This document shows positions 1-64,000 of a stretch of 64,000 bases of DNA, in pieces. Both the position numbers and the translations under genes were made by a program. This DNA is from Limnochordia bacterium. Lineage in GTDB: Bacteria > Bacillota > Limnochordia > DTU087 > JAAYGB01. The stretch is taken from positions 12,014 through 76,013 of the forward strand of contig JAWLBR010000001.1 in assembly GCA_041687495.1 (NCBI GenBank). Direction: 5' to 3'. Positions within the stretch are counted from its first letter, which is position 1. Each line of letters begins with the position of its first letter. A model generated the notes under the pieces. The model saw only the letters and a list, made by a program, of their open reading frames with translations. It had not been told where the DNA came from and ran no database searches.

Positions 1-127
1 GATGCGAGATCCACCGGCAGACGGTCCGAGAATAAGCAGTTTCCTCGTTCCACTACCTACCAATTTCTCACGTTATTATAGCACAAAACAGAGGATTTGA
101 AACAGGCTGATGACCGCTGCCACATTA

Positions 128-700
128 TCATACAGACAGGCAAACACCAGTCTCAGGTCTACCAATCACCTGCGCTCCACCTAAACTACCCGCCGCAACC
201 GCTGACGCTTCTGCAGTCTTTACGGCCGCGGCTACATCACTAAGGCTGCCTTCCAGGACAAAAAAGCAACGCCCACCCAAGCTAAACCCCCAGCGCAGGT
301 TCCGAAGTACCACCCCTGCTGCCTTAAGCGCTCTGTCGGCAGCGGCGAAGCCTGAAGCAATAGTCAAAGTCTCTACGATCCCTAAAGCCGATTCGTTACT
401 CCCTTTTGCAAAGCGTCCTGCCATTCCCGCCAGGAGCTCGGGGTGGACTCTTCCTAAGACAAGGTGGTCGTATATTGCAGCCGGCTCACACGCAAGAGCG
501 GCTGCGACGGCCTCGTGGACCGCTGCCACTTGTCCCGTAAACAGTGCGGTGAACTTACCCGGACAGACCAGCTCACTTCTCACCACTACTACCTCAGCCG
601 CCTTTGTGGCCGAATCTAGAGCGGACAACCCAGCGGCAGCTCCGCGCATTTCAATCATTCCAAGAGCTTGAATCTCTGATTCCACTGTCCCCTCCTCCAA
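128..700 (-). CDS. BMC-T shell protein, PduT-like tandem BMC-domain protein with Fe-S cysteine motif
   Basis: Two Pfam00936-like BMC domains in ~190 aa (ALGMIEMRGAAAG...; ALGIVETLTIASGFAAADRALKAAGV). Conserved LVCPGKF motif matches the PduT Cys38 4Fe-4S ligand context (PduT TICPGKF). It is the last gene of the BMC operon and its 5' end overlaps the PduS-like gene. Confidence 0.8.
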   Translation of the reverse strand: MEEGTVESEIQALGMIEMRGAAAGLSALDSATKAAEVVVVRSELVCPGKFTALFTGQVAAVHEAVAAALACEPAAIYDHLVLGRVHPELLAGMAGRFAKGSNESALGIVETLTIASGFAAADRALKAAGVVLRNLRWGFSLGGRCFFVLEGSLSDVAAAVKTAEASAVAAGSLGGAQVIGRPETGVCLSV

Positions 701-2033
701 TCTCGATGAAGGTGTCTGTGATTCTCAGGACTCTGCCGGCAATGCTGGCATGCACCAGTGCCCCTAGACTGTTGGCTCGCGGTTCAGCTACTGTTTGCCC
801 CGCCCGCGCACTGTCTCCCACCCCGATACAAGGTTGAGCTGGAGTCCCGATATGCTGCTTCAAGGGTATGCGAACAACAGACACCTCCATTGGCTGAGAT
901 GCCCATGGTGCCGGCTGTGAGTATCTGGCCAAGTCCAGACGCTCCAGTAGTCGGCTGGTGGGGATCTGTCGACCCACCCGCTCCGGCCTGGGCTGAGTGG
1001 GACTAAGGCGATGGGGATTTACGGCCCCTTGAACGATCAGCTCCGCCTTTAGCGCTTGGTACATTCTGCGTGGCGACAGTCCGAGGGGACATGCATACAG
1101 ATCACAAACTCCGCACTCGCAGCACAGGAATGCTTGCGTAATAGCGTCGATATCCTGCCCCAACTGGTGGTTCACAGCGTTCAGTACCTGGCTAGGTTCA
1201 ATTGAGTGTCCCAGAAGCCGACGAGGGCAAAGGTCGGTACAGATCCGGCACTGACAGCACGCGGACTGTGCCTGCCGAAGGATAGCCGAAAGAGGCGTCT
1301 CTGCCTGGCGCACCAATGGATGGTCAGCCGGCAGAACGATGATTCCTTTAGTTGTCTTTGACACTCCACCCGAGTGGTCAAAAAAATCTTGCTGAACTAG
1401 GGTTCCGGTGAGGGGGCCGCCGCTGACCACTCGGTAATGCTCGACGTTAGGTCCGCCGGCCACCGAGAGCAACTGGTCTATGGATGTGCCGACAGGAGCC
1501 CGGACGGTGAGAGGCTGTTTCACGGCACCGGCGACGGTCAGGTAAGTATGAGTGACGGGGTGGCTGTGCAGCGCCCCGGTGATGTTAAGTACCGTCTCTA
1601 CATTCAAAACGACTGCTCCCACAGCCAATGGGATGCCCCCTTCGGGGACTACCTTACCGGTTACCTGATAGACTAGAGCCTGCTCATCGCCGGCAGGGTA
1701 GTAATCGGGGAGGGTAAACAGTGAGAGGCGGTGGTCCTTGAGTACAGCCTTCTTAACACTGGCGACAGCGTCGGTCTGCTTCGCTTTTAGGGCAACTACT
1801 CCCTGCTTGGCACTCACTGCTGTAACCACAGCGCCAAGACCAGCCACCAAAGCGTCTGCCTCTCTCTCAGCCAACTGTTTGTCAACCTGGAGTAGCGGTT
1901 CACACTCGGCCCCATTGACGATTACGATCTCTGCTGTACTGCGCAGTTTGACATGGGTGGGAAAGCCCGCGCCTCCGGCTCCCACAACTCCGGCTGCGTA
2001 CACCAACTGGCTGAGCTGAGTAGTCTCCATCAC
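651..2033 (-). CDS. PduS-like RnfC/NuoF-family Fe-S flavoprotein (BMC-associated NADH-dependent oxidoreductase)
   Basis: N-terminal VVGAGGAGFPTHVKL NADH/FMN-binding motif and two 4Fe-4S motifs (CCQCRICTDLCP; CCECGVCDLYACP). There is a C-terminal RnfC_N-like barrel segment (RIPLKQHIGTPAQPCIGVGD). Length ~460 aa matches PduS. It is immediately followed downstream by a PduT-like gene, as in pdu operons. Confidence 0.75.
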   Translation of the reverse strand: MMETTQLSQLVYAAGVVGAGGAGFPTHVKLRSTAEIVIVNGAECEPLLQVDKQLAEREADALVAGLGAVVTAVSAKQGVVALKAKQTDAVASVKKAVLKDHRLSLFTLPDYYPAGDEQALVYQVTGKVVPEGGIPLAVGAVVLNVETVLNITGALHSHPVTHTYLTVAGAVKQPLTVRAPVGTSIDQLLSVAGGPNVEHYRVVSGGPLTGTLVQQDFFDHSGGVSKTTKGIIVLPADHPLVRQAETPLSAILRQAQSACCQCRICTDLCPRRLLGHSIEPSQVLNAVNHQLGQDIDAITQAFLCCECGVCDLYACPLGLSPRRMYQALKAELIVQGAVNPHRLSPTQPRPERVGRQIPTSRLLERLDLARYSQPAPWASQPMEVSVVRIPLKQHIGTPAQPCIGVGDSARAGQTVAEPRANSLGALVHASIAGRVLRITDTFIEIGGGDSGIRDSSSWND

Positions 2034-2035
2034 GG

Positions 2036-2692
2036 TTAGTCCCTTCCTAAAATCCTGGCTTTGGCTCCACAGCTGATCCCTGCGGCATTGGCATCATCGG
2101 TATCCAAATGCATCTGCAACCGAAATTTCGGACTGACTCGCACTTGGACATTTCTGAAGACAAGCGCCTTCTCCCCTGTAACCTCGACGCTAACTAAGTC
2201 GTTATCCGATACAGCAAATCTCCTGGCATCATCCGGATTCATATGGATATGCCGATTCGCTACGATGGCAGTCTCATCTAGCACCAAGGTGCCGGCTGGG
2301 CCGATCAGCGTAATCGATGCGGCTCCTACCAGATCTCCACTTTTGCGTACAGGAGCGTCTATGCCCAGATATATCGCGTCGGTTCTAGCCAGTTCCACTT
2401 GGGTTCGGCTCCGGATGGGGCCGAGAATCCTGACTTTCTCCACCGCCCGCATTTTCGGTCCAGTTACTGTGACAACTTCCCTAGCCGCGAACTCTCCTTC
2501 TTGGTACAAATCCCGTAGGTTGGTCAGCTGATGCCCTGCCCCATATAGGACATCCAGATCCTTCTGTGACACATGAATATGGCGCACGGAAATACCCACC
2601 GGAACAACCATTGAGTCCTCAGGTACCCGCTGTTGTTGTAGTACTCCCATAACTTCCTTCGTAATGCGCTCCACAAGAGCCCTCTGGTCCAC
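2036..2692 (-). CDS. pduL: PduL-type phosphotransacylase (phosphate acyltransferase) with N-terminal amphipathic helix
   Basis: ~218 aa with duplicated PduL/EutD-type PF06130 repeats (GISVRHIHV..., VANRHIHMNPDDA). N-terminal ALVERITKEVMGVLQQQ resembles the known PduL encapsulation peptide. Confidence 0.8.
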   Translation of the reverse strand: MDQRALVERITKEVMGVLQQQRVPEDSMVVPVGISVRHIHVSQKDLDVLYGAGHQLTNLRDLYQEGEFAAREVVTVTGPKMRAVEKVRILGPIRSRTQVELARTDAIYLGIDAPVRKSGDLVGAASITLIGPAGTLVLDETAIVANRHIHMNPDDARRFAVSDNDLVSVEVTGEKALVFRNVQVRVSPKFRLQMHLDTDDANAAGISCGAKARILGRD

Positions 2693-2718
2693 CGCTACCC
2701 CTTCCTTCTCCAGATACG

Positions 2719-2964
2719 TTATTCAACGACTCCCATGATCAGAGTTTTAAACGGTGCCCGCTCCAGACCAAAGATCGACTTCGCCGCTCCCGGCGGCCCA
2801 CCAGCCAGGACTCTGTCTCCGGGCCCAGCTCCCACATAGTCGATGGCGATCTCGTACTCTGTCCCATGCCCTGCCATAGGCTGAATCAGAAAAAGCCGCT
2901 TTCCTTCTAAGGATTTATGCTTTACAGTACACACCACCGGGCTAATCACTTTAGCTAAGTACAT
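2719..2964 (-). CDS. BMC-P vertex (pentamer) protein, EutN/PduN/CcmL family
   Basis: 81 aa; MYLAKVISPVVCTVKH...LFLIQPM...IAIDYVGAGPGDRVL matches the Pfam03319 pattern. Confidence 0.75.
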   Translation of the reverse strand: MYLAKVISPVVCTVKHKSLEGKRLFLIQPMAGHGTEYEIAIDYVGAGPGDRVLAGGPPGAAKSIFGLERAPFKTLIMGVVE

Positions 2965-3292
2965 TGCTGGTTCCGTCCTCTCCGTTGTTCCCGGCTGTCG
3001 AGAGCAGGCTCAGCTGCTCAACGCTGACGCGATCAACGAGACCCACGATACTGGCATCTACTGGCGTATGATCCCCGGCAAAAGCCACCGCTGCCTCACC
3101 GCTGAACACAACCAGAACTACGTCGCCTTCTCCTGCCTGGGATGTGGCGTCAGCGGCAATATAAGGGCTTCCTCTCTCCTGCAGCTTGGCGTTCAGCGGC
3201 TGCACCGCCATAAATTTCATCCGCTCCAGGTCTGGGTCTCGCAATGAACAAACCACCCTGCCGATCACTCTTCCGAACCGCACGGGCGCCAC
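2951..3292 (-). CDS. BMC-P vertex protein paralog (EutN/CcmL family) with C-terminal tail
   Basis: RFGRVIGRVVCSLRDPDLERMKFMAVQPL...AADATSQAGEGDVVLV fits the EutN/CcmL fold signature. It has an extra ~25-aa C-terminal tail and short overlaps with both neighbouring BMC-P genes. Confidence 0.65.
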   Translation of the reverse strand: MAPVRFGRVIGRVVCSLRDPDLERMKFMAVQPLNAKLQERGSPYIAADATSQAGEGDVVLVVFSGEAAVAFAGDHTPVDASIVGLVDRVSVEQLSLLSTAGNNGEDGTSNVLS

Positions 3293-3615
3293 TTCCCTTC
3301 CTGCCGCCGCGAATAGACCTCAGTTGTGCCAAGATGTACAGCATCAATAATTCCAACGACGGCTGCATCTACCGGAGAGTGACTGAGTTTCGCAGCCTGG
3401 CGAGCCGAACTGCCACTGACCGTCATGACAATGTCGCCAACGCCCGCACCAACTGTATCCACCGCTACAATGCAACTACCCGCAGGCTCGCCAGAAGCGA
3501 TCTGAAGCGGCTGCACCACCTGTAACTTAAATCCGACCAGTTTGGGATCCTTCTGTGTAGCAACTACAGTGCCAACTACCCGTGCCATCTGCATTGTTTT
3601 TCCTGCCTTTCGCAA
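3265..3615 (-). CDS. BMC-P vertex protein paralog (EutN/CcmL family)
   Basis: MQMARVVGTVVATQKDPKLVGFKLQVVQPL...IVAVDTVGAGVGDIVM. The true start is probably the internal Met near 3594. Confidence 0.7.
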   Translation of the reverse strand: MRKAGKTMQMARVVGTVVATQKDPKLVGFKLQVVQPLQIASGEPAGSCIVAVDTVGAGVGDIVMTVSGSSARQAAKLSHSPVDAAVVGIIDAVHLGTTEVYSRRQEGKWRPCGSEE

Positions 3616-3646
3616 AAAGGTCAGCCACAGCCACCCGTCTCGCTAT

Positions 3647-4237
3647 CTATCCGGGGAATTGCGCCAGAAGCGCTGGATGTGGCGCCGGCAGCACCACAGC
3701 GGTCACCAAATCAGCTGGGGCAATCTGTGTCTCACCGCTTTCCACCCCAGCCGTTACTGCAGAAACGGTCCCCGCCATCACTACAAAGGACTTGCCTCCC
3801 ATTCCCCGGGTAAGCCGAACTTCCAAAAGCTCTACCTGTGCTGCTTTCACCGCGGCGTCAGCTCCAGTGATGGCTGCCGCTGCCCGCAGTGTTTCGATGA
3901 CGCCTACAGCGCTGCCAAGGCTGGTGGTGTGAGGCTCCAGCAGAGCATCGACAACCGCTTCAGCGATGTTGGCCAACACGCCCTGGGACAGTACATGCCC
4001 ACCACCGACAGCCACCGCCCGGTTCATAGCCGCCTGAACCGCTGCCACCCGGCCCGAAATGATGACAAAAAACCGACCGGGGCAAATTGGACTGGCCTGA
4101 ACCACCCTTACCTCAGCGGACTTGGCTGCAGCATCGACGCAGATATACCCCCACGGGACACTGTCACACTCCATCAAACCGACCGCGTTCCCGTGATTGC
4201 TCCGGCCTTTTCCATGAGGGCCCTCAGGATGCGGCAT
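3647..4237 (-). CDS. BMC-T shell protein, PduT-like tandem BMC-domain protein with Fe-S cysteine motif
   Basis: Two BMC domains (VGLMECDSV...; SLGSAVGVIETLRAAAAITGADAAVKAAQVEL) and an ICPGRFFVII motif analogous to the PduT Cys ligand. The N-terminal ~20 aa are uncertain. Confidence 0.7.
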   Translation of the reverse strand: MPHPEGPHGKGRSNHGNAVGLMECDSVPWGYICVDAAAKSAEVRVVQASPICPGRFFVIISGRVAAVQAAMNRAVAVGGGHVLSQGVLANIAEAVVDALLEPHTTSLGSAVGVIETLRAAAAITGADAAVKAAQVELLEVRLTRGMGGKSFVVMAGTVSAVTAGVESGETQIAPADLVTAVVLPAPHPALLAQFPG

Positions 4238-5453
4238 CGCTACCTAACCCCTTCACCACAAGATTGTAAGTATCCCGGGCGATGACAAGCTCTTCGTTGG
4301 TGGGGATGACCCACACTTCGGCCTTCGCCTCAGGGGGAGATATTCTTCTCTCTGGGTGGCCATCGGCGTTGCGGGCACTGTCCACCCATATGCCCATGAA
4401 TTCTAATCCGCTGAGAATCTTTTCTCTTACCTGCGGCGCCCGCTCTCCCACGCCACCGGAGACGACAACTGCATCCACGCCGCCCATGGCTGCTGCATAT
4501 GCCCCGACATACTTGCGGCACCGGTAAACAAAAGCGTCGATGGCCAGCTGGGCCCTGCCATTGCCAGCAGCGGCTTCTGCAAAAACCTCCCTTAAGTCGC
4601 TGCTCACACCCGATATCCCCTGCCATCCGCTGGTCTTGTTTAGCATCTGATCCATCTGGTCTGGACTCAGACCTTCCTTTCGCATTAGGTAGGTGATTAC
4701 CAGCGGGTCAATATCGCCGCACCGAGTAGATTGAATTAGTCCCTCGGTAGGAGTGAGGCCGGTACTGACGTCAACGGAACGGCCCCGGTCAAATGCACAG
4801 GCAGTCGTTCCGCTGCCCAGCATCAAGTTGACAATCTTCAAATCTTCCAGGGGCCTTTTCATCAGTTGAGCTACCCGTTCGGTCATATATCGGAAAGTGA
4901 TCCCGTGAAAACCGTACCGCCGAACTCGATACTTCTCGTAGAATTCATAGGGGATGGCATAAATATAAGCTTCCGGCGGAACTGTCTGATGGAGGCTAGA
5001 ATCAAAGACTGCCGCCATAGGCACATCCGGCATCAGCTCTTGACAGGCTCTAATTCCTTGCACATTGGGCGGGTTGTGCAGGGGAGCTAAATCGTAGTAG
5101 TCTTCTAAAACTTTCATTACCTGAGGCGTAATCGGCACCGAACCAATACAGCGTTCGCCTCCATGGACCACTCTGTGGCCTACAGCATCAATATCACTTT
5201 TTTCCTTCACCGCGCCGACTTTCGGGTCAAGGAGAGTAGAGAGGGCCACCTCAATAGCTTCTTGATGACTCAGCGCCGCAAAGGTTCGAGTCAGCGGAGG
5301 CTTGCCAACCGCTAGATGCGTTAGACGGGCATCGCTCCGTCCAACTCGTTCCACTTGCCCCTTCGCCAAGACTATTTCGCTTGGCATTTCCATGAGTTGG
5401 TACTTAACTGAAGATCCTCCGCAGTTTAGCACTAAGACTCTCACCCGAAACAC
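4224..5453 (-). CDS. ackA: Acetate/propionate kinase
   Basis: 409 aa; N-terminal VLVLNCGGSSVKYQL is the acetokinase signature. The full-length ASKHA acetate kinase family match sits inside the BMC operon, as in many metabolosome loci. Confidence 0.85.
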   Translation of the reverse strand: MFRVRVLVLNCGGSSVKYQLMEMPSEIVLAKGQVERVGRSDARLTHLAVGKPPLTRTFAALSHQEAIEVALSTLLDPKVGAVKEKSDIDAVGHRVVHGGERCIGSVPITPQVMKVLEDYYDLAPLHNPPNVQGIRACQELMPDVPMAAVFDSSLHQTVPPEAYIYAIPYEFYEKYRVRRYGFHGITFRYMTERVAQLMKRPLEDLKIVNLMLGSGTTACAFDRGRSVDVSTGLTPTEGLIQSTRCGDIDPLVITYLMRKEGLSPDQMDQMLNKTSGWQGISGVSSDLREVFAEAAAGNGRAQLAIDAFVYRCRKYVGAYAAAMGGVDAVVVSGGVGERAPQVREKILSGLEFMGIWVDSARNADGHPERRISPPEAKAEVWVIPTNEELVIARDTYNLVVKGLGSDAAS

Positions 5454-6055
5454 CCCTCCGTAGTCGTACAGGCAGAACTATGGCCGCCAAACACAAACAC
5501 TCCATCCCAAGCCTGAGGACTGGGGTTGGCCAATATCCTGCTGTCGACAAGCAGCTCTCCGCTTAACGTTTTCAGCACAGCGTCCACTGCAGCTGTTACC
5601 GCGCCTATGGTTCCGCCAAGATACAGGCATCCCCGGCCAGAGATGCCGCCGGCCAAACGAATTGTGTACAACTCCACCTGGGCTGCCTTGACTGCCGTAT
5701 CAGCTGCCAGCACCGCCGAACTGGCACTATAGGTCTCAAGGATCCCCAGCGCCTGTAGCTGGCCCACCGGGGTAGTCCCCTTTACTGCACTGATAAGGTT
5801 GGGATGGGGATTCCCCAGGCAAAAGCTGTCAATGTGATTCCACTCCGGCCGAGCTGCAGCATACTCCAAACCCGCCCGAACCGCGGCAACCTCCCCGGAC
5901 ACCGCAGCTAACAGCTTCCCAGGGCAGACCACCCGAACCAACACTAGCTCGACAGGATAGGCCTTGATTAACCAGTCCACTGCCTTGAGCCCCAATCCGA
6001 TGCTCTTAAACTCCATCATTGCCAAGGCGCTACTGTCCAGCATATTGCTCACCAT
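5441..6055 (-). CDS. BMC-T shell protein, PduT-like tandem BMC-domain protein with Fe-S cysteine motif
   Basis: Two BMC domains (MMEFKSIGLGLKAVDWL...; ALGILETYSASSAVLAADTAVKAAQVEL) and a VVCPGKLLAAV motif. It lies directly downstream of the second PduS-like gene. Confidence 0.75.
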   Translation of the reverse strand: MVSNMLDSSALAMMEFKSIGLGLKAVDWLIKAYPVELVLVRVVCPGKLLAAVSGEVAAVRAGLEYAAARPEWNHIDSFCLGNPHPNLISAVKGTTPVGQLQALGILETYSASSAVLAADTAVKAAQVELYTIRLAGGISGRGCLYLGGTIGAVTAAVDAVLKTLSGELLVDSRILANPSPQAWDGVFVFGGHSSACTTTEGCFG

Positions 6056-7385
6056 CGCTCATAATAGTTACCTCACCATGCTCAATCTTGCTGACCGTCC
6101 CAGAAATACTGCTGTGAACGCTTACACTGAGCGAAGAGCCAGAGCCGACTGCGATCTCCTGTCCTTGGGACACCTGGTCGCCGACATTTACGCTCAGCTT
6201 TCCAGGGGCGCCGACGTGCTGCAACACAGGAATCGTCACACTTCCAGGAGCAACGGACTCTTCCCAGGGATGCGCCTTCTTCTCCCACTGGAACAACCCT
6301 AACCGGAGCACCAATCTCTGCGACGGCAGCAGATTCCCCTGACCATCCCACTCACTGTTCTCTTCGAGACAAAACTCTGATTTTGGGGCAGAGACCTCCC
6401 GCAGACGTCGTTTCAGCCATCGGTTAATTTGTCTGGGGGAAAGTCCCATGGGACAGACCACATCGCAGACTCCGCACTCGCTGCACAGTACTGCGGCTTT
6501 CGCACTCTCGAGTTCCAGAGTTCCTTCGGTAGATGCACTGCGCATGGCCAGATGCGGCACCAACGGATGGCCGAGTAAGTGCCTCGGGCATAGGTCCGTG
6601 CACAGAGTGCAGGAACAACACACCTGGTTGGCGAGTCGGACCATGTGCTCAACCGATAGGTGTGCTCGACCGTGCAGATGGTCCACGGGATGATTGGTAG
6701 GAACGACAATGAGACCCTTCGTTGTCTTAGTCACCGGCTGGTCCAAGTCTGCCACAAGCCTTCCCATCATCGGTCCGCCCTCGATTATCTGGTAACTGGC
6801 AGGCGACGGCTGTGCTAAGGCAACAACCTGTGACACTGACATGCCAATCGGGGTTTTAATGGTAAGGGCCCGCTTCACCGCTCCAGTTACGGTAACCCAG
6901 GAATGGGTTACCGGAAAGCCCGCAGCCGCTTCAGCAATGTTGTACAATGTCTCTACGTTAAGAACTACAGCCCCGATCCGAAGAGGGATATCTCCCGGCG
7001 GGATCGTTCGGCCCAAAACATGCCGACACAGAACATGTTCGTCCCCCATGGGGTAGACATCGGGAAGAAGCGCTATCTCCAACCAGGGATACGAAACAGA
7101 CAAATCCGCAAACATCTCCACTTGGTCTACATGCTTAGCCTTGACAGCTAAGTAGGCTCTCTTGGCCTTAACCGCTCTCGAAACCAGTTCTAGCCCTTGT
7201 AAGATAGTCTCCGGGTAGTGAGCCAACAGAACTTGGTCTACCTGGAGAAGGGGTTCACATTCAGCTGCATTGACAATGACTGTCTCAATCCCTTCACCTA
7301 GCTTGCGATAGGTAGGAAACCCAGCACCACCTGCTCCGACAACTCCTCCACGGCGGACAGCCTGAATCAACTGCTTGAGCTGCAT
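6030..7385 (-). CDS. PduS-like RnfC/NuoF-family Fe-S flavoprotein, second paralog
   Basis: VVGAGGAGFPTYRKL plus two 4Fe-4S motifs (CCSCTLCTDLCP; CSECGVCDVVCP). There is a C-terminal RnfC_N-like barrel (VTIPVLQHVGAPGKLSVNVGD). ~451 aa. Confidence 0.75.
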   Translation of the reverse strand: MQLKQLIQAVRRGGVVGAGGAGFPTYRKLGEGIETVIVNAAECEPLLQVDQVLLAHYPETILQGLELVSRAVKAKRAYLAVKAKHVDQVEMFADLSVSYPWLEIALLPDVYPMGDEHVLCRHVLGRTIPPGDIPLRIGAVVLNVETLYNIAEAAAGFPVTHSWVTVTGAVKRALTIKTPIGMSVSQVVALAQPSPASYQIIEGGPMMGRLVADLDQPVTKTTKGLIVVPTNHPVDHLHGRAHLSVEHMVRLANQVCCSCTLCTDLCPRHLLGHPLVPHLAMRSASTEGTLELESAKAAVLCSECGVCDVVCPMGLSPRQINRWLKRRLREVSAPKSEFCLEENSEWDGQGNLLPSQRLVLRLGLFQWEKKAHPWEESVAPGSVTIPVLQHVGAPGKLSVNVGDQVSQGQEIAVGSGSSLSVSVHSSISGTVSKIEHGEVTIMSDGEQYAGQ

Positions 7386-7428
7386 CTGGAACCTCCTTCC
7401 CAGACCAAGTCCAGTGCTGCGGCATCAT

Positions 7429-8868
7429 CTAGATTGACAGTGCCCCTTGCACAGTTACGTTTCTCTGCCGGGTGAAAGTCCGTGGCGTACAGATCCCTTC
7501 GCCAGTAGGACTTGCAATGGTATGTCCGAAGGTGCCGTTGCCCTCCACACCCAGGGACGCCGTTGCCGGACCATTGGCCACCACAATGGTTGTGTTCATC
7601 TTGCGGGCAAAGGCACTGATGCGCTCTTCCATGGACGAGTGGATGATGGCCGTATGACCAAACCCCTGCTCTGCTTCATAAGCCCGCTCCAGTCCCTCAG
7701 ACCAATTAGCTACTGACACAATCGGTAATACTGGCAGCATCTGCTCGATTTTCACCAATGGATGGTCAAAGGGCACCTGTAAAATAGCTCCCTCGGTACC
7801 AGGTGGGGCAGCGATTCCCGCCCGCCGAAGAATATCCGCCCCATCTTGGCCGACGCAGTCGCCTACCACATGGTTATCCTTGATAATGAGGTTACAGACC
7901 TGCCTCTTCTCCTCATCACTCTTCAGTAGATACGCATGATGCCGCTGCATTTCTTCAATTAGAGCCTCCGCCACAGAGCTCACTACAAATACAACCTTCT
8001 CCGAAATGCAGAGAATGTTGTTGTCAAACCATGAGCTACTGATGATGTCCCTGGCTGCCCGATGAATGTCAGCCGTCTCGTCGACAACCACAGGTGGATT
8101 AGCAGCTCCAGCCGCAACCGCCTTTTTCCCGCAGCTGAGCGCCGTACGAACAACTGCCGGACCTCCTGCGGCGGTAACCATCGCAACCAGGGGATGAGTG
8201 ATCACCTGGTTTACTACATCCAAAGTAGCCTGGTTAACGGCTACCAGACAGTTCTTCGGCCCACCGGCGGCGATAATGGCCCTGTTGAGAGTACGGATGG
8301 CTTCACGGGTGCATTCCTGAGCCCGAGGATGTGGGCAGAAAAACACAGTATTGCCCCCAGCCAGCATGATGATGGCGTGGTTGATAACAAAAGGAGTGGG
8401 ATGAGTAGTGGGTGTAATCGATGCGATTAGGCCGTAAGGACCCCGCTGCGTCAATGTGATACCATAATCACCTGCTTGAACAGCTCGAGGAAGGTCCTCA
8501 GTACCTGGAGAGAGTTTCGCTGCGTTAATGTTCTTCTGTACCTTGTGTTCATATCTGCCTAACCTAGTCTCCTCGATGGTCAGCTGGGCAAATCGTTGCG
8601 CATGCTCAATTCCCGCTTTGCGCACAGCGGAAATGACGGCCTCTCGCTGTGCCAAAGACATCTGCATTAACTCTTGTTGAGCTGCCTTGGCGGCTTCAGC
8701 CGCTGCGCCAACGGAGGTAAAGATCCCTGCTTCCTCGCTTGCACCGGGAGATTCTGTAGGTATTTTTGCTTCCGTGGTGAGGTTTCTCAAGACCTGGCTG
8801 ACTAACTCCGAAATCCTTTTCTCGTCTATCTGCATAGCAGGTACCTGCTGGGCTGCACACATCACCAA
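7429..8868 (-). CDS. CoA-acylating aldehyde dehydrogenase (PduP/EutE-like) with N-terminal encapsulation peptide
   Basis: ALDH-superfamily acylating subfamily hallmarks (GIFTSVGAAAEAAKAAQ..., catalytic Cys region ILCISEKVV, ...GEGICTPRTFTRQRN C-terminus). The N-terminal IDEKRISELVSQVLRNL amphipathic helix plus linker precedes the catalytic domain, as in PduP. The likely start is the Met at ~8835. Confidence 0.85.
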   Translation of the reverse strand: MVMCAAQQVPAMQIDEKRISELVSQVLRNLTTEAKIPTESPGASEEAGIFTSVGAAAEAAKAAQQELMQMSLAQREAVISAVRKAGIEHAQRFAQLTIEETRLGRYEHKVQKNINAAKLSPGTEDLPRAVQAGDYGITLTQRGPYGLIASITPTTHPTPFVINHAIIMLAGGNTVFFCPHPRAQECTREAIRTLNRAIIAAGGPKNCLVAVNQATLDVVNQVITHPLVAMVTAAGGPAVVRTALSCGKKAVAAGAANPPVVVDETADIHRAARDIISSSWFDNNILCISEKVVFVVSSVAEALIEEMQRHHAYLLKSDEEKRQVCNLIIKDNHVVGDCVGQDGADILRRAGIAAPPGTEGAILQVPFDHPLVKIEQMLPVLPIVSVANWSEGLERAYEAEQGFGHTAIIHSSMEERISAFARKMNTTIVVANGPATASLGVEGNGTFGHTIASPTGEGICTPRTFTRQRNVTVQGALSI

Positions 8869-8995
8869 GCCCGAATGTTATGCCTGGCTAGAGCCTGAAC
8901 CATGGCGTCAGCCCAGCAGTTTCAGGCCCCCTTTGCTGCGAACTAAGTAAGATGCGACCGAGACTATCTCAGCTGGAAGAAGCTGAAATAGCGAT

Positions 8996-9280
8996 TCACT
9001 CGCCACGGGGAACCAGGATTTTCTCCACGTCACTATGGGGCCGAGGGATAACATGGGCCGCTACCAGTTCAGCCACCCTGCCGGCAGCCTCGGCGCCAGC
9101 ATCCACAGCCGCCCTGATCGCTCCGACATCTCCTCGGACCATAACGGTGACCAAGCCCGACCCGATCTTCTCATAGCCCACCAGCTGAACATTGGCAGCC
9201 TTGACCATCACATCAGCAGCCTCAATGGCTCCGATTAAGCCCTTTGTCTCGATTAATCCCAACGCTTCGCCCATTTCCAC
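8996..9280 (-). CDS. BMC-H shell protein (PduA/PduJ-like hexamer)
   Basis: 94 aa; [58 protein letters not shown] is the canonical Pfam00936 sequence. Confidence 0.9.
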
Positions 9281-9361
9281 TACATCCTCTCTTCTGATAA
9301 TTTGGTGTAAAAAAATACTTGCTACTTGCCCGTAGACTTCGCCTAAGACTGGCGCTGCCCT

Positions 9362-9649
9362 TTATATCTCAAGGTTTTTGGCAAACAAGTTCGCCACTTG
9401 CCTGTCTGCCCGTGCGATAATCTTGGTGACGCAAGGCCGACCCATTCTGCCGGCACAATCTTCGGCAGCCTCCACCGCCGCCGTCACTGCCCCGACTTCT
9501 CCCGCTAACTTGATCACAAACTTACCGCTGCCTTTGGATGGTTCGAGACCCAATAGTTCAACTGCAGCAGTCTTAGCGGCGCTGTCGGCGCACGCATAGG
9601 CTGCAGCTAAGCCGGCCACTTCCAGCAGCCCTAGAGCTCTTCCTGCCAT
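9362..9649 (-). CDS. BMC-H shell protein, divergent paralog
   Basis: 95 aa; ALGLLEVAGLAAAYACADSAAKTAAVELLGLEPSKGSGKFVIKLAGEVGAVTAAVEAA has the BMC fold signature. It has non-canonical Cys residues and an SGKF motif. Confidence 0.8.
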   Translation of the reverse strand: MAGRALGLLEVAGLAAAYACADSAAKTAAVELLGLEPSKGSGKFVIKLAGEVGAVTAAVEAAEDCAGRMGRPCVTKIIARADRQVANLFAKNLEI

Positions 9650-9747
9650 CGCCTTTCACCCCTTTCACACCTAGCTATCAGCGTCAGAGCGGAAGCGAAA
9701 ATTAGCAGTTCCAATTCACTCCCGCCGCTGCGCTGCGTCCGGATGGG

Positions 9748-10554
9748 TTACTTGCCCGTTTGCTCGGACAGAACTTTCATGGTAACTTCAGTGATGATTC
9801 GCACCAGGTCACTTTCACTAACTCCCGAATCAGCCGGAACGCCAGGATGCTGTTCTGCCTGACTCTCCTCCACGTAGACACTCCCACCCTGGCAGGTAGC
9901 CGGATGCCGACCAACTACTCCCAACTTCCGCCGCACTTCCATCAACTTCTCCACATCAGGCGAACTGATAGCTTTCTCGTTGCCCAGCTGCCTAGCCAGA
10001 AGGCTGATCTGAGCGCCTAGGTCCAGAGTCTCCATCTTAAAATAGGCGTTGTACACATCAGTGCCAACCGTCAGTGCCCCGTGATTCTCCAGTAAGAACG
10101 CATCGTGGCACTGGAGATACTTGCTGACCGCTTGGGGGATCTCATCGGTTGATGGAGTTCCATACTCTGCCACCGGCACCCATCCAAGACTGATTACTAC
10201 CTCAGGCATGATTGGCTTCGTCAAAGGTATTCCCGCCACAGCAAAGGCAGTGGCATGGGGCGGATGGGCGTGGACCACCGACTTGACGTCATCGCGCTCT
10301 CGATACACCTGCAGGTGCATCTTCAGCTCTGATGAGGGTTTGAGCTTGCCGGACTTAACCGTCCCATCCATATCCACTTTGATAATCATGTCCGGAGTGA
10401 GAAAACCCTTGCTGACTCCAGTGGGAGTCGTTAATACTTCATCTGGACCCGTCCGAATAGTGATATTGCCGTCATTGGCAGCAACAAACCCCTTATTATA
10501 TATCCGTCGCCCCACCTCAATGATGTCTCTTTTTAGCTCGAATTCAGACGCCAT
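9748..10554 (-). CDS. Class II aldolase/adducin-family enzyme (fuculose/rhamnulose-1-P-aldolase-like) with C-terminal extension; BMC signature enzyme
   Basis: PF00596-like core with metal-binding His (VVHAHPPHA, ENHGALTVG). It is ~50 aa longer than stand-alone FucA/RhaD and ends in the amphipathic helix SDLVRIITEVTMKVLSEQ after a Gly/Pro/Ser-rich linker. It is the first large gene of the operon. Confidence 0.85.
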   Translation of the reverse strand: MASEFELKRDIIEVGRRIYNKGFVAANDGNITIRTGPDEVLTTPTGVSKGFLTPDMIIKVDMDGTVKSGKLKPSSELKMHLQVYRERDDVKSVVHAHPPHATAFAVAGIPLTKPIMPEVVISLGWVPVAEYGTPSTDEIPQAVSKYLQCHDAFLLENHGALTVGTDVYNAYFKMETLDLGAQISLLARQLGNEKAISSPDVEKLMEVRRKLGVVGRHPATCQGGSVYVEESQAEQHPGVPADSGVSESDLVRIITEVTMKVLSEQTGK

Positions 10555-10586
10555 GAACTAGCCCCTTTCTGTATATGCGGTAATCT

Positions 10587-10790
10587 TTATACTGTGATGG
10601 CCTTCCATTCACCCTGTCGAAAACGCCATTCGATCACCATAGCGCTGACCCATTGGTCTGCTGCACAGGCGATCCATGCTCCAATCAAGTCCCAAGAAAA
10701 AACAACGCCAAATAAGAAGGCGAAAAGCACCCGAAATCCCCAGATGCCAACATTTGTGACAACTCCAGTCCTCCATCCTTGCCTGTGCAA
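10587..10790 (-). CDS. Hypothetical small hydrophobic protein (possible spurious ORF in the BMC operon leader)
   Basis: 67-aa ORF with a hydrophobic stretch (VLFAFLFGVVFSWDLIGAWIACAA) that ends 33 nt before the aldolase start. No recognisable family. Confidence 0.2.
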   Translation of the reverse strand: MHRQGWRTGVVTNVGIWGFRVLFAFLFGVVFSWDLIGAWIACAADQWVSAMVIEWRFRQGEWKAITV

Positions 10791-10877
10791 GTTCTATCTT
10801 GCCATTACTTGATTCACCCACGGCAAGCTAACCCCTGCAAAGTATCCATTGGTATAAGTCATTTCAGCATCGGAGTC

Positions 10878-10923
10878 AAAGCAAAACTGCCAGCGGGCGC
10901 TCTGATCGGAGCGATGCTGGCAG
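10878..10923 (-). terminator. Putative rho-independent terminator downstream of the ferredoxin-like gene
   Basis: On the minus strand, CTGCCAGC...(inner CGCTC/GAGCG pairing)...GCTGGCAG is followed by TTTTGCTTTG. It separates the ferredoxin-like gene from the BMC operon promoter region. Confidence 0.45.
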
Positions 10924-11041
10924 TCTGATTAGACAATATTCTCGGCAAGCAGTCATGCTGCCTGCCGACGTGCATTTGGGGATTCAAGCTGATGCCCGAG
11001 GTGTTAGCTGGGGGGACAAAACATTACTCCAGTAATCGACC

Positions 11042-11830
11042 CTAAAAACCGGCGGCCCGCTTGCGCTCTTCTTTGATGCTGCCATCGATACCGATGGTAA
11101 ACTCATGAACAGGCAGCGTCTGGCCGGACAACTCCAGCGCCTGTTTCGCGATATATACCAATCCGGAGCAGCACGGAACCTCCATGTGCACGATGGTAAG
11201 TCGGCGCAGGTTGTTCCTCGCAATGATGTCAGCCAGCTTAGCAACGTACTCGCTGGCATCGTCCAGTTTGGGGCAACCTACTGCCACTGCCCGCCCACTG
11301 AGGAACTGCCGATGAAAATCACCGTAAGCAAAGGGAACGCAGTCGGCACACAGAAGGAGATCCGCCCCCTGGAAGTACGGGGCATTGGGAGACAGCAATG
11401 ACAGCTCCACTGGCCACTGTCTTAGTGCCGATGTCAGCTCTAGTGGCTCGGTGCTCTCCGTGGGATGGTGGTTTGCACTTGACTCCTTCTCAGTCTTTGG
11501 CGTTGCGGCAAAATGCATCATCCGGGCCCCGGGGCATCCGCTGTGCCCATGGTCACCGTGGGTTGACCCCTGTGGCTGTTGCGAAGACTGCCGACGAACA
11601 TGAGCCAATGCCGCTTCCTCGTCAAATTCAGGAGCTTCTCGCTTTTCAATAGTCAGGGCTCCCTGTGGGCAGTGGCCTAAACAGGCGCCAAGACCATCAC
11701 AAAAGTCATCCCTCATTACCCTAGCTTTGCCGTCAATAATCTGCAGTGCGCCTTCGGCGCAGGCAGGAACACACAGCCCACAGCCATTGCACTTCTCCTC
11801 ATCAATTACGATCATATCTCTCATTGGCAT
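11042..11830 (-). CDS. 4Fe-4S dicluster ferredoxin-domain protein with His-rich linker and Cys-rich C-terminal domain
   Basis: N-terminal CNGCGLCVPACAEGAL and CDGLGACLGHCPQGAL are two classical CxxCxxCxxxCP motifs. A His-rich low-complexity linker follows. The C-terminal domain carries CADCVPFAYGDFH and VPCCSG motifs and has no family I can name. Confidence 0.6.
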   Translation of the reverse strand: MPMRDMIVIDEEKCNGCGLCVPACAEGALQIIDGKARVMRDDFCDGLGACLGHCPQGALTIEKREAPEFDEEAALAHVRRQSSQQPQGSTHGDHGHSGCPGARMMHFAATPKTEKESSANHHPTESTEPLELTSALRQWPVELSLLSPNAPYFQGADLLLCADCVPFAYGDFHRQFLSGRAVAVGCPKLDDASEYVAKLADIIARNNLRRLTIVHMEVPCCSGLVYIAKQALELSGQTLPVHEFTIGIDGSIKEERKRAAGF

Positions 11831-11996
11831 AGTCTCTTACCTCCAAAGTCTATAGTGAGCCATCGGACCACCGCCGGGTCCTTTGACCTCAGCTTTTTAG
11901 TAACTGACTATATTGTAGCGCATCGGCGAACCCATGCCCTTGACATAAGTCAAAAGGTCGCGAAAAAAGCCCGGCAAACGGTGCCGAGCTTCTCCG

Positions 11997-13868
11997 TCAT
12001 TGATCTACCGGGTCTTCCTGCTCGTCCTGACCCGCCTCTTGAGGTGGAGAGAAATATGCCTCAAGGAATTTGCGAGCCATAGGTGCAGCCGCTGAGGCTC
12101 CTCCCCCACCGTGCTCAACAAAAGCTACGACCACAACTTCTGGCTTGTCTACCGGGGCATATCCCGCAAACCAGCCATGGCCGTCTGCTCCAGTGACCTG
12201 TGCCGTTCCGGTCTTACCGGCAACAGGAGTATCAAACCCACGGAACACGTTGTGGGCTGTACCTCGCCGATTCTTCACTACAGCCACTAAGCCCTTCTCG
12301 ATGGCTGACCAGTGCGCTGCCGCCATGCTGATTTTTCGAGCCACGATGGGTTCTAACTCGTTAACGATACCCCCCGTGGGGTCCATCACTGCTCTGACCA
12401 AGCGGGGAGCATACTGAGTGCCTTTGGTAGCTAGCGTGCTGTACATCTGTGCTACCTGCAGCGGAGTGACCAGAAGATAGCCTTGACCGATGGAAAAATC
12501 CATTGTTTCCGCTTCGTACCAATTCCTTTCCCAGATGGGTTTCTTAGCAAAGACCTCCTTCTTCCAGTCCGGATCAGGAACTAGTCCTGCCTTATCACCG
12601 GGATACAGATCGATGCCGGTGGACGACCCAAAACCAAACATCCTGGAATACTTGGCAATGGACTCCACCCCGAGGCGGAAACTCATTTCCCAAAAAAAGT
12701 CGTTGCTGGAACGCTCCAATGCCGTCGCCAGATCGATCCAACCATGAGGAGGAAGTGGCGGATACTGATTCAAAATCCAATCCTTCTTGCCATACTTACT
12801 CTTACCCGTCGCATAGTACAACTCGTCAGGATTGAGTTTCCCTAAATCAAGTGCAGCAACAGCGGTGACCGGTTTAAATGCCGAACCTGGAGGGTACATC
12901 CCTTGAGTAGCCCGGTTCAACATCGGTAGAGATGGGTCCCGCTGCAGTTGCGCAAAGTTACGCTCAGGAACATTGGGGAGCAACAGATTTGGATCAAACC
13001 CCGGGCGACTGGCTATTGCCAGTATCTCCCCAGTCCACGGGTCCATAGCAACAATAACTCCCGCCTTAGCATCGGGTCCGTTTGCTTTGCCTTGGAGTTC
13101 GGCTAACTGCGCATCGATAGTCTCTTCAGCGACCCGCTGCAGCCTGCTGTCAATGGATAGAATAATGTTGTTTCCAGGAACGGGGTCCTGCGATTCAATT
13201 ACCCTTTGCGGTCTGCCCACGGCATCCACTTCCCGCAGGATCCACCCGTTTTCACCCTTCAGATCTCGCTCATACGCTCGCTCCAGGCCGCTCTTACCAA
13301 TCAAGTCGGTCCCATAGTACCCACTGAGTGTGCTGAGTTCGTCGCTGTTGATCATGCCAAGATAGCCTACCAAGTGGCTGGCGGTCTGGCCTTGTGGATA
13401 TGTTCTGCTGACCACACTCTCCAAATTGACCCCAGGCAGATCCTGCTGCTTCTCCGCAAGGCGGATTATCGCCTCGGGGCTTAGGTTGAGCACCACGGGC
13501 ACCGGTTCAAAGGACCGATATTCCTTGGACTGAAGCCGCTGGACAATCTCGTCAGCGTTCGCTCCGGTAATAGTTGCCAATGTACTGGCGACCTCGGTAA
13601 TCGGCTGGTCTAAGTGGTCCTTGATCACGGTCACCTGGTAGACGGCCTTATTGGTTGCCAGCTTCGTCCCGTTGCGATCCAAGATGTCACCCCGCGCGGG
13701 ACTGACCCTTTCCATTCGGCTTTTGTTGCCTTCGGCAAGGGCCGAATACCTGTCCCCCTGGATAATCTGCAGCTGCCACAATCGGGCCAAGAGGACGAAG
13801 AGGATCAACCATATCATCCAACCAAAGACCTTGGTTCGCTGGACCAAAGCTTTATCCTCTGTACTCAT
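11997..13868 (-). CDS. mrdA: Penicillin-binding protein 2 (class B PBP, elongation-type transpeptidase)
   Basis: N-terminal membrane anchor plus RLWQLQIIQGDRY dimerisation-domain start. Transpeptidase SxxK motif (GSAFKPVTAV), SxN and KTG(T) motifs (KTGTAQ). 623 aa. Confidence 0.85.
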   Translation of the reverse strand: MSTEDKALVQRTKVFGWMIWLILFVLLARLWQLQIIQGDRYSALAEGNKSRMERVSPARGDILDRNGTKLATNKAVYQVTVIKDHLDQPITEVASTLATITGANADEIVQRLQSKEYRSFEPVPVVLNLSPEAIIRLAEKQQDLPGVNLESVVSRTYPQGQTASHLVGYLGMINSDELSTLSGYYGTDLIGKSGLERAYERDLKGENGWILREVDAVGRPQRVIESQDPVPGNNIILSIDSRLQRVAEETIDAQLAELQGKANGPDAKAGVIVAMDPWTGEILAIASRPGFDPNLLLPNVPERNFAQLQRDPSLPMLNRATQGMYPPGSAFKPVTAVAALDLGKLNPDELYYATGKSKYGKKDWILNQYPPLPPHGWIDLATALERSSNDFFWEMSFRLGVESIAKYSRMFGFGSSTGIDLYPGDKAGLVPDPDWKKEVFAKKPIWERNWYEAETMDFSIGQGYLLVTPLQVAQMYSTLATKGTQYAPRLVRAVMDPTGGIVNELEPIVARKISMAAAHWSAIEKGLVAVVKNRRGTAHNVFRGFDTPVAGKTGTAQVTGADGHGWFAGYAPVDKPEVVVVAFVEHGGGGASAAAPMARKFLEAYFSPPQEAGQDEQEDPVDQ

Positions 13869-13888
13869 GTCGACCCCTCTCCCGGTAT

Positions 13889-14173
13889 CTACTTCATATA
13901 TTTGCGCAGGACATCCATCAGTTCATCGATGGCTTCATCACCGCGCTCTTCGCGGATAGCGCTGGCAACACAGCCTCTAGTATGCGACTCAAGGAGAATC
14001 TGCCCAACACTGTTGAGGGCAGAGCGAACCGCAGATATTTGATGGAGAATATCCACACAATACTTGTCTTCGTCAACCATCCGGGTTATCCCCCGTACTT
14101 GGCCTTCAATTCTGTTCAGCCGTTGAATCAGATTCTTCTTGCATTTACTGTCATAGGAATGCAATGCGCCCAA
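13889..14173 (-). CDS. csoR: CsoR/RcnR-family metal-sensing transcriptional repressor
   Basis: 94 aa; NLIQRLNRIEGQVRGI is a DUF156 signature, and the C...H...C pattern (DKYCVDILHQ...HTRGC) is typical of Cu(I)-sensing CsoR. Confidence 0.75.
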   Translation of the reverse strand: MGALHSYDSKCKKNLIQRLNRIEGQVRGITRMVDEDKYCVDILHQISAVRSALNSVGQILLESHTRGCVASAIREERGDEAIDELMDVLRKYMK

Positions 14174-14389
14174 CCCCTTCCATTATACCCCCACATAGTA
14201 TACCTAGATTGTATCGTAATCACCCCTACTAGACAAGAGATGACCTATGTCTGTCTCTAGCAAAGATTGACTGGAGAGTATTCAAGCTTCCGCCCTTCAG
14301 CACATGCCCCTTGCTCGAGCTATACCTGCATGCCCAAAAAAAAGATGGCGCCTTCGCGCCATCTTGTCGCAATGCTCTAATTGGCTTAC

Positions 14390-14881
14390 TCAATTCTCCC
14401 CTGTGCCCATCCGTGCACTTAGCCGCCACAACAGCCACGCCAGCGCTGTGGCTCCACCCCCGATAATCCAGTCGGTGGATAGGACTTGCCGGGTAAGTAA
14501 AATCATCCCGAGGTGAAACAAGGGAAACAAGAGTAACTCCCAAGCCGTAACCCGCAGGAATCTCCTTAATAGTGCTGATATACCCTTAGTCTGAAGGTAA
14601 GATTCCGATACCCAGACAACGAACCCTATCCAAGCTGCGGCTAGAAACAACATCGTGGGACCGCCTACATACGCTCTGACAAATGCGGCAGCCGACGCGT
14701 GGGTTGGTCGCAAGGAAAGCTGCCCCAATATGACCAATACGCTCCAAAGCCATACCAAACTTAGTCCGCCGTTCCCAATGGTAAATAGTACTGCCAATGC
14801 GCCCTTGTTCGCCCTACTTAGGCCCTGCCTTCTTTCTTGTTCAGCCATGCCATCTCCCCCAGACTCATTGCCGCTCATCAA
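14390..14881 (-). CDS. Hypothetical 4-TM membrane protein
   Basis: 163 aa with four predicted hydrophobic helices and no recognisable family. It lies downstream of csoR on the same strand. Confidence 0.4.
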   Translation of the reverse strand: MMSGNESGGDGMAEQERRQGLSRANKGALAVLFTIGNGGLSLVWLWSVLVILGQLSLRPTHASAAAFVRAYVGGPTMLFLAAAWIGFVVWVSESYLQTKGISALLRRFLRVTAWELLLFPLFHLGMILLTRQVLSTDWIIGGGATALAWLLWRLSARMGTGEN

Positions 14882-15096
14882 GCTTTGACCCAGCTACGTA
14901 GCGGCCTTCTGTGACTTCAGCGGCTGACATGTCGCTCATCACAAAAGGTTTCTCCGCATTTGCAGGTGTTCCTTTTTTTGCCTACGTGGCATTATATGCA
15001 AACCGAGCTGAGGTCTTGCCTCACCTGTCCACAGCTTCAACGCCGGCCAGAGAATCTGACGCCAGCAAAGCCAATGGGGAAAAAGGGTAGTTTGAA

Positions 15097-15582
15097 CTAC
15101 CTCATCCTAGTCAGTTCAACCGCTTCTTTACCTGTTATGTGCTCCGGTGTGATTTCGACAACACACAGTGCGTTCCACGCCTGCTTGATCTCGTCAGCAC
15201 CTTCTCTTTCGAAACCAGGAGAGTACTTACGAACTAACTGTTGCATCGCATGGTGTTTGTCCCCGTCGTCTACTAGGATCCGAGCTCGTCCAAAGACTAT
15301 AACGCTGCGAAAGTATGTGGTAAACTCTTTTGGAATAATCTCGTCTTGATCAATTACGCAGAAAGACACCTTGTCGTTTCTTTGGATTGCATCAAGCTTA
15401 TGACCACTTTTGGCACAGTGGAAATATATCTTCCCATCGTGGTAAACATAGCTCAAAGGGACTGTATATGGGTAGTTGTCGTCGCCGCTGACGCCTAAGA
15501 CTCCGTGGCGCCCCTTTTCTAGTATTTCCGTCACTGCTTCGTCCGGTATAAGCTGCTTACTTCGTCTCACTTCTCTAAACAA
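15097..15582 (-). CDS. Pyridoxamine 5'-phosphate oxidase-family (FMN-binding split-barrel) protein
   Basis: 161 aa; similar to NimA/PNPOx-like proteins (GVLGVSGDDNYPYTVPLSYVY...IYFHCAKSGHK). Confidence 0.7.
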   Translation of the reverse strand: MFREVRRSKQLIPDEAVTEILEKGRHGVLGVSGDDNYPYTVPLSYVYHDGKIYFHCAKSGHKLDAIQRNDKVSFCVIDQDEIIPKEFTTYFRSVIVFGRARILVDDGDKHHAMQQLVRKYSPGFEREGADEIKQAWNALCVVEITPEHITGKEAVELTRMR

Positions 15583-15609
15583 CCTGATCCCTCCGTGTGT
15601 ATGCAGACA

Positions 15610-16677
15610 CTAGCCACCCAAGGGCTTTGCCACTAGAGGTGCGGCAGTCGTCCCTCGCACGACTAACTGGGAGCCAATTACCGTCGGTTCAGGGCAATAA
15701 CCAGGCTCCCGCAGCATACTTACTAACTTCCCAATGGCGGTTTGACCCATGTCGGTCCCGAATTGCCGTACTGTGGTCAATCCCGGGCGCACATGCTGGC
15801 TGGCAGCAATATCGTCAAACCCAACAATAGATATGTCTTTGGGAATCTCAAGACCTCGGCTCGCTGCGCACTCCATGGCCCCATATGCCATTAGGTCGCT
15901 GGCGGCAAACACAGCCGTCGGAGGCTGACCTAGGTCAAGCAGGCGAGCCATGGCACCGAATCCGCCTTCCTTGTTGAAGAGTCCCTCCTGATGCAGTGAG
16001 GTATCGTAGGGGATATTTGCTTCCTGTAGCGCGGACAAGTAGCCGTTGAGGCGCTCCACACACAAAAAGCTATCCACAAAGCCATCAATATATGCAATTC
16101 GTCTGTGACCCAACTGAACAAGGTGGGTCACTGCCTGATAGGCTCCACCGGCGTTGTCCGAAGTCACATAAGTAATCCCTTCGCCTAGTCTTTCCATATC
16201 GACAAACACGGCGGGAACTTTGGCTTCCTGGACACTCTGTACGACCGGAGACCTATCAGCAAAGCCCATGACAATGAGGCCCTCCAACTGCATCTCCCGC
16301 CAGGTGAACCGCTCTGGCCCCGCCCCCCCGGAACCATCGTCCAACCACATAGTCAGTCCATATCCGCTTCCCCGTACACCCAACACCAAACCAGCGATAA
16401 CATCGTGGAAGAATGGATGAGTCAAAACCGCTCTTTCCAAAGTAACCAGGCCAATCAGATGACTGCGCTGTGTAACCAGACCTCTGGCAATCAGGTTGGG
16501 ACGGTACCCCGTCTCGCGCACAGCTTTCCAAACCTTCTCTTCTGTGGACTGGGCCACGTTGTTATACCCGTTGAGGACATGGGATACCGTAGCAATCGAA
16601 ACTTCTGCCCTTTGAGCTACATCCTTGAGAGTAACCACCACACCACCCCCAGATAGCTTTTGTAATTGCTGCATCAA
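15610..16677 (-). CDS. LacI-family transcriptional regulator
   Basis: N-terminal HTH (VTLKDVAQRAEVSIATVSHVLNG) plus a periplasmic-binding-protein-like sugar-binding domain. 355 aa. Confidence 0.85.
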   Translation of the reverse strand: MMQQLQKLSGGGVVVTLKDVAQRAEVSIATVSHVLNGYNNVAQSTEEKVWKAVRETGYRPNLIARGLVTQRSHLIGLVTLERAVLTHPFFHDVIAGLVLGVRGSGYGLTMWLDDGSGGAGPERFTWREMQLEGLIVMGFADRSPVVQSVQEAKVPAVFVDMERLGEGITYVTSDNAGGAYQAVTHLVQLGHRRIAYIDGFVDSFLCVERLNGYLSALQEANIPYDTSLHQEGLFNKEGGFGAMARLLDLGQPPTAVFAASDLMAYGAMECAASRGLEIPKDISIVGFDDIAASQHVRPGLTTVRQFGTDMGQTAIGKLVSMLREPGYCPEPTVIGSQLVVRGTTAAPLVAKPLGG

Positions 16678-16754
16678 TTGGTACGAAAACCAATTGACCG
16701 CCCTCGTTTACCTCGGGCGGTCATGATGAACCTACTACGCTGTATCTACACCCT

Positions 16755-17555
16755 CTACCGGCCCAGCACTTCGACTAACAGGTCAGTTCGGTTAGTGATA
16801 ATACCATCTATCCCCATTGCAGCTAGCTGTTCCATTTTCTGGGGCTCATCCACGGTCCACGGGTTAACAAAGACCCCCTGGGCCTTGGCCCCTGCCACCC
16901 CAGACTCGTTGACACTGTGGTAAGCCGGATGCAGGCCTTTCACATCCATTGCCGCTGCATAAGCCCAAGGTTCATACAAACCCGCACTATACAGGATGGC
17001 AGTCGATAGCTTCGGTTCGATCTTCATCGTCTCAATCAAGCTGTAGTGGTTAAACGAGGAGATAATCACCCGGTCCACTAGCTTGTACCGCCGAATTAAC
17101 TCCACAACCTTTTCTACCAAACCAGGATAGCTGACAATACCTGTCTTCAGCTCTATATTCACCATGACAGAAGTGTCCACCACAAGGTCGAGCACCTCAG
17201 AGAGCAGCGGAATGCGTTGTCCACTGAAGCTGTCTGAGTACCAACTGCCCGCGTCCAGCCGCCGTAGTTCCTCTAGTGTCAGATCCTTAATAAACCCCTT
17301 ACCATTCGTAGTCCGATTGACCTTCTCATCGTGACAGACAACCATCTCGTTATCCTTACTGAGATGGACGTCCAGCTCAATGCCTTCAGCCCCGAGTTCA
17401 AGGGATTTGGCAAAACTAGCTATGGTGTTTTCTGGTGCAAGGTACGGTATTCCCCTATGCCCAATGACTTTCGGCCACGTCTGCATCAACGCATCCCCAC
17501 CTGATTCAAAATGCTTGCTAATAAGATGATTGCAAGGAATATATTCACACCCCAA
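16755..17555 (-). CDS. Glycerophosphodiester phosphodiesterase (GDPD family)
   Basis: VIGHRGIPYLAPENTIASFAKSLELGAEGIELDVHLSKDNEMVVCHD is the GDPD catalytic signature. The probable true start is the internal Met near 17486. Confidence 0.8.
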   Translation of the reverse strand: MGCEYIPCNHLISKHFESGGDALMQTWPKVIGHRGIPYLAPENTIASFAKSLELGAEGIELDVHLSKDNEMVVCHDEKVNRTTNGKGFIKDLTLEELRRLDAGSWYSDSFSGQRIPLLSEVLDLVVDTSVMVNIELKTGIVSYPGLVEKVVELIRRYKLVDRVIISSFNHYSLIETMKIEPKLSTAILYSAGLYEPWAYAAAMDVKGLHPAYHSVNESGVAGAKAQGVFVNPWTVDEPQKMEQLAAMGIDGIITNRTDLLVEVLGR

Positions 17556-17579
17556 CAGCTGATTCCTGCTGGAAACAGT

Positions 17580-18332
17580 CTAAATTGGTTTCTCCGGCCG
17601 AGATCCCGGCTTCACGACAGGAATTCCCTGCTGGCATAGAGGACAGTCGTTCGGTGGGTAAACCTCAATTTCTACGCTGACCAGACTCCAAAATGGCAGG
17701 CGAAAATCCACAGCACCCCCAGTTCGATCCACAACCGCCGCCACTCCCACCGGTTCAGCCCCTTGGGCTCGACATAGCTGGAGTACTTCCCGCACTGAGC
17801 CGCCTGTCGTCACTACATCTTCAGCCACTAGTACACGCTGCCCCGGTTGCAGCGCAAATCCGCGGCGCAATGTCATCTGACCGTCCTGCCGTTCCGCAAA
17901 GATGTTGCTCACCAGTAGCTGCCGACTTAGTTCATAGCCAAACAGAATCCCTCCCAGTGCAGGAGAAATTACGGTATCGATGGCTTCTGATTCAATCCGC
18001 TCAGCCAGTAAGCGGCAGACATGTTCGGAGAAAGCAGCATCAGTAAAGATCTTGGCACACTGCATGTACTGTTGGCTGTGCAGCCCTGATGTCAGCCGAA
18101 AGTGCCCCTGCTGCAGTACTCCAGCCTCTGTAAACGCCTGCAAAACCTGCCTTTTCCCCATCATCCTTGTCTCCTCTCTAAGCCTACGTTGATCTCGGCC
18201 ACCACTTGCTGAAACGCTACTGCAGGATCCGGATGGGCGGTAATGGGCCGCCCGACAACGAGGTAATCGCACCCGTTGGACGCCGCCCAGTGCGGTTCGG
18301 CAGTACGAGCTTGGTCTCCGGTTGCAGCCCAT
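17580..18332 (-). CDS. pyrE: Orotate phosphoribosyltransferase
   Basis: Type I PRTase PRPP-binding motif (VLVAEDVVTTGGSV). The ORF-track start is over-extended. The likely start is MMGKRQV at ~18164, abutting the pyrF stop. Confidence 0.85.
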   Translation of the reverse strand: MGCNRRPSSYCRTALGGVQRVRLPRCRAAHYRPSGSCSSVSASGGRDQRRLREETRMMGKRQVLQAFTEAGVLQQGHFRLTSGLHSQQYMQCAKIFTDAAFSEHVCRLLAERIESEAIDTVISPALGGILFGYELSRQLLVSNIFAERQDGQMTLRRGFALQPGQRVLVAEDVVTTGGSVREVLQLCRAQGAEPVGVAAVVDRTGGAVDFRLPFWSLVSVEIEVYPPNDCPLCQQGIPVVKPGSRPEKPI

Positions 18333-18907
18333 GCAGGCCTTATTCCCGGCGTCACAGTGGTGAACCCGCCGCCCAGTTGGTGCTTGATAGTGGCCGCTTC
18401 TCTTGGCGATGCTACTACTCCATCCAAGCCCGCCTTGTGCGCCAGGGCCGCCAGCCGAACTACCGCCTGTTCCGGATCTTGCGGTATTCCTATCTCACTG
18501 CGCAAAGTGCCGGCGTCGATACTAGTCAGTACAGTCACGGCGATGAGCTTGGCAGTCTCACCGCAACATCCCGCCGATAACAACCCTTCCCGAGCCGCCT
18601 GCATCATCTGCACACCCCCACTGCAGTGTACGTTGACCATGTCGACCCCCAAGCGGGCCAGGGCCGCCATTGCTCGATACGCAGTGTTGGGAATATCCAT
18701 CACCTTCAAATCCAAAAACACTCTCAACCCTCTGTTTTTCAAGAGCTCTAGCAGCTTGGGTCCCGCCGCGTAGTACAGCTCCATTCCTACTTTGACCCAC
18801 CTAAGGTCAGGACCGATCTGATCTATCAAGGATAGAGCCCGTTCGACTCCGGGCACGTCTAGAGCCACAATCACTCTCTCGTTGGCTGACATTAAACCGC
18901 CTCCCAT
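18161..18907 (-). CDS. pyrF: Orotidine 5'-phosphate decarboxylase
   Basis: VIVALDVP...[10 protein letters not shown]... are OMPdecase motifs. It sits between pyrD and pyrE. Confidence 0.85.
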
Positions 18908-19917
18908 CCGTCTTCGCGCCAGGCCCGTCCCTGCAGCTCGCTGACCGTTTTCACCCGAACGCCTTGGCAGTACTGGTCCAGTTCAGCGATGATTCTGGGA
19001 CAGGCGTAAGGGTCGGTGAAGTTCGCTGTTCCCACTTGGACTGCACTGGCTCCCGCGAGAAGAAATTCCGCCGCGTCGAGGCCCGTGCTAATTCCCCCCA
19101 CTCCAATCACCGGAATATCTACCGCCTGGCTCACCTCGTATACCATCCTCAGTGCCACCGGCTTGATAGCCGGACCCGACAGACCGCCAGTGATGTTACC
19201 CAGTACTGGCCGCTGGGTCTTGGTATCAATTTGCATCCCAACCAAAGTGTTGATTAACGTCAGCCCATCTGCCCCTGCTTCCTGCGCAGAAAGAGCAATC
19301 TCGACGATGTTAGTCACATTAGGAGACAGCTTAACGAAGATAGGGATACTAGCCTTGCTCCTCACCCTTCGAACCAACTGACCCAGTTCTACCGGCGAAG
19401 TCCCAAAGGCCATACCTCCATGGCTGACATTTGGACACGAGACATTGATCTCCAGGGCATCGGCCAGTCCAGACTCAGACAGCTGTGCAGCGACGGCTAC
19501 GTACTCATCCGGTGTCGACCCGGCTACGTTGACTATAATTGGTGTCCTAAACTGCCGCAGCCAAGGAAGCTCAGAAAAGATCACCCTGTCTACACCGGGA
19601 TTCTGCAGTCCGATGGCATTGAGCATTCCAGCACGGGTCTCAGCGATTCTCGTGCCCCGGTTTCCCCGCCTAGCCTCCAGCGTTGTGGCCTTAACCACCA
19701 CCGCACCCAGCTGGTGCAGATCATACAGTTTTCCGTATTCCCGACCAAACCCAAAGCACCCAGATGCGGGCATCACCGGATTAGCCAGCCGCAATCTGCC
19801 CAGTGCGACCCGCATATCGGTGCGAAACCGGCTGCGCCTATTCTCCGACTGACCGCTGGCAGCTTCACTTGCCACTAGTTGCTCTACCCTCGTCATCTGG
19901 ACTCGCCTCCTGTCCAA
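18892..19917 (-). CDS. pyrD: Dihydroorotate dehydrogenase catalytic subunit (class 1B)
   Basis: [15 protein letters not shown]...IVNVAGST...[13 protein letters not shown]. It is paired with an upstream pyrK. The likely start is the internal Met at ~19815. Confidence 0.85.
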
Positions 19918-20732
19918 AGTATCTGGCGGTAGTCAAATACCGGTCCGTCAACACATACCCTGCTGTAGCCTTCAGGGGTGTCTGTCTCGAGAGCACAGCC
20001 CATACATGCTCCGATTCCACAGGCCATTCTCTCTTCCAACGAGACAAAACCTGGGGTAGAAGTGCCGGTGAATACTGCAGCCAGTGCCTGGAGCAGCGGA
20101 ATAGGACCACACGCGTACCAAGCCCGCCAGCCATTGTCCAATGCGTCGGCCAATCCATCGGTGGGGACACCTGCCTGTCCCCACGACCCGTCCTGGGTAA
20201 AAACTTGAACATTGCCAAACTGAGCAAACCTATCTGCCCAGAAGACGTCATCCTTGTCCTTGAACCCGAGGCGGACCTGTATGCCATGACCGAGGGCATG
20301 CAGGCGCTTAGTCAGTTCGAACAAGGGAGGGGTTCCCACGCCCCCGCCCACGATCAGTACCTTTCCTGAGCCCCCCCGACCTAAGCCCCAGATAGGAAAC
20401 CCTGTTCCCAGTGGGCCCAGAACACCAACACTCTCACCTCGGGACAATGTCTTCAACCAGTCGGTTCCCTGACCGACAACCCGGTACACCAGAGTGAGCC
20501 GTCCACGCTCTCCATCATCGGACAGTGCGACTTCGGCAATCGACAGCGGCCGGCGCAGCACATGAGTGACTCCAGAACCGATCTGCACCATCACAAACTG
20601 CCCTGCTTCCACCCCGTGAACCGGGAACGCCCCCTCCAGTTCCAAGGCAAAGATATCCCCTGTCAGCTGCGTCTGCTGCACCACACGCATTGAGAGTTCG
20701 CAAATCTCCTTCTCGCTTTGACACAAGTCCAT
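19893..20732 (-). CDS. pyrK: Dihydroorotate dehydrogenase electron-transfer subunit (FAD/2Fe-2S)
   Basis: Ferredoxin-reductase-like fold with a C-terminal 2Fe-2S Cys cluster (CGIGACMGC). It lies between carB and pyrD, as in Bacillus-type pyr operons. Confidence 0.8.
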
Positions 20733-20754
20733 TGGTCGCCCCCCTTTTTTGGCT

Positions 20755-23700
20755 TTACCGAGATGCTAGCTTTGGACAACCTTGTCCCCCGATAGGTTCA
20801 GTGTAAGGCCCCATCTCTTGTAGTACCGAAAGAATGGCAGCGGCCGTGTCTAGTGAGGTGAGGCAGGTTACTCCCGACTCCACCGCCACTCTGCGGATGC
20901 GGAACCCGTCTCTCCATGGCTGCCTGCCCCTGGTCAGAGTGTTGATGACAATGTCGACGGTCTTAGAGCGCACCAGCTGCAGAATCTGGTCTCCCTCGCT
21001 GAGTTTTGGCAGGATTTTGCACTGCAGGCCAGCTTGCCGCAGGACTTCACCTGTCCCTACCGTGGCGTACAGTCTAAACCCTAGCTGTGCGAATCCTTTA
21101 GCAGCTGAGAGTGCCTCATCCTTGTCTTTGTCGGCAACAGTGATGAGAACTCCGCCGGTTGTCGGTATCGACATCTTTGCCGCAACTAATCCCTTGCACA
21201 AAGCCCTGGCCAAATCGCGGTCTCTGCCCATGACTTCTCCAGTGGACTTCATCTCTGGGCCCAATGTCACTTCCACACCCCGCAACTTCGCGAAGGAAAA
21301 CACCGGAACCTTCACAGCGACCAGTTCATCTGGGGCTGGATAGAGCCCAGGCTCGTACCCCGTGTCCAGTATTGTCCTTCCCAACAGAACCTGAGCGGCC
21401 AGGCCTGCGATGGGAATACCGGTCACCTTACTCAAGAATGGCACAGTGCGGGAGGAGCGGGGGTTGACTTCGAGGACATACACTTTTCCTTGAGCCACCA
21501 CAAACTGAATGTTGAGTAGTCCCTTGATGCGAAAGTGTCGAGCGATCCTCTCGGTGTAGTCCTTGATAGCCGTCAGCTGCTCTGAGGTGAGAGTGATGGT
21601 GGGATACACAGCAATGGAATCTCCAGAGTGGATCCCAGCCCGTTCAATGTGCTCCATTACGCCTGGAATCAAGACTGAATCACCGTCGCTGACTGCATCC
21701 ACCTCTACTTCCTTGCCGACAAGATAGCGGTCGATGAGAACCGAGGCCTTTCCATTCAGCTGCACGCCAGTCTTTAAATAATCCATTAGCTCCTCGGCAG
21801 AGTATACAATCTCCATAGCTCTACCGCCCAGAACGTAAGAGGGACGTACCAGTACTGGATATTTCAAGTTGGGACTTAGCCCCTGCGCTTCCGGGATGCT
21901 TCGCACAATACACCCCTGAGGTCGGGGAATCTGCAGATACTCCATAGCCGCATCGAATAGATGGCGGTCTTCAGCCGCGTCAATGTTGTCTAGCTCTGTT
22001 CCCAGCAGGGGCACCCCTGCCTCAGCCAAGGTGTTCGCCAGATTCAGAGCCGTCTGTCCACCGAATTGGACGACAGCTCCAACCAAATTAACTTCCTTGG
22101 AGACTACACTGAGAACTTCCTCTGGACTTAATGGTTCAAAATACAGACGGTCTGAAACCGTGTAGTCGGTGGATACCGTTTCAGGGTTGTTGTTGATGAC
22201 TACAGCGTCGTATCCCATGTCTTGAATGGCCTTCACCCCGTGGACAGTGGAATAGTCAAACTCGATCCCCTGTCCGATGCGGATTGGCCCAGATCCCAGG
22301 ACTAACACAGCCGGTCGTCCTCCTACCTTGACCTGGTCTTTTCCGGCGTAGGTTGAGTAATAATAGGGCGTCTGTGACGGCAGCCCTCCGGCAAAGGTAT
22401 CCACCATTCTGTATGAAGGCGAAATACTGGCAGCGGCTCGCTTAGCAGCTACTTCCCTTGGTGAAGTTCGGCTTAGGGCAGCGAGCCAAGCATCTGACAT
22501 CCCATTCACCTTGCAGGTGTGCAGCAGGTCTGGTGTCAGCTCCCCTGCCTGGGTAACCTCCCGTTCCAGACCCACAAGACGAGACAGCTCAGTGAGGAAC
22601 CAGAGGTTGATGTCCGTCTTATTGGCAACGACCTTGAGGGGGACTTCACGGCGAAGCACCTCCATGATGACGAATATCCGCTCATCGTCTGCTGTTTCTA
22701 ACCGAGACAACAGAGCCTCAGTAGATAAGTCCGATAGATAACACAGACAGATGCCGTCAGCATCTAGCTCCAGTGAGCGGACTGCCTTGTTAATTGACTC
22801 GGTGAAAGTCCTACCGATAGCCATGACCTCACCGGTTGCCTTCATTTGAGTACCTAATTGTCTATTGCCTGTCGGGAATTTGTCGAAGGGCCAGCGGGGG
22901 ATTTTCGTGACTACATAGTCCAGCACTGGTTCGCAGGCTGCCATCGCTATGCCGGTGATGGGATCTGCTAACTCGGCTAGACTGCACCCCAAAGCTAACT
23001 TAGCAGATACTTTGGCTATCGGGTATCCAGTGGCTTTGGAAGCCAAGGCACTGGAGCGACTCACCCTAGGGTTAACTTCGATGACGTAGTATTGCGAGCT
23101 GTCTGGGTCTAGACCAAATTGCACGTTGCAGCCGCCGACGATCTCAAGGGCGTTGACGATCCGATGGGCAGCTTGGCACAGCATCTCATATTCCACATCA
23201 CTCAGCGTCTGACAGGGGGCGACCACAATACTGTCCCCAGTGTGAATCCCCACGGGATCCATATTCTCCATACCGCATACGGTCACACAGGTTCCGGTAC
23301 AGTCTCTGATAATCTCAAATTCAATTTCCTTGTACCCCGCGATGCTTTGCTCCATCAACACTTGATGAATCGGGCTTTCTCTCAATCCAGTCGCGACGAT
23401 CTCCTGCAGCTCCTCCAAACTCGCGGCAATTCCACCGCCGGTACCACCCAAGGTATATGCTGGCCGGATAATGACCGGATACCCGATGGTTTCAGCAAAC
23501 TCCTCAGCTTGCTCCATATTAGATATCGTCCTGCTGGCCGGAATCGGTTCGTCTAGGCTGTGCATGAGGTTTCGAAAGTGCTCCCGGTCTTCAGCCTTTT
23601 CGATCACCGCAGCGTCTGTGCCCAGAAGCTCCACGCCGCTGGAGTCTAGGTATCCCTGACGTGCCAAGTGGGCCGCCAGATTCAGCCCAGTCTGCCCTCC

Positions 23701-23970
23701 GGTTGTGGCCAGAAGTCCGTCTGGCTTCTCTTTGTTCATAATCCGAACCAGTGTATCTACGGTCATAGGCTCGATGTATACCCGGTCGGCTGTATCTGCA
23801 TGTGTCATGATGGTTGCCGGGTTGCTGTTCACCAGCACGACCTCAATGCCTTCTTCCCGCAGAGCCTGGCAAGCCTGAGTTCCTGCGTAATCAAACTCTG
23901 CCGCCTGCCCGATTTCAATTGGGCCTGACCCTAGCACCAACACCTTCTTGAGATCACTGCGCTTTGGCAC
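20755..23970 (-). CDS. carB: Carbamoyl-phosphate synthase large subunit
   Basis: 1071 aa; two ATP-grasp halves, each starting (K)VLVLGSGPIxIGQ, plus an MGS-like C-terminal domain. There is no carA between pyrC and carB. Confidence 0.95.
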   Translation of the reverse strand: MPKRSDLKKVLVLGSGPIEIGQAAEFDYAGTQACQALREEGIEVVLVNSNPATIMTHADTADRVYIEPMTVDTLVRIMNKEKPDGLLATTGGQTGLNLAAHLARQGYLDSSGVELLGTDAAVIEKAEDREHFRNLMHSLDEPIPASRTISNMEQAEEFAETIGYPVIIRPAYTLGGTGGGIAASLEELQEIVATGLRESPIHQVLMEQSIAGYKEIEFEIIRDCTGTCVTVCGMENMDPVGIHTGDSIVVAPCQTLSDVEYEMLCQAAHRIVNALEIVGGCNVQFGLDPDSSQYYVIEVNPRVSRSSALASKATGYPIAKVSAKLALGCSLAELADPITGIAMAACEPVLDYVVTKIPRWPFDKFPTGNRQLGTQMKATGEVMAIGRTFTESINKAVRSLELDADGICLCYLSDLSTEALLSRLETADDERIFVIMEVLRREVPLKVVANKTDINLWFLTELSRLVGLEREVTQAGELTPDLLHTCKVNGMSDAWLAALSRTSPREVAAKRAAASISPSYRMVDTFAGGLPSQTPYYYSTYAGKDQVKVGGRPAVLVLGSGPIRIGQGIEFDYSTVHGVKAIQDMGYDAVVINNNPETVSTDYTVSDRLYFEPLSPEEVLSVVSKEVNLVGAVVQFGGQTALNLANTLAEAGVPLLGTELDNIDAAEDRHLFDAAMEYLQIPRPQGCIVRSIPEAQGLSPNLKYPVLVRPSYVLGGRAMEIVYSAEELMDYLKTGVQLNGKASVLIDRYLVGKEVEVDAVSDGDSVLIPGVMEHIERAGIHSGDSIAVYPTITLTSEQLTAIKDYTERIARHFRIKGLLNIQFVVAQGKVYVLEVNPRSSRTVPFLSKVTGIPIAGLAAQVLLGRTILDTGYEPGLYPAPDELVAVKVPVFSFAKLRGVEVTLGPEMKSTGEVMGRDRDLARALCKGLVAAKMSIPTTGGVLITVADKDKDEALSAAKGFAQLGFRLYATVGTGEVLRQAGLQCKILPKLSEGDQILQLVRSKTVDIVINTLTRGRQPWRDGFRIRRVAVESGVTCLTSLDTAAAILSVLQEMGPYTEPIGGQGCPKLASR

Positions 23971-25261
23971 GCTGCGTCACCCTTTCTGATTGACTATCTG
24001 TAGAGTAGACAATTTCACTTGCATATGCCGTCATTTGGGGCCATCCCCGCAATGTCTGGCCTAGATAAGGGGAGTTAGTCCCCTTGGAACGAAACTCGTT
24101 CACTTCTTGGTCGTCGCTTAGGTCGATGACGGTACAAGTGGCTGAGTAACCAACCTGTATGCGATGCTCTAGTCCCAACAGGTGTGCGGGTGCATCAACC
24201 ATGGCTCGCAATAGCTGCTCGAGGGTAACAATTCCTGGTCGAACCAGATGGGTAAAGCAGGCTGCAAATGCGGTCTCTAATCCAGTTACTCCATAGGGAG
24301 CGTCTTCAAGTGAGGCTGTCTCCTTTTCTCTGCCGTGGGGTGCGTGATCCGTCGCCACCATATCAATGATTCCGTCTCGCAATCCGGCCACAAGGGCGTC
24401 TGTGTCAAAGCGACTGCGCAGTGGAGGATTCATTTTGTAGTTGACCAAGGGCTCTTTGATGTCATCGGCAGCCAACGTGAGGTGGTGTGGAGTTACCTCT
24501 GCCGTTACAGGCAGTCCCGCTTTCTTAGCCTGTCGAATCAGCTGGACTGAGGCGGCAGTGGAAAGGTGCATGGCATGATAGCGGCATCCAACTTGGCTCA
24601 CCAGCTCCAAGTCCCGTTCCAGCAGCGCTGTTTCGGCACAGGGCGGGTACTCTGCGGTGCCAAAGCGGGAAGCAGCGTCTTGATGGAAAACACCACGCAA
24701 ACCCGGCTGCTCGCAGTGTTGGGCAACGACAACCCCAGCGGCCTTCGCATGCAGCATCACCTCTTCCAGAATCCGGGCATCGGCCACACCGTCGCCATCA
24801 TCTGTGAATATCCGAACTCCTTGTGCCGCAAGAGCCGCGATATCTGCTGGCTGAAACCCCTTTCGTCCTTTGGTCATGGCGCCAGCCGGAGTGACCGCAA
24901 CTGCTGCACGGGCAGCAATGATACTGTTTAGAACATCCAAGTGAGGCACCGAGTCGATGACAGGTTGAGTGTTCGGCATCGCTACTACATGGGTAAATCC
25001 GCCGCGAGCCGCTGCCAAAGTTCCTGAAGCCACAGTTTCTTTGTGAGCGTAACCCGGCTCCCTTAGGTGTGTATGCAGGTCTACAAAACCTGCAGTCACC
25101 AGGGGCAAGCTGTAGTTGGGATTCCTGACTGGAGAGTCTGGAACTTCAACCACAATTCCATCCTTGACATGATACCCACCCTGCCAGAACTGGCCGTCCT
25201 GCCACAGGAGAGCCTCAGACAGCTGGTAATCAAGTTTTTTCGGTATACGCAATTTTCTCAC
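23954..25261 (-). CDS. pyrC: Dihydroorotase
   Basis: Amidohydrolase metal-binding motifs (DLHTHLREPG; ...VATDHAPH). 435 aa. Confidence 0.9.
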   Translation of the reverse strand: MRKLRIPKKLDYQLSEALLWQDGQFWQGGYHVKDGIVVEVPDSPVRNPNYSLPLVTAGFVDLHTHLREPGYAHKETVASGTLAAARGGFTHVVAMPNTQPVIDSVPHLDVLNSIIAARAAVAVTPAGAMTKGRKGFQPADIAALAAQGVRIFTDDGDGVADARILEEVMLHAKAAGVVVAQHCEQPGLRGVFHQDAASRFGTAEYPPCAETALLERDLELVSQVGCRYHAMHLSTAASVQLIRQAKKAGLPVTAEVTPHHLTLAADDIKEPLVNYKMNPPLRSRFDTDALVAGLRDGIIDMVATDHAPHGREKETASLEDAPYGVTGLETAFAACFTHLVRPGIVTLEQLLRAMVDAPAHLLGLEHRIQVGYSATCTVIDLSDDQEVNEFRSKGTNSPYLGQTLRGWPQMTAYASEIVYSTDSQSERVTQRAKAQ

Positions 25262-25281
25262 AGGCTTTCCCCTTTCCCGAC

Positions 25282-26364
25282 CTAGCTGGCCTGATGACTC
25301 AAGTGCAGCGTAGGCTGCCCTTGGACAACTTCCTCCAAGACTGCCATTCGCGCATATACTCCATTGTTGACTTGCGTAAGAATACGGGACTTAGGGTGGG
25401 TGACGAGATGGGAGGCGATTTCTACACCCCGGTTCACTGGGCCTGGGTGCAGGATAATCGCTTCGTCTTTTAGTCGGTTGACCCGGTGGTCGGTAAGGCC
25501 ATATGCCCGGTGATACTGGCTGGGGTCGAGATTTAGATTTTGACCATGCCGCTCCAGCTGAATGCGCAGAAGCATGAGTACGTCAACCTGGTCTATCAGG
25601 TCGTCAATGGGGAGGATAGCACCAAACTGAGTGAGCTCAACAGGCACCAAAGCAGTAGGCCCCGAAAAAACCAGTTTTGCTCCGCACTCCCGCAGCGCCA
25701 AGATGTTAGACATCGCCACCCGGGAGTGAAGGACATCACCAACGATACCCACGGTCAATCCAGACAACTGACCAAAGTGCTGTCTGATGGTAAGCAGGTC
25801 AAGTAGAGCTTGGGTGGGGTGCTCTGACGTACCGGTACCGGCGTTAACAATGGCAGAGGAAACATCAGGAAGGATTTGGGGCAAGACATCGTTACTTTGG
25901 TGGCGGATGACTAAGACATCCGCGCCCATTGCCTCAATGGTTTGGACTGTGTCCAGGAGAGATTCGCCCTTTGCCAAACTAGACCCCTCAGACTGGAAAT
26001 ACAGAACGTGGGCTCCAAGGCGTTGGGCAGCTAAGGCAAAGGAAAGCTGTGTTCGTGTACTAGGCTCAAAAAACAGATTGGCAACCGTCTTTCCCTTTAG
26101 TGGCCGATACTCAGTAGTGGTTTCTTTCCACCATTGAGCACGGTCAAGTGTGCGGTGGATCGCTGCGGCGGACATGCCGCCGATTTTCAGTAAGTGACGC
26201 AAAGGTTCCGGCTCCTTTCCTACCGGCAACCGCGCGAAGCTGTACCAGGGCGAAAAAAAAAAACTTCTTATCGCCCCCGCGATTAAGAAGTTATCCTGGC
26301 ACAAATCTTCCGAAAGAAATCTTTCGAAAGTCAGCATGTGACTACTCCCCAACCAATGGATCAA
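25282..26364 (-). CDS. pyrB: Aspartate carbamoyltransferase catalytic subunit
   Basis: STRTQLSF carbamoyl-phosphate-binding motif and HPGP motif. The ORF-track start is over-extended through the leader. The probable start is near 26175 (MSAAAIHRT...). Confidence 0.9.
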   Translation of the reverse strand: MIHWLGSSHMLTFERFLSEDLCQDNFLIAGAIRSFFFSPWYSFARLPVGKEPEPLRHLLKIGGMSAAAIHRTLDRAQWWKETTTEYRPLKGKTVANLFFEPSTRTQLSFALAAQRLGAHVLYFQSEGSSLAKGESLLDTVQTIEAMGADVLVIRHQSNDVLPQILPDVSSAIVNAGTGTSEHPTQALLDLLTIRQHFGQLSGLTVGIVGDVLHSRVAMSNILALRECGAKLVFSGPTALVPVELTQFGAILPIDDLIDQVDVLMLLRIQLERHGQNLNLDPSQYHRAYGLTDHRVNRLKDEAIILHPGPVNRGVEIASHLVTHPKSRILTQVNNGVYARMAVLEEVVQGQPTLHLSHQAS

Positions 26365-26426
26365 ACCACCGGTGGAAAATTAAGGAAGTCAGACGCCTAT
26401 GGTAACCTTATCAGCCTCGCGGGACT
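26253..26426 (-). promoter_or_regulatory. PyrR-type transcription attenuator in the pyrB leader (binding loop + terminator)
   Basis: On the minus strand, AGUCCCGCGAGGCUGAUAAGG at 26413..26426 matches the PyrR binding-loop consensus ARUCCNGNGAGGYU. It is followed ~120 nt downstream by a hairpin (26264..26290) and a run of 11 U (26253..26263), ~78 nt before the pyrB start. Confidence 0.6.
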
Positions 26427-26453
26427 GCTCTTAAAGGTTTATGTCTTGCTACA

Positions 26454-26482
26454 ACCATAGCATCTGACTCCCAAATTGTCAA
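26454..26482 (-). promoter_or_regulatory. Sigma-A-type promoter of the pyr operon
   Basis: On the minus strand TTGACA (26477..26482), a 17-nt spacer, then TATGGT (26454..26459), about 30 nt upstream of the PyrR binding loop. Confidence 0.5.
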
Positions 26483-26516
26483 TGGATTTGTTAGGCAATC
26501 ACGTAACCACAGCTGC

Positions 26517-26930
26517 TCAGTCAGCCATCCGCAAGGCTTCTTTGGCTGTGCTCTTGAATCTTTCCCAAGTCTGAGTTGCCCCGGCAATGGCATCGACTTC
26601 ATCGGGATCCTGCTTCTCAAGCAGATCCTTCTCGAGAGTCTCTTGGGCATCAACAGCCTTCTGATACTGGTAATCGGGGCCCTTCACTTCTTCTGTCTCA
26701 GCATTGATCTCTCGGTAGTCCACCTCAGTGATCTTCCCATCGGTAATGGTGATATCATTCTTTGCATACCAGTTGTGAGAATCCGGCTCAGTCTGCGCAG
26801 TGTATGTTCCATCCTCCAGGTCAAAACCTCTCTGGTTGGCTTGCTCCTGGGGCTCTTCCCGCAGACACCCAGCCGAAACAACAAGCAGCAGTACAGCAAT
26901 AAGTGCCGCAACAAGGCGCGCTTTCCTCAT
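26517..26930 (-). CDS. Lipoprotein with FMN-binding domain (PplA/NqrC-like flavinylation motif)
   Basis: Signal peptide and lipobox (LLVVSAGC). The C-terminal DAIAGATQT resembles the Dxx[s/t]GAT motif of FMN_bind domains flavinylated by ApbE/FmnB. Confidence 0.6.
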   Translation of the reverse strand: MRKARLVAALIAVLLLVVSAGCLREEPQEQANQRGFDLEDGTYTAQTEPDSHNWYAKNDITITDGKITEVDYREINAETEEVKGPDYQYQKAVDAQETLEKDLLEKQDPDEVDAIAGATQTWERFKSTAKEALRMAD

Positions 26931-26982
26931 TTAGAACTAACCTCCCGACCATGGTTTTTGATTCAGATTGGAATGACCGGCT

Positions 26983-28938
26983 ATGTCCATCCCTGTTGTG
27001 GTTGTATTATCCCCGGTTACGCGAAAATTATGGGATAATCCCTGCATGGACGCCTGCGTGGCATACACCCATGGGTTTCCGGTGATTCTATCTTGTAGTA
27101 CCGTGATCGCCGATTCTCCGGAGGTAGTTGCCACTATGAAAAAGATCGTCATTGTCGGCGGTGGATATGCTGGGGTGGAAGCAGGACTAACCCTGCACCG
27201 TCGACTCAAGCGCCGGGAACAAGTAGAGATAACCTTAGTCAATAGGAACCCCTTCCACACGCTTCTCACCGAACTGCACGAGGTGGCGGGAACCCGTGTG
27301 GGAGAAAGGTCGGTAATGGTATCTCTTCGGCACATCTTTCAGTACACGAAGGTAAAGGTAGTTCAGGACTCTATTACGGAATTTGACTTCGACAACAAGG
27401 CTGTACGCTCAGAAAACAGGGAGTACCAATACGATTATCTGATCCTGGCTTTGGGAAGCGAACCAACCTTTTACGGAATTGAAGGCATGGAAGATCATGC
27501 CTTTACCCTGTGGTCTTTGGAAGATGCCCAGCGCATCCGCAGTCACATCACGGAAATGGTAGCGAAAGCGGCCCGCTCCACTGACCCCTTCGAGCGACAG
27601 GCCTACTTGACGTTTGTTGTGGGCGGCGGCGGCTTTACCGGTGTTGAGATGGTGGGCGAACTTATTCGCTGGAAACGGCAGCTGGCAAAGGAATACAACA
27701 TCCCAGTTAGCGAAATCCGCCTCATCTTGGTGGAGGCGATGGACCGAATCCTTCCCACCCTTGATGAAGCTTTAGCCCAGCGGGTAGAGAACTACCTGGA
27801 CCATAACCATGTTCAAGTCTTGAACGGTCAGCCCATCAAGCGGGTAACCCCAGATGGCATCTTACTGGGGCAAAACCTAGATATTCCCACTAAGACCCTA
27901 ATCTGGGCCGGCGGAGTCGTGGCCAACCGCACGATTCAAGACTCGGGCCTAAAGCAAAGTAGGCGGGGACGCCTTGCCGTCAATAATTATCTTCAAGTAG
28001 ATGGTCACCCCGACGTCCTGGCTGCAGGAGACAACTGCGGCCTAACCTGGGAGGAGGACGGCCGCCCGGTAGAAATGCCTGCCTTGGTAGAGTCTGCTCT
28101 AGCCACTGGTAAGACCGCTGCCCTAAATGTCATTGCCGCTTTGCGAGGAACCGAAATGAAGCGTTCCCGCCCCAAGTACCACGGCTTGATGGTGTCCGTG
28201 GGACGGTGGTGGGGAGTAGCCAACATCATGGAAGTATCTCTGGTGGGGATTCTGGCTATTGTCATGAAGCACATGGTGAACTTACACTACCTGTTCGGAA
28301 TCGGTGGCTTTGAGCTAATCATCCGCTACATTCGCCACGAATTTCTCGACATGAAAGCACCCTTTCAGAACATTGCCGAGGTGCAGTTTACCAGACAAAG
28401 ACCGCTGTTTTTCCTGGTGCCTTTGCGACTGTACTTGGGTTACATGTGGCTGGAAGAAGGCGTTAAGAAGGTGATGGAGGGCTGGTGGAACAGCGTGGCC
28501 TTAGGTAAGGCAGCGCTTTCTGATCCGTCACTTACCGGCGCCAGTCAAGCTATCCCAGTGGATGGAGTAGCTGGAGCAACCTTGATGGAGCTGGTCGGAG
28601 AGCACACTCCGGGATGGTACGCTTGGATCGTTGAGAACCTAATCTACCCCAACGCCCTTTTGTTCCAACGGCTGGTGGTGTTAACCGAAATCGGGTTAGG
28701 GCTTGCATTTCTGTTGGGGTTTATGACGGTGATCGCTGCCGCCGTTTCCATCGGGATGAACATCAACTTTCTCCTATCAACGGGTCTATATGACTTTTGG
28801 TATATCTTTGCTTCAATCCCGATGTTTGCCGGCGCCGGTGATGTGTTTGGACTGGACTACTTCCTCATGCCATACCTGATGCGGCAGTGGCGGTACCTTG
28901 TCAGAAACAAGCGCATCAAGCCGATTCTCCTCCGATAA
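26983..28938 (+). CDS. ndh: Type II NADH dehydrogenase (NDH-2) fused to a C-terminal polytopic membrane domain
   Basis: MKKIVIVGGGYAGVEAG is the first dinucleotide-binding motif (probable true start ~27136). A second GG motif is VVGGGGFTGVEMVGE. The ~230-aa C-terminal extension has several TM helices (LRLYLGYMWLEEGVKK..., DoxX-like). Confidence 0.75.
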   Translation: MSIPVVVVLSPVTRKLWDNPCMDACVAYTHGFPVILSCSTVIADSPEVVATMKKIVIVGGGYAGVEAGLTLHRRLKRREQVEITLVNRNPFHTLLTELHEVAGTRVGERSVMVSLRHIFQYTKVKVVQDSITEFDFDNKAVRSENREYQYDYLILALGSEPTFYGIEGMEDHAFTLWSLEDAQRIRSHITEMVAKAARSTDPFERQAYLTFVVGGGGFTGVEMVGELIRWKRQLAKEYNIPVSEIRLILVEAMDRILPTLDEALAQRVENYLDHNHVQVLNGQPIKRVTPDGILLGQNLDIPTKTLIWAGGVVANRTIQDSGLKQSRRGRLAVNNYLQVDGHPDVLAAGDNCGLTWEEDGRPVEMPALVESALATGKTAALNVIAALRGTEMKRSRPKYHGLMVSVGRWWGVANIMEVSLVGILAIVMKHMVNLHYLFGIGGFELIIRYIRHEFLDMKAPFQNIAEVQFTRQRPLFFLVPLRLYLGYMWLEEGVKKVMEGWWNSVALGKAALSDPSLTGASQAIPVDGVAGATLMELVGEHTPGWYAWIVENLIYPNALLFQRLVVLTEIGLGLAFLLGFMTVIAAAVSIGMNINFLLSTGLYDFWYIFASIPMFAGAGDVFGLDYFLMPYLMRQWRYLVRNKRIKPILLR

Positions 28939-29046
28939 GCCGGCGGTTGCTGCACCCCTCTCTTTTGCTGCCGAGGCAGCATCTGGCTGACAGTAAACGG
29001 CATGGCACACCGATGAAAAGGGAAATGTAACTGTGGAGGTGCAGCC

Positions 29047-29208
29047 GTGAGAAAAGATAAAACTGATCTAACAGTTGTCGGCCTCGGTGCCCTTGTGTCT
29101 GGGATCGGGGCTTCGACCCTGCGCAGTCGAGTGGGTGCTGGTGTGTTAGGGTTTGGTCTTGCTCACGTTGCTTTAGGTCTTCTGGACATGATGGTTCGGA
29201 AGAAATAA
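29047..29208 (+). CDS. Hypothetical small hydrophobic protein (GTG start), low confidence
   Basis: 53-aa ORF not in the track (<60 aa): VRKDKTDLTVVGLGALVSGIGASTLRSRVGAGVLGFGLAHVALGLLDMMVRKK, preceded by GGAGGTG at -6. It is followed by a perfect 12-bp inverted repeat at 29218..29264. Confidence 0.2.
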   Translation: MRKDKTDLTVVGLGALVSGIGASTLRSRVGAGVLGFGLAHVALGLLDMMVRKK

Positions 29209-29366
29209 CCTCTAGCTGGGCAAAGCTAGGGGGAGCGCACCGCTTCGCACTAGCTTTGCCCGTTGCTACAAGCATCGCTTCACCGGCTTGTGGAGTAGCT
29301 TATTGCGGGCTTGCCATATACGGTCATGTTCAGATCTGAAACCCAAGCAAGGGTGGCGGCCAAAGC

Positions 29367-30281
29367 TTACAGCCACCGCCGCAAGAAGCTCATAATCTCG
29401 GCACGGGCAGCCGCCGTCTCGAAGTGCCCGGTGTTGTAGCGCAGTAGCTGCCACCGCTCAGAGCACCCGGCTTGGGCATAGGCCTTCTGCAGTGTTTGGT
29501 CAATGCGGTCGAGTCCGACCGGCGGAGTCAACCCATCATAAACTCCCGCAGTGGTCAGGTGGGGCCGAGGCACGATTAGTTGGTTAATCTGCGCCGTGGT
29601 AAAGTGCTTCAGCAGACGGGGTACGTAGTAATAGATCCCGTGCAGATCTAATCCCCGGGTCTCGATCAGGGCCTGGTAGTCAGTCAGGCAACAAAGATCT
29701 ACACATACCTTGATTCTAGGATCCAGGGCAGCCACCCACCAGGCCATTGTACTTCCCATGGAAAGGCCTAAGGTACCGATACGGGTAGAATCCACGTCTG
29801 CACGCCCTACAAGGTAGTCTACAGCCCGCAAGCTGTCATAGACCATCATCCCCCACAGTACCTGGCCATGCCACAGCATTTCCTTGAACAACTCCGACTC
29901 GGTTCGCCCCCTACGCTCGCCAAATAGCCAGGCATCGATGGCTAATACGCTGTAGCCAACATCAGTTAGTGCCGCAGCATAGTCGGGAGACTGCAGCGCA
30001 CGCCGCCCGCAGATCAACTCATCTTTACCTAGCTCATAGTCGCCACCGTGGGCATGATTGTACAGGATTACCGGAGTCGAGGCCTTTGCTCCTTTGGGCC
30101 GGGCGAAATAAGCCGGCACCGGCTCAATTCCATTCAGATCGAGCACCAGCGACTCCAGAACATAACCCGACCGCTCTTCGGTCTTAATTAACTGGGCATC
30201 CAGGGGCCGGTTCCGGTCTGGTAGATCACCTAACAACCCGTACAGTTCCTGCCGCCTCTCCTCAACGTTCATTATGAACAC
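29367..30281 (-). CDS. Alpha/beta-hydrolase (acetyl-xylan-esterase/dienelactone-hydrolase-like)
   Basis: GxSxG nucleophile elbow ([11 protein letters not shown]); 304 aa. Confidence 0.7.
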
Positions 30282-30430
30282 CTTCCTTAAGGACTCAAAC
30301 TCTTGTTGGTGTTAGGGTTACGCGGCCACCGCGAGATTCCTTCTGTACCGGTCGCATTTGCCACCTGCCCATGGCAAAAGCCCGACACTGAACTGCCGGG
30401 CTTTTGCGGCACTGCTATGAACATCAAACA

Positions 30431-31027
30431 CTAAGCCTGAAGCTTTCCTCTCATCCCCAAGCCTTCTGTCAGTAATGTCGTCAGTTCCTCGGTAAGCTCA
30501 TCCACGTCAAAGCTCTCCCCGGAGATCTCACGACTGGCCACGACGAAGTTCACCGCACCCACTAAGACATCCGCAGCCAGCTCCGGTGAAAAGGAAACAC
30601 CTATGCCTAATACCCGAGCCATCAGCTCTCTAATGGCCACTAGGACCCTATCATGGCTGGACACTAGACGCATCCTCAGCTCTGAGTCGAACCCAGTCAT
30701 ACTCTCGAGAATAGTGTACATAAAGCCTTGATGCTTCTGGTAAAATTCAATTCTCGTCTTAACGAAAGACCGAATGGCTTCACTTAAGTTATCTGCGTTG
30801 GCCATTTCCGCTGAAATCATTGCGGCAAACTGTTCGACCCGGTCCTCCACTAAAGACGCATATAAATCATCCTTGCCCTTGAAATACAGATACACGGTGC
30901 CTTTGGCTACTCCGGCATGCTCTGCAATCGTTTCGATGCGCGCTTGCGCAAATCCATACTCACCAAATACCCGCTCCGCTGCATCCAAAATCTGTTGATA
31001 TCTGTCAGGCGAGTCCGCCAAAGTCAA
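30431..31027 (-). CDS. TetR/AcrR-family transcriptional regulator
   Basis: N-terminal TetR HTH (ILDAAERVFGEYGFAQARIETIAEHAGVAKGTVYLYFKGKDDLY); 198 aa. Adjacent to the RND efflux genes. Confidence 0.8.
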   Translation of the reverse strand: MTLADSPDRYQQILDAAERVFGEYGFAQARIETIAEHAGVAKGTVYLYFKGKDDLYASLVEDRVEQFAAMISAEMANADNLSEAIRSFVKTRIEFYQKHQGFMYTILESMTGFDSELRMRLVSSHDRVLVAIRELMARVLGIGVSFSPELAADVLVGAVNFVVASREISGESFDVDELTEELTTLLTEGLGMRGKLQA

Positions 31028-31133
31028 CGCCTTCTTTCTGCCTGAAATCCCCCTGTCGCACAGGGCAGAAGGCCCGCTACTAACTGAGCGCTGCTCCCTC
31101 TGCCCTGTACTTGCATCACTCCAGCTGTCTCAC

Positions 31134-32696
31134 CTAACTACCGCTTACAGCAAACTCCCAGTCTCTTTGTCCCACTGCTTGTACCAGTCGGTCTGTTGGA
31201 ATCCCCATGGCAACCGCTAGTTCGGTCTTTGCTAATTCGTAATCCAGGCCTGCAGACAGCAGCTGGTTCTCGCCTTGGCGCACCATCAGTTCTATATCCA
31301 GAAGATCAGTCTGCGGCAGAGAGCCCAATTCTACCATCTGCCGGGTCTGCCTGTAGGTAGTCTCAGCTTGGACCAACGCTGACTCAGCCAACTCATAGGC
31401 AGCCCAGGCCTGGGTCATCTTCTCCATGGCGCCATAGATCATCAACGACAAGCTATCCGCCAGCCCATCATACTGCAGTTGCGCCGACCTGTACTGACTG
31501 TCTGCTTGCTTTAGCTCAGCCTCTCTTGTTCCCCCATCACCAAAAGTGTATGACAGTTCGAGACCGACCTGCCAGTCTGGGGTAGGCCCACCCGTTGGTA
31601 GGGATGAAGCGTCGCCTTTGGATCGAGCGGCAGTGCCCGTCGCCATCCAATCACTATCAACCGAACCTTGGACTACAAAATCCTCAACCTGGCGAAGCCC
31701 CGACAGAGACACCTTCCAGTCCCGACGTCGTTCCACAGCCCTCACCCCAACCTCAGCCATCTGTACCTGTTTCTCAGCTGACTTAAGGTCAAGTCGGTTC
31801 GACAGAGCAAAATCTAGAGCCTGCTCGAAGTCCACTTCCCATGGCACTGGGGTTAAGTCTTGGTCTCCTATCAGATTCTCTGCCCATTGATCCGCTCGAT
31901 CTAAATAGGTATGATCCAACCCAATGATTTGCAGTAATCCCAGCAAAGCTAAGTTCGCACCACTTCTCGTGGCATTAAGGGCATTCTGGGCCTCAAGCAG
32001 TTCGTTCTGTGCGGTAAGCACATCCAGCGGTGTAGCTATGCCCGCTTCCAGTTTGTCTTGCGCGACCTGTACTTTTGCTGCTCCGTTACTTACCGCCAGC
32101 TCTGCCAAACGCACACCTCGGAGACTCTTGACCAGGCCGTAGTACGCCGACTGTACGTTGGCTACAACCCTGGTTACCGCCTCCTGTTGAGCTATGGCAG
32201 CTTGCTGTGCTCCCAATTTGGCTGTCTCCAACCCAGCTCGCAGATCATTGTTTGGCAGTAACTGCTGCGCCCAGGTTAGGCGCCCTGACGTCGTCTCCAG
32301 TTCCAGATGCTCCAACCCACTCACAGAATGGCTGACACCACCCTGGATCTGAGGTTTGAGAATGGCACTTATTTGCTCCAAATGTCCCATCGCCCCATCC
32401 AGCTGATACCCAGCTTGTTTGACTCCTTTGTCTGTGGCAATGGCGATTCGAAGAATATCGTTGAGGCCCCCGATGACATCCAAACTGATGGTGCCGTTTT
32501 CCAGCCCATCTAGAATCTCTTCTAGGCTTGCGCCGCCTTGGGCCTCTACGCCAGCGGCGCTCACCATCCCGACTCCTCCAACTGTTAAGGCCGCCAGCAG
32601 GGCGCCGATGACCAGCGCCCGCAGCAGACTCTTATGTTCACCTCTCATCATGTCTAGCATTCTCTCCCACTCCCCAACTGCTAGAAAGTGCCGCAA
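31134..32696 (-). CDS. TolC-family outer-membrane efflux protein
   Basis: 520 aa; signal/anchor region, then duplicated coiled-coil/beta-barrel OEP repeats (…LDVLTAQNELLEAQNALNATR…; …DLLDIELMVRQGENQLLSAGLDYELAK…). Confidence 0.75.
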   Translation of the reverse strand: MRHFLAVGEWERMLDMMRGEHKSLLRALVIGALLAALTVGGVGMVSAAGVEAQGGASLEEILDGLENGTISLDVIGGLNDILRIAIATDKGVKQAGYQLDGAMGHLEQISAILKPQIQGGVSHSVSGLEHLELETTSGRLTWAQQLLPNNDLRAGLETAKLGAQQAAIAQQEAVTRVVANVQSAYYGLVKSLRGVRLAELAVSNGAAKVQVAQDKLEAGIATPLDVLTAQNELLEAQNALNATRSGANLALLGLLQIIGLDHTYLDRADQWAENLIGDQDLTPVPWEVDFEQALDFALSNRLDLKSAEKQVQMAEVGVRAVERRRDWKVSLSGLRQVEDFVVQGSVDSDWMATGTAARSKGDASSLPTGGPTPDWQVGLELSYTFGDGGTREAELKQADSQYRSAQLQYDGLADSLSLMIYGAMEKMTQAWAAYELAESALVQAETTYRQTRQMVELGSLPQTDLLDIELMVRQGENQLLSAGLDYELAKTELAVAMGIPTDRLVQAVGQRDWEFAVSGS

Positions 32697-32708
32697 GTAC
32701 GCCTGTGA

Positions 32709-33794
32709 CTATTCCTGTACGTCAGGACGCAGAGCCACTGCCACTGCCCTAAAGTAGCGAGCCTTGGCTAGATTATAGTCAAAGGCGGCGTTGATGTGCT
32801 CGGTTTTGGCGCTGGTTACCGCCACTTGAGCATCTTGAACCTCATTACTTGTAATCATGTCAGCCTCGTAGGACAGCTCAGACAAGCGCAGAGTTTCTTG
32901 GGCTTCTTCAACACCCTTGGCCAGTACGCCGATGCGCTCCTGGGCGTCCATCACGGCCAAGTAACTTTGCCGAATCTCCAGGTTCAGACCATCCTTCGCC
33001 TGCTGATACTGCAGCTTTGCCTTCTCTAGGTTAATCTTGGCCTGCTCCAGAGTCAGCGCCGCAGTGTAGTCGTTATCCGACAGCTCCACGTTTTTCTCAG
33101 CAACTTCCAAAGCCAACTGTAGCTGTTGAATCTCCATCCGGTTCTCCAAGGCAAACGCCAAGTCATCTTCCAGGTTCAACTGAATAGGCTCGATGCTGAA
33201 AGCAGAGCTAGCTGGATAGACGTTGGCATCGAGGGCAATTCCCAGCGTCTGTCGGAATTTCATCAGCGCCAGATCCCGGCCATGTCTTGCCTGCGTCAGG
33301 TTGGCCTGGGCATTGAGCACATTTCTGGCGGCCTTAATGACATCCAGCTTAGTCACTGTGCCGGCAGCCAGCTTTTTGCTGGCCACTTCCTCGTGTCGTT
33401 TCGCTGATGCCAAGGACTCCTCAACCACCTGAAGTAAGTTCTCTGCCTTCAACACACTGTAAAAGTCTGTCTCTACGGCCAAAGCTAGATCATCTTCGGC
33501 CAACCGCAAGTCCTGTTTAGCCAAGTCCAGCCCCGACTGGGCTTGCAGCCGCAGAGTCGGTGATGGCCGCATGATTGAAGCAGCTTCCACCTGCTTAAAG
33601 TTGAATTCCGCTTCACGGACCTTCAGCTGTGCCTGTTTAATCGCTAAGCTGTTTTCCAGTGCAACATTCAGAGCCTCTTCCAGGGAGATGTCCCTTCGGG
33701 TTTCTTCGGCGAAGGCCAAAGTACCAACGAACAAAGTCGCCAACAGTACTGCCAACACCAACGTCAGACTACGCTTTGCCAACATTCCTACCAC
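32709..33794 (-). CDS. TolC-like outer-membrane efflux protein, short paralog
   Basis: 361 aa with a signal peptide and OEP-type repeat architecture. It is shorter than typical TolC. Confidence 0.65.
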   Translation of the reverse strand: MVGMLAKRSLTLVLAVLLATLFVGTLAFAEETRRDISLEEALNVALENSLAIKQAQLKVREAEFNFKQVEAASIMRPSPTLRLQAQSGLDLAKQDLRLAEDDLALAVETDFYSVLKAENLLQVVEESLASAKRHEEVASKKLAAGTVTKLDVIKAARNVLNAQANLTQARHGRDLALMKFRQTLGIALDANVYPASSAFSIEPIQLNLEDDLAFALENRMEIQQLQLALEVAEKNVELSDNDYTAALTLEQAKINLEKAKLQYQQAKDGLNLEIRQSYLAVMDAQERIGVLAKGVEEAQETLRLSELSYEADMITSNEVQDAQVAVTSAKTEHINAAFDYNLAKARYFRAVAVALRPDVQE

Positions 33795-33895
33795 TCCTTT
33801 GGCTTGACTTTTCTTCTCAAAGCCGGAATTACGTCAAAATCTCCTCGCATAGCCACTAGCCTCTTGAGCACCTTTGTAGCTTTGTAGCCTTTCAC

Positions 33896-36800
33896 CTAGG
33901 CACCTGCCTCAACATCCTCGTCGCGAGAGGTTCGGCGTTGGCGCAGTCGGCTGAACCAATCCTTCATTCCATCCAGGAGCGAATACGCAACTGGAATGAC
34001 CACTAGGGTCAGTAGTGTCGATGTCACCAAGCCTCCAATCACCGCTAAGGCGATGGGCTTTTGCATCTCACTGCCCTCCTGACTGGCCAGAGCCAGCGGA
34101 AGCATTCCAAGGATGGTGGTCAAGGTTGTCATCAGGATTGGACGCAGACGAACCTTACCTGCTTCGGTGATGGCGTCGTTTCGGGACTGCCCTTGCCTGC
34201 GCAGAGTATTGATATAGTCCACCAACACGATACCGTTGTTGACTACAATACCTGCCAGCATGATTACTCCGATGAAGCCCGGCACACTCAACGCCGTACC
34301 TCCCAGGAGCAAACCACCAACGACACCGATCAGGGCCAGAGGCAGAGTGAACATGATTGCCAGCGGCTGCAGCAGTGACTCAAACTGCGACGCCATAATC
34401 ATGAACACTAGCACGATACCCAGCAGGAGAGCTTGGAACAGCTGCATGAATGACTCGTTCATCTCTTGGTTCTGACCGCCAAACTCCAAGAACACACCGT
34501 CAGGGAGCGAAACATCCTGCAGCCTTACCCCTACATCCCGCATGACTGATGCTAGGTCCCTTCCGCTGATCTGACCTGAAACGCTGACCATTCGGGTTTG
34601 TCCTTCTCGGTTAACCTGAATCGGACTCTCACCCATCACTAACTCTGCCACTTCGCCTAACGGAATCAGTGTTCCCCGGGCACTCTGTAGCGGAATACTG
34701 CGAATGTCAGCAGATGTACCTCTCCACTGTTCTTGGAATCTGACGACAACATCGACTTCTCGACCTTCGGTGCGATACTGGGTGGCCGTCTGGCCATTAA
34801 CAGCAGTCCTCACCGTAGAGGCGATCTGAGCTATACTCAAGCCTTGGGCAGCTGCCTTCTCTCGATTGACCTGCAGCTGAAACTCGGGTCGAGTCTGCTC
34901 TAGACTAGTTCTGACCTCTCTCGTACCAGGTACTTCGGCAATGGCATCCTTCAATCGCTCTGCCGAAAGCTCCAACATCTCCAGGTCATCGCCTTTGAGC
35001 TTGATCTGAATGGGCTCGCCAAATCCTCCCATGAAGCTGCTGTTGGCCCGAACAGTAATGTCTGCTCCTGGGATTCCCGAGGTATACTGCCGAATCTCCT
35101 CGAGGATCTCAAAGGTGCTGCGCTGTCTGTCAGCCAAAGGCACCAGAGTCACTCCGACACTTCCTGTCTCGGCATTGGAGTCTCCTCCCAGCCCCATCAT
35201 TCCACTGGAGCCGACTGAGACGTAGACACTGTCGACCTCGGGGATCTGGCCCGAAAACTCTTCGATGGTCCGGGTGATCCGGTCTGTCTCCTCAAGCTTG
35301 GTGCCCTTGGGCATACTGACCGAGACAGTGATGCTTCCCTCATCCATCTGTGGCATGAACTCCATGCCCACCTTCGGAACCAACGCCAGAGAAATCCCAA
35401 AGATTACGATGGTCACCACGCTGACGATGAGCCGATGTCGCAGTGCCCAGCCAACAAGCCTACCGTACGCGTTCTGGATAGAGTCCATCACCCGCTGCGC
35501 TAGCCCTTGCCTGCTCTTAGTATTATTTCCATTCTTCGACAAAAGCTTTGACGCCAAGGAAGGAATTACAGTTAGAGCAACTACCATAGCCGCCAACAGC
35601 GAGAAAGTCACCGTCAGTGCCAGATCCTGGAAAATCTCACCGGAAATCCCCGATACAAACACGACAGGTAGAAATACAGAGATGGTGGTCAGGGTCGAGG
35701 CACTGATGGCGGTACCAACTTCCTCGGCACCCTCAGCAGCAGCGTCGTCGCCGTTCTTACCACTCTCCCAGTGCCGAAATATGCTTTCCAGAACGACGAT
35801 GGCACTGTCCACTAGCATTCCTGTTCCCAGGGCCAGACCACCTAGTGACATCATATTAATGGTGGTCTTACTGAAGTAGATCAGAATGAACGTCCCAATG
35901 ATGGATACAGGGATCGCAGTGGCGATAATCAGGGTCGTTTTCACCGAGCGCAGGAAAACAAGCAATACCAATACCGCCAGCCCAGCACCCAACAGTGCAT
36001 TTAAGGTTACGCTGTCGATGGAGTCTTGAATGAACACCGACGTGTCGTTCATAATGGCAATTTGTGCGCCACCCAAGTCGCCTTCCAGGGCCTTAACCTC
36101 TTGACGCACCCGCTCGGCCACCTGCACAATATTGGCACTGGCCTCTTTCTGAACTGAAAGTGCTACGCTAGGCTTGCCGTTGTGTCGACTTAGCTGAGTT
36201 GTTTCTTTGTATGTGTCACTGACACTTCCGATGTCTGCCAGCCGGACCGTACCTCCGGCCGCCGTCGGAATTCGCACTTCTTCGATCTCTCTCAGGCTGG
36301 TGAACTCACCTGTCGTCCGCAGAACATAGTCTAGTCCCTTTTCTGTGACGCGTCCTGCAGGTAGATTCAAGTTTGCCCCCTGCAGAGACTGCACCACGGT
36401 ATTGACCGAGATACCGTATCGCTGCAGCAGTCCGGGGTGGACTACTACTTGGACTTCTCGTTCCTGTCCTCCACTGACATTTACGGAGGCAACTCCATCG
36501 AGCCTCTCCAGCCGATTCTTGATGACATCGTCAGCGATGCGCCGCAACTCATGGGCCGGTTTGTCCGCATTCAAGACCAACTGCATAATCGGCATGGATT
36601 GTGGGTCGAACTTGACCACCATAGGCGCCCCGGCGTCATCAGGTAGGTAGTCCTTGATTAGGTCTACCTTTTCCCGAACATCTAGAGCGATCATGTCCAT
36701 GTCCGTGCCCCACTCGAACTCCAGTACCACCGCTGACGAGCCCTTACTGGAAACCGAGGTGATGTTGGTAACCCCATTGACCGCCCCTAAGGTTTCCTCA

Positions 36801-37000
36801 AGGGGACGGGATACCATGTTTTCAATCTCATACGGTCCGGCATCCTGATAGGTGGTGATGATGGCCATCACCGGAGCTTCTATGTTCGGAAACAGGTCGA
36901 TGGGCAGTCGAGTCAGACTAACAAAGCCCAGAATTACCACAATAAGTACAGCCATCAACACCGTGACCGGTCGGCGCACTGCAACGTGAGGCAGCTTCAC
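33896..37000 (-). CDS. RND-family efflux permease (AcrB/HAE1-like)
   Basis: 1034 aa; 12-TM RND architecture with two large periplasmic loops, collinear with AcrB. Confidence 0.95.
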   Translation of the reverse strand: MKLPHVAVRRPVTVLMAVLIVVILGFVSLTRLPIDLFPNIEAPVMAIITTYQDAGPYEIENMVSRPLEETLGAVNGVTNITSVSSKGSSAVVLEFEWGTDMDMIALDVREKVDLIKDYLPDDAGAPMVVKFDPQSMPIMQLVLNADKPAHELRRIADDVIKNRLERLDGVASVNVSGGQEREVQVVVHPGLLQRYGISVNTVVQSLQGANLNLPAGRVTEKGLDYVLRTTGEFTSLREIEEVRIPTAAGGTVRLADIGSVSDTYKETTQLSRHNGKPSVALSVQKEASANIVQVAERVRQEVKALEGDLGGAQIAIMNDTSVFIQDSIDSVTLNALLGAGLAVLVLLVFLRSVKTTLIIATAIPVSIIGTFILIYFSKTTINMMSLGGLALGTGMLVDSAIVVLESIFRHWESGKNGDDAAAEGAEEVGTAISASTLTTISVFLPVVFVSGISGEIFQDLALTVTFSLLAAMVVALTVIPSLASKLLSKNGNNTKSRQGLAQRVMDSIQNAYGRLVGWALRHRLIVSVVTIVIFGISLALVPKVGMEFMPQMDEGSITVSVSMPKGTKLEETDRITRTIEEFSGQIPEVDSVYVSVGSSGMMGLGGDSNAETGSVGVTLVPLADRQRSTFEILEEIRQYTSGIPGADITVRANSSFMGGFGEPIQIKLKGDDLEMLELSAERLKDAIAEVPGTREVRTSLEQTRPEFQLQVNREKAAAQGLSIAQIASTVRTAVNGQTATQYRTEGREVDVVVRFQEQWRGTSADIRSIPLQSARGTLIPLGEVAELVMGESPIQVNREGQTRMVSVSGQISGRDLASVMRDVGVRLQDVSLPDGVFLEFGGQNQEMNESFMQLFQALLLGIVLVFMIMASQFESLLQPLAIMFTLPLALIGVVGGLLLGGTALSVPGFIGVIMLAGIVVNNGIVLVDYINTLRRQGQSRNDAITEAGKVRLRPILMTTLTTILGMLPLALASQEGSEMQKPIALAVIGGLVTSTLLTLVVIPVAYSLLDGMKDWFSRLRQRRTSRDEDVEAGA

Positions 37001-38334
37001 TGGGCTTCACCCCGCTCTATCAACCTGACCGTGTCGCCGGCACTGAGAAACTCATGCCCCGAGATGATGACTACACTTTCTTCGGTAAGGCCGTCGAGTA
37101 CTTCCACCATTCCATCGCCAACTATCCCGCGCACAATAGGGCTCAGCTTGGCTTTGCCGTCTTCAACCACATAGACAGATGAAGTACCATCCTTAGTCAC
37201 GACTGCCCGCTCTGGGATGGCCAACGCATCATCTTTTGCCGAGACGACGATGGACGCTGAAGCATACATACCGGACTTTAGGGTTCCGTCGCTGTTATCC
37301 ACTTTTACTTTCACACCAAACAAGCCGGTTACCGGGTCAGCGGCTGGCGAGACGGTATCCACTATCCCCTCAAAGACCTGATTAGGCAGGACATCGACGA
37401 CAACCCGAACCGACTGGCCCGGCTCCAGCAGAACGATTTCCCGTTCACCCACACGCAAATCAATTTCCAAAGTGCTAAGATCGAGGATAGTAGCCACGGG
37501 AGCACCACCGGCTGTGCCGCCTACCTCTACGCTTGCTGAGGCAATGGTGCCGGAGATGGGCGCCTTCACGGCAGCGTAAGATAGCTGCAATTCTGCCGAT
37601 TTCAGGGCTACCTCTGCCTGTCTTACCTGAGCCTTAGTCGCAGCAATATCGGATTCTCTGGCCCCTTTCTTGATCAGGTCCAGGCTCTTCTCAGCCGAAA
37701 GGCGTTGAGCCTGCGCCACCTCAAACTGGGCTTGAACGGCATCCCAATCCTTAGCTGCTAAAACCCCAGACTCAAACAGCTTCTTACTGCGCTCATACAC
37801 CAGAGCAGTGTTAACAAAGTTGGCCGCAGCTTGGGCAAGGGCAGCCTCCGCCTGCTTGACTTCCTCAGGCCGAGCACCTTCCACCACTCGCTGCAAGTTT
37901 GCCTGCGCTGCCTCCAACGCCGCTCTTGCCTGCTGCACTCGCAGTTCCAGCTCATTGGTCTCAATCTGCAGCAGTACGTCACCAGCACTTACTTGGTCAC
38001 CCACCCTTACATTGACCGCGGTAATCTGCCCCGCTGCCTTGGGCATGACATCAACCCTGCTGGCTGATTCCAGCTTGCCGTGCACAGTCAACGACTCGGC
38101 AAGCCTTTGTCTTTGCGGCACAGCGGTTGTCACCGGCTTTGCCGCTGGCTGCTGCATCACCGGCCCCCCGACAGCTGGCATGGCTTCCGGTGGCTGCGGG
38201 GATTGTCCGACCATGCGTACTCCGAAAAAGATAACGATACCAAGGGCTATGACAGCCCCTACAATAAGACCTTTCTTCATCTTTTGTTCCCTCCTATCCT
38301 CAGATGGGATGGGCGCTAATTGCGCCAATCCCAC
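36997..38334 (-). CDS. RND efflux membrane-fusion protein (HlyD/AcrA family)
   Basis: N-terminal TM anchor, long coiled-coil hairpin (AALEAAQANLQRV...), lipoyl/beta-barrel domains. Overlaps the RND gene start by 4 nt. Confidence 0.85.
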   Translation of the reverse strand: MGLAQLAPIPSEDRREQKMKKGLIVGAVIALGIVIFFGVRMVGQSPQPPEAMPAVGGPVMQQPAAKPVTTAVPQRQRLAESLTVHGKLESASRVDVMPKAAGQITAVNVRVGDQVSAGDVLLQIETNELELRVQQARAALEAAQANLQRVVEGARPEEVKQAEAALAQAAANFVNTALVYERSKKLFESGVLAAKDWDAVQAQFEVAQAQRLSAEKSLDLIKKGARESDIAATKAQVRQAEVALKSAELQLSYAAVKAPISGTIASASVEVGGTAGGAPVATILDLSTLEIDLRVGEREIVLLEPGQSVRVVVDVLPNQVFEGIVDTVSPAADPVTGLFGVKVKVDNSDGTLKSGMYASASIVVSAKDDALAIPERAVVTKDGTSSVYVVEDGKAKLSPIVRGIVGDGMVEVLDGLTEESVVIISGHEFLSAGDTVRLIERGEAQ

Positions 38335-38610
38335 TGTTATCCATCTTGTTCAGAACTCCTCAGCAGGGCACTGACTGACCGTCCAGTCACCAAGCAACAC
38401 TTATTGTAACCAATGTCAAACACAGGTGTCAATACCACACGCTGTATTTCCAAGAAGTTAACCAAACCTGCTCCAATAAAGCCATTGAGGAAATCTCTGC
38501 CTACCCCTCAGAATCGAGAGGTAACGCGACTCCAAAGACGAATATTTTTTGGCTGAAGGGAAGAACAGGACGCGGAGTCTCACTGCACCGCCAAAGATGG
38601 AGGCATTGGA

Positions 38611-39879
38611 ATGCTCAACGCAAAACCAAACACACTCAGCCCGCTCCCCCGCAAGAAGGATGCCAACTATTACGGCATCATGTGGGACGGGGCTCTCTTT
38701 TCCCTGGCAATGACCATATCGGCTTCAGCCACGGTATTGCCAGCCTTTGCCCAACGGTTGGGAGCCTCAGAACTGGTGATTAGTATTATGCCATCGTTGA
38801 CCACCGTGGGCTGGCTTCTGCCCCAGCTCCTTAGTGCCAGATACGTGGAAAGGTTGCGGCGGCGCAGGCCATACATCATGACTATGGGAGGAATCCAAAG
38901 GTCTCTGTGGCTGGTGTTAGCTGCCCTGACCTTCTTGCTGGGAGCCAGTAATCCTTCGCTCCTACTGACGTTGGTCATCCTCGTGATCTTGATCAGCAGT
39001 ATCTTTGACGGAATGGCGACTCCTGCTTGGATGGATTTCGTGGCCCGGGTCATCCCGGCAAGGCAGCGCGGGAGCCTATTCGCTACCCGCACCCTCATCA
39101 GTGGGCTGCTCGGCCTGGTAGGTGGATGGATCACCGAAGTGACCTTGGCGCAAGTCGGTTTTCCCGGCAACTTTGGACGCCTATTTGTCTATACGTCCAT
39201 TGCTTTTGCCGGCAGCTGGCTCGTCTTTCTCCGGATGACCAATGAACCGGATATTTCCGTACCTGTGGCTGCACCTAACTTACACGCATATTGGAGCAAT
39301 ATTCCTACTGTCCTGAGGCAGGACAAGGTTTTTCGCCAGTTCATGGCAGCTATGACCTTCCTGACCATGGGGACAATGGCGTTGGCCTTTTTCATGGTGG
39401 CTGCCTTGGAGCGGCTTTCCCTTTCAGCTGCCTATGCCGGTCAGTTTACCATTTTTATGACCGCTGGACAGATGCTGACAACCCTGTTCTCCGGTCGATT
39501 GGCTGATACCCGCGGGCACAAGATCAACCTACTGCTGGGCGCAGCCTTCGCTGCCTTAGCGGTGGCACTACCGCTTCTAGCTCCAAGCCTGAACCTGTTC
39601 CGCCTCGCCTTTGTCTTGTTGGGGTTTTCTACGGCATTGACCGTGACATCACGGCTGGCCATTGTCATGGAGTACGCTCCAGAACACGCCCGGGCCACCT
39701 ATGCCGGCATTCTCAACACGTGGTTAGCTCCCGTGACTCTGCTCGCCCCGCTTTTGGGCGGCTGGCTTGCGCAAAGCTTCGGGCATAATGCTGCCTTTAC
39801 CGCTGCTCTCATGGCCAACATCGTAGCAACACTGCTTTTCTGGCTGGTGGTCAAGGACCCCAGAGGAACAAGCATATAG
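38611..39879 (+). CDS. MFS transporter
   Basis: 422 aa, ~12 predicted TM helices with the two 6-helix halves typical of MFS. Confidence 0.8.
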   Translation: MLNAKPNTLSPLPRKKDANYYGIMWDGALFSLAMTISASATVLPAFAQRLGASELVISIMPSLTTVGWLLPQLLSARYVERLRRRRPYIMTMGGIQRSLWLVLAALTFLLGASNPSLLLTLVILVILISSIFDGMATPAWMDFVARVIPARQRGSLFATRTLISGLLGLVGGWITEVTLAQVGFPGNFGRLFVYTSIAFAGSWLVFLRMTNEPDISVPVAAPNLHAYWSNIPTVLRQDKVFRQFMAAMTFLTMGTMALAFFMVAALERLSLSAAYAGQFTIFMTAGQMLTTLFSGRLADTRGHKINLLLGAAFAALAVALPLLAPSLNLFRLAFVLLGFSTALTVTSRLAIVMEYAPEHARATYAGILNTWLAPVTLLAPLLGGWLAQSFGHNAAFTAALMANIVATLLFWLVVKDPRGTSI

Positions 39880-39900
39880 GGAGAATTTGTGATATAATCG

Positions 39901-40401
39901 TTGAGTATAGCCGGGAGAAGAGTAACGCCAGTATTGTTGAAAGGGGTTGAGCAGATGGGCATAATCATACTAGGAATCATCAGCGGCATTACGGTCGGGT
40001 TGTTAAGTGGCTTGGTGGGAATTGGCGGTGGAGTGGTACTGGTCCCGCTTCTGCTTTACGTGTTCAAGGTGGATATGCACGTGGCAGCAGGGACTTCCTT
40101 GGCCATTATTATCCCTACCGCTATCTCAGGAGTAGTTGGCCATCTCAGCCATGGGAATGTATCTTGGAAACTGGCCCTCATCATTACTATTGGTGCGATA
40201 GCCGGATCATTCTTGGGCGCCTGGATGGCGAATATCCTGCCAGCTGCCAGCTTGAAAAAAATCTTTGCATTTCTCCTGTTATTGATTTCCATTAAGGTCC
40301 TGCTTGATGCCTACAATATCCAACTCTTTGGTGGTTCCCAATCCACAGAGCAGGCTCAAGCGGCGGTCACCGAGTCTTCACAAGTTGATTCGTCCCGCTA
40401 G
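39901..40401 (+). CDS. TauE/SafE-like (DUF81) small membrane protein
   Basis: Gly-rich TM helices (LLSGLVGIGGGVVLVPLLLYVF) typical of the sulfite-exporter TauE/SafE family. The likely start is MGIIILG at ~39955. Confidence 0.6.
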   Translation: MSIAGRRVTPVLLKGVEQMGIIILGIISGITVGLLSGLVGIGGGVVLVPLLLYVFKVDMHVAAGTSLAIIIPTAISGVVGHLSHGNVSWKLALIITIGAIAGSFLGAWMANILPAASLKKIFAFLLLLISIKVLLDAYNIQLFGGSQSTEQAQAAVTESSQVDSSR

Positions 40402-40478
40402 ACCGACCAGCAAAAAGGGGCAGCCTCCATGAAGTCCAAAGACTTGTGGAACTGCCCCTTTCGTCTTTCCGTCCAGAA

Positions 40479-41825
40479 CTAGCTAGACCTACAGCTGCCC
40501 TTGGGTAGAACGATGATGACGTCAAGGTCGTTCACATTGGTCCTCGATTCAAACTGCAAAGAGTCCCCCAAATCGTCAAAGTAGATCTCGGCGTCGTGTT
40601 TGTTCAAGTAATGCTTAGCATCCAGTTTAGTCCTGCCCACTGTCCGAGGATCGGCGATGGCACCAGACTTACCTTCACCGTCGACTCCGTCCGTGTCTAC
40701 TCCAGCCACAACAACACTATCCCTACCAACTAGCTCGATGGCAGAAGCCAACACAAACTCCCGATTAGGGCCAAAGCCATCGGCATCTTCCCAATTGAAG
40801 GTGACTGTCATCTCCCCACCCATGATCAACGCAACGGGGGGTGCAATGGGATTCTGTGAGTCCTGGATCTCCTTGGCAATACCCATGATACACCGGGCTA
40901 TGTACTTGGCCTCACCGGAGTTTTGGCTGGTGAGAATCATGGTCGGTAGGCCAGCTGCCTCCGCGGTCTGGCGGGCTGCCTGCAGGGCAATCATGTTGGT
41001 GCCAATGAGATAGTTGCTTGTGTTCGCCGGAACAGTTCGCGGCGGCTCCAGCGATGGATCAGCAAGCCCTCTTTCCATATGCCTGCGAATGGCGGCTGGA
41101 CATTCATCCCAAATCCCGTACTGCTTCATCCGTAGGATTGCATCTGAGAACGTACTTTGGTCCATGTACGTAGGGCCAGAGGCGATTACACTCAGGTCAT
41201 CGCCAACCACATCAGACACCATTAGTGCAGCGACATCGGCGCCCTTCTGTTGACAAAACTGAGCAAACCGCCCGCCCTTAACCCGTGACACATGCTTGCG
41301 AATTGTGTTGATGTCATAAATTGTTGCCCCGCACCGCATCAACAGCTGATTCAGCCTATACATATCATCTACGCTGATGCCCTCGGGGGGAAGTTCAAAC
41401 AAAGCGGATCCGCCACCAGAGACCATGAAGACCACCAGAACTTTTTCATTGGGCCTGATGGCATCTACCATGTCCCAGATTTCCTGAGAGTACTGGATAT
41501 TGACATCTTTGGGTTCTGGGTGATAAGCCCGGCGGACCGGAATTTCTGTCTGAACCACGTTGATTTCTGACCCAATTTTAGTGATGGCCAACCCGGCGTC
41601 CGGTTTCAGGATGGATTCAAACGCGGCGCACATGGGTGTAGCCGCCTTTCCCACACCAAACAGCAGCACCCTTTGATACCTTGACAGATCGTACGTGTCT
41701 TGACAAATGGTAAGTGTGTTGCCATCCACGCTGACATTACTTCGTACAGAGTTCATCGGGTCTGCTGCATCTACCCCCGCCAGAATCATCTTCTTGGCAA
41801 GTTCTCGATACTTCTCGTAGCTCAC
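40479..41825 (-). CDS. Glycerate kinase (MOFRL family glycerate 2-kinase)
   Basis: 448 aa; N-terminal DUF4147-like and C-terminal MOFRL domains (…MVSGGGSALFE…; …AGVDTDGVDG…). Confidence 0.8.
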   Translation of the reverse strand: MSYEKYRELAKKMILAGVDAADPMNSVRSNVSVDGNTLTICQDTYDLSRYQRVLLFGVGKAATPMCAAFESILKPDAGLAITKIGSEINVVQTEIPVRRAYHPEPKDVNIQYSQEIWDMVDAIRPNEKVLVVFMVSGGGSALFELPPEGISVDDMYRLNQLLMRCGATIYDINTIRKHVSRVKGGRFAQFCQQKGADVAALMVSDVVGDDLSVIASGPTYMDQSTFSDAILRMKQYGIWDECPAAIRRHMERGLADPSLEPPRTVPANTSNYLIGTNMIALQAARQTAEAAGLPTMILTSQNSGEAKYIARCIMGIAKEIQDSQNPIAPPVALIMGGEMTVTFNWEDADGFGPNREFVLASAIELVGRDSVVVAGVDTDGVDGEGKSGAIADPRTVGRTKLDAKHYLNKHDAEIYFDDLGDSLQFESRTNVNDLDVIIVLPKGSCRSS

Positions 41826-41907
41826 AGTGCTTCCTCCTCACAGGCAGGCTTCTGCTGCCGCAGCATCCCAGCTCACTCCCTGAGACCCCAGTAGCCCTCA
41901 TCCACAG

Positions 41908-43740
41908 TCAGACTTCCAGCGACTCCAACTCATCTACCAGCTGCCCAAAAACAGAAAGAGCCGACTGGATCGGATCAGGAGCTGCCATATCTACACCGGC
42001 CCGGCGCAGGACATTGAGTGGGTAGTCGGAGCTTCCAGCCTGCAAAAATTCAAGATACTTGTCAACTGCTGCTTGGCCATTGGCAAGAATGCCTTGAGCC
42101 AACGCCGTCGCCGCCGAAAATCCCGTGGCATACTTGTAGACATAAAACGGCGTGTAGAAATGGGGGATCCGGGCCCACTCCATATCAATTTCCTCATCAA
42201 CAACCATGTCTGGACCGTAGTACTTTTCATTGAGGCTGCGATAAACCCGACACAGAGTCTCTGGAGTCAGCGGTTCTCCGGCCCACACCTTGCCATGGAT
42301 GTCCCGCTCAAACTCAGCAAACATCGTCTGACGGTAGACGGTGCCGCGAAACTGTTCGAGGTAATGATTGATGAGATAACGCCGCTGATTCCTCTCGGTG
42401 ACGTTCTCCAACACGTGGTGCATGAGCAAAGACTCGTTCAAGGTCGAAGCCACTTCCGCCAGGAATATCGGGTACTGTGCGTAGATATAGGGCTGATTGG
42501 TGTCAGAGTAGTGGGAGTGCAGCGCATGACCCATTTCGTGGGCCAAAGTGAACATGTTGTCCAGTGTATCCTGATAATTGAGTAGCACATATGGGTGCGT
42601 ACCATAGGTACCCCACGAGTAAGCGCCGGAGGTTTTGCCTCGGTTTTCCATGACATCGATCCAGTGACCGTCTAGTCCCTGCTGTAGGTTGGCTAGATAG
42701 TCATCGCCCAGAGGGGATAGAGCTGTCATTACCTTAGCTTTGGCTTCGTCATATGTGATCTTCATATCAACATCTGCAACGATGGGCGTGTATAGATCAT
42801 ACATATGCAACTCATCTAGGCCTAGCAGTTTTTTTCGCAGACGTACATACCGATGCATAGCTGGCAGGTTTTTGTGCACCGTGTCAATTAGGTTGTCGTA
42901 AACCGAAGTGTCCACGTTATCAGCGTGTAGGGCTGCTTCTAAAGCAGAGTTGTACTTGCGGGTTCTAGCAAAAAATGCCGAACGTTTGACGTTGGAGTTG
43001 AGCATGGCCGCCAGCGAGTTCTTCCAAGCGCCATAAGTCTTGTAGAGGGCCTGGAATGCGTCCCGGCGGACACGGCGCTCTCTGCTTTCCATGAACTGAA
43101 TGAACCGCCCCTTGGTCAGTTCTACCTCCTGGCCCGATTCATCGGTGATGGTTGGGAACTGAATGTCGGCGTTGTTGAACATCGAGAAGATGCTGCTGGG
43201 GGCCTGCCCCATCTCTGCGGCCTCCGCTAACAGCCGCTCCTGCGCTGCCGAAAGAGTATGCTCCCGCATCCGACCAATTTCATCGAGGTAATGCTGGTAC
43301 AGCTCCAGTCCCTGCGTGTTGGCAACGAAGTCCGCCAAGGTTGCAGTCTCGATGGTGAGGATTTCTGGCTCGACAAAAGAAACCTGGCTCCCTACCTGAA
43401 TGCTCAAAGTCTCAGCTCTGTCCAGCAGTGCCTGATACTTGGAGTTTCCGTTATCCTCGTCTTTGCGCATGTGAGCATAGACGTAGAGTTTTTCCTGCTT
43501 TTGAAACACCTCATCCTTTAGCTGCAGGCACTCATGGAGCCTTTGCCCAGATTCACCCAATGTTCCCTCAAATCCAGCTAGAGCAGGCAGCTGGTCCTTG
43601 ACCCAAGAGTAGTCCTGCTCCCACAGTTCGTCATTTGCGTAAATGTCCTCCAAACGCCACTTCATCTCGCTGGGAATCTCTTGCCTTCCCGGCAGGCGTT
43701 TAGCTGTATTGTTGTCGCTCACAAGCAATCCCTCCACCAA
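41908..43740 (-). CDS. pepF: Oligoendopeptidase F (M3B metallopeptidase)
   Basis: HEMGH zinc-binding motif (FTLAHEMGHALHS) and overall M3 architecture; 610 aa. Confidence 0.9.
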   Translation of the reverse strand: MVEGLLVSDNNTAKRLPGRQEIPSEMKWRLEDIYANDELWEQDYSWVKDQLPALAGFEGTLGESGQRLHECLQLKDEVFQKQEKLYVYAHMRKDEDNGNSKYQALLDRAETLSIQVGSQVSFVEPEILTIETATLADFVANTQGLELYQHYLDEIGRMREHTLSAAQERLLAEAAEMGQAPSSIFSMFNNADIQFPTITDESGQEVELTKGRFIQFMESRERRVRRDAFQALYKTYGAWKNSLAAMLNSNVKRSAFFARTRKYNSALEAALHADNVDTSVYDNLIDTVHKNLPAMHRYVRLRKKLLGLDELHMYDLYTPIVADVDMKITYDEAKAKVMTALSPLGDDYLANLQQGLDGHWIDVMENRGKTSGAYSWGTYGTHPYVLLNYQDTLDNMFTLAHEMGHALHSHYSDTNQPYIYAQYPIFLAEVASTLNESLLMHHVLENVTERNQRRYLINHYLEQFRGTVYRQTMFAEFERDIHGKVWAGEPLTPETLCRVYRSLNEKYYGPDMVVDEEIDMEWARIPHFYTPFYVYKYATGFSAATALAQGILANGQAAVDKYLEFLQAGSSDYPLNVLRRAGVDMAAPDPIQSALSVFGQLVDELESLEV

Positions 43741-44729
43741 TTATCGCTGTCAAACGTCTTCTGCCACCAGTGGCGGTTGTCCGTGTACCACTGGATCGTC
43801 TGCCGCAGCCCATCTTCCCAGCTCACCTGAGGTTTCCACCCCAATCGTCTGCGAATTCTGGTTGCATCCATCCCATAGCGCCAATCGTGCCCTGGCCGAT
43901 CAGCTGTGAAAGTGATTAGGTCATGGGATAGGCCCATTATGTCCAGGATTTCTTTGACGAGAGTGATATTGGCAACCTCGTTGTCCGCGCCGATGTTATA
44001 CACTTCACCCGGAACACCTTGATGCAGCACCAAATCTAACGCCCGGCAGTGATCTGTGACATGGATCCAGTCCCGAATATTCTTCCCATCACCGTATACT
44101 GGCAAACGCTGACCTTGCAGGGCGCTAGTAACCGCCTTGGGAATTAGCTTCTCGGGGTGCTGATACGGCCCGTAATTGTTGGAGCATCGGGTGATCATCG
44201 CCGGCAACCCATATGTCCTTACGTATGAACGGATCAGTAAGTCGCCACCAGCTTTAGTGGCAGCATAGGGGTTGTTCGGCGCCAGAGGGGATAATTCCGA
44301 GAACTTTTCTCGCCCACTCAAAGTCCCATAGACTTCATCGGTCGATACCTGAACAAAGCGGGAGACACCAAATCTACGGGCTGCCTCCAAGAGCACTGAG
44401 ACGCCTTGGACGTTGGTGCGGACGAAGTCTTCGGCATCGGCGATGCTCCGATCAACATGGGATTCAGCAGCCACATTGACAATGGCTGCAAACCGGTATT
44501 GACCAACAAGCTGATTCACTAACTCGGCATCGGCGATATCTCCCCGGACAAACCGATACCTAGGATCTGATTTCACATCCACCAGATTGGCAAGGTTTCC
44601 GGCATAGGTGAGTTTATCCAGATTGGTGATCCGCATGCTTGGGTGAAACCGCAGTAGGTGTCGAATCAGATTGCTTCCGATAAAACCTGCTCCGCCTGTA
44701 ACTAAAACATCCAAGACGTACTCCTCCAT
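43719..44729 (-). CDS. rfbB: dTDP-glucose 4,6-dehydratase
   Basis: N-terminal Rossmann VLVTGGAGFIGSN and SDR-extended YxxxK. 336 aa. Confidence 0.9.
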   Translation of the reverse strand: MEEYVLDVLVTGGAGFIGSNLIRHLLRFHPSMRITNLDKLTYAGNLANLVDVKSDPRYRFVRGDIADAELVNQLVGQYRFAAIVNVAAESHVDRSIADAEDFVRTNVQGVSVLLEAARRFGVSRFVQVSTDEVYGTLSGREKFSELSPLAPNNPYAATKAGGDLLIRSYVRTYGLPAMITRCSNNYGPYQHPEKLIPKAVTSALQGQRLPVYGDGKNIRDWIHVTDHCRALDLVLHQGVPGEVYNIGADNEVANITLVKEILDIMGLSHDLITFTADRPGHDWRYGMDATRIRRRLGWKPQVSWEDGLRQTIQWYTDNRHWWQKTFDSDNWWRDCL

Positions 44730-44930
44730 TTCCGTCTGATACAGCGGACCCGCGTCTGTTGTTCTTCAACATCTTCGCAAGGGGAGCTGAACCTCCTTTT
44801 CACCGCCGAAAACTCAGAAGGAATTGTCCCACTTGATCAGAAGTGTTCTACATATACTTGCGAGTTCTTGCTGAGCCAATGACAGGCTGCTGGCTCAGTC
44901 CGTATTTTTTCTATCTCATGGCTGACGGCG

Positions 44931-45836
44931 GTGATTAGTTTGGGGATCGTCATTACTGTAGCTAACCAGAAGGGCGGAGTCGGCAAGACCACTACCACCG
45001 TGAACTTAGGAGCGGCACTGGCACAGTTGGGACAGAAGGTTCTCTTGGTCGATCTTGATCCTCAAGGCGGGATGACTCTATCCTGCGGGTTTCAGCCAGA
45101 TACTCTCACCGCCACTGTCTACGATGCATTAAGATCAGAAGAAGTCTCTGCTGATGTGATATTGACCACCGGATTTGGCGTCGATCTCATTCCGGCTAAC
45201 ATTGATTTGTCGTTGGCTGAGATGGAACTGATCGGGATGATGGCGAGGGAGCGGCGCATTGCCGCAATTCTGGCCGATATTCGCGACATGTACGACTTTG
45301 TTCTAATTGACTCTCAACCCTCCTTAGGATTGCTCACTACCAACGCTCTGGTAGCCGCAGATCAGCTGATCATCCCTATCGCCTGTGAGTTTCTCGCACT
45401 TCGGGGAGTGGAGGCTCTGCTCAAACTGGTCCGTCAGGTGCAGGGCCAACAGAACAGTCAGCTGAAGATCATGGGCTTTCTTCCTACTATGTTTGACCGG
45501 CGGACCAACCACGCCCACGAGGTTCTTGAGGCAATCCAAAAAAGATTTGGCCACGAGGCACCGATTTTCGATCACATAGTCTACCGCAGCATCCGATTTC
45601 CTGAGTCTGCAGAGAAGGGTACCCCCGTGATCTTTCACGCTGCCACCATCGCAGGCGCAGACGCATACCGGGGATTGGCCCGGGAGCTGCTGCTCAAATA
45701 CGGAAATGAGGATGCGATTGCTGCACTTTCTGTTTCTGAAGCCGCAGCCACCGCCGAGGAGGAAGATAGCTCACCACCTTCCGGTAGAAAGCGTCCATCG
45801 GTACTGGCAAAGATGAAGGCGCACCTGACCAGGTGA
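44931..45836 (+). CDS. ParA/MinD-family ATPase (orphan, no parB seen)
   Basis: Deviant Walker A (VANQKGGVGKTTTTVNLGAALA). It is ~45 aa longer than typical ParA at the C-terminus. Confidence 0.8.
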   Translation: MISLGIVITVANQKGGVGKTTTTVNLGAALAQLGQKVLLVDLDPQGGMTLSCGFQPDTLTATVYDALRSEEVSADVILTTGFGVDLIPANIDLSLAEMELIGMMARERRIAAILADIRDMYDFVLIDSQPSLGLLTTNALVAADQLIIPIACEFLALRGVEALLKLVRQVQGQQNSQLKIMGFLPTMFDRRTNHAHEVLEAIQKRFGHEAPIFDHIVYRSIRFPESAEKGTPVIFHAATIAGADAYRGLARELLLKYGNEDAIAALSVSEAAATAEEEDSSPPSGRKRPSVLAKMKAHLTR

Positions 45837-45852
45837 CCCCAGACAGTAAGAA

Positions 45853-45887
45853 GTCCCACCCGCGCACCAGGGCACGGGTGGGACTTT
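45853..45887 (+). terminator. Rho-independent terminator after the ParA-like gene
   Basis: GTCCCACCCG-loop-CGGGTGGGAC is a perfect 10-bp stem, followed by TTTT. Confidence 0.55.
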
Positions 45888-45905
45888 TCGCTTGTAGCTT
45901 ACTGC

Positions 45906-46004
45906 TTAGAGAGTACCAAAGCCACCGAACAGAAGCAGGATCAAAACTAAGAAGATGATAAACCCGAAGTTTCCACCAAGCAATCCACCTTGTTGTTCTG
46001 CCAT
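45906..46004 (-). CDS. YjcZ-like small sporulation-associated peptide (32 aa), not in ORF track
   Basis: ATG at 46004 preceded by GAGGAGGG at -7. It encodes MAEQQGGLLGGNFGFIIFLVLILLLFGGFGTL, a Gly-rich N-terminus plus one hydrophobic helix, as in the YjcZ family of small sporulation proteins. Confidence 0.5.
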   Translation of the reverse strand: MAEQQGGLLGGNFGFIIFLVLILLLFGGFGTL

Positions 46005-46078
46005 CCAAAGCCCTCCTCTCGAACTGTCATGGTATATCATACTGGAGGGTCCAGGAAGCTGTGCTTAGGAATCGATTC

Positions 46079-47098
46079 CTATTTGTGCTCTGACATTGTA
46101 TCCAGAGCCAGAGCTCCGGCACCCAATAAGGCGATGTCATTGACAGAGGCAGACTTAGTAACCAAAGGCATTTCGGCTCCACGCCCAGCAAGGTGGGCGG
46201 CTGCCTTTTGTACCGCTTGTGGCAGGAACAGATCCGCACTGTTCATAACTCCCCCGCCCAAAACTATCACCTCTGGTGCCAACGCCCCGGCAATGTTGGC
46301 CAAAGCCACTGCCAGAGCATCGGAGACTGCATTCATTATCGCTAGCCCCAGGGCATCTCCCGCTCGAGCCGCCCCGCACACTGCTCGCGCGTCAATCCCA
46401 TGGCCTAACACATCGCCATTACCGCCATTAATCTTATTCGCCAGTTCACTTCCGGAAGCTGCAAAGCCGTGGGCTTGCTCGATCGCCGCTCGCGCAATGC
46501 TCGGACCTGAGACCAAAGCCTCTAGACAACCTCTGCCACCACACCCGCAAATTGGCCCACCGGGAGAGACGATCATATGGCCAAACTCACCGGCACCATT
46601 GGCCTTTCCCCGCCATAGCTGGCCATCTAGGATAACGGTACCGCCAACTCCAGTGCTCACCGTAAGGTACACGGCTGAGCGATACCCAGCAGCCGCTCCA
46701 AACCGATACTCTCCCCAACCAGCTGCGTTGGCGTCGTTATCCATCACCACCTGATACCCCGGAAAAGCCTCCCGCAGTAACGCTACCAGCGGGACATTTC
46801 TCCACCCGGGGAAATTGGGTGAAAGCAAGGCAGTCTGCCGAGTTTCATCGACTAGGCCACCAAACGCTATGCCCATTGCGGTCGCTGTGCCCTGTCCCGA
46901 TTGGAGCAAGGCTTTCACCCCGCACATCACTTTACTTATGGCTTGCGAAACGCCCTTGTCGGCCTCAGTGGGTATTGTTTGCTTCCCGACGATGACTCCG
47001 TCGCTGCCCATCAAGGCCAGAGCCAACTTTGTGTTCCCAATATCTATTGCCACCACAGCGGGTTTTGCCATTTGTGCTCCCCCCACGCCCTGGCCCAC
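46079..47098 (-). CDS. ROK-family sugar kinase (glucokinase-like)
   Basis: N-terminal ATPase motif (VVAIDIGNTKLALA) and the ROK zinc motif CGCGGRGCLE. Confidence 0.85.
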   Translation of the reverse strand: MGQGVGGAQMAKPAVVAIDIGNTKLALALMGSDGVIVGKQTIPTEADKGVSQAISKVMCGVKALLQSGQGTATAMGIAFGGLVDETRQTALLSPNFPGWRNVPLVALLREAFPGYQVVMDNDANAAGWGEYRFGAAAGYRSAVYLTVSTGVGGTVILDGQLWRGKANGAGEFGHMIVSPGGPICGCGGRGCLEALVSGPSIARAAIEQAHGFAASGSELANKINGGNGDVLGHGIDARAVCGAARAGDALGLAIMNAVSDALAVALANIAGALAPEVIVLGGGVMNSADLFLPQAVQKAAAHLAGRGAEMPLVTKSASVNDIALLGAGALALDTMSEHK

Positions 47099-47247
47099 CC
47101 AACTGGTGCGCTCTCCGGGCCTGCTTCACTACAACCTGTTCCCGCCAACCCACACAAATCCTTTGGCAAACAAAAAAGCCGGCACCCTCACCAAAGAGTG
47201 TCGGCCCTATCACTTGCTCTGCGTAGAGTTCCTGCTACTACCGCCGG

Positions 47248-47448
47248 CTAAGACGTAGGCTCAGGTTTCACTATCTTCTTGGTCTTACCTTTACCTGTGG
47301 CCCCAGACTCCCGGATACTGGGAGTATCTACTCCTTCGCCCATATTCGGGGCAATCTCCTTTGATGTTTCTAGCCTGGCGTCGACCCGGTGCCACGGCTT
47401 TGCCTTCTGCCGAGCGCCACGGGAACTACCGTTTTTTGAATTAGCCAC
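47248..47448 (-). CDS. Hypothetical small basic protein
   Basis: 66-aa Lys/Arg-rich ORF downstream of cwlD, with no recognisable family. Confidence 0.3.
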   Translation of the reverse strand: MANSKNGSSRGARQKAKPWHRVDARLETSKEIAPNMGEGVDTPSIRESGATGKGKTKKIVKPEPTS

Positions 47449-47508
47449 GTGTCATCCCTCCACCGCTAGCGTAGCACAGGTGCGGGAAGGTTATACAACC
47501 ATCTCCCA

Positions 47509-48360
47509 TCAACTGAACCGCACGCCTGCAGGAGTGGTGGGTACAAAAGTCGGACCTTGCTCAGGCAGATCTCTGCCAGCAGCATCATCGTCTTCCTGAT
47601 CATCATCTGTATCCTCGGTAGTACCTGACTCTTCTTCAGTTGGTGCGAAGTACTTTCGGATCCCTTCACTAATGGCCTCAGCCAAGGTCTGACGGTAAGT
47701 TTCAGAGATCAATTTCTCCTTATCTTGGGGATTTGAGATGAAGCCCAGTTCCACCAATACAGCAGGAACAGAGGTACTGCGCAGCACGTAGATGTTTTGT
47801 CTTGGCACCACAAACGAATGGTTCAAGTCCTGCACCTTGGCCAACTCAACTAGAATGTTCTCCGCCAGTGACTTTCCAGCAGCGGATCCTTTGGAGTAAA
47901 AAACGACAGCTCCATGGGCCGAGGGATCCTGAAGCGCATTGACATGAATACTGACTGCCACTTTGCCCCGGTTCATGATTTTGACTCGATTAATCAGGTC
48001 CTGTCGGTGTCTACCTTTCCTGTAGCGGTCAAAGCCGCTCACATCGCGGTCGGTGTCTCGGGTTAAGTCTACCATGAAGCCGTGCTTCTCCAGGTACTCA
48101 CGCATCTTGAGGACAACGTCCAGGACGATGTCCTTTTCTAGAACCGCCCCACCGTCATTGGCGCCGCCGTCAACTCCTCCATGCCCGGCATCCAAGACAA
48201 CATCAGCTCGACGCATCTGTAGCCCATCACTCAAGATGGGAATGCTTCGGCCGGCCACTACCAACAGTAAAGCTAGCAGCCCGACAATAAGTACAACTGA
48301 CAACAGCAGCGTTCGTTTGGTGATAATGACGAATCTAACTCGGGCCTCCCGCACCCACAC
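47509..48360 (-). CDS. cwlD: Germination-specific N-acetylmuramoyl-L-alanine amidase CwlD-like (Amidase_3)
   Basis: N-terminal TM anchor; LDAGHGGVDGGA, VKIMNRGKVAVSIHVNAL and LVELGFISNP correspond motif-by-motif to B. subtilis CwlD. It has an extra acidic C-terminal tail. Confidence 0.8.
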   Translation of the reverse strand: MWVREARVRFVIITKRTLLLSVVLIVGLLALLLVVAGRSIPILSDGLQMRRADVVLDAGHGGVDGGANDGGAVLEKDIVLDVVLKMREYLEKHGFMVDLTRDTDRDVSGFDRYRKGRHRQDLINRVKIMNRGKVAVSIHVNALQDPSAHGAVVFYSKGSAAGKSLAENILVELAKVQDLNHSFVVPRQNIYVLRSTSVPAVLVELGFISNPQDKEKLISETYRQTLAEAISEGIRKYFAPTEEESGTTEDTDDDQEDDDAAGRDLPEQGPTFVPTTPAGVRFS

Positions 48361-48459
48361 CGCCTCCTACGGAAAATCGTCGCTGTCTCAATATATTCCG
48401 AGTGTCGGCGGCTCATGACCCATGGGAACCAAGTGTGACCTCCTAGCCACAAGTTCTAT

Positions 48460-48816
48460 ATGATATCAACAGGAGTAGTAGATCAGCGGGGAGGGGTTTT
48501 TGTGAGAGCACTAAACAAGCGCAAATGGCGAGGGCACGCAGAGGCCGCGGCCGGAATTCCCATCGAGGCAAAGCGGGATGGTAAAGGCGATTTTTGTTTC
48601 CTGGACGTGATCGCTAGCAGTGTCGACCAAGCTGTATTGATCGTGTTAGCTTCAGGTGCGGGCTACAACGCGGTAGCTGGAGTCATCGCCGACGTCTTCT
48701 CTGACCACCTGACCTTGGTAAGCGGCAACGTCATTACTTCCATTCCGTACAAGTACATTGCGGCATTGTCCCGCCTGGCGGGAGGAGGGCCGGTACCTCC
48801 TGTGACAGCAAGGTAG
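48460..48816 (+). CDS. Small uncharacterised protein, paralog A
   Basis: The core VLIVLASGAGYNAVAGVIADVFSDHLTLVSGNVITSIPYKYIAALSRLAGGGPVPP is ~60% identical over ~55 aa to 49448..49774. Confidence 0.5.
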   Translation: MISTGVVDQRGGVFVRALNKRKWRGHAEAAAGIPIEAKRDGKGDFCFLDVIASSVDQAVLIVLASGAGYNAVAGVIADVFSDHLTLVSGNVITSIPYKYIAALSRLAGGGPVPPVTAR

Positions 48817-48835
48817 GCCCTCCCGGTGCTGCGGA

Positions 48836-49237
48836 CTACTGCCAGAGCAGAAGCAGCAAAACCAGCAGCAGCAACGTTCCTCCACCGAAGCCCGCTCGCG
48901 GTCTGACTGCGGTTCGACCGTAGTACGGCTGCGGACCCGTAGGTGGCGGCAGATACAACGGTACAGATGAAGGATCAGGCAGGTTTACCTTGGGCCGTGG
49001 CGGTGGCTCCAGCCCAGGAAAGACCTGACTTAACTGCTCGGAAGAAATACCTGCTGCCTGCGGGGCTTGTGGTCTCGGATTCTCTTGCAGTCCCGGGAAC
49101 ACATCCTCCCAAGCAACAGACGGCTCATTCTGCAGCTGCGGCTGCTGCATTTCCGCAAAGACGTCTGTCATTTCGGTCCTGAATTCTTCGGGAAGATCAT
49201 CAGCGTTTGGGTCTGATGACAGCCTAATGGTCTCCAT
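48836..49237 (-). CDS. Pro-rich protein with C-terminal membrane anchor
   Basis: 133 aa, acidic N-terminus, Pro/Gln-rich middle, and a C-terminal poly-Leu TM segment (GTLLLLVLLLLLWQ). It lies between the two paralogs. Confidence 0.45.
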   Translation of the reverse strand: METIRLSSDPNADDLPEEFRTEMTDVFAEMQQPQLQNEPSVAWEDVFPGLQENPRPQAPQAAGISSEQLSQVFPGLEPPPRPKVNLPDPSSVPLYLPPPTGPQPYYGRTAVRPRAGFGGGTLLLLVLLLLLWQ

Positions 49238-49447
49238 GGCTCACCCCTACTTTCGTGAGTTAGTATCGACAGGGATCTTACTCCCCTGGCCTCACGATAG
49301 TATATACAGGAAATGAGTCCCTCTGGGCTAGGAGTTCGATCCTGTTTTGCTGGGAAACAGGAATGGACTCCTAAGGCAACCCAGGAGCCAGGTAATAGTA
49401 TATACCAACCAAGAACCAAGGCCTGAGACCAAGAGAGGGAGGCCATC

Positions 49448-49774
49448 TTGGCGAAACCAGAAAGAGGAGGTCCGCGCAACATGGCAATTGAAGCTGAAGG
49501 ATATTATGGCGGAGGGCGTGGATACGGACGGAGCTTCTACAACCTGCTGCAGCGTGAGCTCAATGACAACGTCCTTGTCATTCTCACTTCCGGTGGTGCC
49601 TATAGTGCAGTCGCTGGTATTTTGAGTCGGGTCATGCCCGATCACATCGTACTAATTAACGGCAATGTGATCCTCGAAATCCCGCTAGACCGCATCGCCA
49701 CCGTAAGCAAGCTAGCCGGCGGCGGCCCAGTGGCCCCCGCACCTGGAAGTGTTGCTGGTTTTCCAGCAAACTAG
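49448..49774 (+). CDS. Small uncharacterised protein, paralog B with Gly/Tyr-rich N-terminus
   Basis: Gly/Tyr/Arg-rich N-terminus (GYYGGGRGYGRSFYN), then VLVILTSGGAYSAVAGILSRVMPDHIVLINGNVILEIPLDRIATVSKLAGGGPVAP. Confidence 0.5.
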   Translation: MAKPERGGPRNMAIEAEGYYGGGRGYGRSFYNLLQRELNDNVLVILTSGGAYSAVAGILSRVMPDHIVLINGNVILEIPLDRIATVSKLAGGGPVAPAPGSVAGFPAN

Positions 49775-49916
49775 AGTAGTCAGTGGTTAGCTGGACGGCT
49801 AACCACTGCACCTTCCCAGGCAATCAAAAAGCAGAAGGCCGGAGTCTGGAGGCCCGGCTTTCTGCTTTGCTAGGTGTCCCACCCGAGCGGAACTGTCGGC
49901 AAACTCTAAACTGATG

Positions 49917-50582
49917 TTACACGTCTGAGAAGAACTCCGCTTCCAGCATGGCGCACAAGGCGTGATACAAGGGAAGGTGATACTCCTGAACCAAAGGAGT
50001 AGAGGATGCCGGGACCCTAATTTGCGTATCGCAAAACGGCGCCATCTTTCCATCTGCATCACCAGTCAGTCCCACGGTGTACAGACCCCGAGCCTTCGCT
50101 GCTACTAAGGCATTGACAACATTGCGGGACCCCCCGGAAGTACTGATCCCAAGAAGGACATCACCGACACTTCCCAGGGCAAATACCTGCTGTGCAAACA
50201 CCATTTCACCGCCAATATCATTGGCTACTGCTGTACTCAAGGCGGTGTGGGCGTTGAGGGCAATGGCTGGCAACCCCAACTGCAGTTTCTCCGCCAAGTC
50301 CCAGCCGAGTGCGCTGTGCACCTCCTGCAGCTTCTCCGTCCAGACAGCACCGACCGACCGACGCAAAAGGAACCCCTTCATCAGCTCACCGACGATGTGC
50401 TCTGCGTCAGCTGCGCTGCCACCGTTACCGCAGACCAATAGCTTACCACCAGTCCCGAAGGACTCCTTCATAGCCTGAAACGCATCCCAAATACTGCTCC
50501 GGGATCGTTGCAGTTCGGGATAGCGTTCGATGAGCTTCTCCAAATGGTGCGAAGCGCTTATCCGCATCAAAATCACCACCAA
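49917..50582 (-). CDS. gmhA: SIS-domain phosphoheptose isomerase-like protein (GmhA/DiaA family)
   Basis: LLVCGNGGSAADAEHIVGEL and GISTSGGSRNV are SIS motifs. Confidence 0.75.
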   Translation of the reverse strand: MVVILMRISASHHLEKLIERYPELQRSRSSIWDAFQAMKESFGTGGKLLVCGNGGSAADAEHIVGELMKGFLLRRSVGAVWTEKLQEVHSALGWDLAEKLQLGLPAIALNAHTALSTAVANDIGGEMVFAQQVFALGSVGDVLLGISTSGGSRNVVNALVAAKARGLYTVGLTGDADGKMAPFCDTQIRVPASSTPLVQEYHLPLYHALCAMLEAEFFSDV

Positions 50583-50699
50583 CCAAGGAATAGATGCTGC
50601 TTAGAACAACTTATGCAATGGTATCTACATATCTGTCAAGTAATGGGTTCCCTGCCCCCCCATATGTTCCTGCCCATCCGGCGCAGTAACTCGCATCCT

Positions 50700-52397
50700 C
50701 TACAACTCAAACCCTGCAACAGACTCCTGCAGTACCTTAGCCTTCTCAGCCAGTTGACCAATCACGGTGCTCAATTCCTGAATCGAGGCTGATTGCTCCT
50801 GTGTGGACCCGGCAATTTGCTGGCTGCCTGAGCCGATCTGAGCGGCAGCCGCAGCCACCTCATCAATTCTATTTACCATACTGACGATGGCTGTCCGGAT
50901 CCTGACAAATGCTTGGTCAGTGGCTTCGATGGCCTGGGAGCCAGCCTCCACTTCTGCAACCATTTTCTGGTTGCTTGACACCGCTTGCGCCGTATCCATT
51001 TGGATCTCTCGAACCAAACCGCGGATCCGACCAGCTGCTGTGCTAGTCTGTTCTGCCAGTTCCCTGACCTCAGCGGCCACAACAGCAAATCCTCGGCCCA
51101 TTTCGCCAGCTCGAGCCGCTTCAATGGCCGCATTAAGGGCCAAAAGGTCAGTCTGTCCGGCGATATCAGCAATGATGTCTACTATGCTGCCGATCTCATC
51201 CGAGCGCTCAGTCAAGCCATCGATTGATTGGCTTACTTCCTTTGCTTGACTATCAATGGCTTGCATCCTCTGTACAGCTACGTTCAAGCGTTGGCTGCCC
51301 TCTTCGGCAGCGTCCTCGGCCAGACCAGAAGCCTTGTTCATCTCCTGGCTGTTGGCTGCTACCTGCTCGACACCGGCGGCAAACTGGTCAGCCGTATGGG
51401 CGACATCCCGCACGGAGATACCTACCTGCGTAATGCCATCGGCAACTTCTGAACTCCCAGCTGAAACTTCTCCGGCCACCATCACCACGCTGGTTAGAGC
51501 CTGGTTCAACGAGCGACAGGTCCGCTGCAGGCCGTTAAGCAGCTGCCCCACTTCGTCCTTCCGCCTCACTGCCGACATTTCCACCTGCAGGTTGCCCTGG
51601 CCGATCTGGTCAAGCACCTGTACCACACGCCCCAACGGCCGACTCACCGACAATGCGATCCAGAGACTGAGGAGAATCCCTAGGACTACCCCTGACATTG
51701 ATAAAGACAGCAGCAAGCGACGGGCAGCGTCCTTTACCCTCGTAGTCTCTGCCTGCATCGCCTCAGCTTCCGACATTGATAGTGAACGGATCTGATTGAG
51801 AATCTCCCTTGCTGAGTCGAGCACCGCCGAGGCTTCCTTGGCCATCTCCATGGCCATTACCACTGAACCATTGATGACTTCATCGGCAAGCACAGCGTAC
51901 TCCTCGAGATTTTCAGCAAAACTTTGATAGAGCGTTCCCAGCTCAGTGGGTCCACCCACGGCTTGTCCACTTTCACTTTCTCCCGACAGCTCAGTCCACC
52001 TGTCCCGAACCAAGGCCAAGCTATCGTGGAACTGACCAGTGGCCTGTTCCATTTCATCGTAAGAACCGGACATTGTCACCGCCCGCAGCGTCGAATCCAA
52101 TTTGTACAGACTACTCTCCATGGAGGATAGTGCCCGCTCTTGTACTAATGTCGTGTTGTACAGCATGTCCATACTGTTGATGACTCGGTTGATACTTACG
52201 TATCCAATCCCAGCAACGACGATGCTAATCAGCAGCAGGACTCCACTCACGCCAAGAACTTTTGTCCGCACTCTCCAATTATCAATAAACATCAAATCAC
52301 CCCGCATAAGACCTAATTCCATGCTCTGCCAACCTTTTGTTACAAAAAGATTAACATAGAAATAACTTCTGCCTGATTCTCCCAAAGCCTTCCACAA
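50700..52397 (-). CDS. Methyl-accepting chemotaxis protein
   Basis: N-terminal TM plus sensor region, HAMP, and a highly conserved MCP signalling domain (…[20 protein letters not shown]…). Confidence 0.9.
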
Positions 52398-52508
52398 TAT
52401 TCACAACCAATAAATTTTTGTAAGTATCCGCAGAGAGTTGTCTGTCTGCCCAAGAATGCGAAAAGACCTCCAGCCAACTACGCTGAAGGTCTGTAGACCA
52501 GAACAATC

Positions 52509-53819
52509 CTACTCCACACGATCCAGAGGCATACTCATACACCGAGGTCCGCCTCTGCCCCTAACCAACTCCGAACCGGGGATCTCCAGAACTTCTACAC
52601 CTCGATCCCTGAGGGTTTTATTGGTTACCTCGTTTCGGTTATAGCAGACAACCACACCGGGCCGAATTGCCAGCAGGTTTGTGCTGTCTCCCCACTGCTC
52701 CCTGGCGGCTGTGATGCTGTGCCCGCCACCTGAGTAGATGATCTCGGCTTTTCCAATCTGCAGCGCTTGCCCCAGTGCCAGCGCCAAGTCAGCCTCTTCC
52801 CTGGCCGTAACCGGGTTTTTCCCACCCCGCTCTAACCAAAACACTTGAATCTGATCCCGAATCCCGGGATACATTAGAAACTTGTCGTAATCAACCATGG
52901 TGAAGACAGTGTCTAAGTGCATATACGCCCGCTTGGCTGGAATCTGGATCACAATGATCTGCTTGATTGGACTTGGGCCGGCCAGCAGTCGGTGGGCAAT
53001 CCACTCAATAGTCTCTTCGGTGGTACGTTCACTCAGTCCAATGACTAGGGTATCGTCACTGATGACCAGTACGTCTCCCCCCTCGATCCCTGTGGGAATC
53101 TCCTCAGTAAAGAGCAGATCAATGTTGGCAAAAAGCGGGTGATGCTGCTGTACCATCCGTAGAAAAAGAGTCTCCCTGCGTCGGGCGAAATTGAACATAC
53201 TGCTGACCAGCAGCTGACCGCCGATCATAGCTCCATGATCTCTGGTGAAATACATGCTAGGCATGGGGTCAAGGTAAAACGGATAGCTGGCTGTAGTCAG
53301 ATCGCTCAGGGTGCGATAAGGTTTCAGCCGCTGAATCTCTCCCTTGGAAATACCAGCCATCAGCTTGATTACTAATTGGTCTGGAGACAGTGCCAGCAAA
53401 TACTCTAACAATACCGGCTCCAGTCGGGGATCACCCAAACGAACAAAATCAAGCTGCCGCTCCACCAACTTCCGACGAATGGTGCTGTCGGCAATAACCT
53501 CCGAGACCAAGTCTTCAATGTAGTAAACTTGTACCCCTTGTTCCTGCAGAACTTTGGCAAAATAGTCATGCTCCTTGCGCGCCTGGTTCAGCCAAGGTAT
53601 CTCGTCAAAAAGCAGGTCCTCCAAGTATCTCGGGATCAGATTCTCCAATTCTTCTCCCGGCCGGTGCAGCAGTACCACCTGCAGTTGTCCAATCTCTGAT
53701 TTTACCTGCAGCTGTGGGCTAGACATTGATAGCCCCCCCTGACAACTCAGCTGGCAGCTGATAGTATACTCCTTTGCCTTCGCCGGGCCAAGCCAAACCG
53801 ATGTTCTGGGGACAGGCAA
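52509..53819 (-). CDS. arcA: Arginine deiminase
   Basis: Full-length similarity to ADI, including the C-terminal catalytic Cys context GGPRCMSMPL. The probable start is MSSPQLQVKSEIGQL near 53729. Confidence 0.9.
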   Translation of the reverse strand: MPVPRTSVWLGPAKAKEYTISCQLSCQGGLSMSSPQLQVKSEIGQLQVVLLHRPGEELENLIPRYLEDLLFDEIPWLNQARKEHDYFAKVLQEQGVQVYYIEDLVSEVIADSTIRRKLVERQLDFVRLGDPRLEPVLLEYLLALSPDQLVIKLMAGISKGEIQRLKPYRTLSDLTTASYPFYLDPMPSMYFTRDHGAMIGGQLLVSSMFNFARRRETLFLRMVQQHHPLFANIDLLFTEEIPTGIEGGDVLVISDDTLVIGLSERTTEETIEWIAHRLLAGPSPIKQIIVIQIPAKRAYMHLDTVFTMVDYDKFLMYPGIRDQIQVFWLERGGKNPVTAREEADLALALGQALQIGKAEIIYSGGGHSITAAREQWGDSTNLLAIRPGVVVCYNRNEVTNKTLRDRGVEVLEIPGSELVRGRGGPRCMSMPLDRVE

Positions 53820-54039
53820 TCACACAAGCTCCACACTCGATACAGCGCTGATAAGACACATTCAGATGCTTGGCGGCTTCATCCCAACGATATACTTGCG
53901 CCGGACAGATATATGTACAAGGCCGCATGTCACACTTCTGACAGTTCTTTTCGTTCTTAACCTTAATGTGTGACTCTGCCGGGGGGTCAATGGATACCCA
54001 CTGCAGTGGATCCGAAAATTCGTCCAACCATCTATCCAA
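53719..54039 (-). CDS. fixX: Ferredoxin-like protein FixX
   Basis: ~100 aa; CxxCxxxxC...CP and CIECGACVIACP motifs typical of FixX. Confidence 0.75.
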   Translation of the reverse strand: MDRWLDEFSDPLQWVSIDPPAESHIKVKNEKNCQKCDMRPCTYICPAQVYRWDEAAKHLNVSYQRCIECGACVIACPQNIGLAWPGEGKGVYYQLPAELSGGAINV

Positions 54040-54040
54040 A

Positions 54041-55366
54041 TTACAGCACCCTCCAATGCATGAGCCCTTGATACAGCTCCATCAAACTTTTCCCCATAGG
54101 CTGCAGGTTTTTTAGCTCTTGAACCATATACATCTTTCTCTCGCGATCAGACAGGAGTGACTCCTCAAAAAACCGATACGCCGTCCGATTGGCTGCTTCC
54201 GATATGATATAGTCAGAATTGGGATAACTAGAGTAATACCCTGCGTGAACTTGCCCAGCCCTGATGTCTTGCATGAACCAGCTGTTGTCGATCTTGTTCT
54301 TGTAAGCAGCCAGCTGTTTCCGACTAAAGTCGTTGGCTGCCTTTGCCAGGGCAGCCGTCTCACCGGCAAATTTGCCTGTCATCATGGCCAAGTCTGTTCC
54401 GTGGCGACCGCTGACCATCACCGCTGCATCCCCGGCAATCATCACTCCATCACCGTATAACTGCGGCATATCCTTATACCCACCCTTGGGAATCATGTGC
54501 GAAAGGTATCCAACAGTCTTTCCGCCAGCCAGCAAACGGCGGACCAAAGGGTGTTGTTTGAATCGTACCAGCAGATCTAGAGGGCTCAGGCGCTTCTTGA
54601 TCATTTCATCCAAGTACGTGCCAACCACCACAGAAAGGCTGTTTCGATTGGTCCAGATTCCGCCTTTACCTACAGCCACACTAGTAGGATAGCCGATCAT
54701 TCCGTAGATGGCACCTTCACCGCGTTCCAGCTGGAATCGGTCGTCGATCACCCCCGGTGGAAGCTGAATAATCTCCTTGACATACATGGTGACCGCGTCG
54801 GGGTGAATTGTTCCCCGCATGCCCAATTCCCGTCCTAGAGTTGAGCTCACTCCATCCGCTAAAACCACCACGCTGGCGTCGATGGTCTCTCCCGTTGCTA
54901 ACTTAACTCCAGTCACCTGCCGCCCGGATTTGACGCAGGAAGCCACGCAGGAACTAGTGCGCAACTCTGCACCGGCATTCACAGCCTTTTGCGCCAGCCA
55001 TGGATCAAAATTGCGGCGCAGTACCGAGAACTTGTTGAACGGAGCCCTCCCATAATCTAGCCCAGTGAAAGACATTTGGACCGCAGAGGTGACATCCATC
55101 AGCCAAAGTGAGTCTGAGACAATAAAGCGCTCCAGCGGGGCATCCCTCCAAAACTCGGGGACAATCTCCTGCAACGCCCGGCTGTAAATGGTACCCCCAA
55201 ACATCACCTTTGAGCCGGGAGTCTTTCCCCGCTCTAGAAGCAGCACTGACAGCCCCTTCTGTGCCATGGTCAGAGCCGCTGAAGACCCAGCTGGACCGGC
55301 GCCGACGACAATCGCATCATAGTGCTCCTGAACCAAGTGTGTCACCCCTTCGTGATACCTGTACAT
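54041..55366 (-). CDS. fixC: FAD-dependent oxidoreductase FixC (ETF:quinone oxidoreductase-like)
   Basis: N-terminal DAIVVGAGPAGSSAA FAD-binding motif. Length and order (fixC-fixX) match fixABCX modules, but no fixAB/etfAB is in the window. Confidence 0.85.
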   Translation of the reverse strand: MYRYHEGVTHLVQEHYDAIVVGAGPAGSSAALTMAQKGLSVLLLERGKTPGSKVMFGGTIYSRALQEIVPEFWRDAPLERFIVSDSLWLMDVTSAVQMSFTGLDYGRAPFNKFSVLRRNFDPWLAQKAVNAGAELRTSSCVASCVKSGRQVTGVKLATGETIDASVVVLADGVSSTLGRELGMRGTIHPDAVTMYVKEIIQLPPGVIDDRFQLERGEGAIYGMIGYPTSVAVGKGGIWTNRNSLSVVVGTYLDEMIKKRLSPLDLLVRFKQHPLVRRLLAGGKTVGYLSHMIPKGGYKDMPQLYGDGVMIAGDAAVMVSGRHGTDLAMMTGKFAGETAALAKAANDFSRKQLAAYKNKIDNSWFMQDIRAGQVHAGYYSSYPNSDYIISEAANRTAYRFFEESLLSDRERKMYMVQELKNLQPMGKSLMELYQGLMHWRVL

Positions 55367-55522
55367 ATTTTGCCGCTAAGTCTGCCCTTCTATCAAAGAT
55401 TTGCGTACATCTTCCAGGAAGGAAAACAGCTACAGTGGGCAGAAGAGCTGGCGTAATCCCAAGAGGCAAGGAAGAGGGAAACAGCGTCTAGGTAAAGGTA
55501 TCTGAGAGGAGAACTGATTCTT

Positions 55523-56620
55523 GTGAAAACCCTTCGAGTTGGTGTCATTGGAGCGGGTAGCTGGACCAGGCTTTGCCACATTCCCGGGGTAAACTCCCAC
55601 TCCCAGGCCACGGTAACAGCCCTGTGCGGACGACGCTATGAGCCGTGCCGCAGCCAAGCCGACGAATTTGGCATTCCTAAGGTATATACCGACTACCAGG
55701 ACCTGGTCACAGATCCTGATATCGATGCGGTGACCATTTCCACCCCCAACGCCTTCCACTACCCGGCGGCATTAGCTGCGCTGGAGAACGGAAAGCATGT
55801 GTTTTGCGAAAAGCCATTAGCCATGGACACCAAACAAGCCAGACACCTGGCTCAAGTGGCCGAGAAAAAGGGGTTAGTGAACCATACCGCCTTCACCTTT
55901 AGGTTCTTATACGGGGTGAACGCAGCAAAGCGCATAGCTGCTTCTGGCGAGTTGGGACGGATTTATCAGGTGAGAGCCTATAGCGAAGGTGGCAGCGGGA
56001 TTGATCCACAGCGGCCAGCCGAATGGAGGTACCAAACATCCTTGGCGGGTTCGGGACAGTTGGGAGACATGGGCTCGCATCTGATTGACCTAGTGCACTA
56101 CATCGTTGGCGACATCACCTCGGTCACCGGCAGCCTTCAGACTTTGTACCGATATCGGCCAGGCACCGGGGGCACGGAGCTGTGTGATGCCGACGATCAT
56201 GCAGCTCTCCAGTTTACGTGCACGACACCCGATGATCCCGATGGCGCAGCTCAAGGCGAGGTCATCGCCAGTCGTATCATCCCGGCCCAGGGGCGCTCAT
56301 TTGTTCAGGTGATGGGCACAGAAGGGTCACTGCTTTGCCGATACTCCCGAGGCGAGGTGGATGAACTCCAGTTCGCCCAGCGAGGTACCGAGTTTCAGCC
56401 TGTGGAGTTTGGTCCAGATGAAGTACCACATCCCGGACACGCCTTGACGAAAATGCTCCAAGCGTTCGTCAACGCGATCTTGGGTACACCTGACCCCATT
56501 GCCGCTACCTTTGCCGATGGCGCCAAGGCACAGGCGGTGATTGACGCTGCGATTTTGTCCCACACCAGCGGCCAGCGAGTATCGGTTGTGCAGGGAGCCG
56601 AAGACAGTTGCCAGAGCTAA
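55523..56620 (+). CDS. Gfo/Idh/MocA-family oxidoreductase
   Basis: N-terminal Rossmann LRVGVIGAGSW and the EKP motif (HVFCEKPLA). Confidence 0.8.
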   Translation: MKTLRVGVIGAGSWTRLCHIPGVNSHSQATVTALCGRRYEPCRSQADEFGIPKVYTDYQDLVTDPDIDAVTISTPNAFHYPAALAALENGKHVFCEKPLAMDTKQARHLAQVAEKKGLVNHTAFTFRFLYGVNAAKRIAASGELGRIYQVRAYSEGGSGIDPQRPAEWRYQTSLAGSGQLGDMGSHLIDLVHYIVGDITSVTGSLQTLYRYRPGTGGTELCDADDHAALQFTCTTPDDPDGAAQGEVIASRIIPAQGRSFVQVMGTEGSLLCRYSRGEVDELQFAQRGTEFQPVEFGPDEVPHPGHALTKMLQAFVNAILGTPDPIAATFADGAKAQAVIDAAILSHTSGQRVSVVQGAEDSCQS

Positions 56621-57336
56621 CCCACGACGGACGAACGATTCAGTTCACACTGCAGCGCAGCTCCAGGCGGCGCAAGACAGTGTCGATTAAGCTTGACCCG
56701 GTAGCCGGACTAGTGATAATGACTCCGGCAAACTACTCTGATCCGCAGGTACACGATTTGCTTCGGACCCGATGGGATTGGGTGTGGAACAAATACAGTC
56801 AGTATCAGGATCTCACCAGGCAGTTGGTGTGTGCAGAACTAGTCCCAGGCAGACGCCTTCTCTACCTGGGAACCTTCCGGACACTGCAGGTCACTTCAAT
56901 AAGCCAAGGCAGCGGCAGCATCCAGTTGAGCCATGACTCAATCCGTCTGAACTTGCCAGAGGCAGTCGACACCCGCTTGTGCCAGGAGGCAGTCAAATTC
57001 GCTCTGGAACGATGGTATTACGAACAAGCCTTCCGGCACTTGACTACTCGCATCCAGCAGCTGGCTGATGAGCTTGGCTTATTGCCAAAACGGGTTCGAA
57101 TCAAAGATCAGAAGACCCGCTGGGGCAGCTGCTCCGAACTTGGGAACATCAACCTCAACTGGCGACTAATTATGGCTCCCGAATCCGTCATCGACTATAT
57201 ACTTGTCCATGAACTGGTGCATCTGCGAATTTTGAACCACTCCGCTGCTTTCTGGCACCAAGTGGCGCAGCATGTGCCTCAGTACGAGAAGCAGCAGGAG
57301 TGGTTAGAAAGACACGCTTCACTGATGCGGCTCTAA
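56608..57336 (+). CDS. YgjP-like metal-dependent hydrolase (DUF45/M48-like, HExxH)
   Basis: HELVHL zinc-binding motif (ILVHELVHLRILNHS) in a ~240-aa protein. Confidence 0.7.
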   Translation: MPELTHDGRTIQFTLQRSSRRRKTVSIKLDPVAGLVIMTPANYSDPQVHDLLRTRWDWVWNKYSQYQDLTRQLVCAELVPGRRLLYLGTFRTLQVTSISQGSGSIQLSHDSIRLNLPEAVDTRLCQEAVKFALERWYYEQAFRHLTTRIQQLADELGLLPKRVRIKDQKTRWGSCSELGNINLNWRLIMAPESVIDYILVHELVHLRILNHSAAFWHQVAQHVPQYEKQQEWLERHASLMRL

Positions 57337-60300
57337 GCAGTTCTCGCCTCCCCAGCTGCCAGTTCTATCAGGCGAGCATCACCAGCACTCACCAGCGCCT
57401 GGGCAACATGGGGGTGACAAGTGAAGAATAGAATCTGATGACACCGGGCAACCTCGCCCAGAACCGCGCTGGTTTGCCGCAGTCGCTGTGGGTCAAAGTT
57501 AACCACAACATCGTCCATCACCAGAGGCAGCGGAACTGAACGGCGCCCGAACTCCCGTGCCAAGGCCAAACGCATGGCCAGATACAGCTGCTCGACCGTA
57601 CCGCGACTTAGCTGCTCCACCCCTATCTGCTGCCTGTCGTTGGTCTCCACCCTGATCTCCTGTTGGCCGACGGGGGCATATACCCGAGTGTAGCACCCGC
57701 CGGTCATGGCCCTAAAATACTGCGAGGCAGTTTGCAGCACCTCCGGTTGCCTCTCTTTCTCATACTTTTCCCGAGTGGCAGCCAACAGCGCCCGAGCGAT
57801 GGCTAGACGCTGCCACTCCCAGGCTCGACACTGCAGTTCCTCCACCAATGTGTCTGCTCGCATCTGAAAGAGGGAAAGCTGCTCATCTTTCTCCATGTCA
57901 TCCAGCCGCTGGCGCAGCGAGCCTAGGCTAGTTTGACCCTCGGTTATCTGCGCTTCGGTGCTTGCCAGCCGTTCGCTCAGATCCGCCGCCTTTTGACGCA
58001 GCTCCTCCAATTGAGTCTGCTCAAGCTCGCCTCGCACCCTGCTATTCCACTGACCGCACTTGGCACCAATAGCGATTACCAGCCGACGCCGTCTTTCCTC
58101 CAGGCTTTGCCGATGGACACAGACCTCACCCTTGATGTAGAAATCGCCAATACTCTCGGCCTCAGCTTGCGCCAACAAATCCTCCACCGCCGCTTGGTGC
58201 TGGCGCAGCTGTTCTTGACACTCCCCCAACGCTTCCTTGGCAGAAGTGAGTTCGGTAGTCAGCATCTGAACTTGGTCCAGAGTTTGGTTCAGCCAAGTGA
58301 CTGTTCCGGCAGCTTCACTGCGGCTCACAGGCGGACGGCCGCAGCTCTCGCAGACTAGATTGACCCCAGCCACAAACTCACCAATTTCTGCTTCCAGCGC
58401 ATCCAGGCAAGACTGAGTCTCGTCCTGATCGTGGCGAGCGTCTTTTGCCGTCTGCGCCATTTGAATTACCTCGAGAACACCGTCCGCAGACAAGGCCGGC
58501 GACAGATGCTGTGACTGCAGCCACGTCTGAAATCTATCCTCGGCCTTTCGGTGCTGCTGTAGGGCATCTTGATATGCTCTGGCCGCCTCCTCCTGCGCCC
58601 TGGCAACCAGTCTGTCTTCCTGCGCCAACGCTTCGCATCTGTTCACCGCTGCGGTAAGGCTGGTTCTCAGGCTTCCCTCAACTTCTAGCTCCGCAATTGC
58701 TGCGCTCGTCTGCTCTGCACTCGGCGTATGCGTTCCCGTGAGCACTTCTAGGCACCGATTGAGTTGTGCCTGCTTATCCCCGACGGAGGCGTCAATCCGC
58801 TCCAATTCTACTCGCCAGTACTCCTGCTGCCCGCGAATATGTGCCCGGGCAGCGTTCGCGGCGGCCGTCAGCTGAACCCTCGCAGTCCTAGCGCTTAAGC
58901 GCAGCACAGCAAAAACCACCCAGACCGCAGCCCCGAGTACACCGAGTGCGCCTGCTGCCAAGGCCTCCTCAAACACGAACAACGCGGCGGAGGTCAGCGT
59001 GAGCAAAACGCCTCCCGCCAAGGCTATCTTGGACCTTTGGTCGCCGCTGCAGGATGGGGGGGCAGCGGGTTCGGGCTCCCCTGCCTGCTTGTGTAGTGCA
59101 TCTAAACATCGTTCAATCCTATCCCTTTCAGAGGCGAGCATCGCCATCTCCGTTTGCAAAGTGGAATGCGACTGGGCAGCCGCGCAGCGGGTCTCATAGG
59201 AGTATGGAGAAGCAGGACTCTGCCGAATAAGCTCGTCTTTGTGCCGTGAGGCTTCCTCAAAGTCGGCAGCGAGCTTGCGGCGGTTAGCCTTAACGGTGTC
59301 CAGTTCAATCCGAGCCCGCTCCAACTGTTCTTTGGTCGCCTGGACTCTGCGGGCGAACTCCCGTACAGTTTCCCGCGCCTGCAGACCTGTGTCAAACTCC
59401 ATCAACTGCTGCTCGGACCACTCGCCCCCAAGTGAGCGCAGCCCCTCTGCTACTTGGCGGGACTTTTGTTCTACCCCACGCCGAAGAGTCTCGGCCTGTT
59501 GTAAGTTCTTTTCGTAAGCACTCTTCCGCTCTTGGAGGTGCCTGACTTCCCCCCTTGCCCGCAGCAAAGCCTCTCCCTCAGAAATCGCCGCTAACAAAGA
59601 GGCAGTGTGATTCGTTTGTTCTTCACGTTCGGCGACCTCGGCTTTAAGTTCGAGGATCCGCTGCTCTAACTGCTGCATTCTCTGAACTGTTGCCGGCGGA
59701 AGCTCAGGGACCACAGGCAGCTGGTTCAGCTCATTCTCCACCTGTAGAAGCTCTTCCCACTGCTCCCAGGCCGACATCAGTGCCTTGCACCAGAGCAACT
59801 CCTGCCTAAGCTGACCGCGCCGCTGCTCTAGCTGAGTAATCGAGATGAGCAGTTCCCGCTCCTCCTCTTTGACCACACTGTACTCGTCTGGCAGCTTGCG
59901 CAGGACGGAGAGTTTCCGTGATACAGCATCTAAAGAGTCTACCAACTGATTGATGGTGGGTTTGGACCCGGCTGGCCGAAACAGTTGGTCTGCCTGCCTG
60001 GTTAAATTCTGTTCCACATCGGTGACGGGAACCGGAGTGCCTAGGCCGGCGCTGTACAGCGCTTGGCTAATCTCATCTTTATGCAGCGTATCCAACTGTT
60101 CCAGCTCGGTTAACCCAAAGGCAAAAACACTGTAGAACACGTCCCTACTGACACTGCCCAACAAATTCGGCAGGAGCTCCTCGTCAAACTGGTTGCCCGA
60201 GGCATCGGAGACGGTCACGCTCCCCGCTGATGGACCTGAGTCTCCCCCCAACCGTTCCACTGTGTAGGAAGCACCACCTTGTGTGCCGACCAAGAGGCGC

Positions 60301-60506
60301 CCTCCGTGTCGGCCGCCCCGCAGCGGCTCGCCTCGCAGCGGCTGGCCCCGTCGGTCAAACCCAAACCACATGGAACGGACAAAGTTCAGCAAAGTTGACT
60401 TTCCCGCCTCGTTGGGGCCTAAGAAGACGTTCATTGATGGCTCCAGTGTTATTTTCAGGTCCCGCCATACCCCAAATCCATCGACGTACAGTTCCCGGAT
60501 GCGCAC
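57333..60506 (-). CDS. SbcC/YhaN-like SMC-type DNA-repair ATPase
   Basis: N-terminal Walker A (FLGPNEAGKST), ~800 aa of coiled coil, C-terminal signature/Walker B region (LVMDDVVVNFD). Adjacent to a YhaO-like nuclease. Confidence 0.8.
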   Translation of the reverse strand: MRIRELYVDGFGVWRDLKITLEPSMNVFLGPNEAGKSTLLNFVRSMWFGFDRRGQPLRGEPLRGGRHGGRLLVGTQGGASYTVERLGGDSGPSAGSVTVSDASGNQFDEELLPNLLGSVSRDVFYSVFAFGLTELEQLDTLHKDEISQALYSAGLGTPVPVTDVEQNLTRQADQLFRPAGSKPTINQLVDSLDAVSRKLSVLRKLPDEYSVVKEEERELLISITQLEQRRGQLRQELLWCKALMSAWEQWEELLQVENELNQLPVVPELPPATVQRMQQLEQRILELKAEVAEREEQTNHTASLLAAISEGEALLRARGEVRHLQERKSAYEKNLQQAETLRRGVEQKSRQVAEGLRSLGGEWSEQQLMEFDTGLQARETVREFARRVQATKEQLERARIELDTVKANRRKLAADFEEASRHKDELIRQSPASPYSYETRCAAAQSHSTLQTEMAMLASERDRIERCLDALHKQAGEPEPAAPPSCSGDQRSKIALAGGVLLTLTSAALFVFEEALAAGALGVLGAAVWVVFAVLRLSARTARVQLTAAANAARAHIRGQQEYWRVELERIDASVGDKQAQLNRCLEVLTGTHTPSAEQTSAAIAELEVEGSLRTSLTAAVNRCEALAQEDRLVARAQEEAARAYQDALQQHRKAEDRFQTWLQSQHLSPALSADGVLEVIQMAQTAKDARHDQDETQSCLDALEAEIGEFVAGVNLVCESCGRPPVSRSEAAGTVTWLNQTLDQVQMLTTELTSAKEALGECQEQLRQHQAAVEDLLAQAEAESIGDFYIKGEVCVHRQSLEERRRRLVIAIGAKCGQWNSRVRGELEQTQLEELRQKAADLSERLASTEAQITEGQTSLGSLRQRLDDMEKDEQLSLFQMRADTLVEELQCRAWEWQRLAIARALLAATREKYEKERQPEVLQTASQYFRAMTGGCYTRVYAPVGQQEIRVETNDRQQIGVEQLSRGTVEQLYLAMRLALAREFGRRSVPLPLVMDDVVVNFDPQRLRQTSAVLGEVARCHQILFFTCHPHVAQALVSAGDARLIELAAGEARTA

Positions 60507-61786
60507 TATTGATCCTCCCCCAAGAGCAAGTCCAACGCCAACACTTTTGCCTCGGCCAGCAGCGCCTTCAACGCGTCTTCATCTGCCGACTTCAGGTATC
60601 GCCTCACCCTCCTGTGCGTCATCAGTGGCTCGAGCGCCGCCGCCGCCCGCTCAAGCATCGCTGGCTCAGCCCCTTCGGCCAGCTGAAGTAAATCGGCAAC
60701 AAAGTCCTCCTGGCTCCGCAGCTGTGAAAGGTCAAGGTCACGGCGAGTAGCCAAAGTCAGCTTGTGGGGGAAGACAAAGCTCCCGGTGAAGTCTGATTCA
60801 CCTTCCTGCCACATCTGGAGCAGTTCGTCTTTGACCCCCCGCTGGTTGAGCCATGGGTGCAGAACTCCCCGCCCGCTAAGTTCGATTTCCACCAAAACCC
60901 CACTGCCTCCATAGGCACGGGCTAACTGATCCAAGCGCTCACTAACTTTTCGGTTGAGATTGTCCTGGTCTGCGATCCCCTCGATAGGCAGCTCTATCTT
61001 CTCCCAGACCACGTCACTCACAGGCACGAATTCCGTAGTTATCGGCCCTTTGGGGGCAGCCTCAACTAACCAACAGCCCCGAAAGCCAGTTTCCAGAGAG
61101 TTTAGTCCCTGGGGACTACCTGAGTACACGACACTACACTCCAACGAATTGTACAGGATCCGGGCTTGGTGCACGTGCCCAAGAGCCCAATAACAATAGC
61201 CCTTCTCAACCAAGTCCTGCAATCCCGCCGGTGCGTAGTTCTCCCTGCCTCCTAGACCGTCCACACTACTGTGCAGTACAGCCACTGAACAGGCCGAATC
61301 ACCGTCAGGCCTGTCGGGAAAGCGCACAGCTAAATTCTGTACGACTTCTTTTTGCCCATAGCTAATCCCGTATACAGACGCGATGACTCGTCCGCCCCGC
61401 TTCACCGGGACCCTGCCGACTTCCCTGGAGGGCAGCCAATGCACATGCTCTGGCCAAGCCACGTCAATCCGACGCGCTTCCAAGGGATCATGGTTCCCGG
61501 CTGCAACAACGACCATGATGCCCCGCTCCTTCAGCCGCAGCAGCTGTTGGCGCACATACGCCAAAGTCCGAATGCCGACTCTACTGCTATCATAGAGGTC
61601 ACCGGCAATGATGAGACAATCCACATCGCAGCGCAGACACGCGTCTACAATCCTCTCCAGCGCCCTTAATGGGGAATTGACCAGCCGCTGCTGAAGCTGC
61701 TCAGGGACTGAACCTACTCCCCCAAATTGACTGTCCAAATGTAGATCAGCTGTATGGATAAAGCGAAAAGGCCGCACGACTCTCAA
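60506..61786 (-). CDS. SbcD/YhaO-like calcineurin-type DNA-repair exonuclease
   Basis: Metallophosphoesterase motifs (IHTADLHLD; AGNHD; GHVH). Confidence 0.8.
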   Translation of the reverse strand: MRVVRPFRFIHTADLHLDSQFGGVGSVPEQLQQRLVNSPLRALERIVDACLRCDVDCLIIAGDLYDSSRVGIRTLAYVRQQLLRLKERGIMVVVAAGNHDPLEARRIDVAWPEHVHWLPSREVGRVPVKRGGRVIASVYGISYGQKEVVQNLAVRFPDRPDGDSACSVAVLHSSVDGLGGRENYAPAGLQDLVEKGYCYWALGHVHQARILYNSLECSVVYSGSPQGLNSLETGFRGCWLVEAAPKGPITTEFVPVSDVVWEKIELPIEGIADQDNLNRKVSERLDQLARAYGGSGVLVEIELSGRGVLHPWLNQRGVKDELLQMWQEGESDFTGSFVFPHKLTLATRRDLDLSQLRSQEDFVADLLQLAEGAEPAMLERAAAALEPLMTHRRVRRYLKSADEDALKALLAEAKVLALDLLLGEDQ

Positions 61787-62004
61787 CCTCCTTCCTCAAG
61801 CCATTTCTCCTTTGTGGGAGATTACTCCATGCAAACACCCATTCCCTCCCCTTTAGGGCGAGGGTACTCCCGTCCCGGCTGCGCAAAGACTGCGCCCGCG
61901 GCCATTGGGCCTCAAATTCAGTAAAATACTAGTCCAAGCCGCATATTCTTATTTCCCGGGAAATATAATGGCAAGCAAGCCTACAAGGTCCCAAACAATC
62001 TGGC

Positions 62005-62040
62005 ACAAAAAAGCCCTGAAGGTTAGGAAACCCTCAGGGC
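62005..62040 (-). terminator. Rho-independent terminator downstream of the Gfo/Idh/MocA gene
   Basis: On the minus strand GCCCTGAGGG-tttcctaa-CCTTCAGGGC is followed by TTTTTTG. Confidence 0.65.
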
Positions 62041-62064
62041 ATATAGTCTCGTCAGGAAATGGCG

Positions 62065-63036
62065 CTAGATATTGACCACCTGGTGGGAATCTGCCGACTT
62101 GTAGGCGGCGAGAGCAACCTCCAGAGCCTTGAGACCATCATATCCGGTGATGAATGGTTCCCGGTCAAGGGCCACGGTATCGACAAAGTCCTTGACCAGA
62201 TGAAAGTCCATATCTCCACCCCACGGCAGATATCTGTGACCACTAGCTTCGGAGTACACGTCCAGTCTTTGCTTAAAGGCATCGATGCTGATAACTCCAT
62301 TCGTACCTACAATCTCCATTTTTACGTCTCCCCAGGTGGGAAACGCGCTGGGCCGTGACCAACTGGGATCCAAAGTAGCAAAAGCTCCATTCTCCAACTT
62401 CATCGACAGCAGGCCGCAATCGTCGATGCTGATTCCGTGGATCATGGAATCGGCTTCGGCATACACTTCGGTGAATTCACTGGCGAAGATCCAGCGGATC
62501 AGATCCACAACGTGAACAGTGTGATCCATCACAGCTCCACCGCCAGATAGCTCCTTCTCAATGAACCATCCACCAGGATTCCGCCCGTGGTTGGAAGCCC
62601 TTATGCCAATCAGTCGACCAAGCCGTCCCTGCTCAACAGCCTCTTTTGCCCTACGCACCGCCGGAATGAACCGACACGGGAAGGCAACTTGGAGCTTGAC
62701 ACCAGCGTCAGCACAGGCCTGGATCATCGCCTGGGCATCGGCAACAGTGGTGGCGATGGGTTTCTCTACCATCACATGTTTCCCTGCCTTGGCAGCCAGT
62801 TCAGTGTAGTAACGGTGTTTTGAGTTTTCGCTGCAGATAATCACCGCTGCAACATCTGCTCTTGCCAGCAGTTCATCCAAATCGACAAAGCTAGTTCCCA
62901 ACTCAGCAGCCATCCGTTCGCCCCGCTCAGGGTTGTCATCGGCAATGCCAGCTAACTCCACCCCGGGAATCTGAAGCAAACTCTTTGCATAAGAATAGGC
63001 ATGCATATGAGCAAAGGAAATCATCCCGATTTTCAT
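62065..63036 (-). CDS. Gfo/Idh/MocA-family oxidoreductase
   Basis: N-terminal MKIGMISFAHMHA Rossmann start and EKP motif (HVMVEKPIA); 323 aa. Confidence 0.8.
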   Translation of the reverse strand: MKIGMISFAHMHAYSYAKSLLQIPGVELAGIADDNPERGERMAAELGTSFVDLDELLARADVAAVIICSENSKHRYYTELAAKAGKHVMVEKPIATTVADAQAMIQACADAGVKLQVAFPCRFIPAVRRAKEAVEQGRLGRLIGIRASNHGRNPGGWFIEKELSGGGAVMDHTVHVVDLIRWIFASEFTEVYAEADSMIHGISIDDCGLLSMKLENGAFATLDPSWSRPSAFPTWGDVKMEIVGTNGVISIDAFKQRLDVYSEASGHRYLPWGGDMDFHLVKDFVDTVALDREPFITGYDGLKALEVALAAYKSADSHQVVNI

Positions 63037-63052
63037 TTTATCTCCCCCCTCG

Positions 63053-64000
63053 CTACAGGTGTACTGGTTTTCCGGTCGCCACAGATTCCATCGCCGCTAA
63101 AGCCAGCTGCAGTGACTTCAATGCTTCGTCACCGCTGATCATTGGCTCTTCACCGCTCTGGATGCAACTGACAAAATGTTCAATCTCGAGAAGATATGGG
63201 CTCTTGTCAACGGGACTCTCGGGAACCGCCACTTGCGCAGCAGTATCTGAGGACTTGAGAATTGCCCGCAGGGGTGATGATTCGGCACTTTCGTGGTTGA
63301 TCAAGCCCTTTTGACCAGCGATCTCCAACTTTGTCTGAAATCCACCATGGTTGAACCAACTACCTTCCACATTGGCGATCACTCCGCTCTTAAAGCGCAG
63401 TGTCACCAGGGCGTATTCGAACCGGTTGGCTTCTTGTCCCGCACTTCCCCGGGCAAAAATCCGCTCGACCTCACCAAACACCCATCTTAAGTAGTCAAAG
63501 TCGTGGATAATCATGTCTAGGACCAAGCCACCACTCCACTGGAAGTTGGCGTACCAGTCTTGCCAGGCGGTGGGAAAGCCGCCACCACCCCGCATGGTAG
63601 ACACGGTAACTGGTTTTCCAATTTCACCTGAGTCTACAACCCGCTTGGCGGCAGCGTACTCAGGAAAAAATCTGACAACATGACCAACACCAAATTTCAC
63701 TCCGGCCTGCTTGCAGGCTGCAACCATCGCCTGTCCGTCTGCATAGGTTCGTGCCAGCGGTTTTTCGCAAAACACGTGACGCCCCTTTGCCGCAGCCAGT
63801 TCGACAAATTTGCGATGCAAATGGGTCGGCACGCATACATCGATGATGTCCACATCCGCCTGAGCGATGAGATCGACTCCGTCACAGTAGACAACGGTGT
63901 CTGTCCCCTCATATTTTTGCCGCATCTCCGGTCGCAGGTCTGCCACCGCCACCAGCTGCGTATCTGGCAGCTGACGATATGCCTCAGCGTGGACTTTACC
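63053..64000 (-). CDS. Gfo/Idh/MocA-family oxidoreductase (5' end beyond window)
   Basis: EKP motif (HVFCEKPLA). In-frame translation continues upstream of the listed start to the window edge, so the N-terminal Rossmann segment is cut off. Confidence 0.75.
   Translation of the reverse strand, partial: GKVHAEAYRQLPDTQLVAVADLRPEMRQKYEGTDTVVYCDGVDLIAQADVDIIDVCVPTHLHRKFVELAAAKGRHVFCEKPLARTYADGQAMVAACKQAGVKFGVGHVVRFFPEYAAAKRVVDSGEIGKPVTVSTMRGGGGFPTAWQDWYANFQWSGGLVLDMIIHDFDYLRWVFGEVERIFARGSAGQEANRFEYALVTLRFKSGVIANVEGSWFNHGGFQTKLEIAGQKGLINHESAESSPLRAILKSSDTAAQVAVPESPVDKSPYLLEIEHFVSCIQSGEEPMISGDEALKSLQLALAAMESVATGKPVHL

Follow-up and report, generated by a model that had tools for sequence, protein, structure and literature searches.

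A fourteen-gene aldolase-type microcompartment operon with a doubled PduS/PduT module in a Limnochordia bacterium

A complete operon of 14 genes for a protein-shelled bacterial organelle occupies positions 128-10554 of the window, the whole 64,000-nucleotide stretch analysed here. All 14 open reading frames lie co-directionally on the minus strand. Profile searches against Pfam and NCBIfam placed every gene in the family named by the initial annotation, with the expected Pfam family matched in 14 of 14 cases at scores far above the cut-off and the key catalytic and cofactor motifs intact. The reading as an aldolase-signature metabolosome operon is upheld by the Aldolase_II signature together with the set of acylating aldehyde dehydrogenase (AldDH), PduL and acetate kinase. 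The organelle probably burns a sugar-derived aldehyde. With a probability of about 0.7, the genes represent a catabolic microcompartment (metabolosome) of the aldolase-signature kind, MIC4/MUF3 of the 2021 catalogue, with the aldehyde pathway and the PduS/PduT electron export proposed below; its expression and assembly are predicted from the genes.

The first gene encodes the signature enzyme, a class II (zinc, DHAP-type) aldolase of 268 aa (9748..10554; Pfam Aldolase_II 170 bits). The Aldolase_II domain covers residues 10-184, leaving a C-terminal extension of ~80 aa with a linker and an encapsulation peptide at about residues 246-264 (nt ~9763-9819), whose amphipathic segment DLVRIITEVTMKVLSE is kept in the orthologues. 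Glu76, His95/His97 (His-x-His) and His158 align with the catalytic and zinc residues of FucA, so the protein is predicted to be a catalytically competent aldolase, as first annotated, and not an epimerase-like dead member of the family. The acylating AldDH (7429..8868; Pfam Aldedh 108 bits; NCBIfam PRK15398 537 bits, cut-off 403) shares an aligned catalytic Cys with 4C3S, its best solved relative, which is the microcompartment AldDH of C. phytofermentans and comes from a fucose-utilisation microcompartment. Orthologues of AldDH begin with MQ(I/V)DE, and translation of the window protein probably starts at the matching Met (8835, MQIDEKRI), 11 codons into the ORF. The segment KRISELVSQVLRNL has the peak helical hydrophobic moment of the whole AldDH protein. 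Likewise, the PduL-type phosphotransacylase (PTAC; 2036..2692; Pfam PTAC 245 bits; NCBIfam PRK15070 252 bits, cut-off 209) carries an N-terminal encapsulation peptide, in which LVERITKEVMGVLQQ is conserved and has the highest hydrophobic moment in that protein. Encapsulation peptides thus stand at the N-termini of AldDH and PTAC and at the aldolase's C-terminus, in the window and the orthologues alike. The acetate/propionate-family kinase (4224..5453; Pfam Acetate_kinase 424 bits; NCBIfam ackA 423 bits, cut-off 293) is presumably cytosolic because it has no such peptide.

The shell would be built from two BMC-H proteins, a BMC-P triplet and three BMC-T proteins. The canonical BMC-H hexamer (8996..9280; Pfam BMC 104 bits), with KAANV, a GSG pore and IPRPH, is 72-83% identical to its orthologues in loci L016 and L045. 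The other BMC-H (9362..9649; Pfam BMC 66 bits) has a non-canonical edge, with IARAD replacing IPRPH; it has an orthologue in L016; in L045 and L013 the corresponding position has no called BMC-H gene. The three pentamers of the BMC-P triplet (3265..3615, 2951..3292 and 2719..2964) score 110, 75 and 69 bits against Pfam EutN_CcmL, and pentamer 1 has position-matched orthologues.

Comparisons with related loci showed that the 14-gene order is repeated in L016-L018, in which the best match of each gene is its positional counterpart. The order recurs in L045/L046 and in L013 plus L015. Public digester and fermenter assemblies that carry it are GCA_001577815.1 (exact), GCA_012519025.1 (with one BMC-H) and SRR13298159. 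Judged by accession series, the assemblies with identical order presumably date from ~2016-2020. Since they are public, their proteins may already sit in the source database of the catalogue. In the neighbour-joining tree of AldDH, the window groups with L013 and L016 (100%), then with Limnochordia (98/97%) and then with MUF3; AldDH and the aldolase both nest among MUF3 and Limnochordia relatives.

No alcohol dehydrogenase is encoded in the 14-gene operon, and no Fe-ADH, Zn-ADH or Ldh-type family member was found among 39 further window ORFs (every one of at least 150 aa outside the operon, except ORFs nested within a longer one, and in addition the CsoR gene), in line with the initial annotation. 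Its suggestion that NADH is recycled by electron export through the shell stands in so far as PduS/PduT are the likely NAD+-recycling route. However, the idea is not new: Sutter et al. 2024 (PNAS) put forward this model, using the new names MNdh for PduS and BMC-T^SE for PduT. That model is backed by bioinformatics, assays, EPR and voltammetry; the two genes are adjacent in 97% of cases, the CP(G/S)K motif is universal, and the module occurs without an alcohol dehydrogenase in 361 loci (Sutter et al. 2024). The window resembles these loci in having a PduS-type flavo-Fe-S gene beside a PduT-type CP(G/S)K trimer, together with AldDH and without an alcohol dehydrogenase.

In the proposed pathway, the aldolase would enter the lumen via its C-terminal peptide and release DHAP and an aldehyde from a ketose-1-phosphate. 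AldDH, targeted by its N-terminal peptide, would convert the aldehyde to acyl-CoA and NADH, PduL, likewise targeted, would recycle CoA with formation of the acyl-phosphate, and ATP and the free acid would come from the acetate-kinase homologue, which probably lies outside the shell. NAD+ would be regenerated by the PduS homologues (MNdh) rather than by an alcohol dehydrogenase: by analogy with the published model, electrons would pass from NADH through FMN and two 4Fe-4S clusters to the pore of the neighbouring PduT-type trimer (BMC-T^SE), which holds a 4Fe-4S cluster, and on to a cytosolic acceptor. A ferredoxin-like gene upstream of the operon (11042-11830) is not specific to it, because the gene is also present in a relative without microcompartment genes. 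The original Pdu assignment of PduS, its historical annotation, was cobalamin reductase. Such a role is very improbable here; the operon has no B12-dependent enzyme, adenosyltransferase or reactivase, and Sutter et al. 2024 argue against it in B12-independent microcompartments.

The three PduT-like BMC-T proteins and the duplicated PduS are a genuine, conserved sub-architecture, whereas a single pair is all that the catalogue mentions in its MIC4 and MUF3 text. The divergent paralogue S1 (6030..7385; Pfam Complex1_51K, Fer4_17 and RnfC_N) is a PduS homologue of the MNdh type (NADH dehydrogenase carrying FMN and two 4Fe-4S clusters); its SLBB scores just below the Pfam cut-off, and its best solved relative is RnfC 7ZC6. 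Paralogue S2 (651..2033; Pfam Complex1_51K, SLBB, Fer4_17 and RnfC_N), also of MNdh type, is 41% identical to S1. Both retain GAGGAGFP and two Cys-rich 4Fe-4S motifs, with a shorter spacing in the second ferredoxin motif of the window S1. The S1 and S2 clades, of 17 and 19 database clusters, respectively (protein clusters at 90% identity), have 100% bootstrap each. S2 groups with the MUF3 PduS (87% bootstrap) and is nearer than S1 to that single PduS. All three BMC-T proteins are PduT-type trimers with two BMC domains. T1 (5441..6055), with pore VCPGK, adjoins S1 and is its cognate partner; CPGK is present in 4 of 4 orthologues, and the T1 clade has 96% bootstrap. T3 (128..700), the last gene of the operon, also has pore VCPGK and adjoins its partner S2; its orthologues keep the pore Cys in CPGK, CSGK or CPDK. 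In a PDB search with T3, alone of the BMC-T, the best solved relatives were PduT 3PAC and 3N79, with CPGKF aligned. T2 (3647..4237; pore ICPGR; clade bootstrap 84%) heads the BMC-P triplet, and no PduS gene adjoins it; its pore retains the Cys, and the fourth motif position varies in four lineages (R, R, S and H). PduT is the top NCBIfam match of T1, T2 and T3, each below its equivalog cut-off, and the three are mutually 31-33% identical, the same distance that separates each of them from Salmonella PduT.

Peculiar to this clade are two MNdh/BMC-T^SE pairs of ancient divergence (S1-T1 and S2-T3) and a third Cys-pore trimer fused to the pentamer module. Compared with the published module, it occurs here twice, as old paralogues, and T2 has neither an adjacent MNdh nor the motif Lys. 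No description of a doubled MNdh module was found in the literature searched. Because the enzyme set and the NAD+-recycling route are already published, the conserved doubling is the sole undescribed feature. A reason for it can be suggested tentatively: S1-T1 and S2-T3 might be non-redundant electron conduits that differ in external acceptor, midpoint potential, nucleotide specificity or direction, with T2 as a third, enzyme-free redox or metabolite pore. The low identities within both paralogue sets, their matched orthologues in at least four lineages with clades of similar size, the weaker SLBB and altered motif spacing of S1, and a T2 motif that retains the Cys of CP(G/S)K and in no case its Lys all favour such a division. 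However, it is rather doubtful, as simple dosage or redundancy explains the retention equally well, both PduS proteins keeping all cofactor motifs. Moreover, no paralogue-specific partner gene was found, and Sutter et al. 2024 report a poor correlation of MNdh phylogeny with microcompartment type and argue for a generic housekeeping role.

Comparison with the catalogue text (Sutter et al. 2021) showed that the locus appears to have every feature written for MIC4. MIC4 comprises 15 loci, with examples in Melioribacter roseus, candidate division KSB1 and some Firmicutes, and MUF3 comprises 8 loci of Clostridia (Sutter et al. 2021), with examples in Peptococcaceae CEB3, Moorella humiferrea, Thermanaeromonas toyohensis and Mahella australiensis. 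Both have the aldolase, AldDH, PTAC, acetate kinase and a PduS/PduT pair with a pore Cys, and no alcohol dehydrogenase (Sutter et al. 2021). The likeness to MIC4 includes AldDH with an N-terminal encapsulation peptide, a PduL-type PTAC, the pfam00596 aldolase, the pfam00871 acetate kinase, a BMC-P triplet, a PduS homologue beside a pore-Cys PduT-type BMC-T, the absence of alcohol dehydrogenase, and a variable BMC-H set including one with unusual interface residues. However, the MIC4 text has one pair against the two PduS and three BMC-T found here, the gene order of the window is unlike that of the MIC4-like locus L008, and in the AldDH tree the window falls nearer to MUF3 than to L008. With MUF3 it shares the four enzymes, encapsulation peptides at the same three places (N-termini of AldDH and PTAC, C-terminus of the aldolase; Sutter et al. 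2021), an aldolase first in the operon and an AldDH-PduS-BMC-T-AckA block in the same order; the MUF3 member CEB3 (L044) has the same Ald-H-H...AldDH-PduS-T-AckA backbone. Among the sampled AldDH sequences, that of MUF3 branches beside the window clade and the Limnochordia group, and S2 falls with the MUF3 PduS. In contrast, MUF3 has one BMC-P and three BMC-H instead of three and two, its PduL lies between the BMC-H genes and AldDH rather than in a 3' module T-P-P-P-PduL-PduS-T, and a CxxCGxC motif is present in the linkers of its aldolases and absent from the window aldolase. The window AldDH is only 47% identical to that of CEB3, and the aldolase only 57%.

The initial annotation had compared the locus with the PVM type (Planctomycetes, Verrucomicrobia; fucose/rhamnose degradation). 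It was right that main PVM loci, with two BMC-H and three BMC-P, have no BMC-T, but PVM is the wrong comparator and MIC4/MUF3 fit. The PduS/PduT pair is also present in PVM systems, in 20 cases, of which 18 are in satellite loci (Sutter et al. 2024). PVM shares the class II aldolase, AldDH, PTAC, acetate kinase and BMC-P triplet, and probably the same chemical logic. However, it recycles NAD+ by a lactate/malate-dehydrogenase-type enzyme, has a DeoR regulator and is confined to two other phyla, and the nearest fetched planctomycete locus has only 45% aldolase identity. The earlier reading of a distinct subtype apart from the catalogued classes could appeal to the single PduS/T pair in the MIC4 and MUF3 text, to the different MUF3 shell and to the apparently undescribed doubling. 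It is nevertheless quite unlikely, given the agreement with MIC4 and the nesting of AldDH and the aldolase described above; besides, extra BMC-T genes are already noted for GRM1B and SPU1 (Sutter et al. 2021). A standard PVM-like type catalogued with this gene content and order would, by the initial annotation, have overturned the distinct subtype; the same content and order is present in other public assemblies, which goes half way towards this.

As for the substrate of the MIC4/MUF3-like organelle, the likeliest candidate, tentatively, is L-fuculose- or L-rhamnulose-1-phosphate, which would yield L-lactaldehyde. The catalogue places the same pfam00596-type aldolase family also in PVM and GRM5, processing fuculose and rhamnulose phosphate (Sutter et al. 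2021), and an alpha-L-fucosidase gene directly after the orthologous operon in L045 hints at fucose, as does the fucose-utilisation origin of 4C3S, the best solved relative of AldDH. There is some chance, though a lesser one, that the aldolase of the same organelle acts on a different ketose-1-phosphate, such as 5-deoxy-ribulose-1-P, D-ribulose-1-P or a derivative of a tetrose or pentose; the organelle would then trap acetaldehyde or glycolaldehyde and yield acetate or glycolate in place of lactate. The aldolase falls under every NCBIfam equivalog cut-off, including those of FucA and RhaD; its best match is a decarboxylase model (131 bits vs. 250), FucA models give 80-117 bits vs. cut-offs of 250-400, and the top matches spread over decarboxylase, aldolase and epimerase models. 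Its solved relatives include, besides FucA, 6BTD and 6VOQ, labelled only 'aldolase'. The scanned ORFs of the 64-kb window contain no fucose/rhamnose isomerase, kinase, permease or DeoR regulator, and the catalogue lists MIC4 and MUF3 as of unknown function (Sutter et al. 2021). Against these points stand the fucosidase gene and the family assignment, and the flux of deoxy-nucleoside salvage seems too small for an organelle.

The completeness of the operon is borne out by the unrelated genes that come after the last BMC-T in orthologous loci. Scans for promoters and terminators gave chance-level results, and no riboswitch was found. Downstream of the operon, a conserved non-coding element on the minus strand (60..104), bearing TATAAT in TGCTATAAT (75-83), is 91% identical over 45 nt to L015 4592-4636, which sits just upstream of a PGM_PMM gene. 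This element, probably the next gene's promoter, marks the 3' boundary of the operon. Elsewhere, the window encodes TolC-like, AcrB and HlyD proteins, which indicate a diderm member of the Bacillota.

On the minus strand, fourteen open reading frames follow one another head to tail between 10554 and 128, separated by short gaps or small overlaps. In the sense of transcription, the Pfam assignments are class II aldolase, BMC-H, BMC-H, aldehyde dehydrogenase (AldDH), PduS-like protein, BMC-T, acetate kinase, BMC-T, three BMC-P (EutN/CcmL), PduL, PduS-like protein and BMC-T, and all 14 proteins far exceed the curated Pfam cut-offs. The PduS-like proteins contain the Pfam domains Complex1_51K, SLBB, Fer4_17 and RnfC_N. 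NCBIfam models identify the AldDH as an EutE/PduP-type acylating enzyme (537 bits vs. a cut-off of 403), accompanied in the operon by a phosphate propanoyltransferase and a kinase of the acetate/propionate family. The 14 co-directional genes and the family calls of the initial annotation are confirmed by these Pfam and NCBIfam profile searches. The AldDH aligns at its catalytic cysteine with 4C3S, its best solved relative, which we take to be a GRM5-type enzyme; PDB sampling is too sparse to place the window by this relative. A conserved amphipathic stretch at the AldDH's N terminus, MQIDEKRISELVSQVLRNL, shows the highest hydrophobic moment in the protein, and encapsulation peptides are seen at the N termini of the AldDH and PduL and at the aldolase's C terminus. 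The BMC-H pair consists of one canonical protein and one with a non-standard edge motif, and the three tandem BMC-P genes (EutN_CcmL) are mutually divergent. A pseudogenised locus was rejected because every open reading frame is intact and conserved.

Beyond the last operon gene, 127 nt of the window are left. A conserved non-coding element of 45 nt at 60-104, containing TGCTATAAT at 75-83, shares 91% identity with a segment located just upstream of a phosphoglucomutase-family gene in L015, a contig of SRR13298159. The element is probably the promoter of such a gene, which itself would lie just past the window's left end. Other relatives carry unrelated genes after the last BMC-T gene. Thus, the element and the unrelated downstream genes together indicate that the operon is complete at 14 genes. 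The genes upstream of the aldolase are housekeeping or unrelated, encoding a ferredoxin-domain protein, a PBP2-type transpeptidase, a CsoR-type repressor, a LacI-type regulator, a GDPD and a pyrimidine operon. An open reading frame at 10587-10790 was considered as a remnant of the MatE gene found upstream in the related contig L001 (ENA ERZ2647865) and was rejected for lack of tblastn support. The rest of the window holds efflux genes at 31134-38334 for two TolC-like outer-membrane efflux proteins (OEP), an AcrB-type pump and an HlyD-type adaptor, together with an arginine deiminase, a chemoreceptor, GFO/IDH/MocA oxidoreductases and others. The efflux genes imply an outer membrane, and therefore the host is probably a diderm member of the Bacillota (Limnochordia-like, judging from its nearest relatives) and not a monoderm spore-former of the classical kind. 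No member of the alcohol dehydrogenase family was detected in the operon or in any scanned open reading frame of the window, and the window contains no fucose or rhamnose genes and no Rfam elements. Scans of promoters and terminators gave signals no better than chance.

Each PduS homologue is encoded adjacent to or overlapping a BMC-T gene, S1 (7385-6030) with T1 (6055-5441) and S2 (2033-651) with T3 (700-128); the remaining BMC-T is T2 (4237-3647). The pairs show the gene-level features of the MNdh/BMC-T^SE module: adjacency, CPGK in T1 and T3, FMN/NADH and two 4Fe-4S motifs, and a co-occurring AldDH. Both S1 and S2 keep GAGGAGFP and two cysteine-rich ferredoxin motifs, with RnfC as the best solved relative. 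PduT is the top NCBIfam match of T1, T2 and T3, yet all three score under the equivalog cut-off; it is also the best solved structure for T3, the one BMC-T searched against the PDB. The pore cysteine, a 4Fe-4S ligand in PduT, is kept in all three trimers (VCPGK in T1, ICPGR in T2 and VCPGK in T3) and in all their orthologues. The T1 motif is always CPGK and the T3 motif is CPGK, CSGK or CPDK, and in the T2 orthologues the cysteine is followed by R, R, S or H at the fourth motif position. A role of PduS as a cobalamin reductase was rejected because B12 genes are absent.

Sequence comparisons of the two PduS homologues showed 41% identity, and identity among T1, T2 and T3 is 31-33%, none of them being nearer to another of these trimers than to Salmonella PduT. 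In neighbour-joining trees, bootstrap support is 100% for the S1 clade and likewise for the S2 clade; S2 clusters with the single PduS of the MUF3 loci (87%), with S1 branching outside that group. From the BMC-T neighbour-joining tree, the internal T1 and T2 clades (96% and 84%) were used alongside the pairwise identities, leaving out the rooting and the unresolved grouping of T3. Among the best database matches, clustered at 90% identity, the S1 clade comprises 17 clusters and the S2 clade 19. Thus, the age of the paralogues, the conserved pore cysteine and the cluster counts indicate that the doubled module is a stable feature of a modest clade rather than a recent accident in this genome. 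A metagenome scan with S1 returned distant relatives only (up to 44% identity), none with the 14-gene order. S1 has no 100% match in a collection of 5.8 billion proteins, whereas the aldolase and S2 of the same NCBI contig each have one, and the deposited record may lack a protein-coding gene call for S1. Its second ferredoxin motif, CxxCxxCxxxCP, is one residue shorter than in all orthologues. The C terminus of T1 (5441-5490) carries a tail of ~16 residues with two cysteines (...GGHSSACTTTEGCFG), which runs into the beginning of the acetate kinase gene and is absent in T1 orthologues.

The aldolase aligns with solved L-fuculose-phosphate aldolases and keeps the catalytic glutamate (SSELKMH), the His-x-His pair (HAHPPH) and the third zinc histidine (ENHG). 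The possibility raised earlier of an epimerase-like protein that has lost the catalytic residues was checked against this alignment and does not apply. The scores against the NCBIfam equivalogs are 80-117 bits for FucA (cut-offs 250-400) and 66 bits for RhaD (cut-off 170); because no equivalog threshold is reached, the substrate is not readable from the sequence. The nearest relatives of the aldolase, 81%, 75% and 74% identical, come from metagenome assemblies, and those at 60-66% come from Limnochordia, Halanaerobiaceae, Moorella, Peptococcaceae CEB3 and 'Firmicutes bacterium' assemblies. A scan of GTDB genomes with the aldolase gave nothing over 67% identity. In GCA_012519025.1 (L045), an alpha-L-fucosidase gene (PF01120, 17530-18762) directly follows the last BMC-T of an operon that shares the gene order of the window, with one BMC-H, the only substrate clue seen for the clade of the window. 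From the family resemblance to PVM and GRM5 and this one fucosidase adjacency, we infer that the substrate may be fuculose- or rhamnulose-1-phosphate, which would yield lactaldehyde.

The linker before the encapsulation peptide has a conserved CxxCGxC motif, a site that may bind metal, in MUF3-type and several other microcompartment aldolases (loci L005, L044 from CEB3, L043, L004, L014 and the minus-strand copy of L002). The motif is lost in the clade of the window (the window, L013 from SRR13298159, L001 and the digester contig L016); the equivalent region of the window lies at about 9820-9900. The aldolases of Moorella sp. UBA4076 (L004) and a Melioribacteraceae assembly (L009) also have C termini resembling encapsulation peptides. 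Only an acetate-kinase-like gene follows them, and the flanks retrieved, up to 10 kb per side, hold no shell genes. Thus, the aldolase can carry a targeting tail without a shell operon nearby.

Comparisons with related loci showed identical 14 genes in identical order in three biogas or fermenter contigs, including GCA_001577815.1. For each gene in these contigs, the closest gene of the window is the one at the same position, including S1 to S1, S2 to S2, T1 to T1, T2 to T2 and T3 to T3. GCA_012519025.1 has the order of the window with a single BMC-H, and two contigs of SRR13298159 jointly cover both the order and the flanks. Limnochordia assemblies have the components in two divergent operons, which include one PduS and two BMC-T. 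The order in Peptococcaceae CEB3, a catalogued MUF3 member, is Ald-H-H-H-PTAC-P-AldDH-PduS-T-AckA.

The locus was compared with the microcompartment types of Sutter et al. 2021. In the available text of the catalogue, PVM loci have two BMC-H and three BMC-P; the window has three BMC-T in addition, contains no Ldh-type or DeoR gene, and its close relatives are all Bacillota assemblies, which argues against a PVM assignment. The PVM-like loci are described there with GRM5-related parts, GRM5 being the type to which 4C3S, the best solved AldDH relative, probably belongs, and the excess of BMC-P over BMC-H in the window speaks against membership. The MIC4 enzyme core of AldDH, PTAC, pfam00596 aldolase and pfam00871 acetate kinase without alcohol dehydrogenase is present in the window, as is the N-terminal encapsulation peptide of the AldDH; the PduS/PduT-type BMC-T feature of MIC4 occurs twice (S1-T1 and S2-T3), with T2 as an extra. 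MIC4 hosts include Firmicutes according to the type description, and the MIC4 entries in the available tree files of the catalogue are from Ignavibacteriae and KSB1 only. MUF3 is described in the same text as a type of Clostridia with the same enzymes as the window, one BMC-P, three BMC-H and one PduS/T pair, with encapsulation peptides at the N termini of the AldDH and PTAC and the aldolase's C terminus. These peptide positions are matched exactly and the backbone gene order is shared. However, the shell differs: three BMC-P, two BMC-H and three BMC-T are encoded in the window, against the MUF3 shell with its single PduT-type BMC-T. The AldDH adjoins those of MUF3 (CEB3) and Limnochordia in a small neighbour-joining tree composed without any catalogued MIC4 AldDH. 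In the catalogue, the AldDHs of MIC4 are placed near those of MUF2 and MUF3. Additional BMC-T are also recorded for other types, e.g. GRM1B and SPU1. We read the operon as a locus of the MIC4/MUF3 group, in which a T-P-P-P-PduL-PduS-T module is placed 3' of a MUF3-like Ald-H-H-AldDH-PduS-T-AckA backbone. A planctomycete aldolase-type locus in a Phycisphaerae assembly (L011, 748-10984) has a PduS/BMC-T pair inside its main cluster, providing an example of the module in a locus of a PVM phylum.

Sutter et al. 2024 renamed PduS as MNdh and PduT as BMC-T^SE and showed that NADH is oxidised and that electrons are transferred to the shell cluster. They reported 97% gene adjacency, a CP(G/S)K motif that is universal, 361 module-bearing loci without alcohol dehydrogenase, MIC and MUF types among the carriers, and 20 MNdh/BMC-T^SE occurrences in PVM systems. 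The idea of the initial annotation that NADH is recycled by electron export through the shell fits these findings and is therefore the published model rather than a new one. The gene content, motifs and targeting peptides are observed in the operon. By analogy with the described systems, a ketose-1-phosphate would enter the shell, where the aldolase would free DHAP and an aldehyde. The AldDH would convert the aldehyde to acyl-CoA and NADH, PduL would form the acyl-phosphate and free the CoA, and the kinase would make ATP. MNdh would oxidise the NADH, and the electrons would pass via its Fe-S clusters to the pore cluster of the partner BMC-T and on to a cytosolic acceptor, a path taken for this organelle from the literature. 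No alcohol by-product would be formed.

The enzyme core, the missing alcohol dehydrogenase and electron export are all published, and the gene order occurs in other public assemblies, so that the distinct subtype proposed in the initial annotation is reduced to the conserved doubling. The locus represents a conserved variant in which the MNdh/BMC-T^SE module is doubled and a third cysteine-pore trimer is present, and it is not a new kind of system. A search of the literature text, catalogue locus diagrams aside, gave no description of two MNdh genes in one operon. It is conceivable, although unlikely (a probability of roughly 0.2), that this uncultured, probably diderm Bacillota clade has a metabolosome with two non-interchangeable shell electron conduits, S1-T1 and S2-T3 co-evolving separately and T2 forming a redox-capable pore wired to the pentamer module. 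Two such conduits would allow the organelle to pass reducing equivalents from its lumen to different cytosolic acceptors, or to operate at different potentials, according to conditions; electron transfer across the shell would then be tunable and multi-channel instead of forming one housekeeping outlet. The locus brings neither new organelle chemistry nor a new principle, and its value is that of a natural experiment for MNdh/BMC-T^SE electron export. Two old paralogous pairs and an orphan cysteine-pore trimer in one operon offer a direct test of the pairing specificity between MNdh and the shell, and S1-T1 and S2-T3 can be tested for a different redox potential or acceptor. The conserved doubling raises the question of why some organisms have more than one conduit, and the doubled-module variant is useful for testing the 2024 model and worth a note. 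The MIC4/MUF3 group gains Limnochordia-related digester bacteria and a fucosidase linkage that could help substrate assignment.

The contig L001 (10001-12245), whose aldolase is 74% identical, has both the upstream and the downstream flanks of the window. A phosphoglucomutase-family gene starts 32 nt after the aldolase, and the other 13 microcompartment genes are absent. The L001 aldolase retains the C-terminal targeting helix and nests within the microcompartment-bearing clade; judged from this arrangement, the organelle genes seem to have been cleanly deleted, or else relocated.

Follow-up and report, generated by a model that had tools for sequence, protein, structure and literature searches.

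A predicted class II aldolase metabolosome operon with two diverged MNdh/BMC-T^SE modules and a third Cys-bearing BMC-T protein

How does a metabolosome that produces NADH regenerate NAD+ when its operon encodes no alcohol dehydrogenase? The locus raising this question occupies positions 128-10554 on the minus strand of the window (the whole 64-kb stretch of DNA analysed here) and is one tightly packed metabolosome operon of 14 genes. Judging from gene content, motifs, fold and synteny, we put at roughly 80% the probability that it encodes a class II aldolase metabolosome in which two MNdh/BMC-T^SE modules export electrons instead of relying on recycling by an alcohol dehydrogenase.

Layout of the operon

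The gene calls and motifs of an earlier sequence-only reading of this DNA were all recovered, and the genes follow one another in this order:

9748..10554, minus: class II aldolase, signature enzyme; encapsulation-peptide-like helix at the C-terminus, SESDLVRIITEVTMKVLSEQ (Pfam Aldolase_II, E 4.6e-50; NCBIfam FucA/OtnC-like, below equivalog cut-offs)
9362..9649, minus: BMC-H shell hexamer protein 1 (Pfam BMC, E 2.3e-18)
8996..9280, minus: BMC-H shell hexamer protein 2 (Pfam BMC, E 2.9e-30)
7429..8868, minus: CoA-acylating aldehyde dehydrogenase, the predicted NADH producer; encapsulation-peptide-like helix at the N-terminus, IDEKRISELVSQVLRNL (NCBIfam PRK15398, 537 bits, cut-off 403; Pfam Aldedh)
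6030..7385, minus: MNdh/PduS-like NADH dehydrogenase, copy 1 (four Pfam domains in MNdh order; RnfC structure 7zc6_C, E 1e-45; GAGGAGFP, AECEP, 2x4 Cys)
5441..6055, minus: BMC-T 1, PduT-type BMC-T^SE, start overlapping the MNdh 1 stop, motif VCPGKL (PduT/3nwg, E 4e-31 to 3e-25; Cys aligned to PduT C38)
4224..5453, minus: acetate/acyl-phosphate kinase, predicted ATP-yielding last step (Pfam Acetate_kinase, E 6.6e-127)
3647..4237, minus: BMC-T 2, the third PduT-type protein, with no adjoining MNdh gene, motif ICPGRF (3nwg/PduT, E 3e-31 to 1e-25)
3265..3615, minus: BMC-P pentamer vertex protein a (Pfam EutN_CcmL, E 5.8e-32)
2951..3292, minus: BMC-P pentamer vertex protein b (Pfam EutN_CcmL, E 7.9e-21)
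2719..2964, minus: BMC-P pentamer vertex protein c (Pfam EutN_CcmL, E 5.8e-19)
2036..2692, minus: PduL-type phosphotransacylase (PTAC); encapsulation-peptide-like helix at the N-terminus, DQRALVERITKEVMGVL (Pfam PTAC, E 5e-73; NCBIfam PRK15070, 252 bits, cut-off 209)
651..2033, minus: MNdh/PduS-like NADH dehydrogenase, copy 2, 41.5% identical to copy 1 (Pfam domains; motifs; orthologs in loci L001-L005 and L081)
128..700, minus: BMC-T 3, PduT-type BMC-T^SE, last gene of the operon, overlapping the MNdh 2 stop, motif VCPGKF (Citrobacter PduT 3pac, E 1e-30; Cys aligned to ICPGKF)

Gaps between genes within the operon are at most 127 nt, and there is therefore no room for an additional gene. The window edge lies 127 nt past BMC-T 3, whose likely start is a GTG at 685 preceded by the ribosome-binding site GGAGGAGG. 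BMC-T 3 is also the last gene of the operon in the syntenic relatives L001, L003 and L081. In L001 and L003 an Rsm22-like gene comes next, and the leftover window sequence past BMC-T 3 is similar to its N-terminal part; from the three relatives we infer that the operon ends here.

By inspection, the aldehyde dehydrogenase, phosphotransacylase and aldolase each have an amphipathic extension at one terminus of the kind that is typical for encapsulation peptides. The acetate kinase has no such peptide at either terminus, and is probably cytosolic. The enzyme families suggest a pathway of sugar-aldehyde degradation in which the aldolase, inside the shell, would cleave a ketose-1-phosphate, releasing DHAP together with an aldehyde that is most likely lactaldehyde, a substrate reading at family level only, as the aldolase scores below the NCBIfam cut-offs. 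The acylating aldehyde dehydrogenase would then convert the aldehyde to acyl-CoA with reduction of NAD+, PduL would form the acyl-phosphate and the kinase would yield ATP.

Two MNdh enzymes and three Cys-bearing trimers

MNdh, as defined together with its shell partner BMC-T^SE by Sutter et al. (2024, PNAS; PMC11626177), is the four-domain, circularly permuted, RnfC-like flavo-Fe-S enzyme of which PduS of the Salmonella and Citrobacter Pdu systems is an example. The two PduS-like proteins have the same architecture. Each contains Complex1_51K (PF01512; residues 10-152), SLBB (PF10531), Fer4_17 (PF13534) and, at about residues 371-444, a C-terminal RnfC_N domain (PF13375; Pfam E 4e-39 and 4e-43), the barrel-sandwich domain of RnfC in a permuted position. 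The permutation is visible in the alignment of copy 1 to RnfC 7zc6_C, where residues 372-434 fall on RnfC residues 22-83. The motif claims of the sequence-only reading also held: GAGGAGFP, AECEP and two four-Cys motifs (eight Cys, predicted to ligate two [4Fe-4S] clusters) are found in both copies and in all orthologs, and the spacing between the last two Cys of the second four-Cys motif differs by one residue depending on the copy.

Each MNdh gene directly adjoins a Cys-bearing BMC-T gene (6030-7385 then 5441-6055; 651-2033 then 128-700), as that reading had noted, and the overlap between the two genes of each pair fits translational coupling. The aldehyde dehydrogenase gene (7429-8868) shares the locus with both.

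All three BMC-T proteins, including the one encoded at 3647..4237 that had been called PduT-like from sequence, comprise two tandem, non-permuted PF00936 (BMC) stretches and match the PduT structures 3pac, 3n79 and 3nwg (E 1e-25 to 1e-31). VCPGKL, ICPGRF and VCPGKF align on PduT ICPGKF, so that the Cys falls at the C38 position in every case, with CPGK in the two proteins that adjoin MNdh and CPGR in the unpaired one. From the geometry of the solved PduT trimer, this Cys is expected to lie at the trimer pore. The unpaired protein lacks the Lys of CP(G/S)K; the published PduT motif range, C-P/S/A-G-K/R/S, includes CPGR (PMC6325248). Its AF2 model (pLDDT 91.2) has PduT 3n79 as best Foldseek match (TM 0.85/0.91, rmsd 1.9 A), in agreement with a single-layer PduT fold. 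The gene sits between those for acetate kinase and BMC-P, likewise in all orthologous loci, and the Cys is kept in 6/6 orthologs as CPG[R/S/Y]; because 29% of all alignment columns are invariant among these six, its retention says little on its own.

NAD+ recycling and its alternatives

Profile searches (Pfam and NCBIfam) found no alcohol dehydrogenase in the 14-gene operon, and a scan of the long open reading frames across the 64-kb window (the main ones in the first 17 kb and, beyond that, those of 150 aa or longer) found no Fe-ADH or Zn-ADH family member. Nor does an alcohol dehydrogenase follow the last BMC-T gene in L001, L003 or L081. The sequence-only reading was thus right that the usual recycling partner is absent from the operon, and the absence extends to the window.

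That reading further proposed that PduS re-oxidises NADH and that Fe-S trimers export the electrons. Every sequence-level defining feature examined fits this proposal, and the absence of an alcohol dehydrogenase that it presupposes covers the operon and window. The idea is right by homology, but it is not novel, because it equals the published MNdh/BMC-T^SE model (PMC11626177). For the Clostridium botulinum homolog, NADH oxidation activity, EPR and voltammetry support NAD+ regeneration with electron export (PMC11626177). By homology to that complex, the two MNdh enzymes would sit on the lumenal side of the PduT-type trimers with which they are co-translated, and electrons would pass from NADH through FMN, two [4Fe-4S] clusters and the pore [4Fe-4S] cluster to a cytosolic acceptor, regenerating NAD+ without an alcohol dehydrogenase. 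The entire aldehyde would then be free for the ATP-yielding branch.

A competing possibility is that both systems run: an alcohol, lactaldehyde or malate/lactate-type dehydrogenase, encapsulated but encoded in a satellite locus, would do the bulk of NAD+ recycling, with MNdh/BMC-T^SE auxiliary as in Salmonella Pdu. There is published precedent in the 1,725 loci that carry both recycling systems, and the MNdh module of PVM is for the most part encoded in satellite loci, so that BMC parts are frequently scattered (PMC11626177). Because our view of the genome is the 64-kb window, a satellite alcohol dehydrogenase could lie elsewhere. Such a dehydrogenase is nonetheless missing from the operon, the window and the sequence downstream of the operon in three relatives, and two conserved MNdh modules argue that the MNdh route is important in this clade; we therefore consider dual recycling unlikely. 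Electrons might instead flow inward, or the Cys pores might be non-redox, serving Fe-S delivery or repair for lumenal MNdh or gated metabolite passage, in which case the unpaired BMC-T especially would be no electron conduit. This BMC-T has no neighbouring MNdh gene, the residue after its CPG varies (R/S/Y), and Fe-S supply or inward transfer was considered for PduT in GRM loci in earlier literature (PMC6325248). Yet the operon contains no reductive or radical-SAM enzyme that would need imported electrons, its sole NAD-linked step yields NADH, and EPR and voltammetry on the homologous complex favour the NADH-to-shell direction (PMC11626177), which together make this reading quite improbable.

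We give very little credence to the role first proposed for Salmonella PduS, that of a corrin (cobalamin) reductase served by PduT. It draws on homology to PduS and on the original biochemical assignment (cited in PMC11626177 and PMC4207490), but the 14-gene operon encodes no B12-dependent enzyme, adenosyltransferase or cobalamin gene, the class II aldolase that serves as its signature enzyme is metal-dependent, and published analysis disfavours a B12 role in non-PDU/EUT types (PMC11626177).

A ferredoxin-like gene (11042-11830), 487 nt upstream of the operon, had been put forward as a candidate acceptor for the exported electrons. Comparison did not support this suggestion: none of the 80 genome-derived MNdh loci has a homolog, and in the syntenic L003 the gene upstream of the operon is MurB. 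Electron transfer from NADH to a low-potential ferredoxin would be thermodynamically uphill.

Relation to known loci and the doubled module

By sequence, the operon belongs with the class II aldolase-type metabolosomes and is related to PVM, PVM-like and 'SPU-like' loci. It adds one more case to a system already described, and stands out chiefly for its second diverged module and third Cys-bearing BMC-T. With published MNdh/BMC-T^SE modules it shares the adjoining PduT-type trimer with its CPGK Cys, predicted to line the pore, and the co-occurring acylating aldehyde dehydrogenase, and in lacking an alcohol dehydrogenase it matches 361 published loci (PMC11626177); it differs in having two diverged modules and a third Cys-bearing BMC-T without a partner gene. 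The one locus for which the literature compared mentions multiple PduS copies is the PDU-like locus of C. kluyveri, with four (PMC4207490).

As PMC4207490 and PMC8217296 summarise them, the PVM and PVM-like loci of Erbilgin et al. (2014) have in common with the window a class II aldolase with a C-terminal extension, an aldehyde dehydrogenase, a PduL-type PTAC, an acetate kinase and a BMC-P triplet. The host of the window, however, is no planctomycete or verrucomicrobium, and no Pfam family of the lactate/malate-dehydrogenase type, the NAD+ recycler of PVM, occurs in the operon. MNdh is doubled and in the main locus here, rather than in satellite loci as mostly in PVM, whereas PVM-like loci are listed with neither recycling system (PMC11626177). 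The 'SPU-like' class II aldolase loci of Latescibacteria (Axen et al., 2014; PMC4207490), together with L055 (KSB1) and L077, share the aldehyde dehydrogenase, PduL, PduS/MNdh, BMC-T, class II aldolase and acetate kinase, and likewise no alcohol dehydrogenase. Their single module is accompanied by an RpiB-like isomerase and a DeoR regulator. The window operon lacks an RpiB-like gene and carries the second module and third BMC-T. The SPU signature enzymes DERA (PF01791) and RpiB (PF02502) were matched by none of the 14 operon genes.

Most simply, the second module and third Cys-bearing trimer are extra or specialised electron conduits. A more speculative view, which we regard as a long shot, is that the diverged modules and predicted all-Fe-S trimers go beyond simple redundancy: each module may be adapted to a different cytosolic acceptor or redox potential, or, more boldly, the two MNdh enzymes may sit on opposite faces of the shell, one lumenal and one cytosolic, and form a trans-shell NADH-to-NAD+ relay that needs no separate acceptor, which could leave the orphan trimer open for docking of a soluble carrier. 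AlphaFold runs in Sutter et al. (2024) placed MNdh on either face in about half of solutions (PMC11626177).

The conceptual gain is small, because the mechanism, its distribution and loci without an alcohol dehydrogenase were published in 2024 (PMC11626177). If the published model holds, all aldehyde would enter the ATP-yielding acyl-CoA branch, with the protein shell serving as a redox-separating membrane. A lineage with two diverged modules, three Cys-bearing trimers and no operon alcohol dehydrogenase is a natural test case, in which electron export would be expected to be essential rather than auxiliary, and it could help to pin down the cytosolic acceptor. The operon also offers alternative parts for wiring engineered shells.

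Among 105 MNdh loci sampled, the doubled module with a third Cys-bearing BMC-T occurs only in the window's small Bacillota-like clade, and the nearest relatives of the window are Bacillota-labelled digester MAGs. The 41.5% identity between the MNdh copies points to an ancient divergence of the second module from the first; the BMC-T copies are 33-38% identical to each other. L003 and L005 show the full order of two MNdh and three BMC-T genes, the truncated loci L001, L002 and L081 show part of it, and both MNdh copies retain every cofactor motif in all orthologs.

Gene content and ends of the operon

Gene assignment with Pfam and NCBIfam resolves a single 14-gene minus-strand operon, running from 10554 down to 128 at the low-coordinate end of the window, in which no gap between genes exceeds 127 nt and start and stop overlap at several junctions. 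Below, MNdh denotes a PduS-family metabolosome NADH dehydrogenase and BMC-T a tandem-BMC (PduT-like) shell protein; one of each forms a module.

Genes of the operon (assigned by Pfam/NCBIfam)
9748-10554, minus: class II aldolase
9362-9649, minus: BMC-H
8996-9280, minus: BMC-H
7429-8868, minus: CoA-acylating aldehyde dehydrogenase, AldDH (PRK15398, 537 bits)
6030-7385, minus: PduS-like protein #1 (MNdh1)
5441-6055, minus: tandem-BMC protein #1 (BMC-T1)
4224-5453, minus: acetate kinase (AckA)
3647-4237, minus: tandem-BMC protein #2 (BMC-T2, the orphan, which has no MNdh neighbour)
3265-3615, minus: EutN/CcmL pentamer protein (BMC-P)
2951-3292, minus: EutN/CcmL pentamer protein (BMC-P)
2719-2964, minus: EutN/CcmL pentamer protein (BMC-P)
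2036-2692, minus: PduL-type phosphotransacylase (PTAC)
651-2033, minus: PduS-like protein #2 (MNdh2)
128-700, minus: tandem-BMC protein #3 (BMC-T3)

Because only 127 nt of the window remain beyond BMC-T3, truncation of the operon was a concern. In the syntenic loci L001 and L003, BMC-T3 is followed by an Rsm22-like methyltransferase and ABC transporters, and in a closer relative, L081, by a 71-aa ORF and then phosphoglucomutase. The leftover window sequence translates as '...DRLPVDLA', similar to the 'ELPTDLR' and 'ELPAELR' N-termini of the Rsm22-like genes of L001 and L003. Given these downstream genes and this resemblance, the operon very probably ends at 128. GGAGGAGG-GTG at 685 is the more likely start of BMC-T3, favoured over TTG at 700. 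Because the counts of promoter-like and terminator-like sites match chance expectation (7 versus 6.1 expected and 10 versus 9.3 expected, respectively) and no Rfam family reaches its gathering threshold in the whole 64-kb window, gene spacing and synteny are the sole basis for the transcription-unit boundaries. No tRNA genes were found across window positions 1-64000.

Amphipathic extensions resembling encapsulation peptides are present at the C terminus of the aldolase and at the N termini of AldDH and PTAC; inspection of both acetate kinase termini revealed no such extension. In line with the sequence-only reading, none of the 14 operon genes encodes an alcohol dehydrogenase, and a scan of long ORFs in the 64-kb window (the main ones below 17 kb and those of 150 aa or more beyond it) gave no match to the Fe-ADH or Zn-ADH families.

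The redox module and the proposed route of its electrons

The duplicated pduS-pduT arrangement and the third PduT-like gene noticed by the sequence-only reading are confirmed. Both PduS-like copies share the domain order Complex1_51K, SLBB, Fer4_17, RnfC_N (Pfam). MNdh1 matches the RnfC cryo-EM chain 7zc6_C (E 1e-45), and its last 60 residues align with the N-terminal barrel of RnfC, a C-terminal placement that is the circular permutation defining the PduS/MNdh family. The NADH/FMN and two 4Fe-4S motifs reported by the sequence-only reading are present in both copies as GAGGAGFP, AECEP and two four-Cys motifs. The second cluster motif of MNdh1 (6030-7385, minus), CxxCxxCxxxC at residues 301-312, has one residue fewer than CxxCxxCxxxxC, the form typical of the family and present in MNdh2 and most of the 84 homologs.

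The best solved relatives of all three BMC-T proteins are PduT (3pac, 3n79) or a Desulfitobacterium homolog (3nwg), with E values of 1e-25 to 1e-31. Alignment to PduT, proposed earlier as a check on the putative cluster-ligating Cys, places that residue on PduT ICPGKF in each protein: HMMER aligns the VCPGKL, ICPGRF and VCPGKF motifs there, and the same placement is obtained when 87 BMC-T sequences are aligned with MAFFT. CPGR falls within the published PduT range of C-P/S/A-G-K/R/S (PMC6325248). An AlphaFold2 model of the orphan BMC-T (3647-4237; pLDDT 91.2) superposes best on PduT 3n79 (TM 0.85/0.91, rmsd 1.9 Å), and its Cys sits at the tip of the hairpin formed by strands 43-52 and 55-63. 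By analogy with the solved PduT trimer, the Cys of these proteins would line the three-fold pore. Two Elusimicrobia loci (L023 and L072) carry a second, non-adjacent BMC-T without the Cys (SKGK); the non-adjacent BMC-T of the window's clade retains it as CPG[R/S/Y]. As 29% of all alignment columns do not vary across the six orthologs of the orphan, this retention counts as mild evidence only. A Cys-bearing C-terminal tail of BMC-T1 was dropped as a feature because it is not conserved among orthologs.

PduS homologs were renamed MNdh, and their Cys-bearing partner trimers BMC-TSE, by Sutter et al. (2024; PMC11626177), who found MNdh in 2,172 of more than 7,000 BMC loci, with BMC-TSE immediately adjacent in 97% of MNdh loci, CP(G/S)K universally conserved in the MNdh-adjacent BMC-T, and 361 loci that combine the module with AldDh and lack an alcohol dehydrogenase. 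From this adjacency, the conserved motif and the loci without alcohol dehydrogenase, they proposed that NAD+ is regenerated in the lumen and electrons are exported via the shell cluster, a model backed by activity assays, EPR, voltammetry and footprinting of a C. botulinum complex (PMC11626177). The same idea had been raised earlier for GRM loci (PMC4207490, PMC6325248). The window locus joins the known MNdh/BMC-TSE metabolosomes without alcohol dehydrogenase. The proposal made for it from sequence, that PduS re-oxidises NADH and electrons leave through Fe-S shell trimers, coincides with that of Sutter et al.; homology to a system studied by experiment supports the mechanism, which is not new (PMC11626177).

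The acceptor suggested alongside that proposal is not supported. The product of the ferredoxin-like gene at 11042-11830 (minus) has a 2x[4Fe-4S] ferredoxin domain at its N terminus, the only domain recognisable; a His-rich linker then leads to 127 C-terminal aa that contain Cys residues (motifs CADC, CPK and PCCSG) and match no Pfam family. The gene adjoins a PBP2 gene and is 487 nt away from the operon, on its upstream side; none of 80 genome-derived MNdh loci has a homolog, and in L003 the operon's upstream neighbour is MurB. On these grounds we rejected it as a dedicated acceptor. The acceptor that Sutter et al. propose is non-specific, a small ferredoxin or flavodoxin (PMC11626177); the 11042-11830 product may be among many proteins that could accept electrons non-specifically, and nothing links the gene to the system.

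Age and conservation of the doubled module

The uncommon trait of the window locus is its conserved module doubling together with a third Cys-bearing trimer. MNdh1 and MNdh2 are 41.5% identical, and the three BMC-T proteins 33-38% identical pairwise. A neighbour-joining tree built from 84 MNdh sequences, with poorly resolved deep branches, places each copy in a clade of its own together with its orthologs. Because these clades are not sisters and identity is so low, a recent tandem duplication was rejected; the sequence comparisons instead indicate that the two modules are old. That they are functionally specialised, possibly including a two-sided NADH/NAD+ relay across the shell, we consider quite unlikely.

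The order aldolase, BMC-H, AldDH, MNdh1, BMC-T1, AckA, BMC-T2, three BMC-P, PTAC, MNdh2, BMC-T3 is retained completely in L003 and, from BMC-H onward (contig start), in L005, both Bacillota-labelled anaerobic-digester MAGs; it also holds in L001, L002 and L081 as far as their contigs extend. Of the roughly 100 further MNdh loci retrieved from genomic and metagenomic data, none has two MNdh genes, and a metagenome scan with MNdh1 returned nothing above 45% identity and no additional doubled locus. Because the PDU-like locus of C. kluyveri carries four PduS copies (PMC4207490), the doubling is unusual but not unprecedented. When the window is compared with L003, identity is 44-57% for the MNdh and BMC-T proteins and 66-71% for AldDH, aldolase, PTAC and AckA; by these identities the redox module is evolving faster than the core enzymes.

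Compartment type, substrate and surrounding genes

In its enzymes (class II aldolase, AldDH, PduL, acetate kinase) and its BMC-P triplet, the operon matches PVM loci; it lacks the Ldh/Mdh-type recycler that is a PVM feature. The same enzymes and triplet fit a type that Axen et al. described, the 'SPU-like' class II aldolase loci, recovered here as L055 and L077 (in the order DeoR, FGGY kinase in L077, BMC-P, RpiB-like, MNdh, BMC-T, PTAC, AldDH, BMC-H, aldolase, AckA), whose RpiB-like gene is likewise missing from the window operon. Because DERA and RpiB genes are both absent from the operon, classification as an SPU locus was rejected. The aldolase scores under every NCBIfam equivalog cut-off, and no sugar isomerase or kinase adjoins the operon. 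By analogy with PVM loci, the default substrate aldehyde would be lactaldehyde from fuculose- or rhamnulose-1-phosphate.

A PTAC, BMC-P, AldDH, MNdh, BMC-H, BMC-T locus lies at about 6500-13000 of a Candidatus Heimdallarchaeota chromosome (L010, CP070695.1), in agreement with a 2025 preprint on Asgard archaea microcompartments (PMC12747264); its MNdh is 43% identical to window MNdh2. Elsewhere in the window, two paralogous small ORFs (48460-48816 and 49448-49774, both plus; 46% identity over 69 aa), one with a borderline DUF2642 match (E 1e-4), sit in a 1.5-kb stretch otherwise free of long ORFs. The gene at 26983-28938 (plus) joins a pyridine-nucleotide-disulphide oxidoreductase (Pyr_redox_2) to a DoxD-like membrane domain in a 651-aa fusion protein, which may be an oxidoreductase for NADH or sulfur anchored in the membrane. 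The best match among the genome contigs searched has 57% identity. Two TolC-like outer-membrane efflux proteins, an AcrB-type pump and an HlyD-type adaptor, encoded at 31134-38334 (minus), imply a diderm envelope, in contrast with the Bacillota label of the nearest relatives of the BMC genes.

Follow-up and report, generated by a model that had tools for sequence, protein, structure and literature searches.

Our analysis points to an encapsulation extension at the C-terminus of the class II aldolase encoded in the window, i.e. the whole stretch of 64,000 nucleotides that was analysed. Specifically, the last ~50 residues of this enzyme probably consist of a flexible 28-residue tether and an amphipathic helix of ~20 residues that would direct the aldolase into a microcompartment, a reading to which we assign a probability of about 0.86. 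The tail is built of linker and terminal helix, it is conserved among related aldolases, and it is linked with the presence of shell genes.

Catalytic core and C-terminal extension of the aldolase

The gene and its parts are located as follows.

9748..10554, minus strand: gene of the class II (FucA-like) aldolase (268 aa and a stop codon), which is the signature enzyme of the locus
9901..10554, minus strand: catalytic core of the aldolase, residues 1-218, ending in a conserved G-R-H-P
9817..9900, minus strand: linker of the aldolase, residues 219-246 (ATCQGGSVYVEESQAEQHPGVPADSGVS), 28 residues with low pLDDT
9757..9816, minus strand: C-terminal amphipathic helix E247-T266, putative encapsulation peptide, enclosing the segment 9760..9813 pointed out earlier

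PF00596 was the sole domain found on the aldolase in the Pfam scan (residues 10-184, E=4.6e-50). Residues E76, H95, H97 and H158, which we take to be the expected metal-binding/catalytic residues and to match the Zn ligands of FucA, are invariant among 53 homologues. The start of the gene is well backed, the N-terminus MASEFELKRDI being the same in homologues, and the frame is open without a break to a TAA stop. Based on an alignment of 53 sequences, AlphaFold2 predicted the core with pLDDT >94 to about residue 220. The closest PDB matches are FucA-type chains of 212-217 aa, and since residues 5-206 of the aldolase align to residues 7-208 of a 217-aa FucA-type chain, the core ends near residue 218 and the protein exceeds FucA by about 50 residues. 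Compared to its nearest non-compartment homologues (221-231 aa) it is 37-47 residues longer. The sequence-only reading had described the enzyme as about 50 residues longer than both FucA and RhaD. This is correct for FucA (212-217 aa) but not apt for RhaD, because E. coli RhaD is itself about 274 aa long (the NCBIfam RhaD model has 274 positions) and belongs to a distant subfamily. Beyond about residue 211, no NCBIfam or Pfam model covers any part of the aldolase. None of the NCBIfam equivalogs was reached (best score at most 131 bits, cut-offs at least 137), and neither these cut-offs nor the pathway context in the window place the enzyme in a substrate-specific family (L-fuculose- or L-rhamnulose-1-phosphate aldolase); a search of the 64 kb for isomerase or kinase genes of rhamnose or fucose metabolism and for DeoR gave no match.

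Window positions 9751..9909 translate to aldolase residues 216-268, RHPATCQGGSVYVEESQAEQHPGVPADSGVSESDLVRIITEVTMKVLSEQTGK, and positions 9760..9813 encode exactly SDLVRIITEVTMKVLSEQ. The linker was predicted by AlphaFold2 with pLDDT 44-68 and falls below 50 over residues 231-242. Its 28 residues include 10 Gly/Pro/Ser, 4 acidic residues and 3 Gln, so that the earlier description as a Gly/Pro/Ser-rich linker is right for the 10 of 28 residues but incomplete, the segment being as acidic as it is Gly/Pro/Ser-rich. A single Cys is present in this linker, as compared to 3-5 in most relatives. The subsequent helix (residues 247-266) was predicted with pLDDT 80-88, and a homologue with 61% identity likewise showed a low-confidence linker followed by a confident terminal helix. 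The putative peptide takes up the last 22 residues of the aldolase, which is a terminal position on the signature enzyme. Residues L250, V251, I253, I254, V257, V261 and L262 share one half of the helical wheel, and the other face is polar. The hydrophobic moment of 0.42 at 100 degrees was reached by 7.4% of shuffles, which is modestly unusual for this single sequence. The claim that the aldolase ends in an amphipathic helix at about 9760..9813 is therefore borne out by the AlphaFold2 helix over residues 247-266, its one aliphatic face and its conserved register; a disordered or non-amphipathic extension, which would have spoken against the claim, was not what the prediction returned. Scans of the tail region for Rfam families, repeats and promoters or terminators gave nothing beyond chance. 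In summary, the aldolase owes its length to a low-confidence linker and a C-terminal helix, which confirms the earlier observation.

For the family as a whole we assembled a set of 172 distinct long tails and numbered the helix positions around an anchoring pattern, which by itself imposes positions 0, +4 and +5 and leaves the remaining positions free. Hydrophobic residues (ILVMF) occupy positions -7, -4, -3, 0, +4, +5 and +8 in 60-100% of the 172 tails with polar residues between them, and positions -4, -3, 0, +4 and +5 are aliphatic in 99-100%. When each tail was compared to its own shuffles, the hydrophobic moment had a mean z of 1.6, with z above zero in 97% of the 172 tails. The predicted amphipathic signal is clear at this family level and not decisive from the single sequence. 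At position +8 the window helix carries a Gln, where 81% of the relatives have Leu or Met; all other positions fit. The linker of the homologues is 14 to 52 residues long across the 172 tails and variable in sequence, and it is unconserved within the lineage of the window aldolase as well. The helix, on the other hand, is kept at the protein level among homologues of 54-82% overall identity. Homologues split by length into proteins of about 250-310 residues with the helix and proteins of 221-231 residues without it, and the 23 distinct short tails end 0-13 residues past the G-x-H-P motif. Among representatives of 50%-identity clusters, 81 of the 134 with a complete core have tails of at least 25 residues, many of which end in similar helices.

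A separate observation concerns the linkers of the relatives. About 80% of the long tails (136/172) contain at least three Cys where the linker begins, arranged in conserved motifs, namely CxxCGxC or Cx(7-12)CHxC directly after the catalytic core. The lineage of the window aldolase is without the Cys motif and has kept the targeting helix. In a homologue with the Cys motif, AlphaFold2 gave pLDDT <50 over residues 224-240. It is conceivable, though we consider it rather doubtful, that the linker is more than a passive tether and that the Cys motif represents a metal- or redox-sensitive site, which the window lineage would have lost while keeping the helix. If so, there would be two functional classes of aldolase extension, and the Cys motif might serve to link packaging or activity with the PduS-like Fe-S/flavin proteins that these loci encode.

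Microcompartment operon, cargo helices and putative targeting

The aldolase is the first gene of a minus-strand microcompartment operon which also comprises two BMC-H, three BMC-T and three BMC-P genes and the genes for an acylating aldehyde dehydrogenase (AldDh), PduL, acetate kinase and two PduS-like proteins. The features downstream of the aldolase are listed in the order of the operon.

9362..9649 and 8996..9280, minus strand: two single-domain hexamer shell genes, BMC-H (PF00936, E=2.3e-18 and 2.9e-30)
7429..8835 from the ATG, minus strand: AldDh, with PF00171 beginning at residue 52 of the longer ORF
8779..8826, minus strand: N-terminal encapsulation-peptide-like helix of AldDh (DEKRISELVSQVLRNL; also given as MQIDEKRISELVSQVLRNL), with a variable linker of about 25 residues behind it
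6030..7385, minus strand: PduS-like flavo-iron-sulfur protein (Pfam)
5441..6055, minus strand: BMC-T, tandem-domain (Pfam)
4224..5453, minus strand: acetate kinase (Pfam)
3647..4237, minus strand: second BMC-T, tandem-domain (Pfam)
3265..3615, minus strand: BMC-P, EutN/CcmL-type vertex gene (Pfam)
2951..3292, minus strand: BMC-P, EutN/CcmL-type vertex gene (Pfam)
2719..2964, minus strand: BMC-P of 81 aa, assigned from its sequence and from the PF03319 gene (81 aa) that takes its place in contig L087, with no Pfam scan of its own
2036..2692, minus strand: PduL-type phosphotransacylase, PF06130 beginning at residue 31
2636..2683, minus strand: N-terminal encapsulation-peptide-like helix of PduL (RALVERITKEVMGVLQ; also given as MDQRALVERITKEVMGVLQQQ), about 10 residues before PF06130 with a short linker
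651..2033, minus strand: second PduS-like protein (Pfam)
128..700, minus strand: third BMC-T, tandem-domain (Pfam)

AldDh and PduL scored above the NCBIfam cut-offs of PRK15398 and PRK15070, respectively. On contig L087 the gene order of the operon is the same and the locus ends at the same BMC-T. The start of the operon as found here recurs on L086, where the aldolase is 81% identical, and on L093-L095, and the closest relatives keep the tail. The pair of BMC-H genes directly downstream of the aldolase likely encodes its docking partners.

Helices of a similar kind appear on two further enzymes of the operon. A profile was built from the aldolase helices of the homologues with the window's own protein left out. 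Among 597 six-frame ORFs of the window, it found the aldolase tail as the best match (E=2.4e-5) and the N-terminus of PduL as the second best (E=0.026); by eye, 8 of 17 residues are identical between the aldolase and the PduL helix. The N-terminus of AldDh was not significant in this search, though its hydrophobic pattern is the same. In homologues of AldDh the N-terminal motif M-x-[IV]-D-E-x-R-I-A-x-I-V-x-x-V-[LV] is kept and then followed by variable sequence.

We did not find an experiment on any aldolase encapsulation peptide in the literature, and its function is here read from PduP, PduD, PduL and EutC and hence rests on analogy. By this analogy, the aliphatic face of the helix (L250, I253, I254, V257, V261 and L262) would bind the hydrophobic grooves formed where shell hexamers tessellate; in addition or instead, the helix would bundle with the like helices of AldDh and PduL from the same operon. 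The linker would give the helix its reach, and the aldolase would thereby end up in the microcompartment along with the other cargo. Because aldolases of the FucA type form tetramers, each enzyme would carry four helices and might nucleate the cargo core through multivalent contacts. Once enclosed in the shell, it would split a deoxy-sugar phosphate, either rhamnulose- or fuculose-1-phosphate, into DHAP and lactaldehyde, and the latter would be passed on to the dehydrogenase and PduL packaged alongside, with no aldehyde set free. Shell or cargo binding, multivalency and substrate are what we infer; the substrate is taken only from homologues, namely from the rhamnose-operon setting of the short ones. 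If the tail does mark the aldolase as packaged cargo, the aldolase is thereby established as the compartment's signature enzyme, and a pathway leading from deoxy-sugar phosphate via lactaldehyde to acyl-CoA inside the shell gains support. The tail would also extend the choice of natural targeting tags by one for engineering purposes.

It is possible, though we hold it only tentatively, that the helix is mainly a tag for aggregation of cargo with cargo, bundling with the helices at the N-termini of AldDh and PduL while shell contact is made by other components. The similar helices on three cargo enzymes of the operon and the match of the aldolase-helix profile to the PduL N-terminus are in line with this, and encapsulation peptides have been described to promote aggregation of core proteins besides shell binding (PMC4594438, PMC11585597). 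PduE, moreover, has such a peptide and yet is not packaged alone. The report that the PduL peptide binds tessellated PduA argues against it (PMC11157265). An aggregation tag is better viewed as a variant of the encapsulation reading than as exclusive of it, and the sequence data do not separate the two.

Association of the tail with shell genes

We compared 80 loci from species-representative genomes and three additional short-tailed loci, where absence of shell genes was called if at least 5 kb had been fetched on both sides. Among the well-flanked aldolases, shell genes were found near 62 of the 64 with long tails (two were without) and near none of the seven with short tails, most of which lie beside genes for rhamnose catabolism (Fisher's exact p = 2.7e-8 for tail length versus shell genes). 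Another 11 long-tailed genes stand outside this count as their flanks were too short to judge. Retention of the extension in homologues without a microcompartment, which had been named as evidence to the contrary, is thus not the pattern seen. Three short-tailed homologues with 65-74% core identity adjoin genes for rhamnose isomerase and rhamnulokinase, with a DeoR gene in two of the three, and no shell genes were detected within 10 kb of them. Moorella mulderi provides a natural deletion. Its aldolase stops at GRHPGCTGYGG with a truncated tail, and directly downstream the first 24 residues of BMC-H are fused to a PduS fragment, with the rest gone. Two Neomoorella species, sisters of Moorella mulderi, retain both tail and shell genes. 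The decayed shell locus goes together with the truncated tail, which points the same way as the counts.

Three long-tailed aldolases (L005, L020 and L049) had no shell gene within the fetched DNA and are possible exceptions. The aldolase of L005 is 74% identical to that of the window, has an intact helix and shares upstream synteny with the window, and its assembly has a coverage of 1.9x; no shell gene was found within 10 kb on either side. A search for a shell locus from the same sample via AldDh homologues and three contigs returned only syntenic loci from other samples. When the gene content of the three loci was compared to that of loci with shell genes 8.7 kb off, no shared architecture was seen.

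These data bear on the alternative that the tail serves the enzyme itself, e.g. in oligomer stabilisation or autoregulation, apart from any microcompartment. As known from FucA, class II aldolases are oligomeric and their C-terminal segments matter for function, and both the confident AlphaFold2 helix and the few long-tailed genes without nearby shell genes would agree with such a role. We nevertheless regard it as improbable, given that homologues with 65-74% identical cores sit in rhamnose operons without a tail, that the tail is joined through a non-conserved, low-confidence linker, that it tracks shell genes, and that tail and shell locus were lost together in Moorella mulderi. Less probable still is a role in membrane targeting, by which the amphipathic helix would tether the aldolase to the cytoplasmic membrane in the manner of MinD/FtsA. 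A flexible linker followed by a C-terminal amphipathic helix is the general layout of such signals, but here the polar face is acidic/neutral and not basic (D249, E256 and E264 versus R252 and K260), aromatic anchors are absent, the motif matches the N-terminal peptide of PduL, and its occurrence tracks shell genes. Finally, that the extension is an artefact or vestige, i.e. read-through into non-coding DNA or a functionless decaying remnant, as the atypical Gln at +8 and the missing Cys motif common in relatives might suggest, is very improbable in view of the open frame to the TAA, the start and N-terminus shared with homologues, the conservation of the helix at the protein level over 54-82% overall identity, the whole and intact operon, and the lack of any overlapping RNA family or repeat.

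Membrane anchor, enzyme-intrinsic tail and artefact are accordingly disfavoured by the linker, the active homologues without a tail and the shell-gene association. The encapsulation reading, by comparison, agrees with the definition of encapsulation peptides by Kinney 2012 and Aussignargues 2015 in each trait that can be assessed on sequence. These are the terminal position, the helix, the poorly conserved linker (14 to 52 residues, in most relatives with the Cys motif at its start), the shell genes in the locus, and the absence from non-microcompartment homologues (0/7 short-tailed aldolases with shell genes, L005, L020 and L049 being the possible exceptions). The pattern expected for cargo targeting, as the sequence-only reading had put it, is hence present.

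Comparison with known systems

The locus carries the PVM-like signature set, consisting of a PF00596 aldolase, a PF00171 AldDh and a PF06130 PduL, together with a full shell set of BMC-H, BMC-T and BMC-P genes (criteria for PVM-like loci after Axen 2014 and Sutter 2021). Neither a glycyl radical enzyme (as in GRM5) nor a hydroxyacid dehydrogenase (as in ACI) was detected among the large ORFs of 128..10554, all of which matched other Pfam families, with the ORF at 2719..2964 lying outside the Pfam scan and the window running on for 127 bases past the last shell gene to its left edge. True PVM loci are defined by a Planctomycetes/Verrucomicrobia host, the PVM gene order, a DeoR regulator and a lactate/malate-type dehydrogenase; here, the closest relatives that bear a name belong to Limnochordia, Bacillota and Moorella, and the window yielded no DeoR homologue. 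PduS-like genes are present in the locus as in PVM-like and GRM5 loci, and three BMC-P genes and an acetate kinase are shared with PVM loci. Since the relatives are Bacillota, DeoR was not found and PduS-like genes are present, we file the locus as PVM-like and not as PVM.

Among 23 class II aldolases associated with BMCs, Aussignargues et al. 2015 described a C-terminal peptide of about 17 residues in 21, with linkers of 23-81 residues, and the peptide was absent from 12 control sequences (PMC4594438). Such peptides have also been reported on ACI aldolases by Sutter et al. (PMC8217296) and on SPU5 aldolases (PMC11585597). The parallel to the C-terminal peptide of PVM aldolases that had been drawn from the sequence agrees with these descriptions (PMC4594438, PMC8217296). 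With the aldolase peptides of PVM, PVM-like, GRM5, ACI and SPU5 loci, the window aldolase shares the PF00596 enzyme, the C-terminal position and an amphipathic helix of about 17-20 residues. It also shares a linker within or near 23-81 residues, non-BMC homologues without the extension, and a locus with AldDh, PduL and shell genes. It differs from the published aldolases in a linker that is short (28 residues) and Cys-poor, the published linker having been called unconserved on the basis of 23 sequences. It further differs from PVM aldolases, as far as likeness can be judged from the published description, in its host, which is a Bacillota-like uncultured lineage and not a planctomycete.

The N-terminal peptides of PduP, PduD, PduL and EutC have the short amphipathic helix, the aliphatic 3-4 spacing and the linker to the enzyme in common with the aldolase peptide, which however belongs to another enzyme and sits at its other end. 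Support for the N-terminal peptides comes from GFP targeting, an NMR structure and PduA binding (PMC4594438, PMC11157265), and encapsulation peptides have been found to bind the groove between shell tiles (PMC11157265). Stand-alone FucA (E. coli, 215 aa; S. pneumoniae 4c24, 217 aa) has the same fold and the same metal and catalytic residues. Both FucA and the short clostridial homologues from rhamnose operons end 0-13 residues past G-x-H-P and are without linker or helix. The clostridial homologues reach up to 74% identity, and their neighbours are genes for rhamnose isomerase, rhamnulokinase and DeoR, not shell genes.

Catalogues have listed C-terminal encapsulation peptides for this family of aldolases since 2014-2015 and the window aldolase is a further example, which therefore leaves the current understanding unchanged. 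What reaches beyond the published 23 sequences is the association of tail and shell genes over about 80 species, the co-deletion in Moorella mulderi, and the overlooked Cys motif.

Encapsulation-peptide-like helices and paralogues in the operon

Besides the aldolase with its C-terminal putative encapsulation helix, the aldehyde dehydrogenase and PduL of the microcompartment operon each carry an encapsulation-peptide-like helix, in both cases at the N-terminus. The PduL helix is identical to that of the aldolase at 8 of 17 positions. The PduS/RnfC-like proteins of the operon occur as two paralogues, and the window's microcompartment locus has no alcohol dehydrogenase.

8779..8826 (-), N-terminal helix of the aldehyde dehydrogenase, DEKRISELVSQVLRNL, followed by a linker of about 25 residues
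2636..2683 (-), N-terminal helix of PduL, RALVERITKEVMGVLQ, followed by a linker of about 10 residues
651..2033 and 6030..7385 (-), two PduS/RnfC-like flavo-iron-sulfur paralogues, both with the RnfC barrel-sandwich domain C-terminal
128..700, 3647..4237 and 5441..6055 (-), three tandem-domain BMC-T shell protein genes, one of which scores PduT-like

Genomic surroundings of tailed aldolases

A short ORF separates the aldolase from the ferredoxin-like gene.

10587..10790 (-), ORF of 67 residues, resembling, by eye, the C-terminus of a MatE transporter

A full-length MatE gene occupies the equivalent position in the homologous locus L005, suggesting that this ORF, upstream of the operon, is what a deletion left behind. 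The two loci also share the upstream genes for PBP, the ferredoxin-like protein and MatE, and the L005 aldolase (10001..10810) is 74% identical to that of the window. It is followed by a phosphoglucomutase gene, the window's aldolase by BMC-H. In L005, as in L020 and L049, the aldolase tail is intact and the fetched flanks contain no shell genes; L005, on a contig with a coverage of 1.9x, may represent a satellite gene or result from a deletion or a contig misassembly.

Genes for rhamnose isomerase, rhamnulokinase, RhaM and a DeoR regulator adjoin the aldolase in many related loci. None of them had a homologue at E < 1e-8 across the whole window (1..64000), and the genes feeding its compartment must be located elsewhere.

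Conserved motifs in aldolase tails

At least three cysteines were found in the "linker" of 136 out of 172 distinct long-tailed aldolases, arranged directly after G-[RK]-H-P in conserved motifs of the type CxxCGxC or Cx(7-12)CHxC. In CxxCGxC (30 sequences) C220 is invariant and C223, G224 and C226 are conserved to at least 90%, as read from the alignment columns for residues 219-226 of the homologue P0023 and the tails of loci L008-L085. The window's aldolase (C221, about 9892..9894) and its nearest relatives keep the first cysteine alone.

In the Moorella mulderi locus L011 (10560..10960) the aldolase stops within the Cys motif (…GRHPGCTGYGG*), and a 24-residue N-terminal fragment of BMC-H fused to a PduS-like fragment follows downstream. 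The compartment locus appears to have decayed here, with simultaneous loss of the targeting tail.

More distant aldolases showed a second, distinct C-terminal motif class, …[IV]TLTRxEL.xLIExAV… (cluster representatives P0246, P0257, P0263, P0284, P0289, P0296, P0348 and P0382), which may be the targeting helix of another compartment type.

The Cys-motif segment has a pLDDT <50 in an AF2 monomer model. The aldolase linker, termed unconserved in a 2015 review (PMC4594438), could hold a metal or redox site at the Cys motif of the long-tailed aldolases that carry it.
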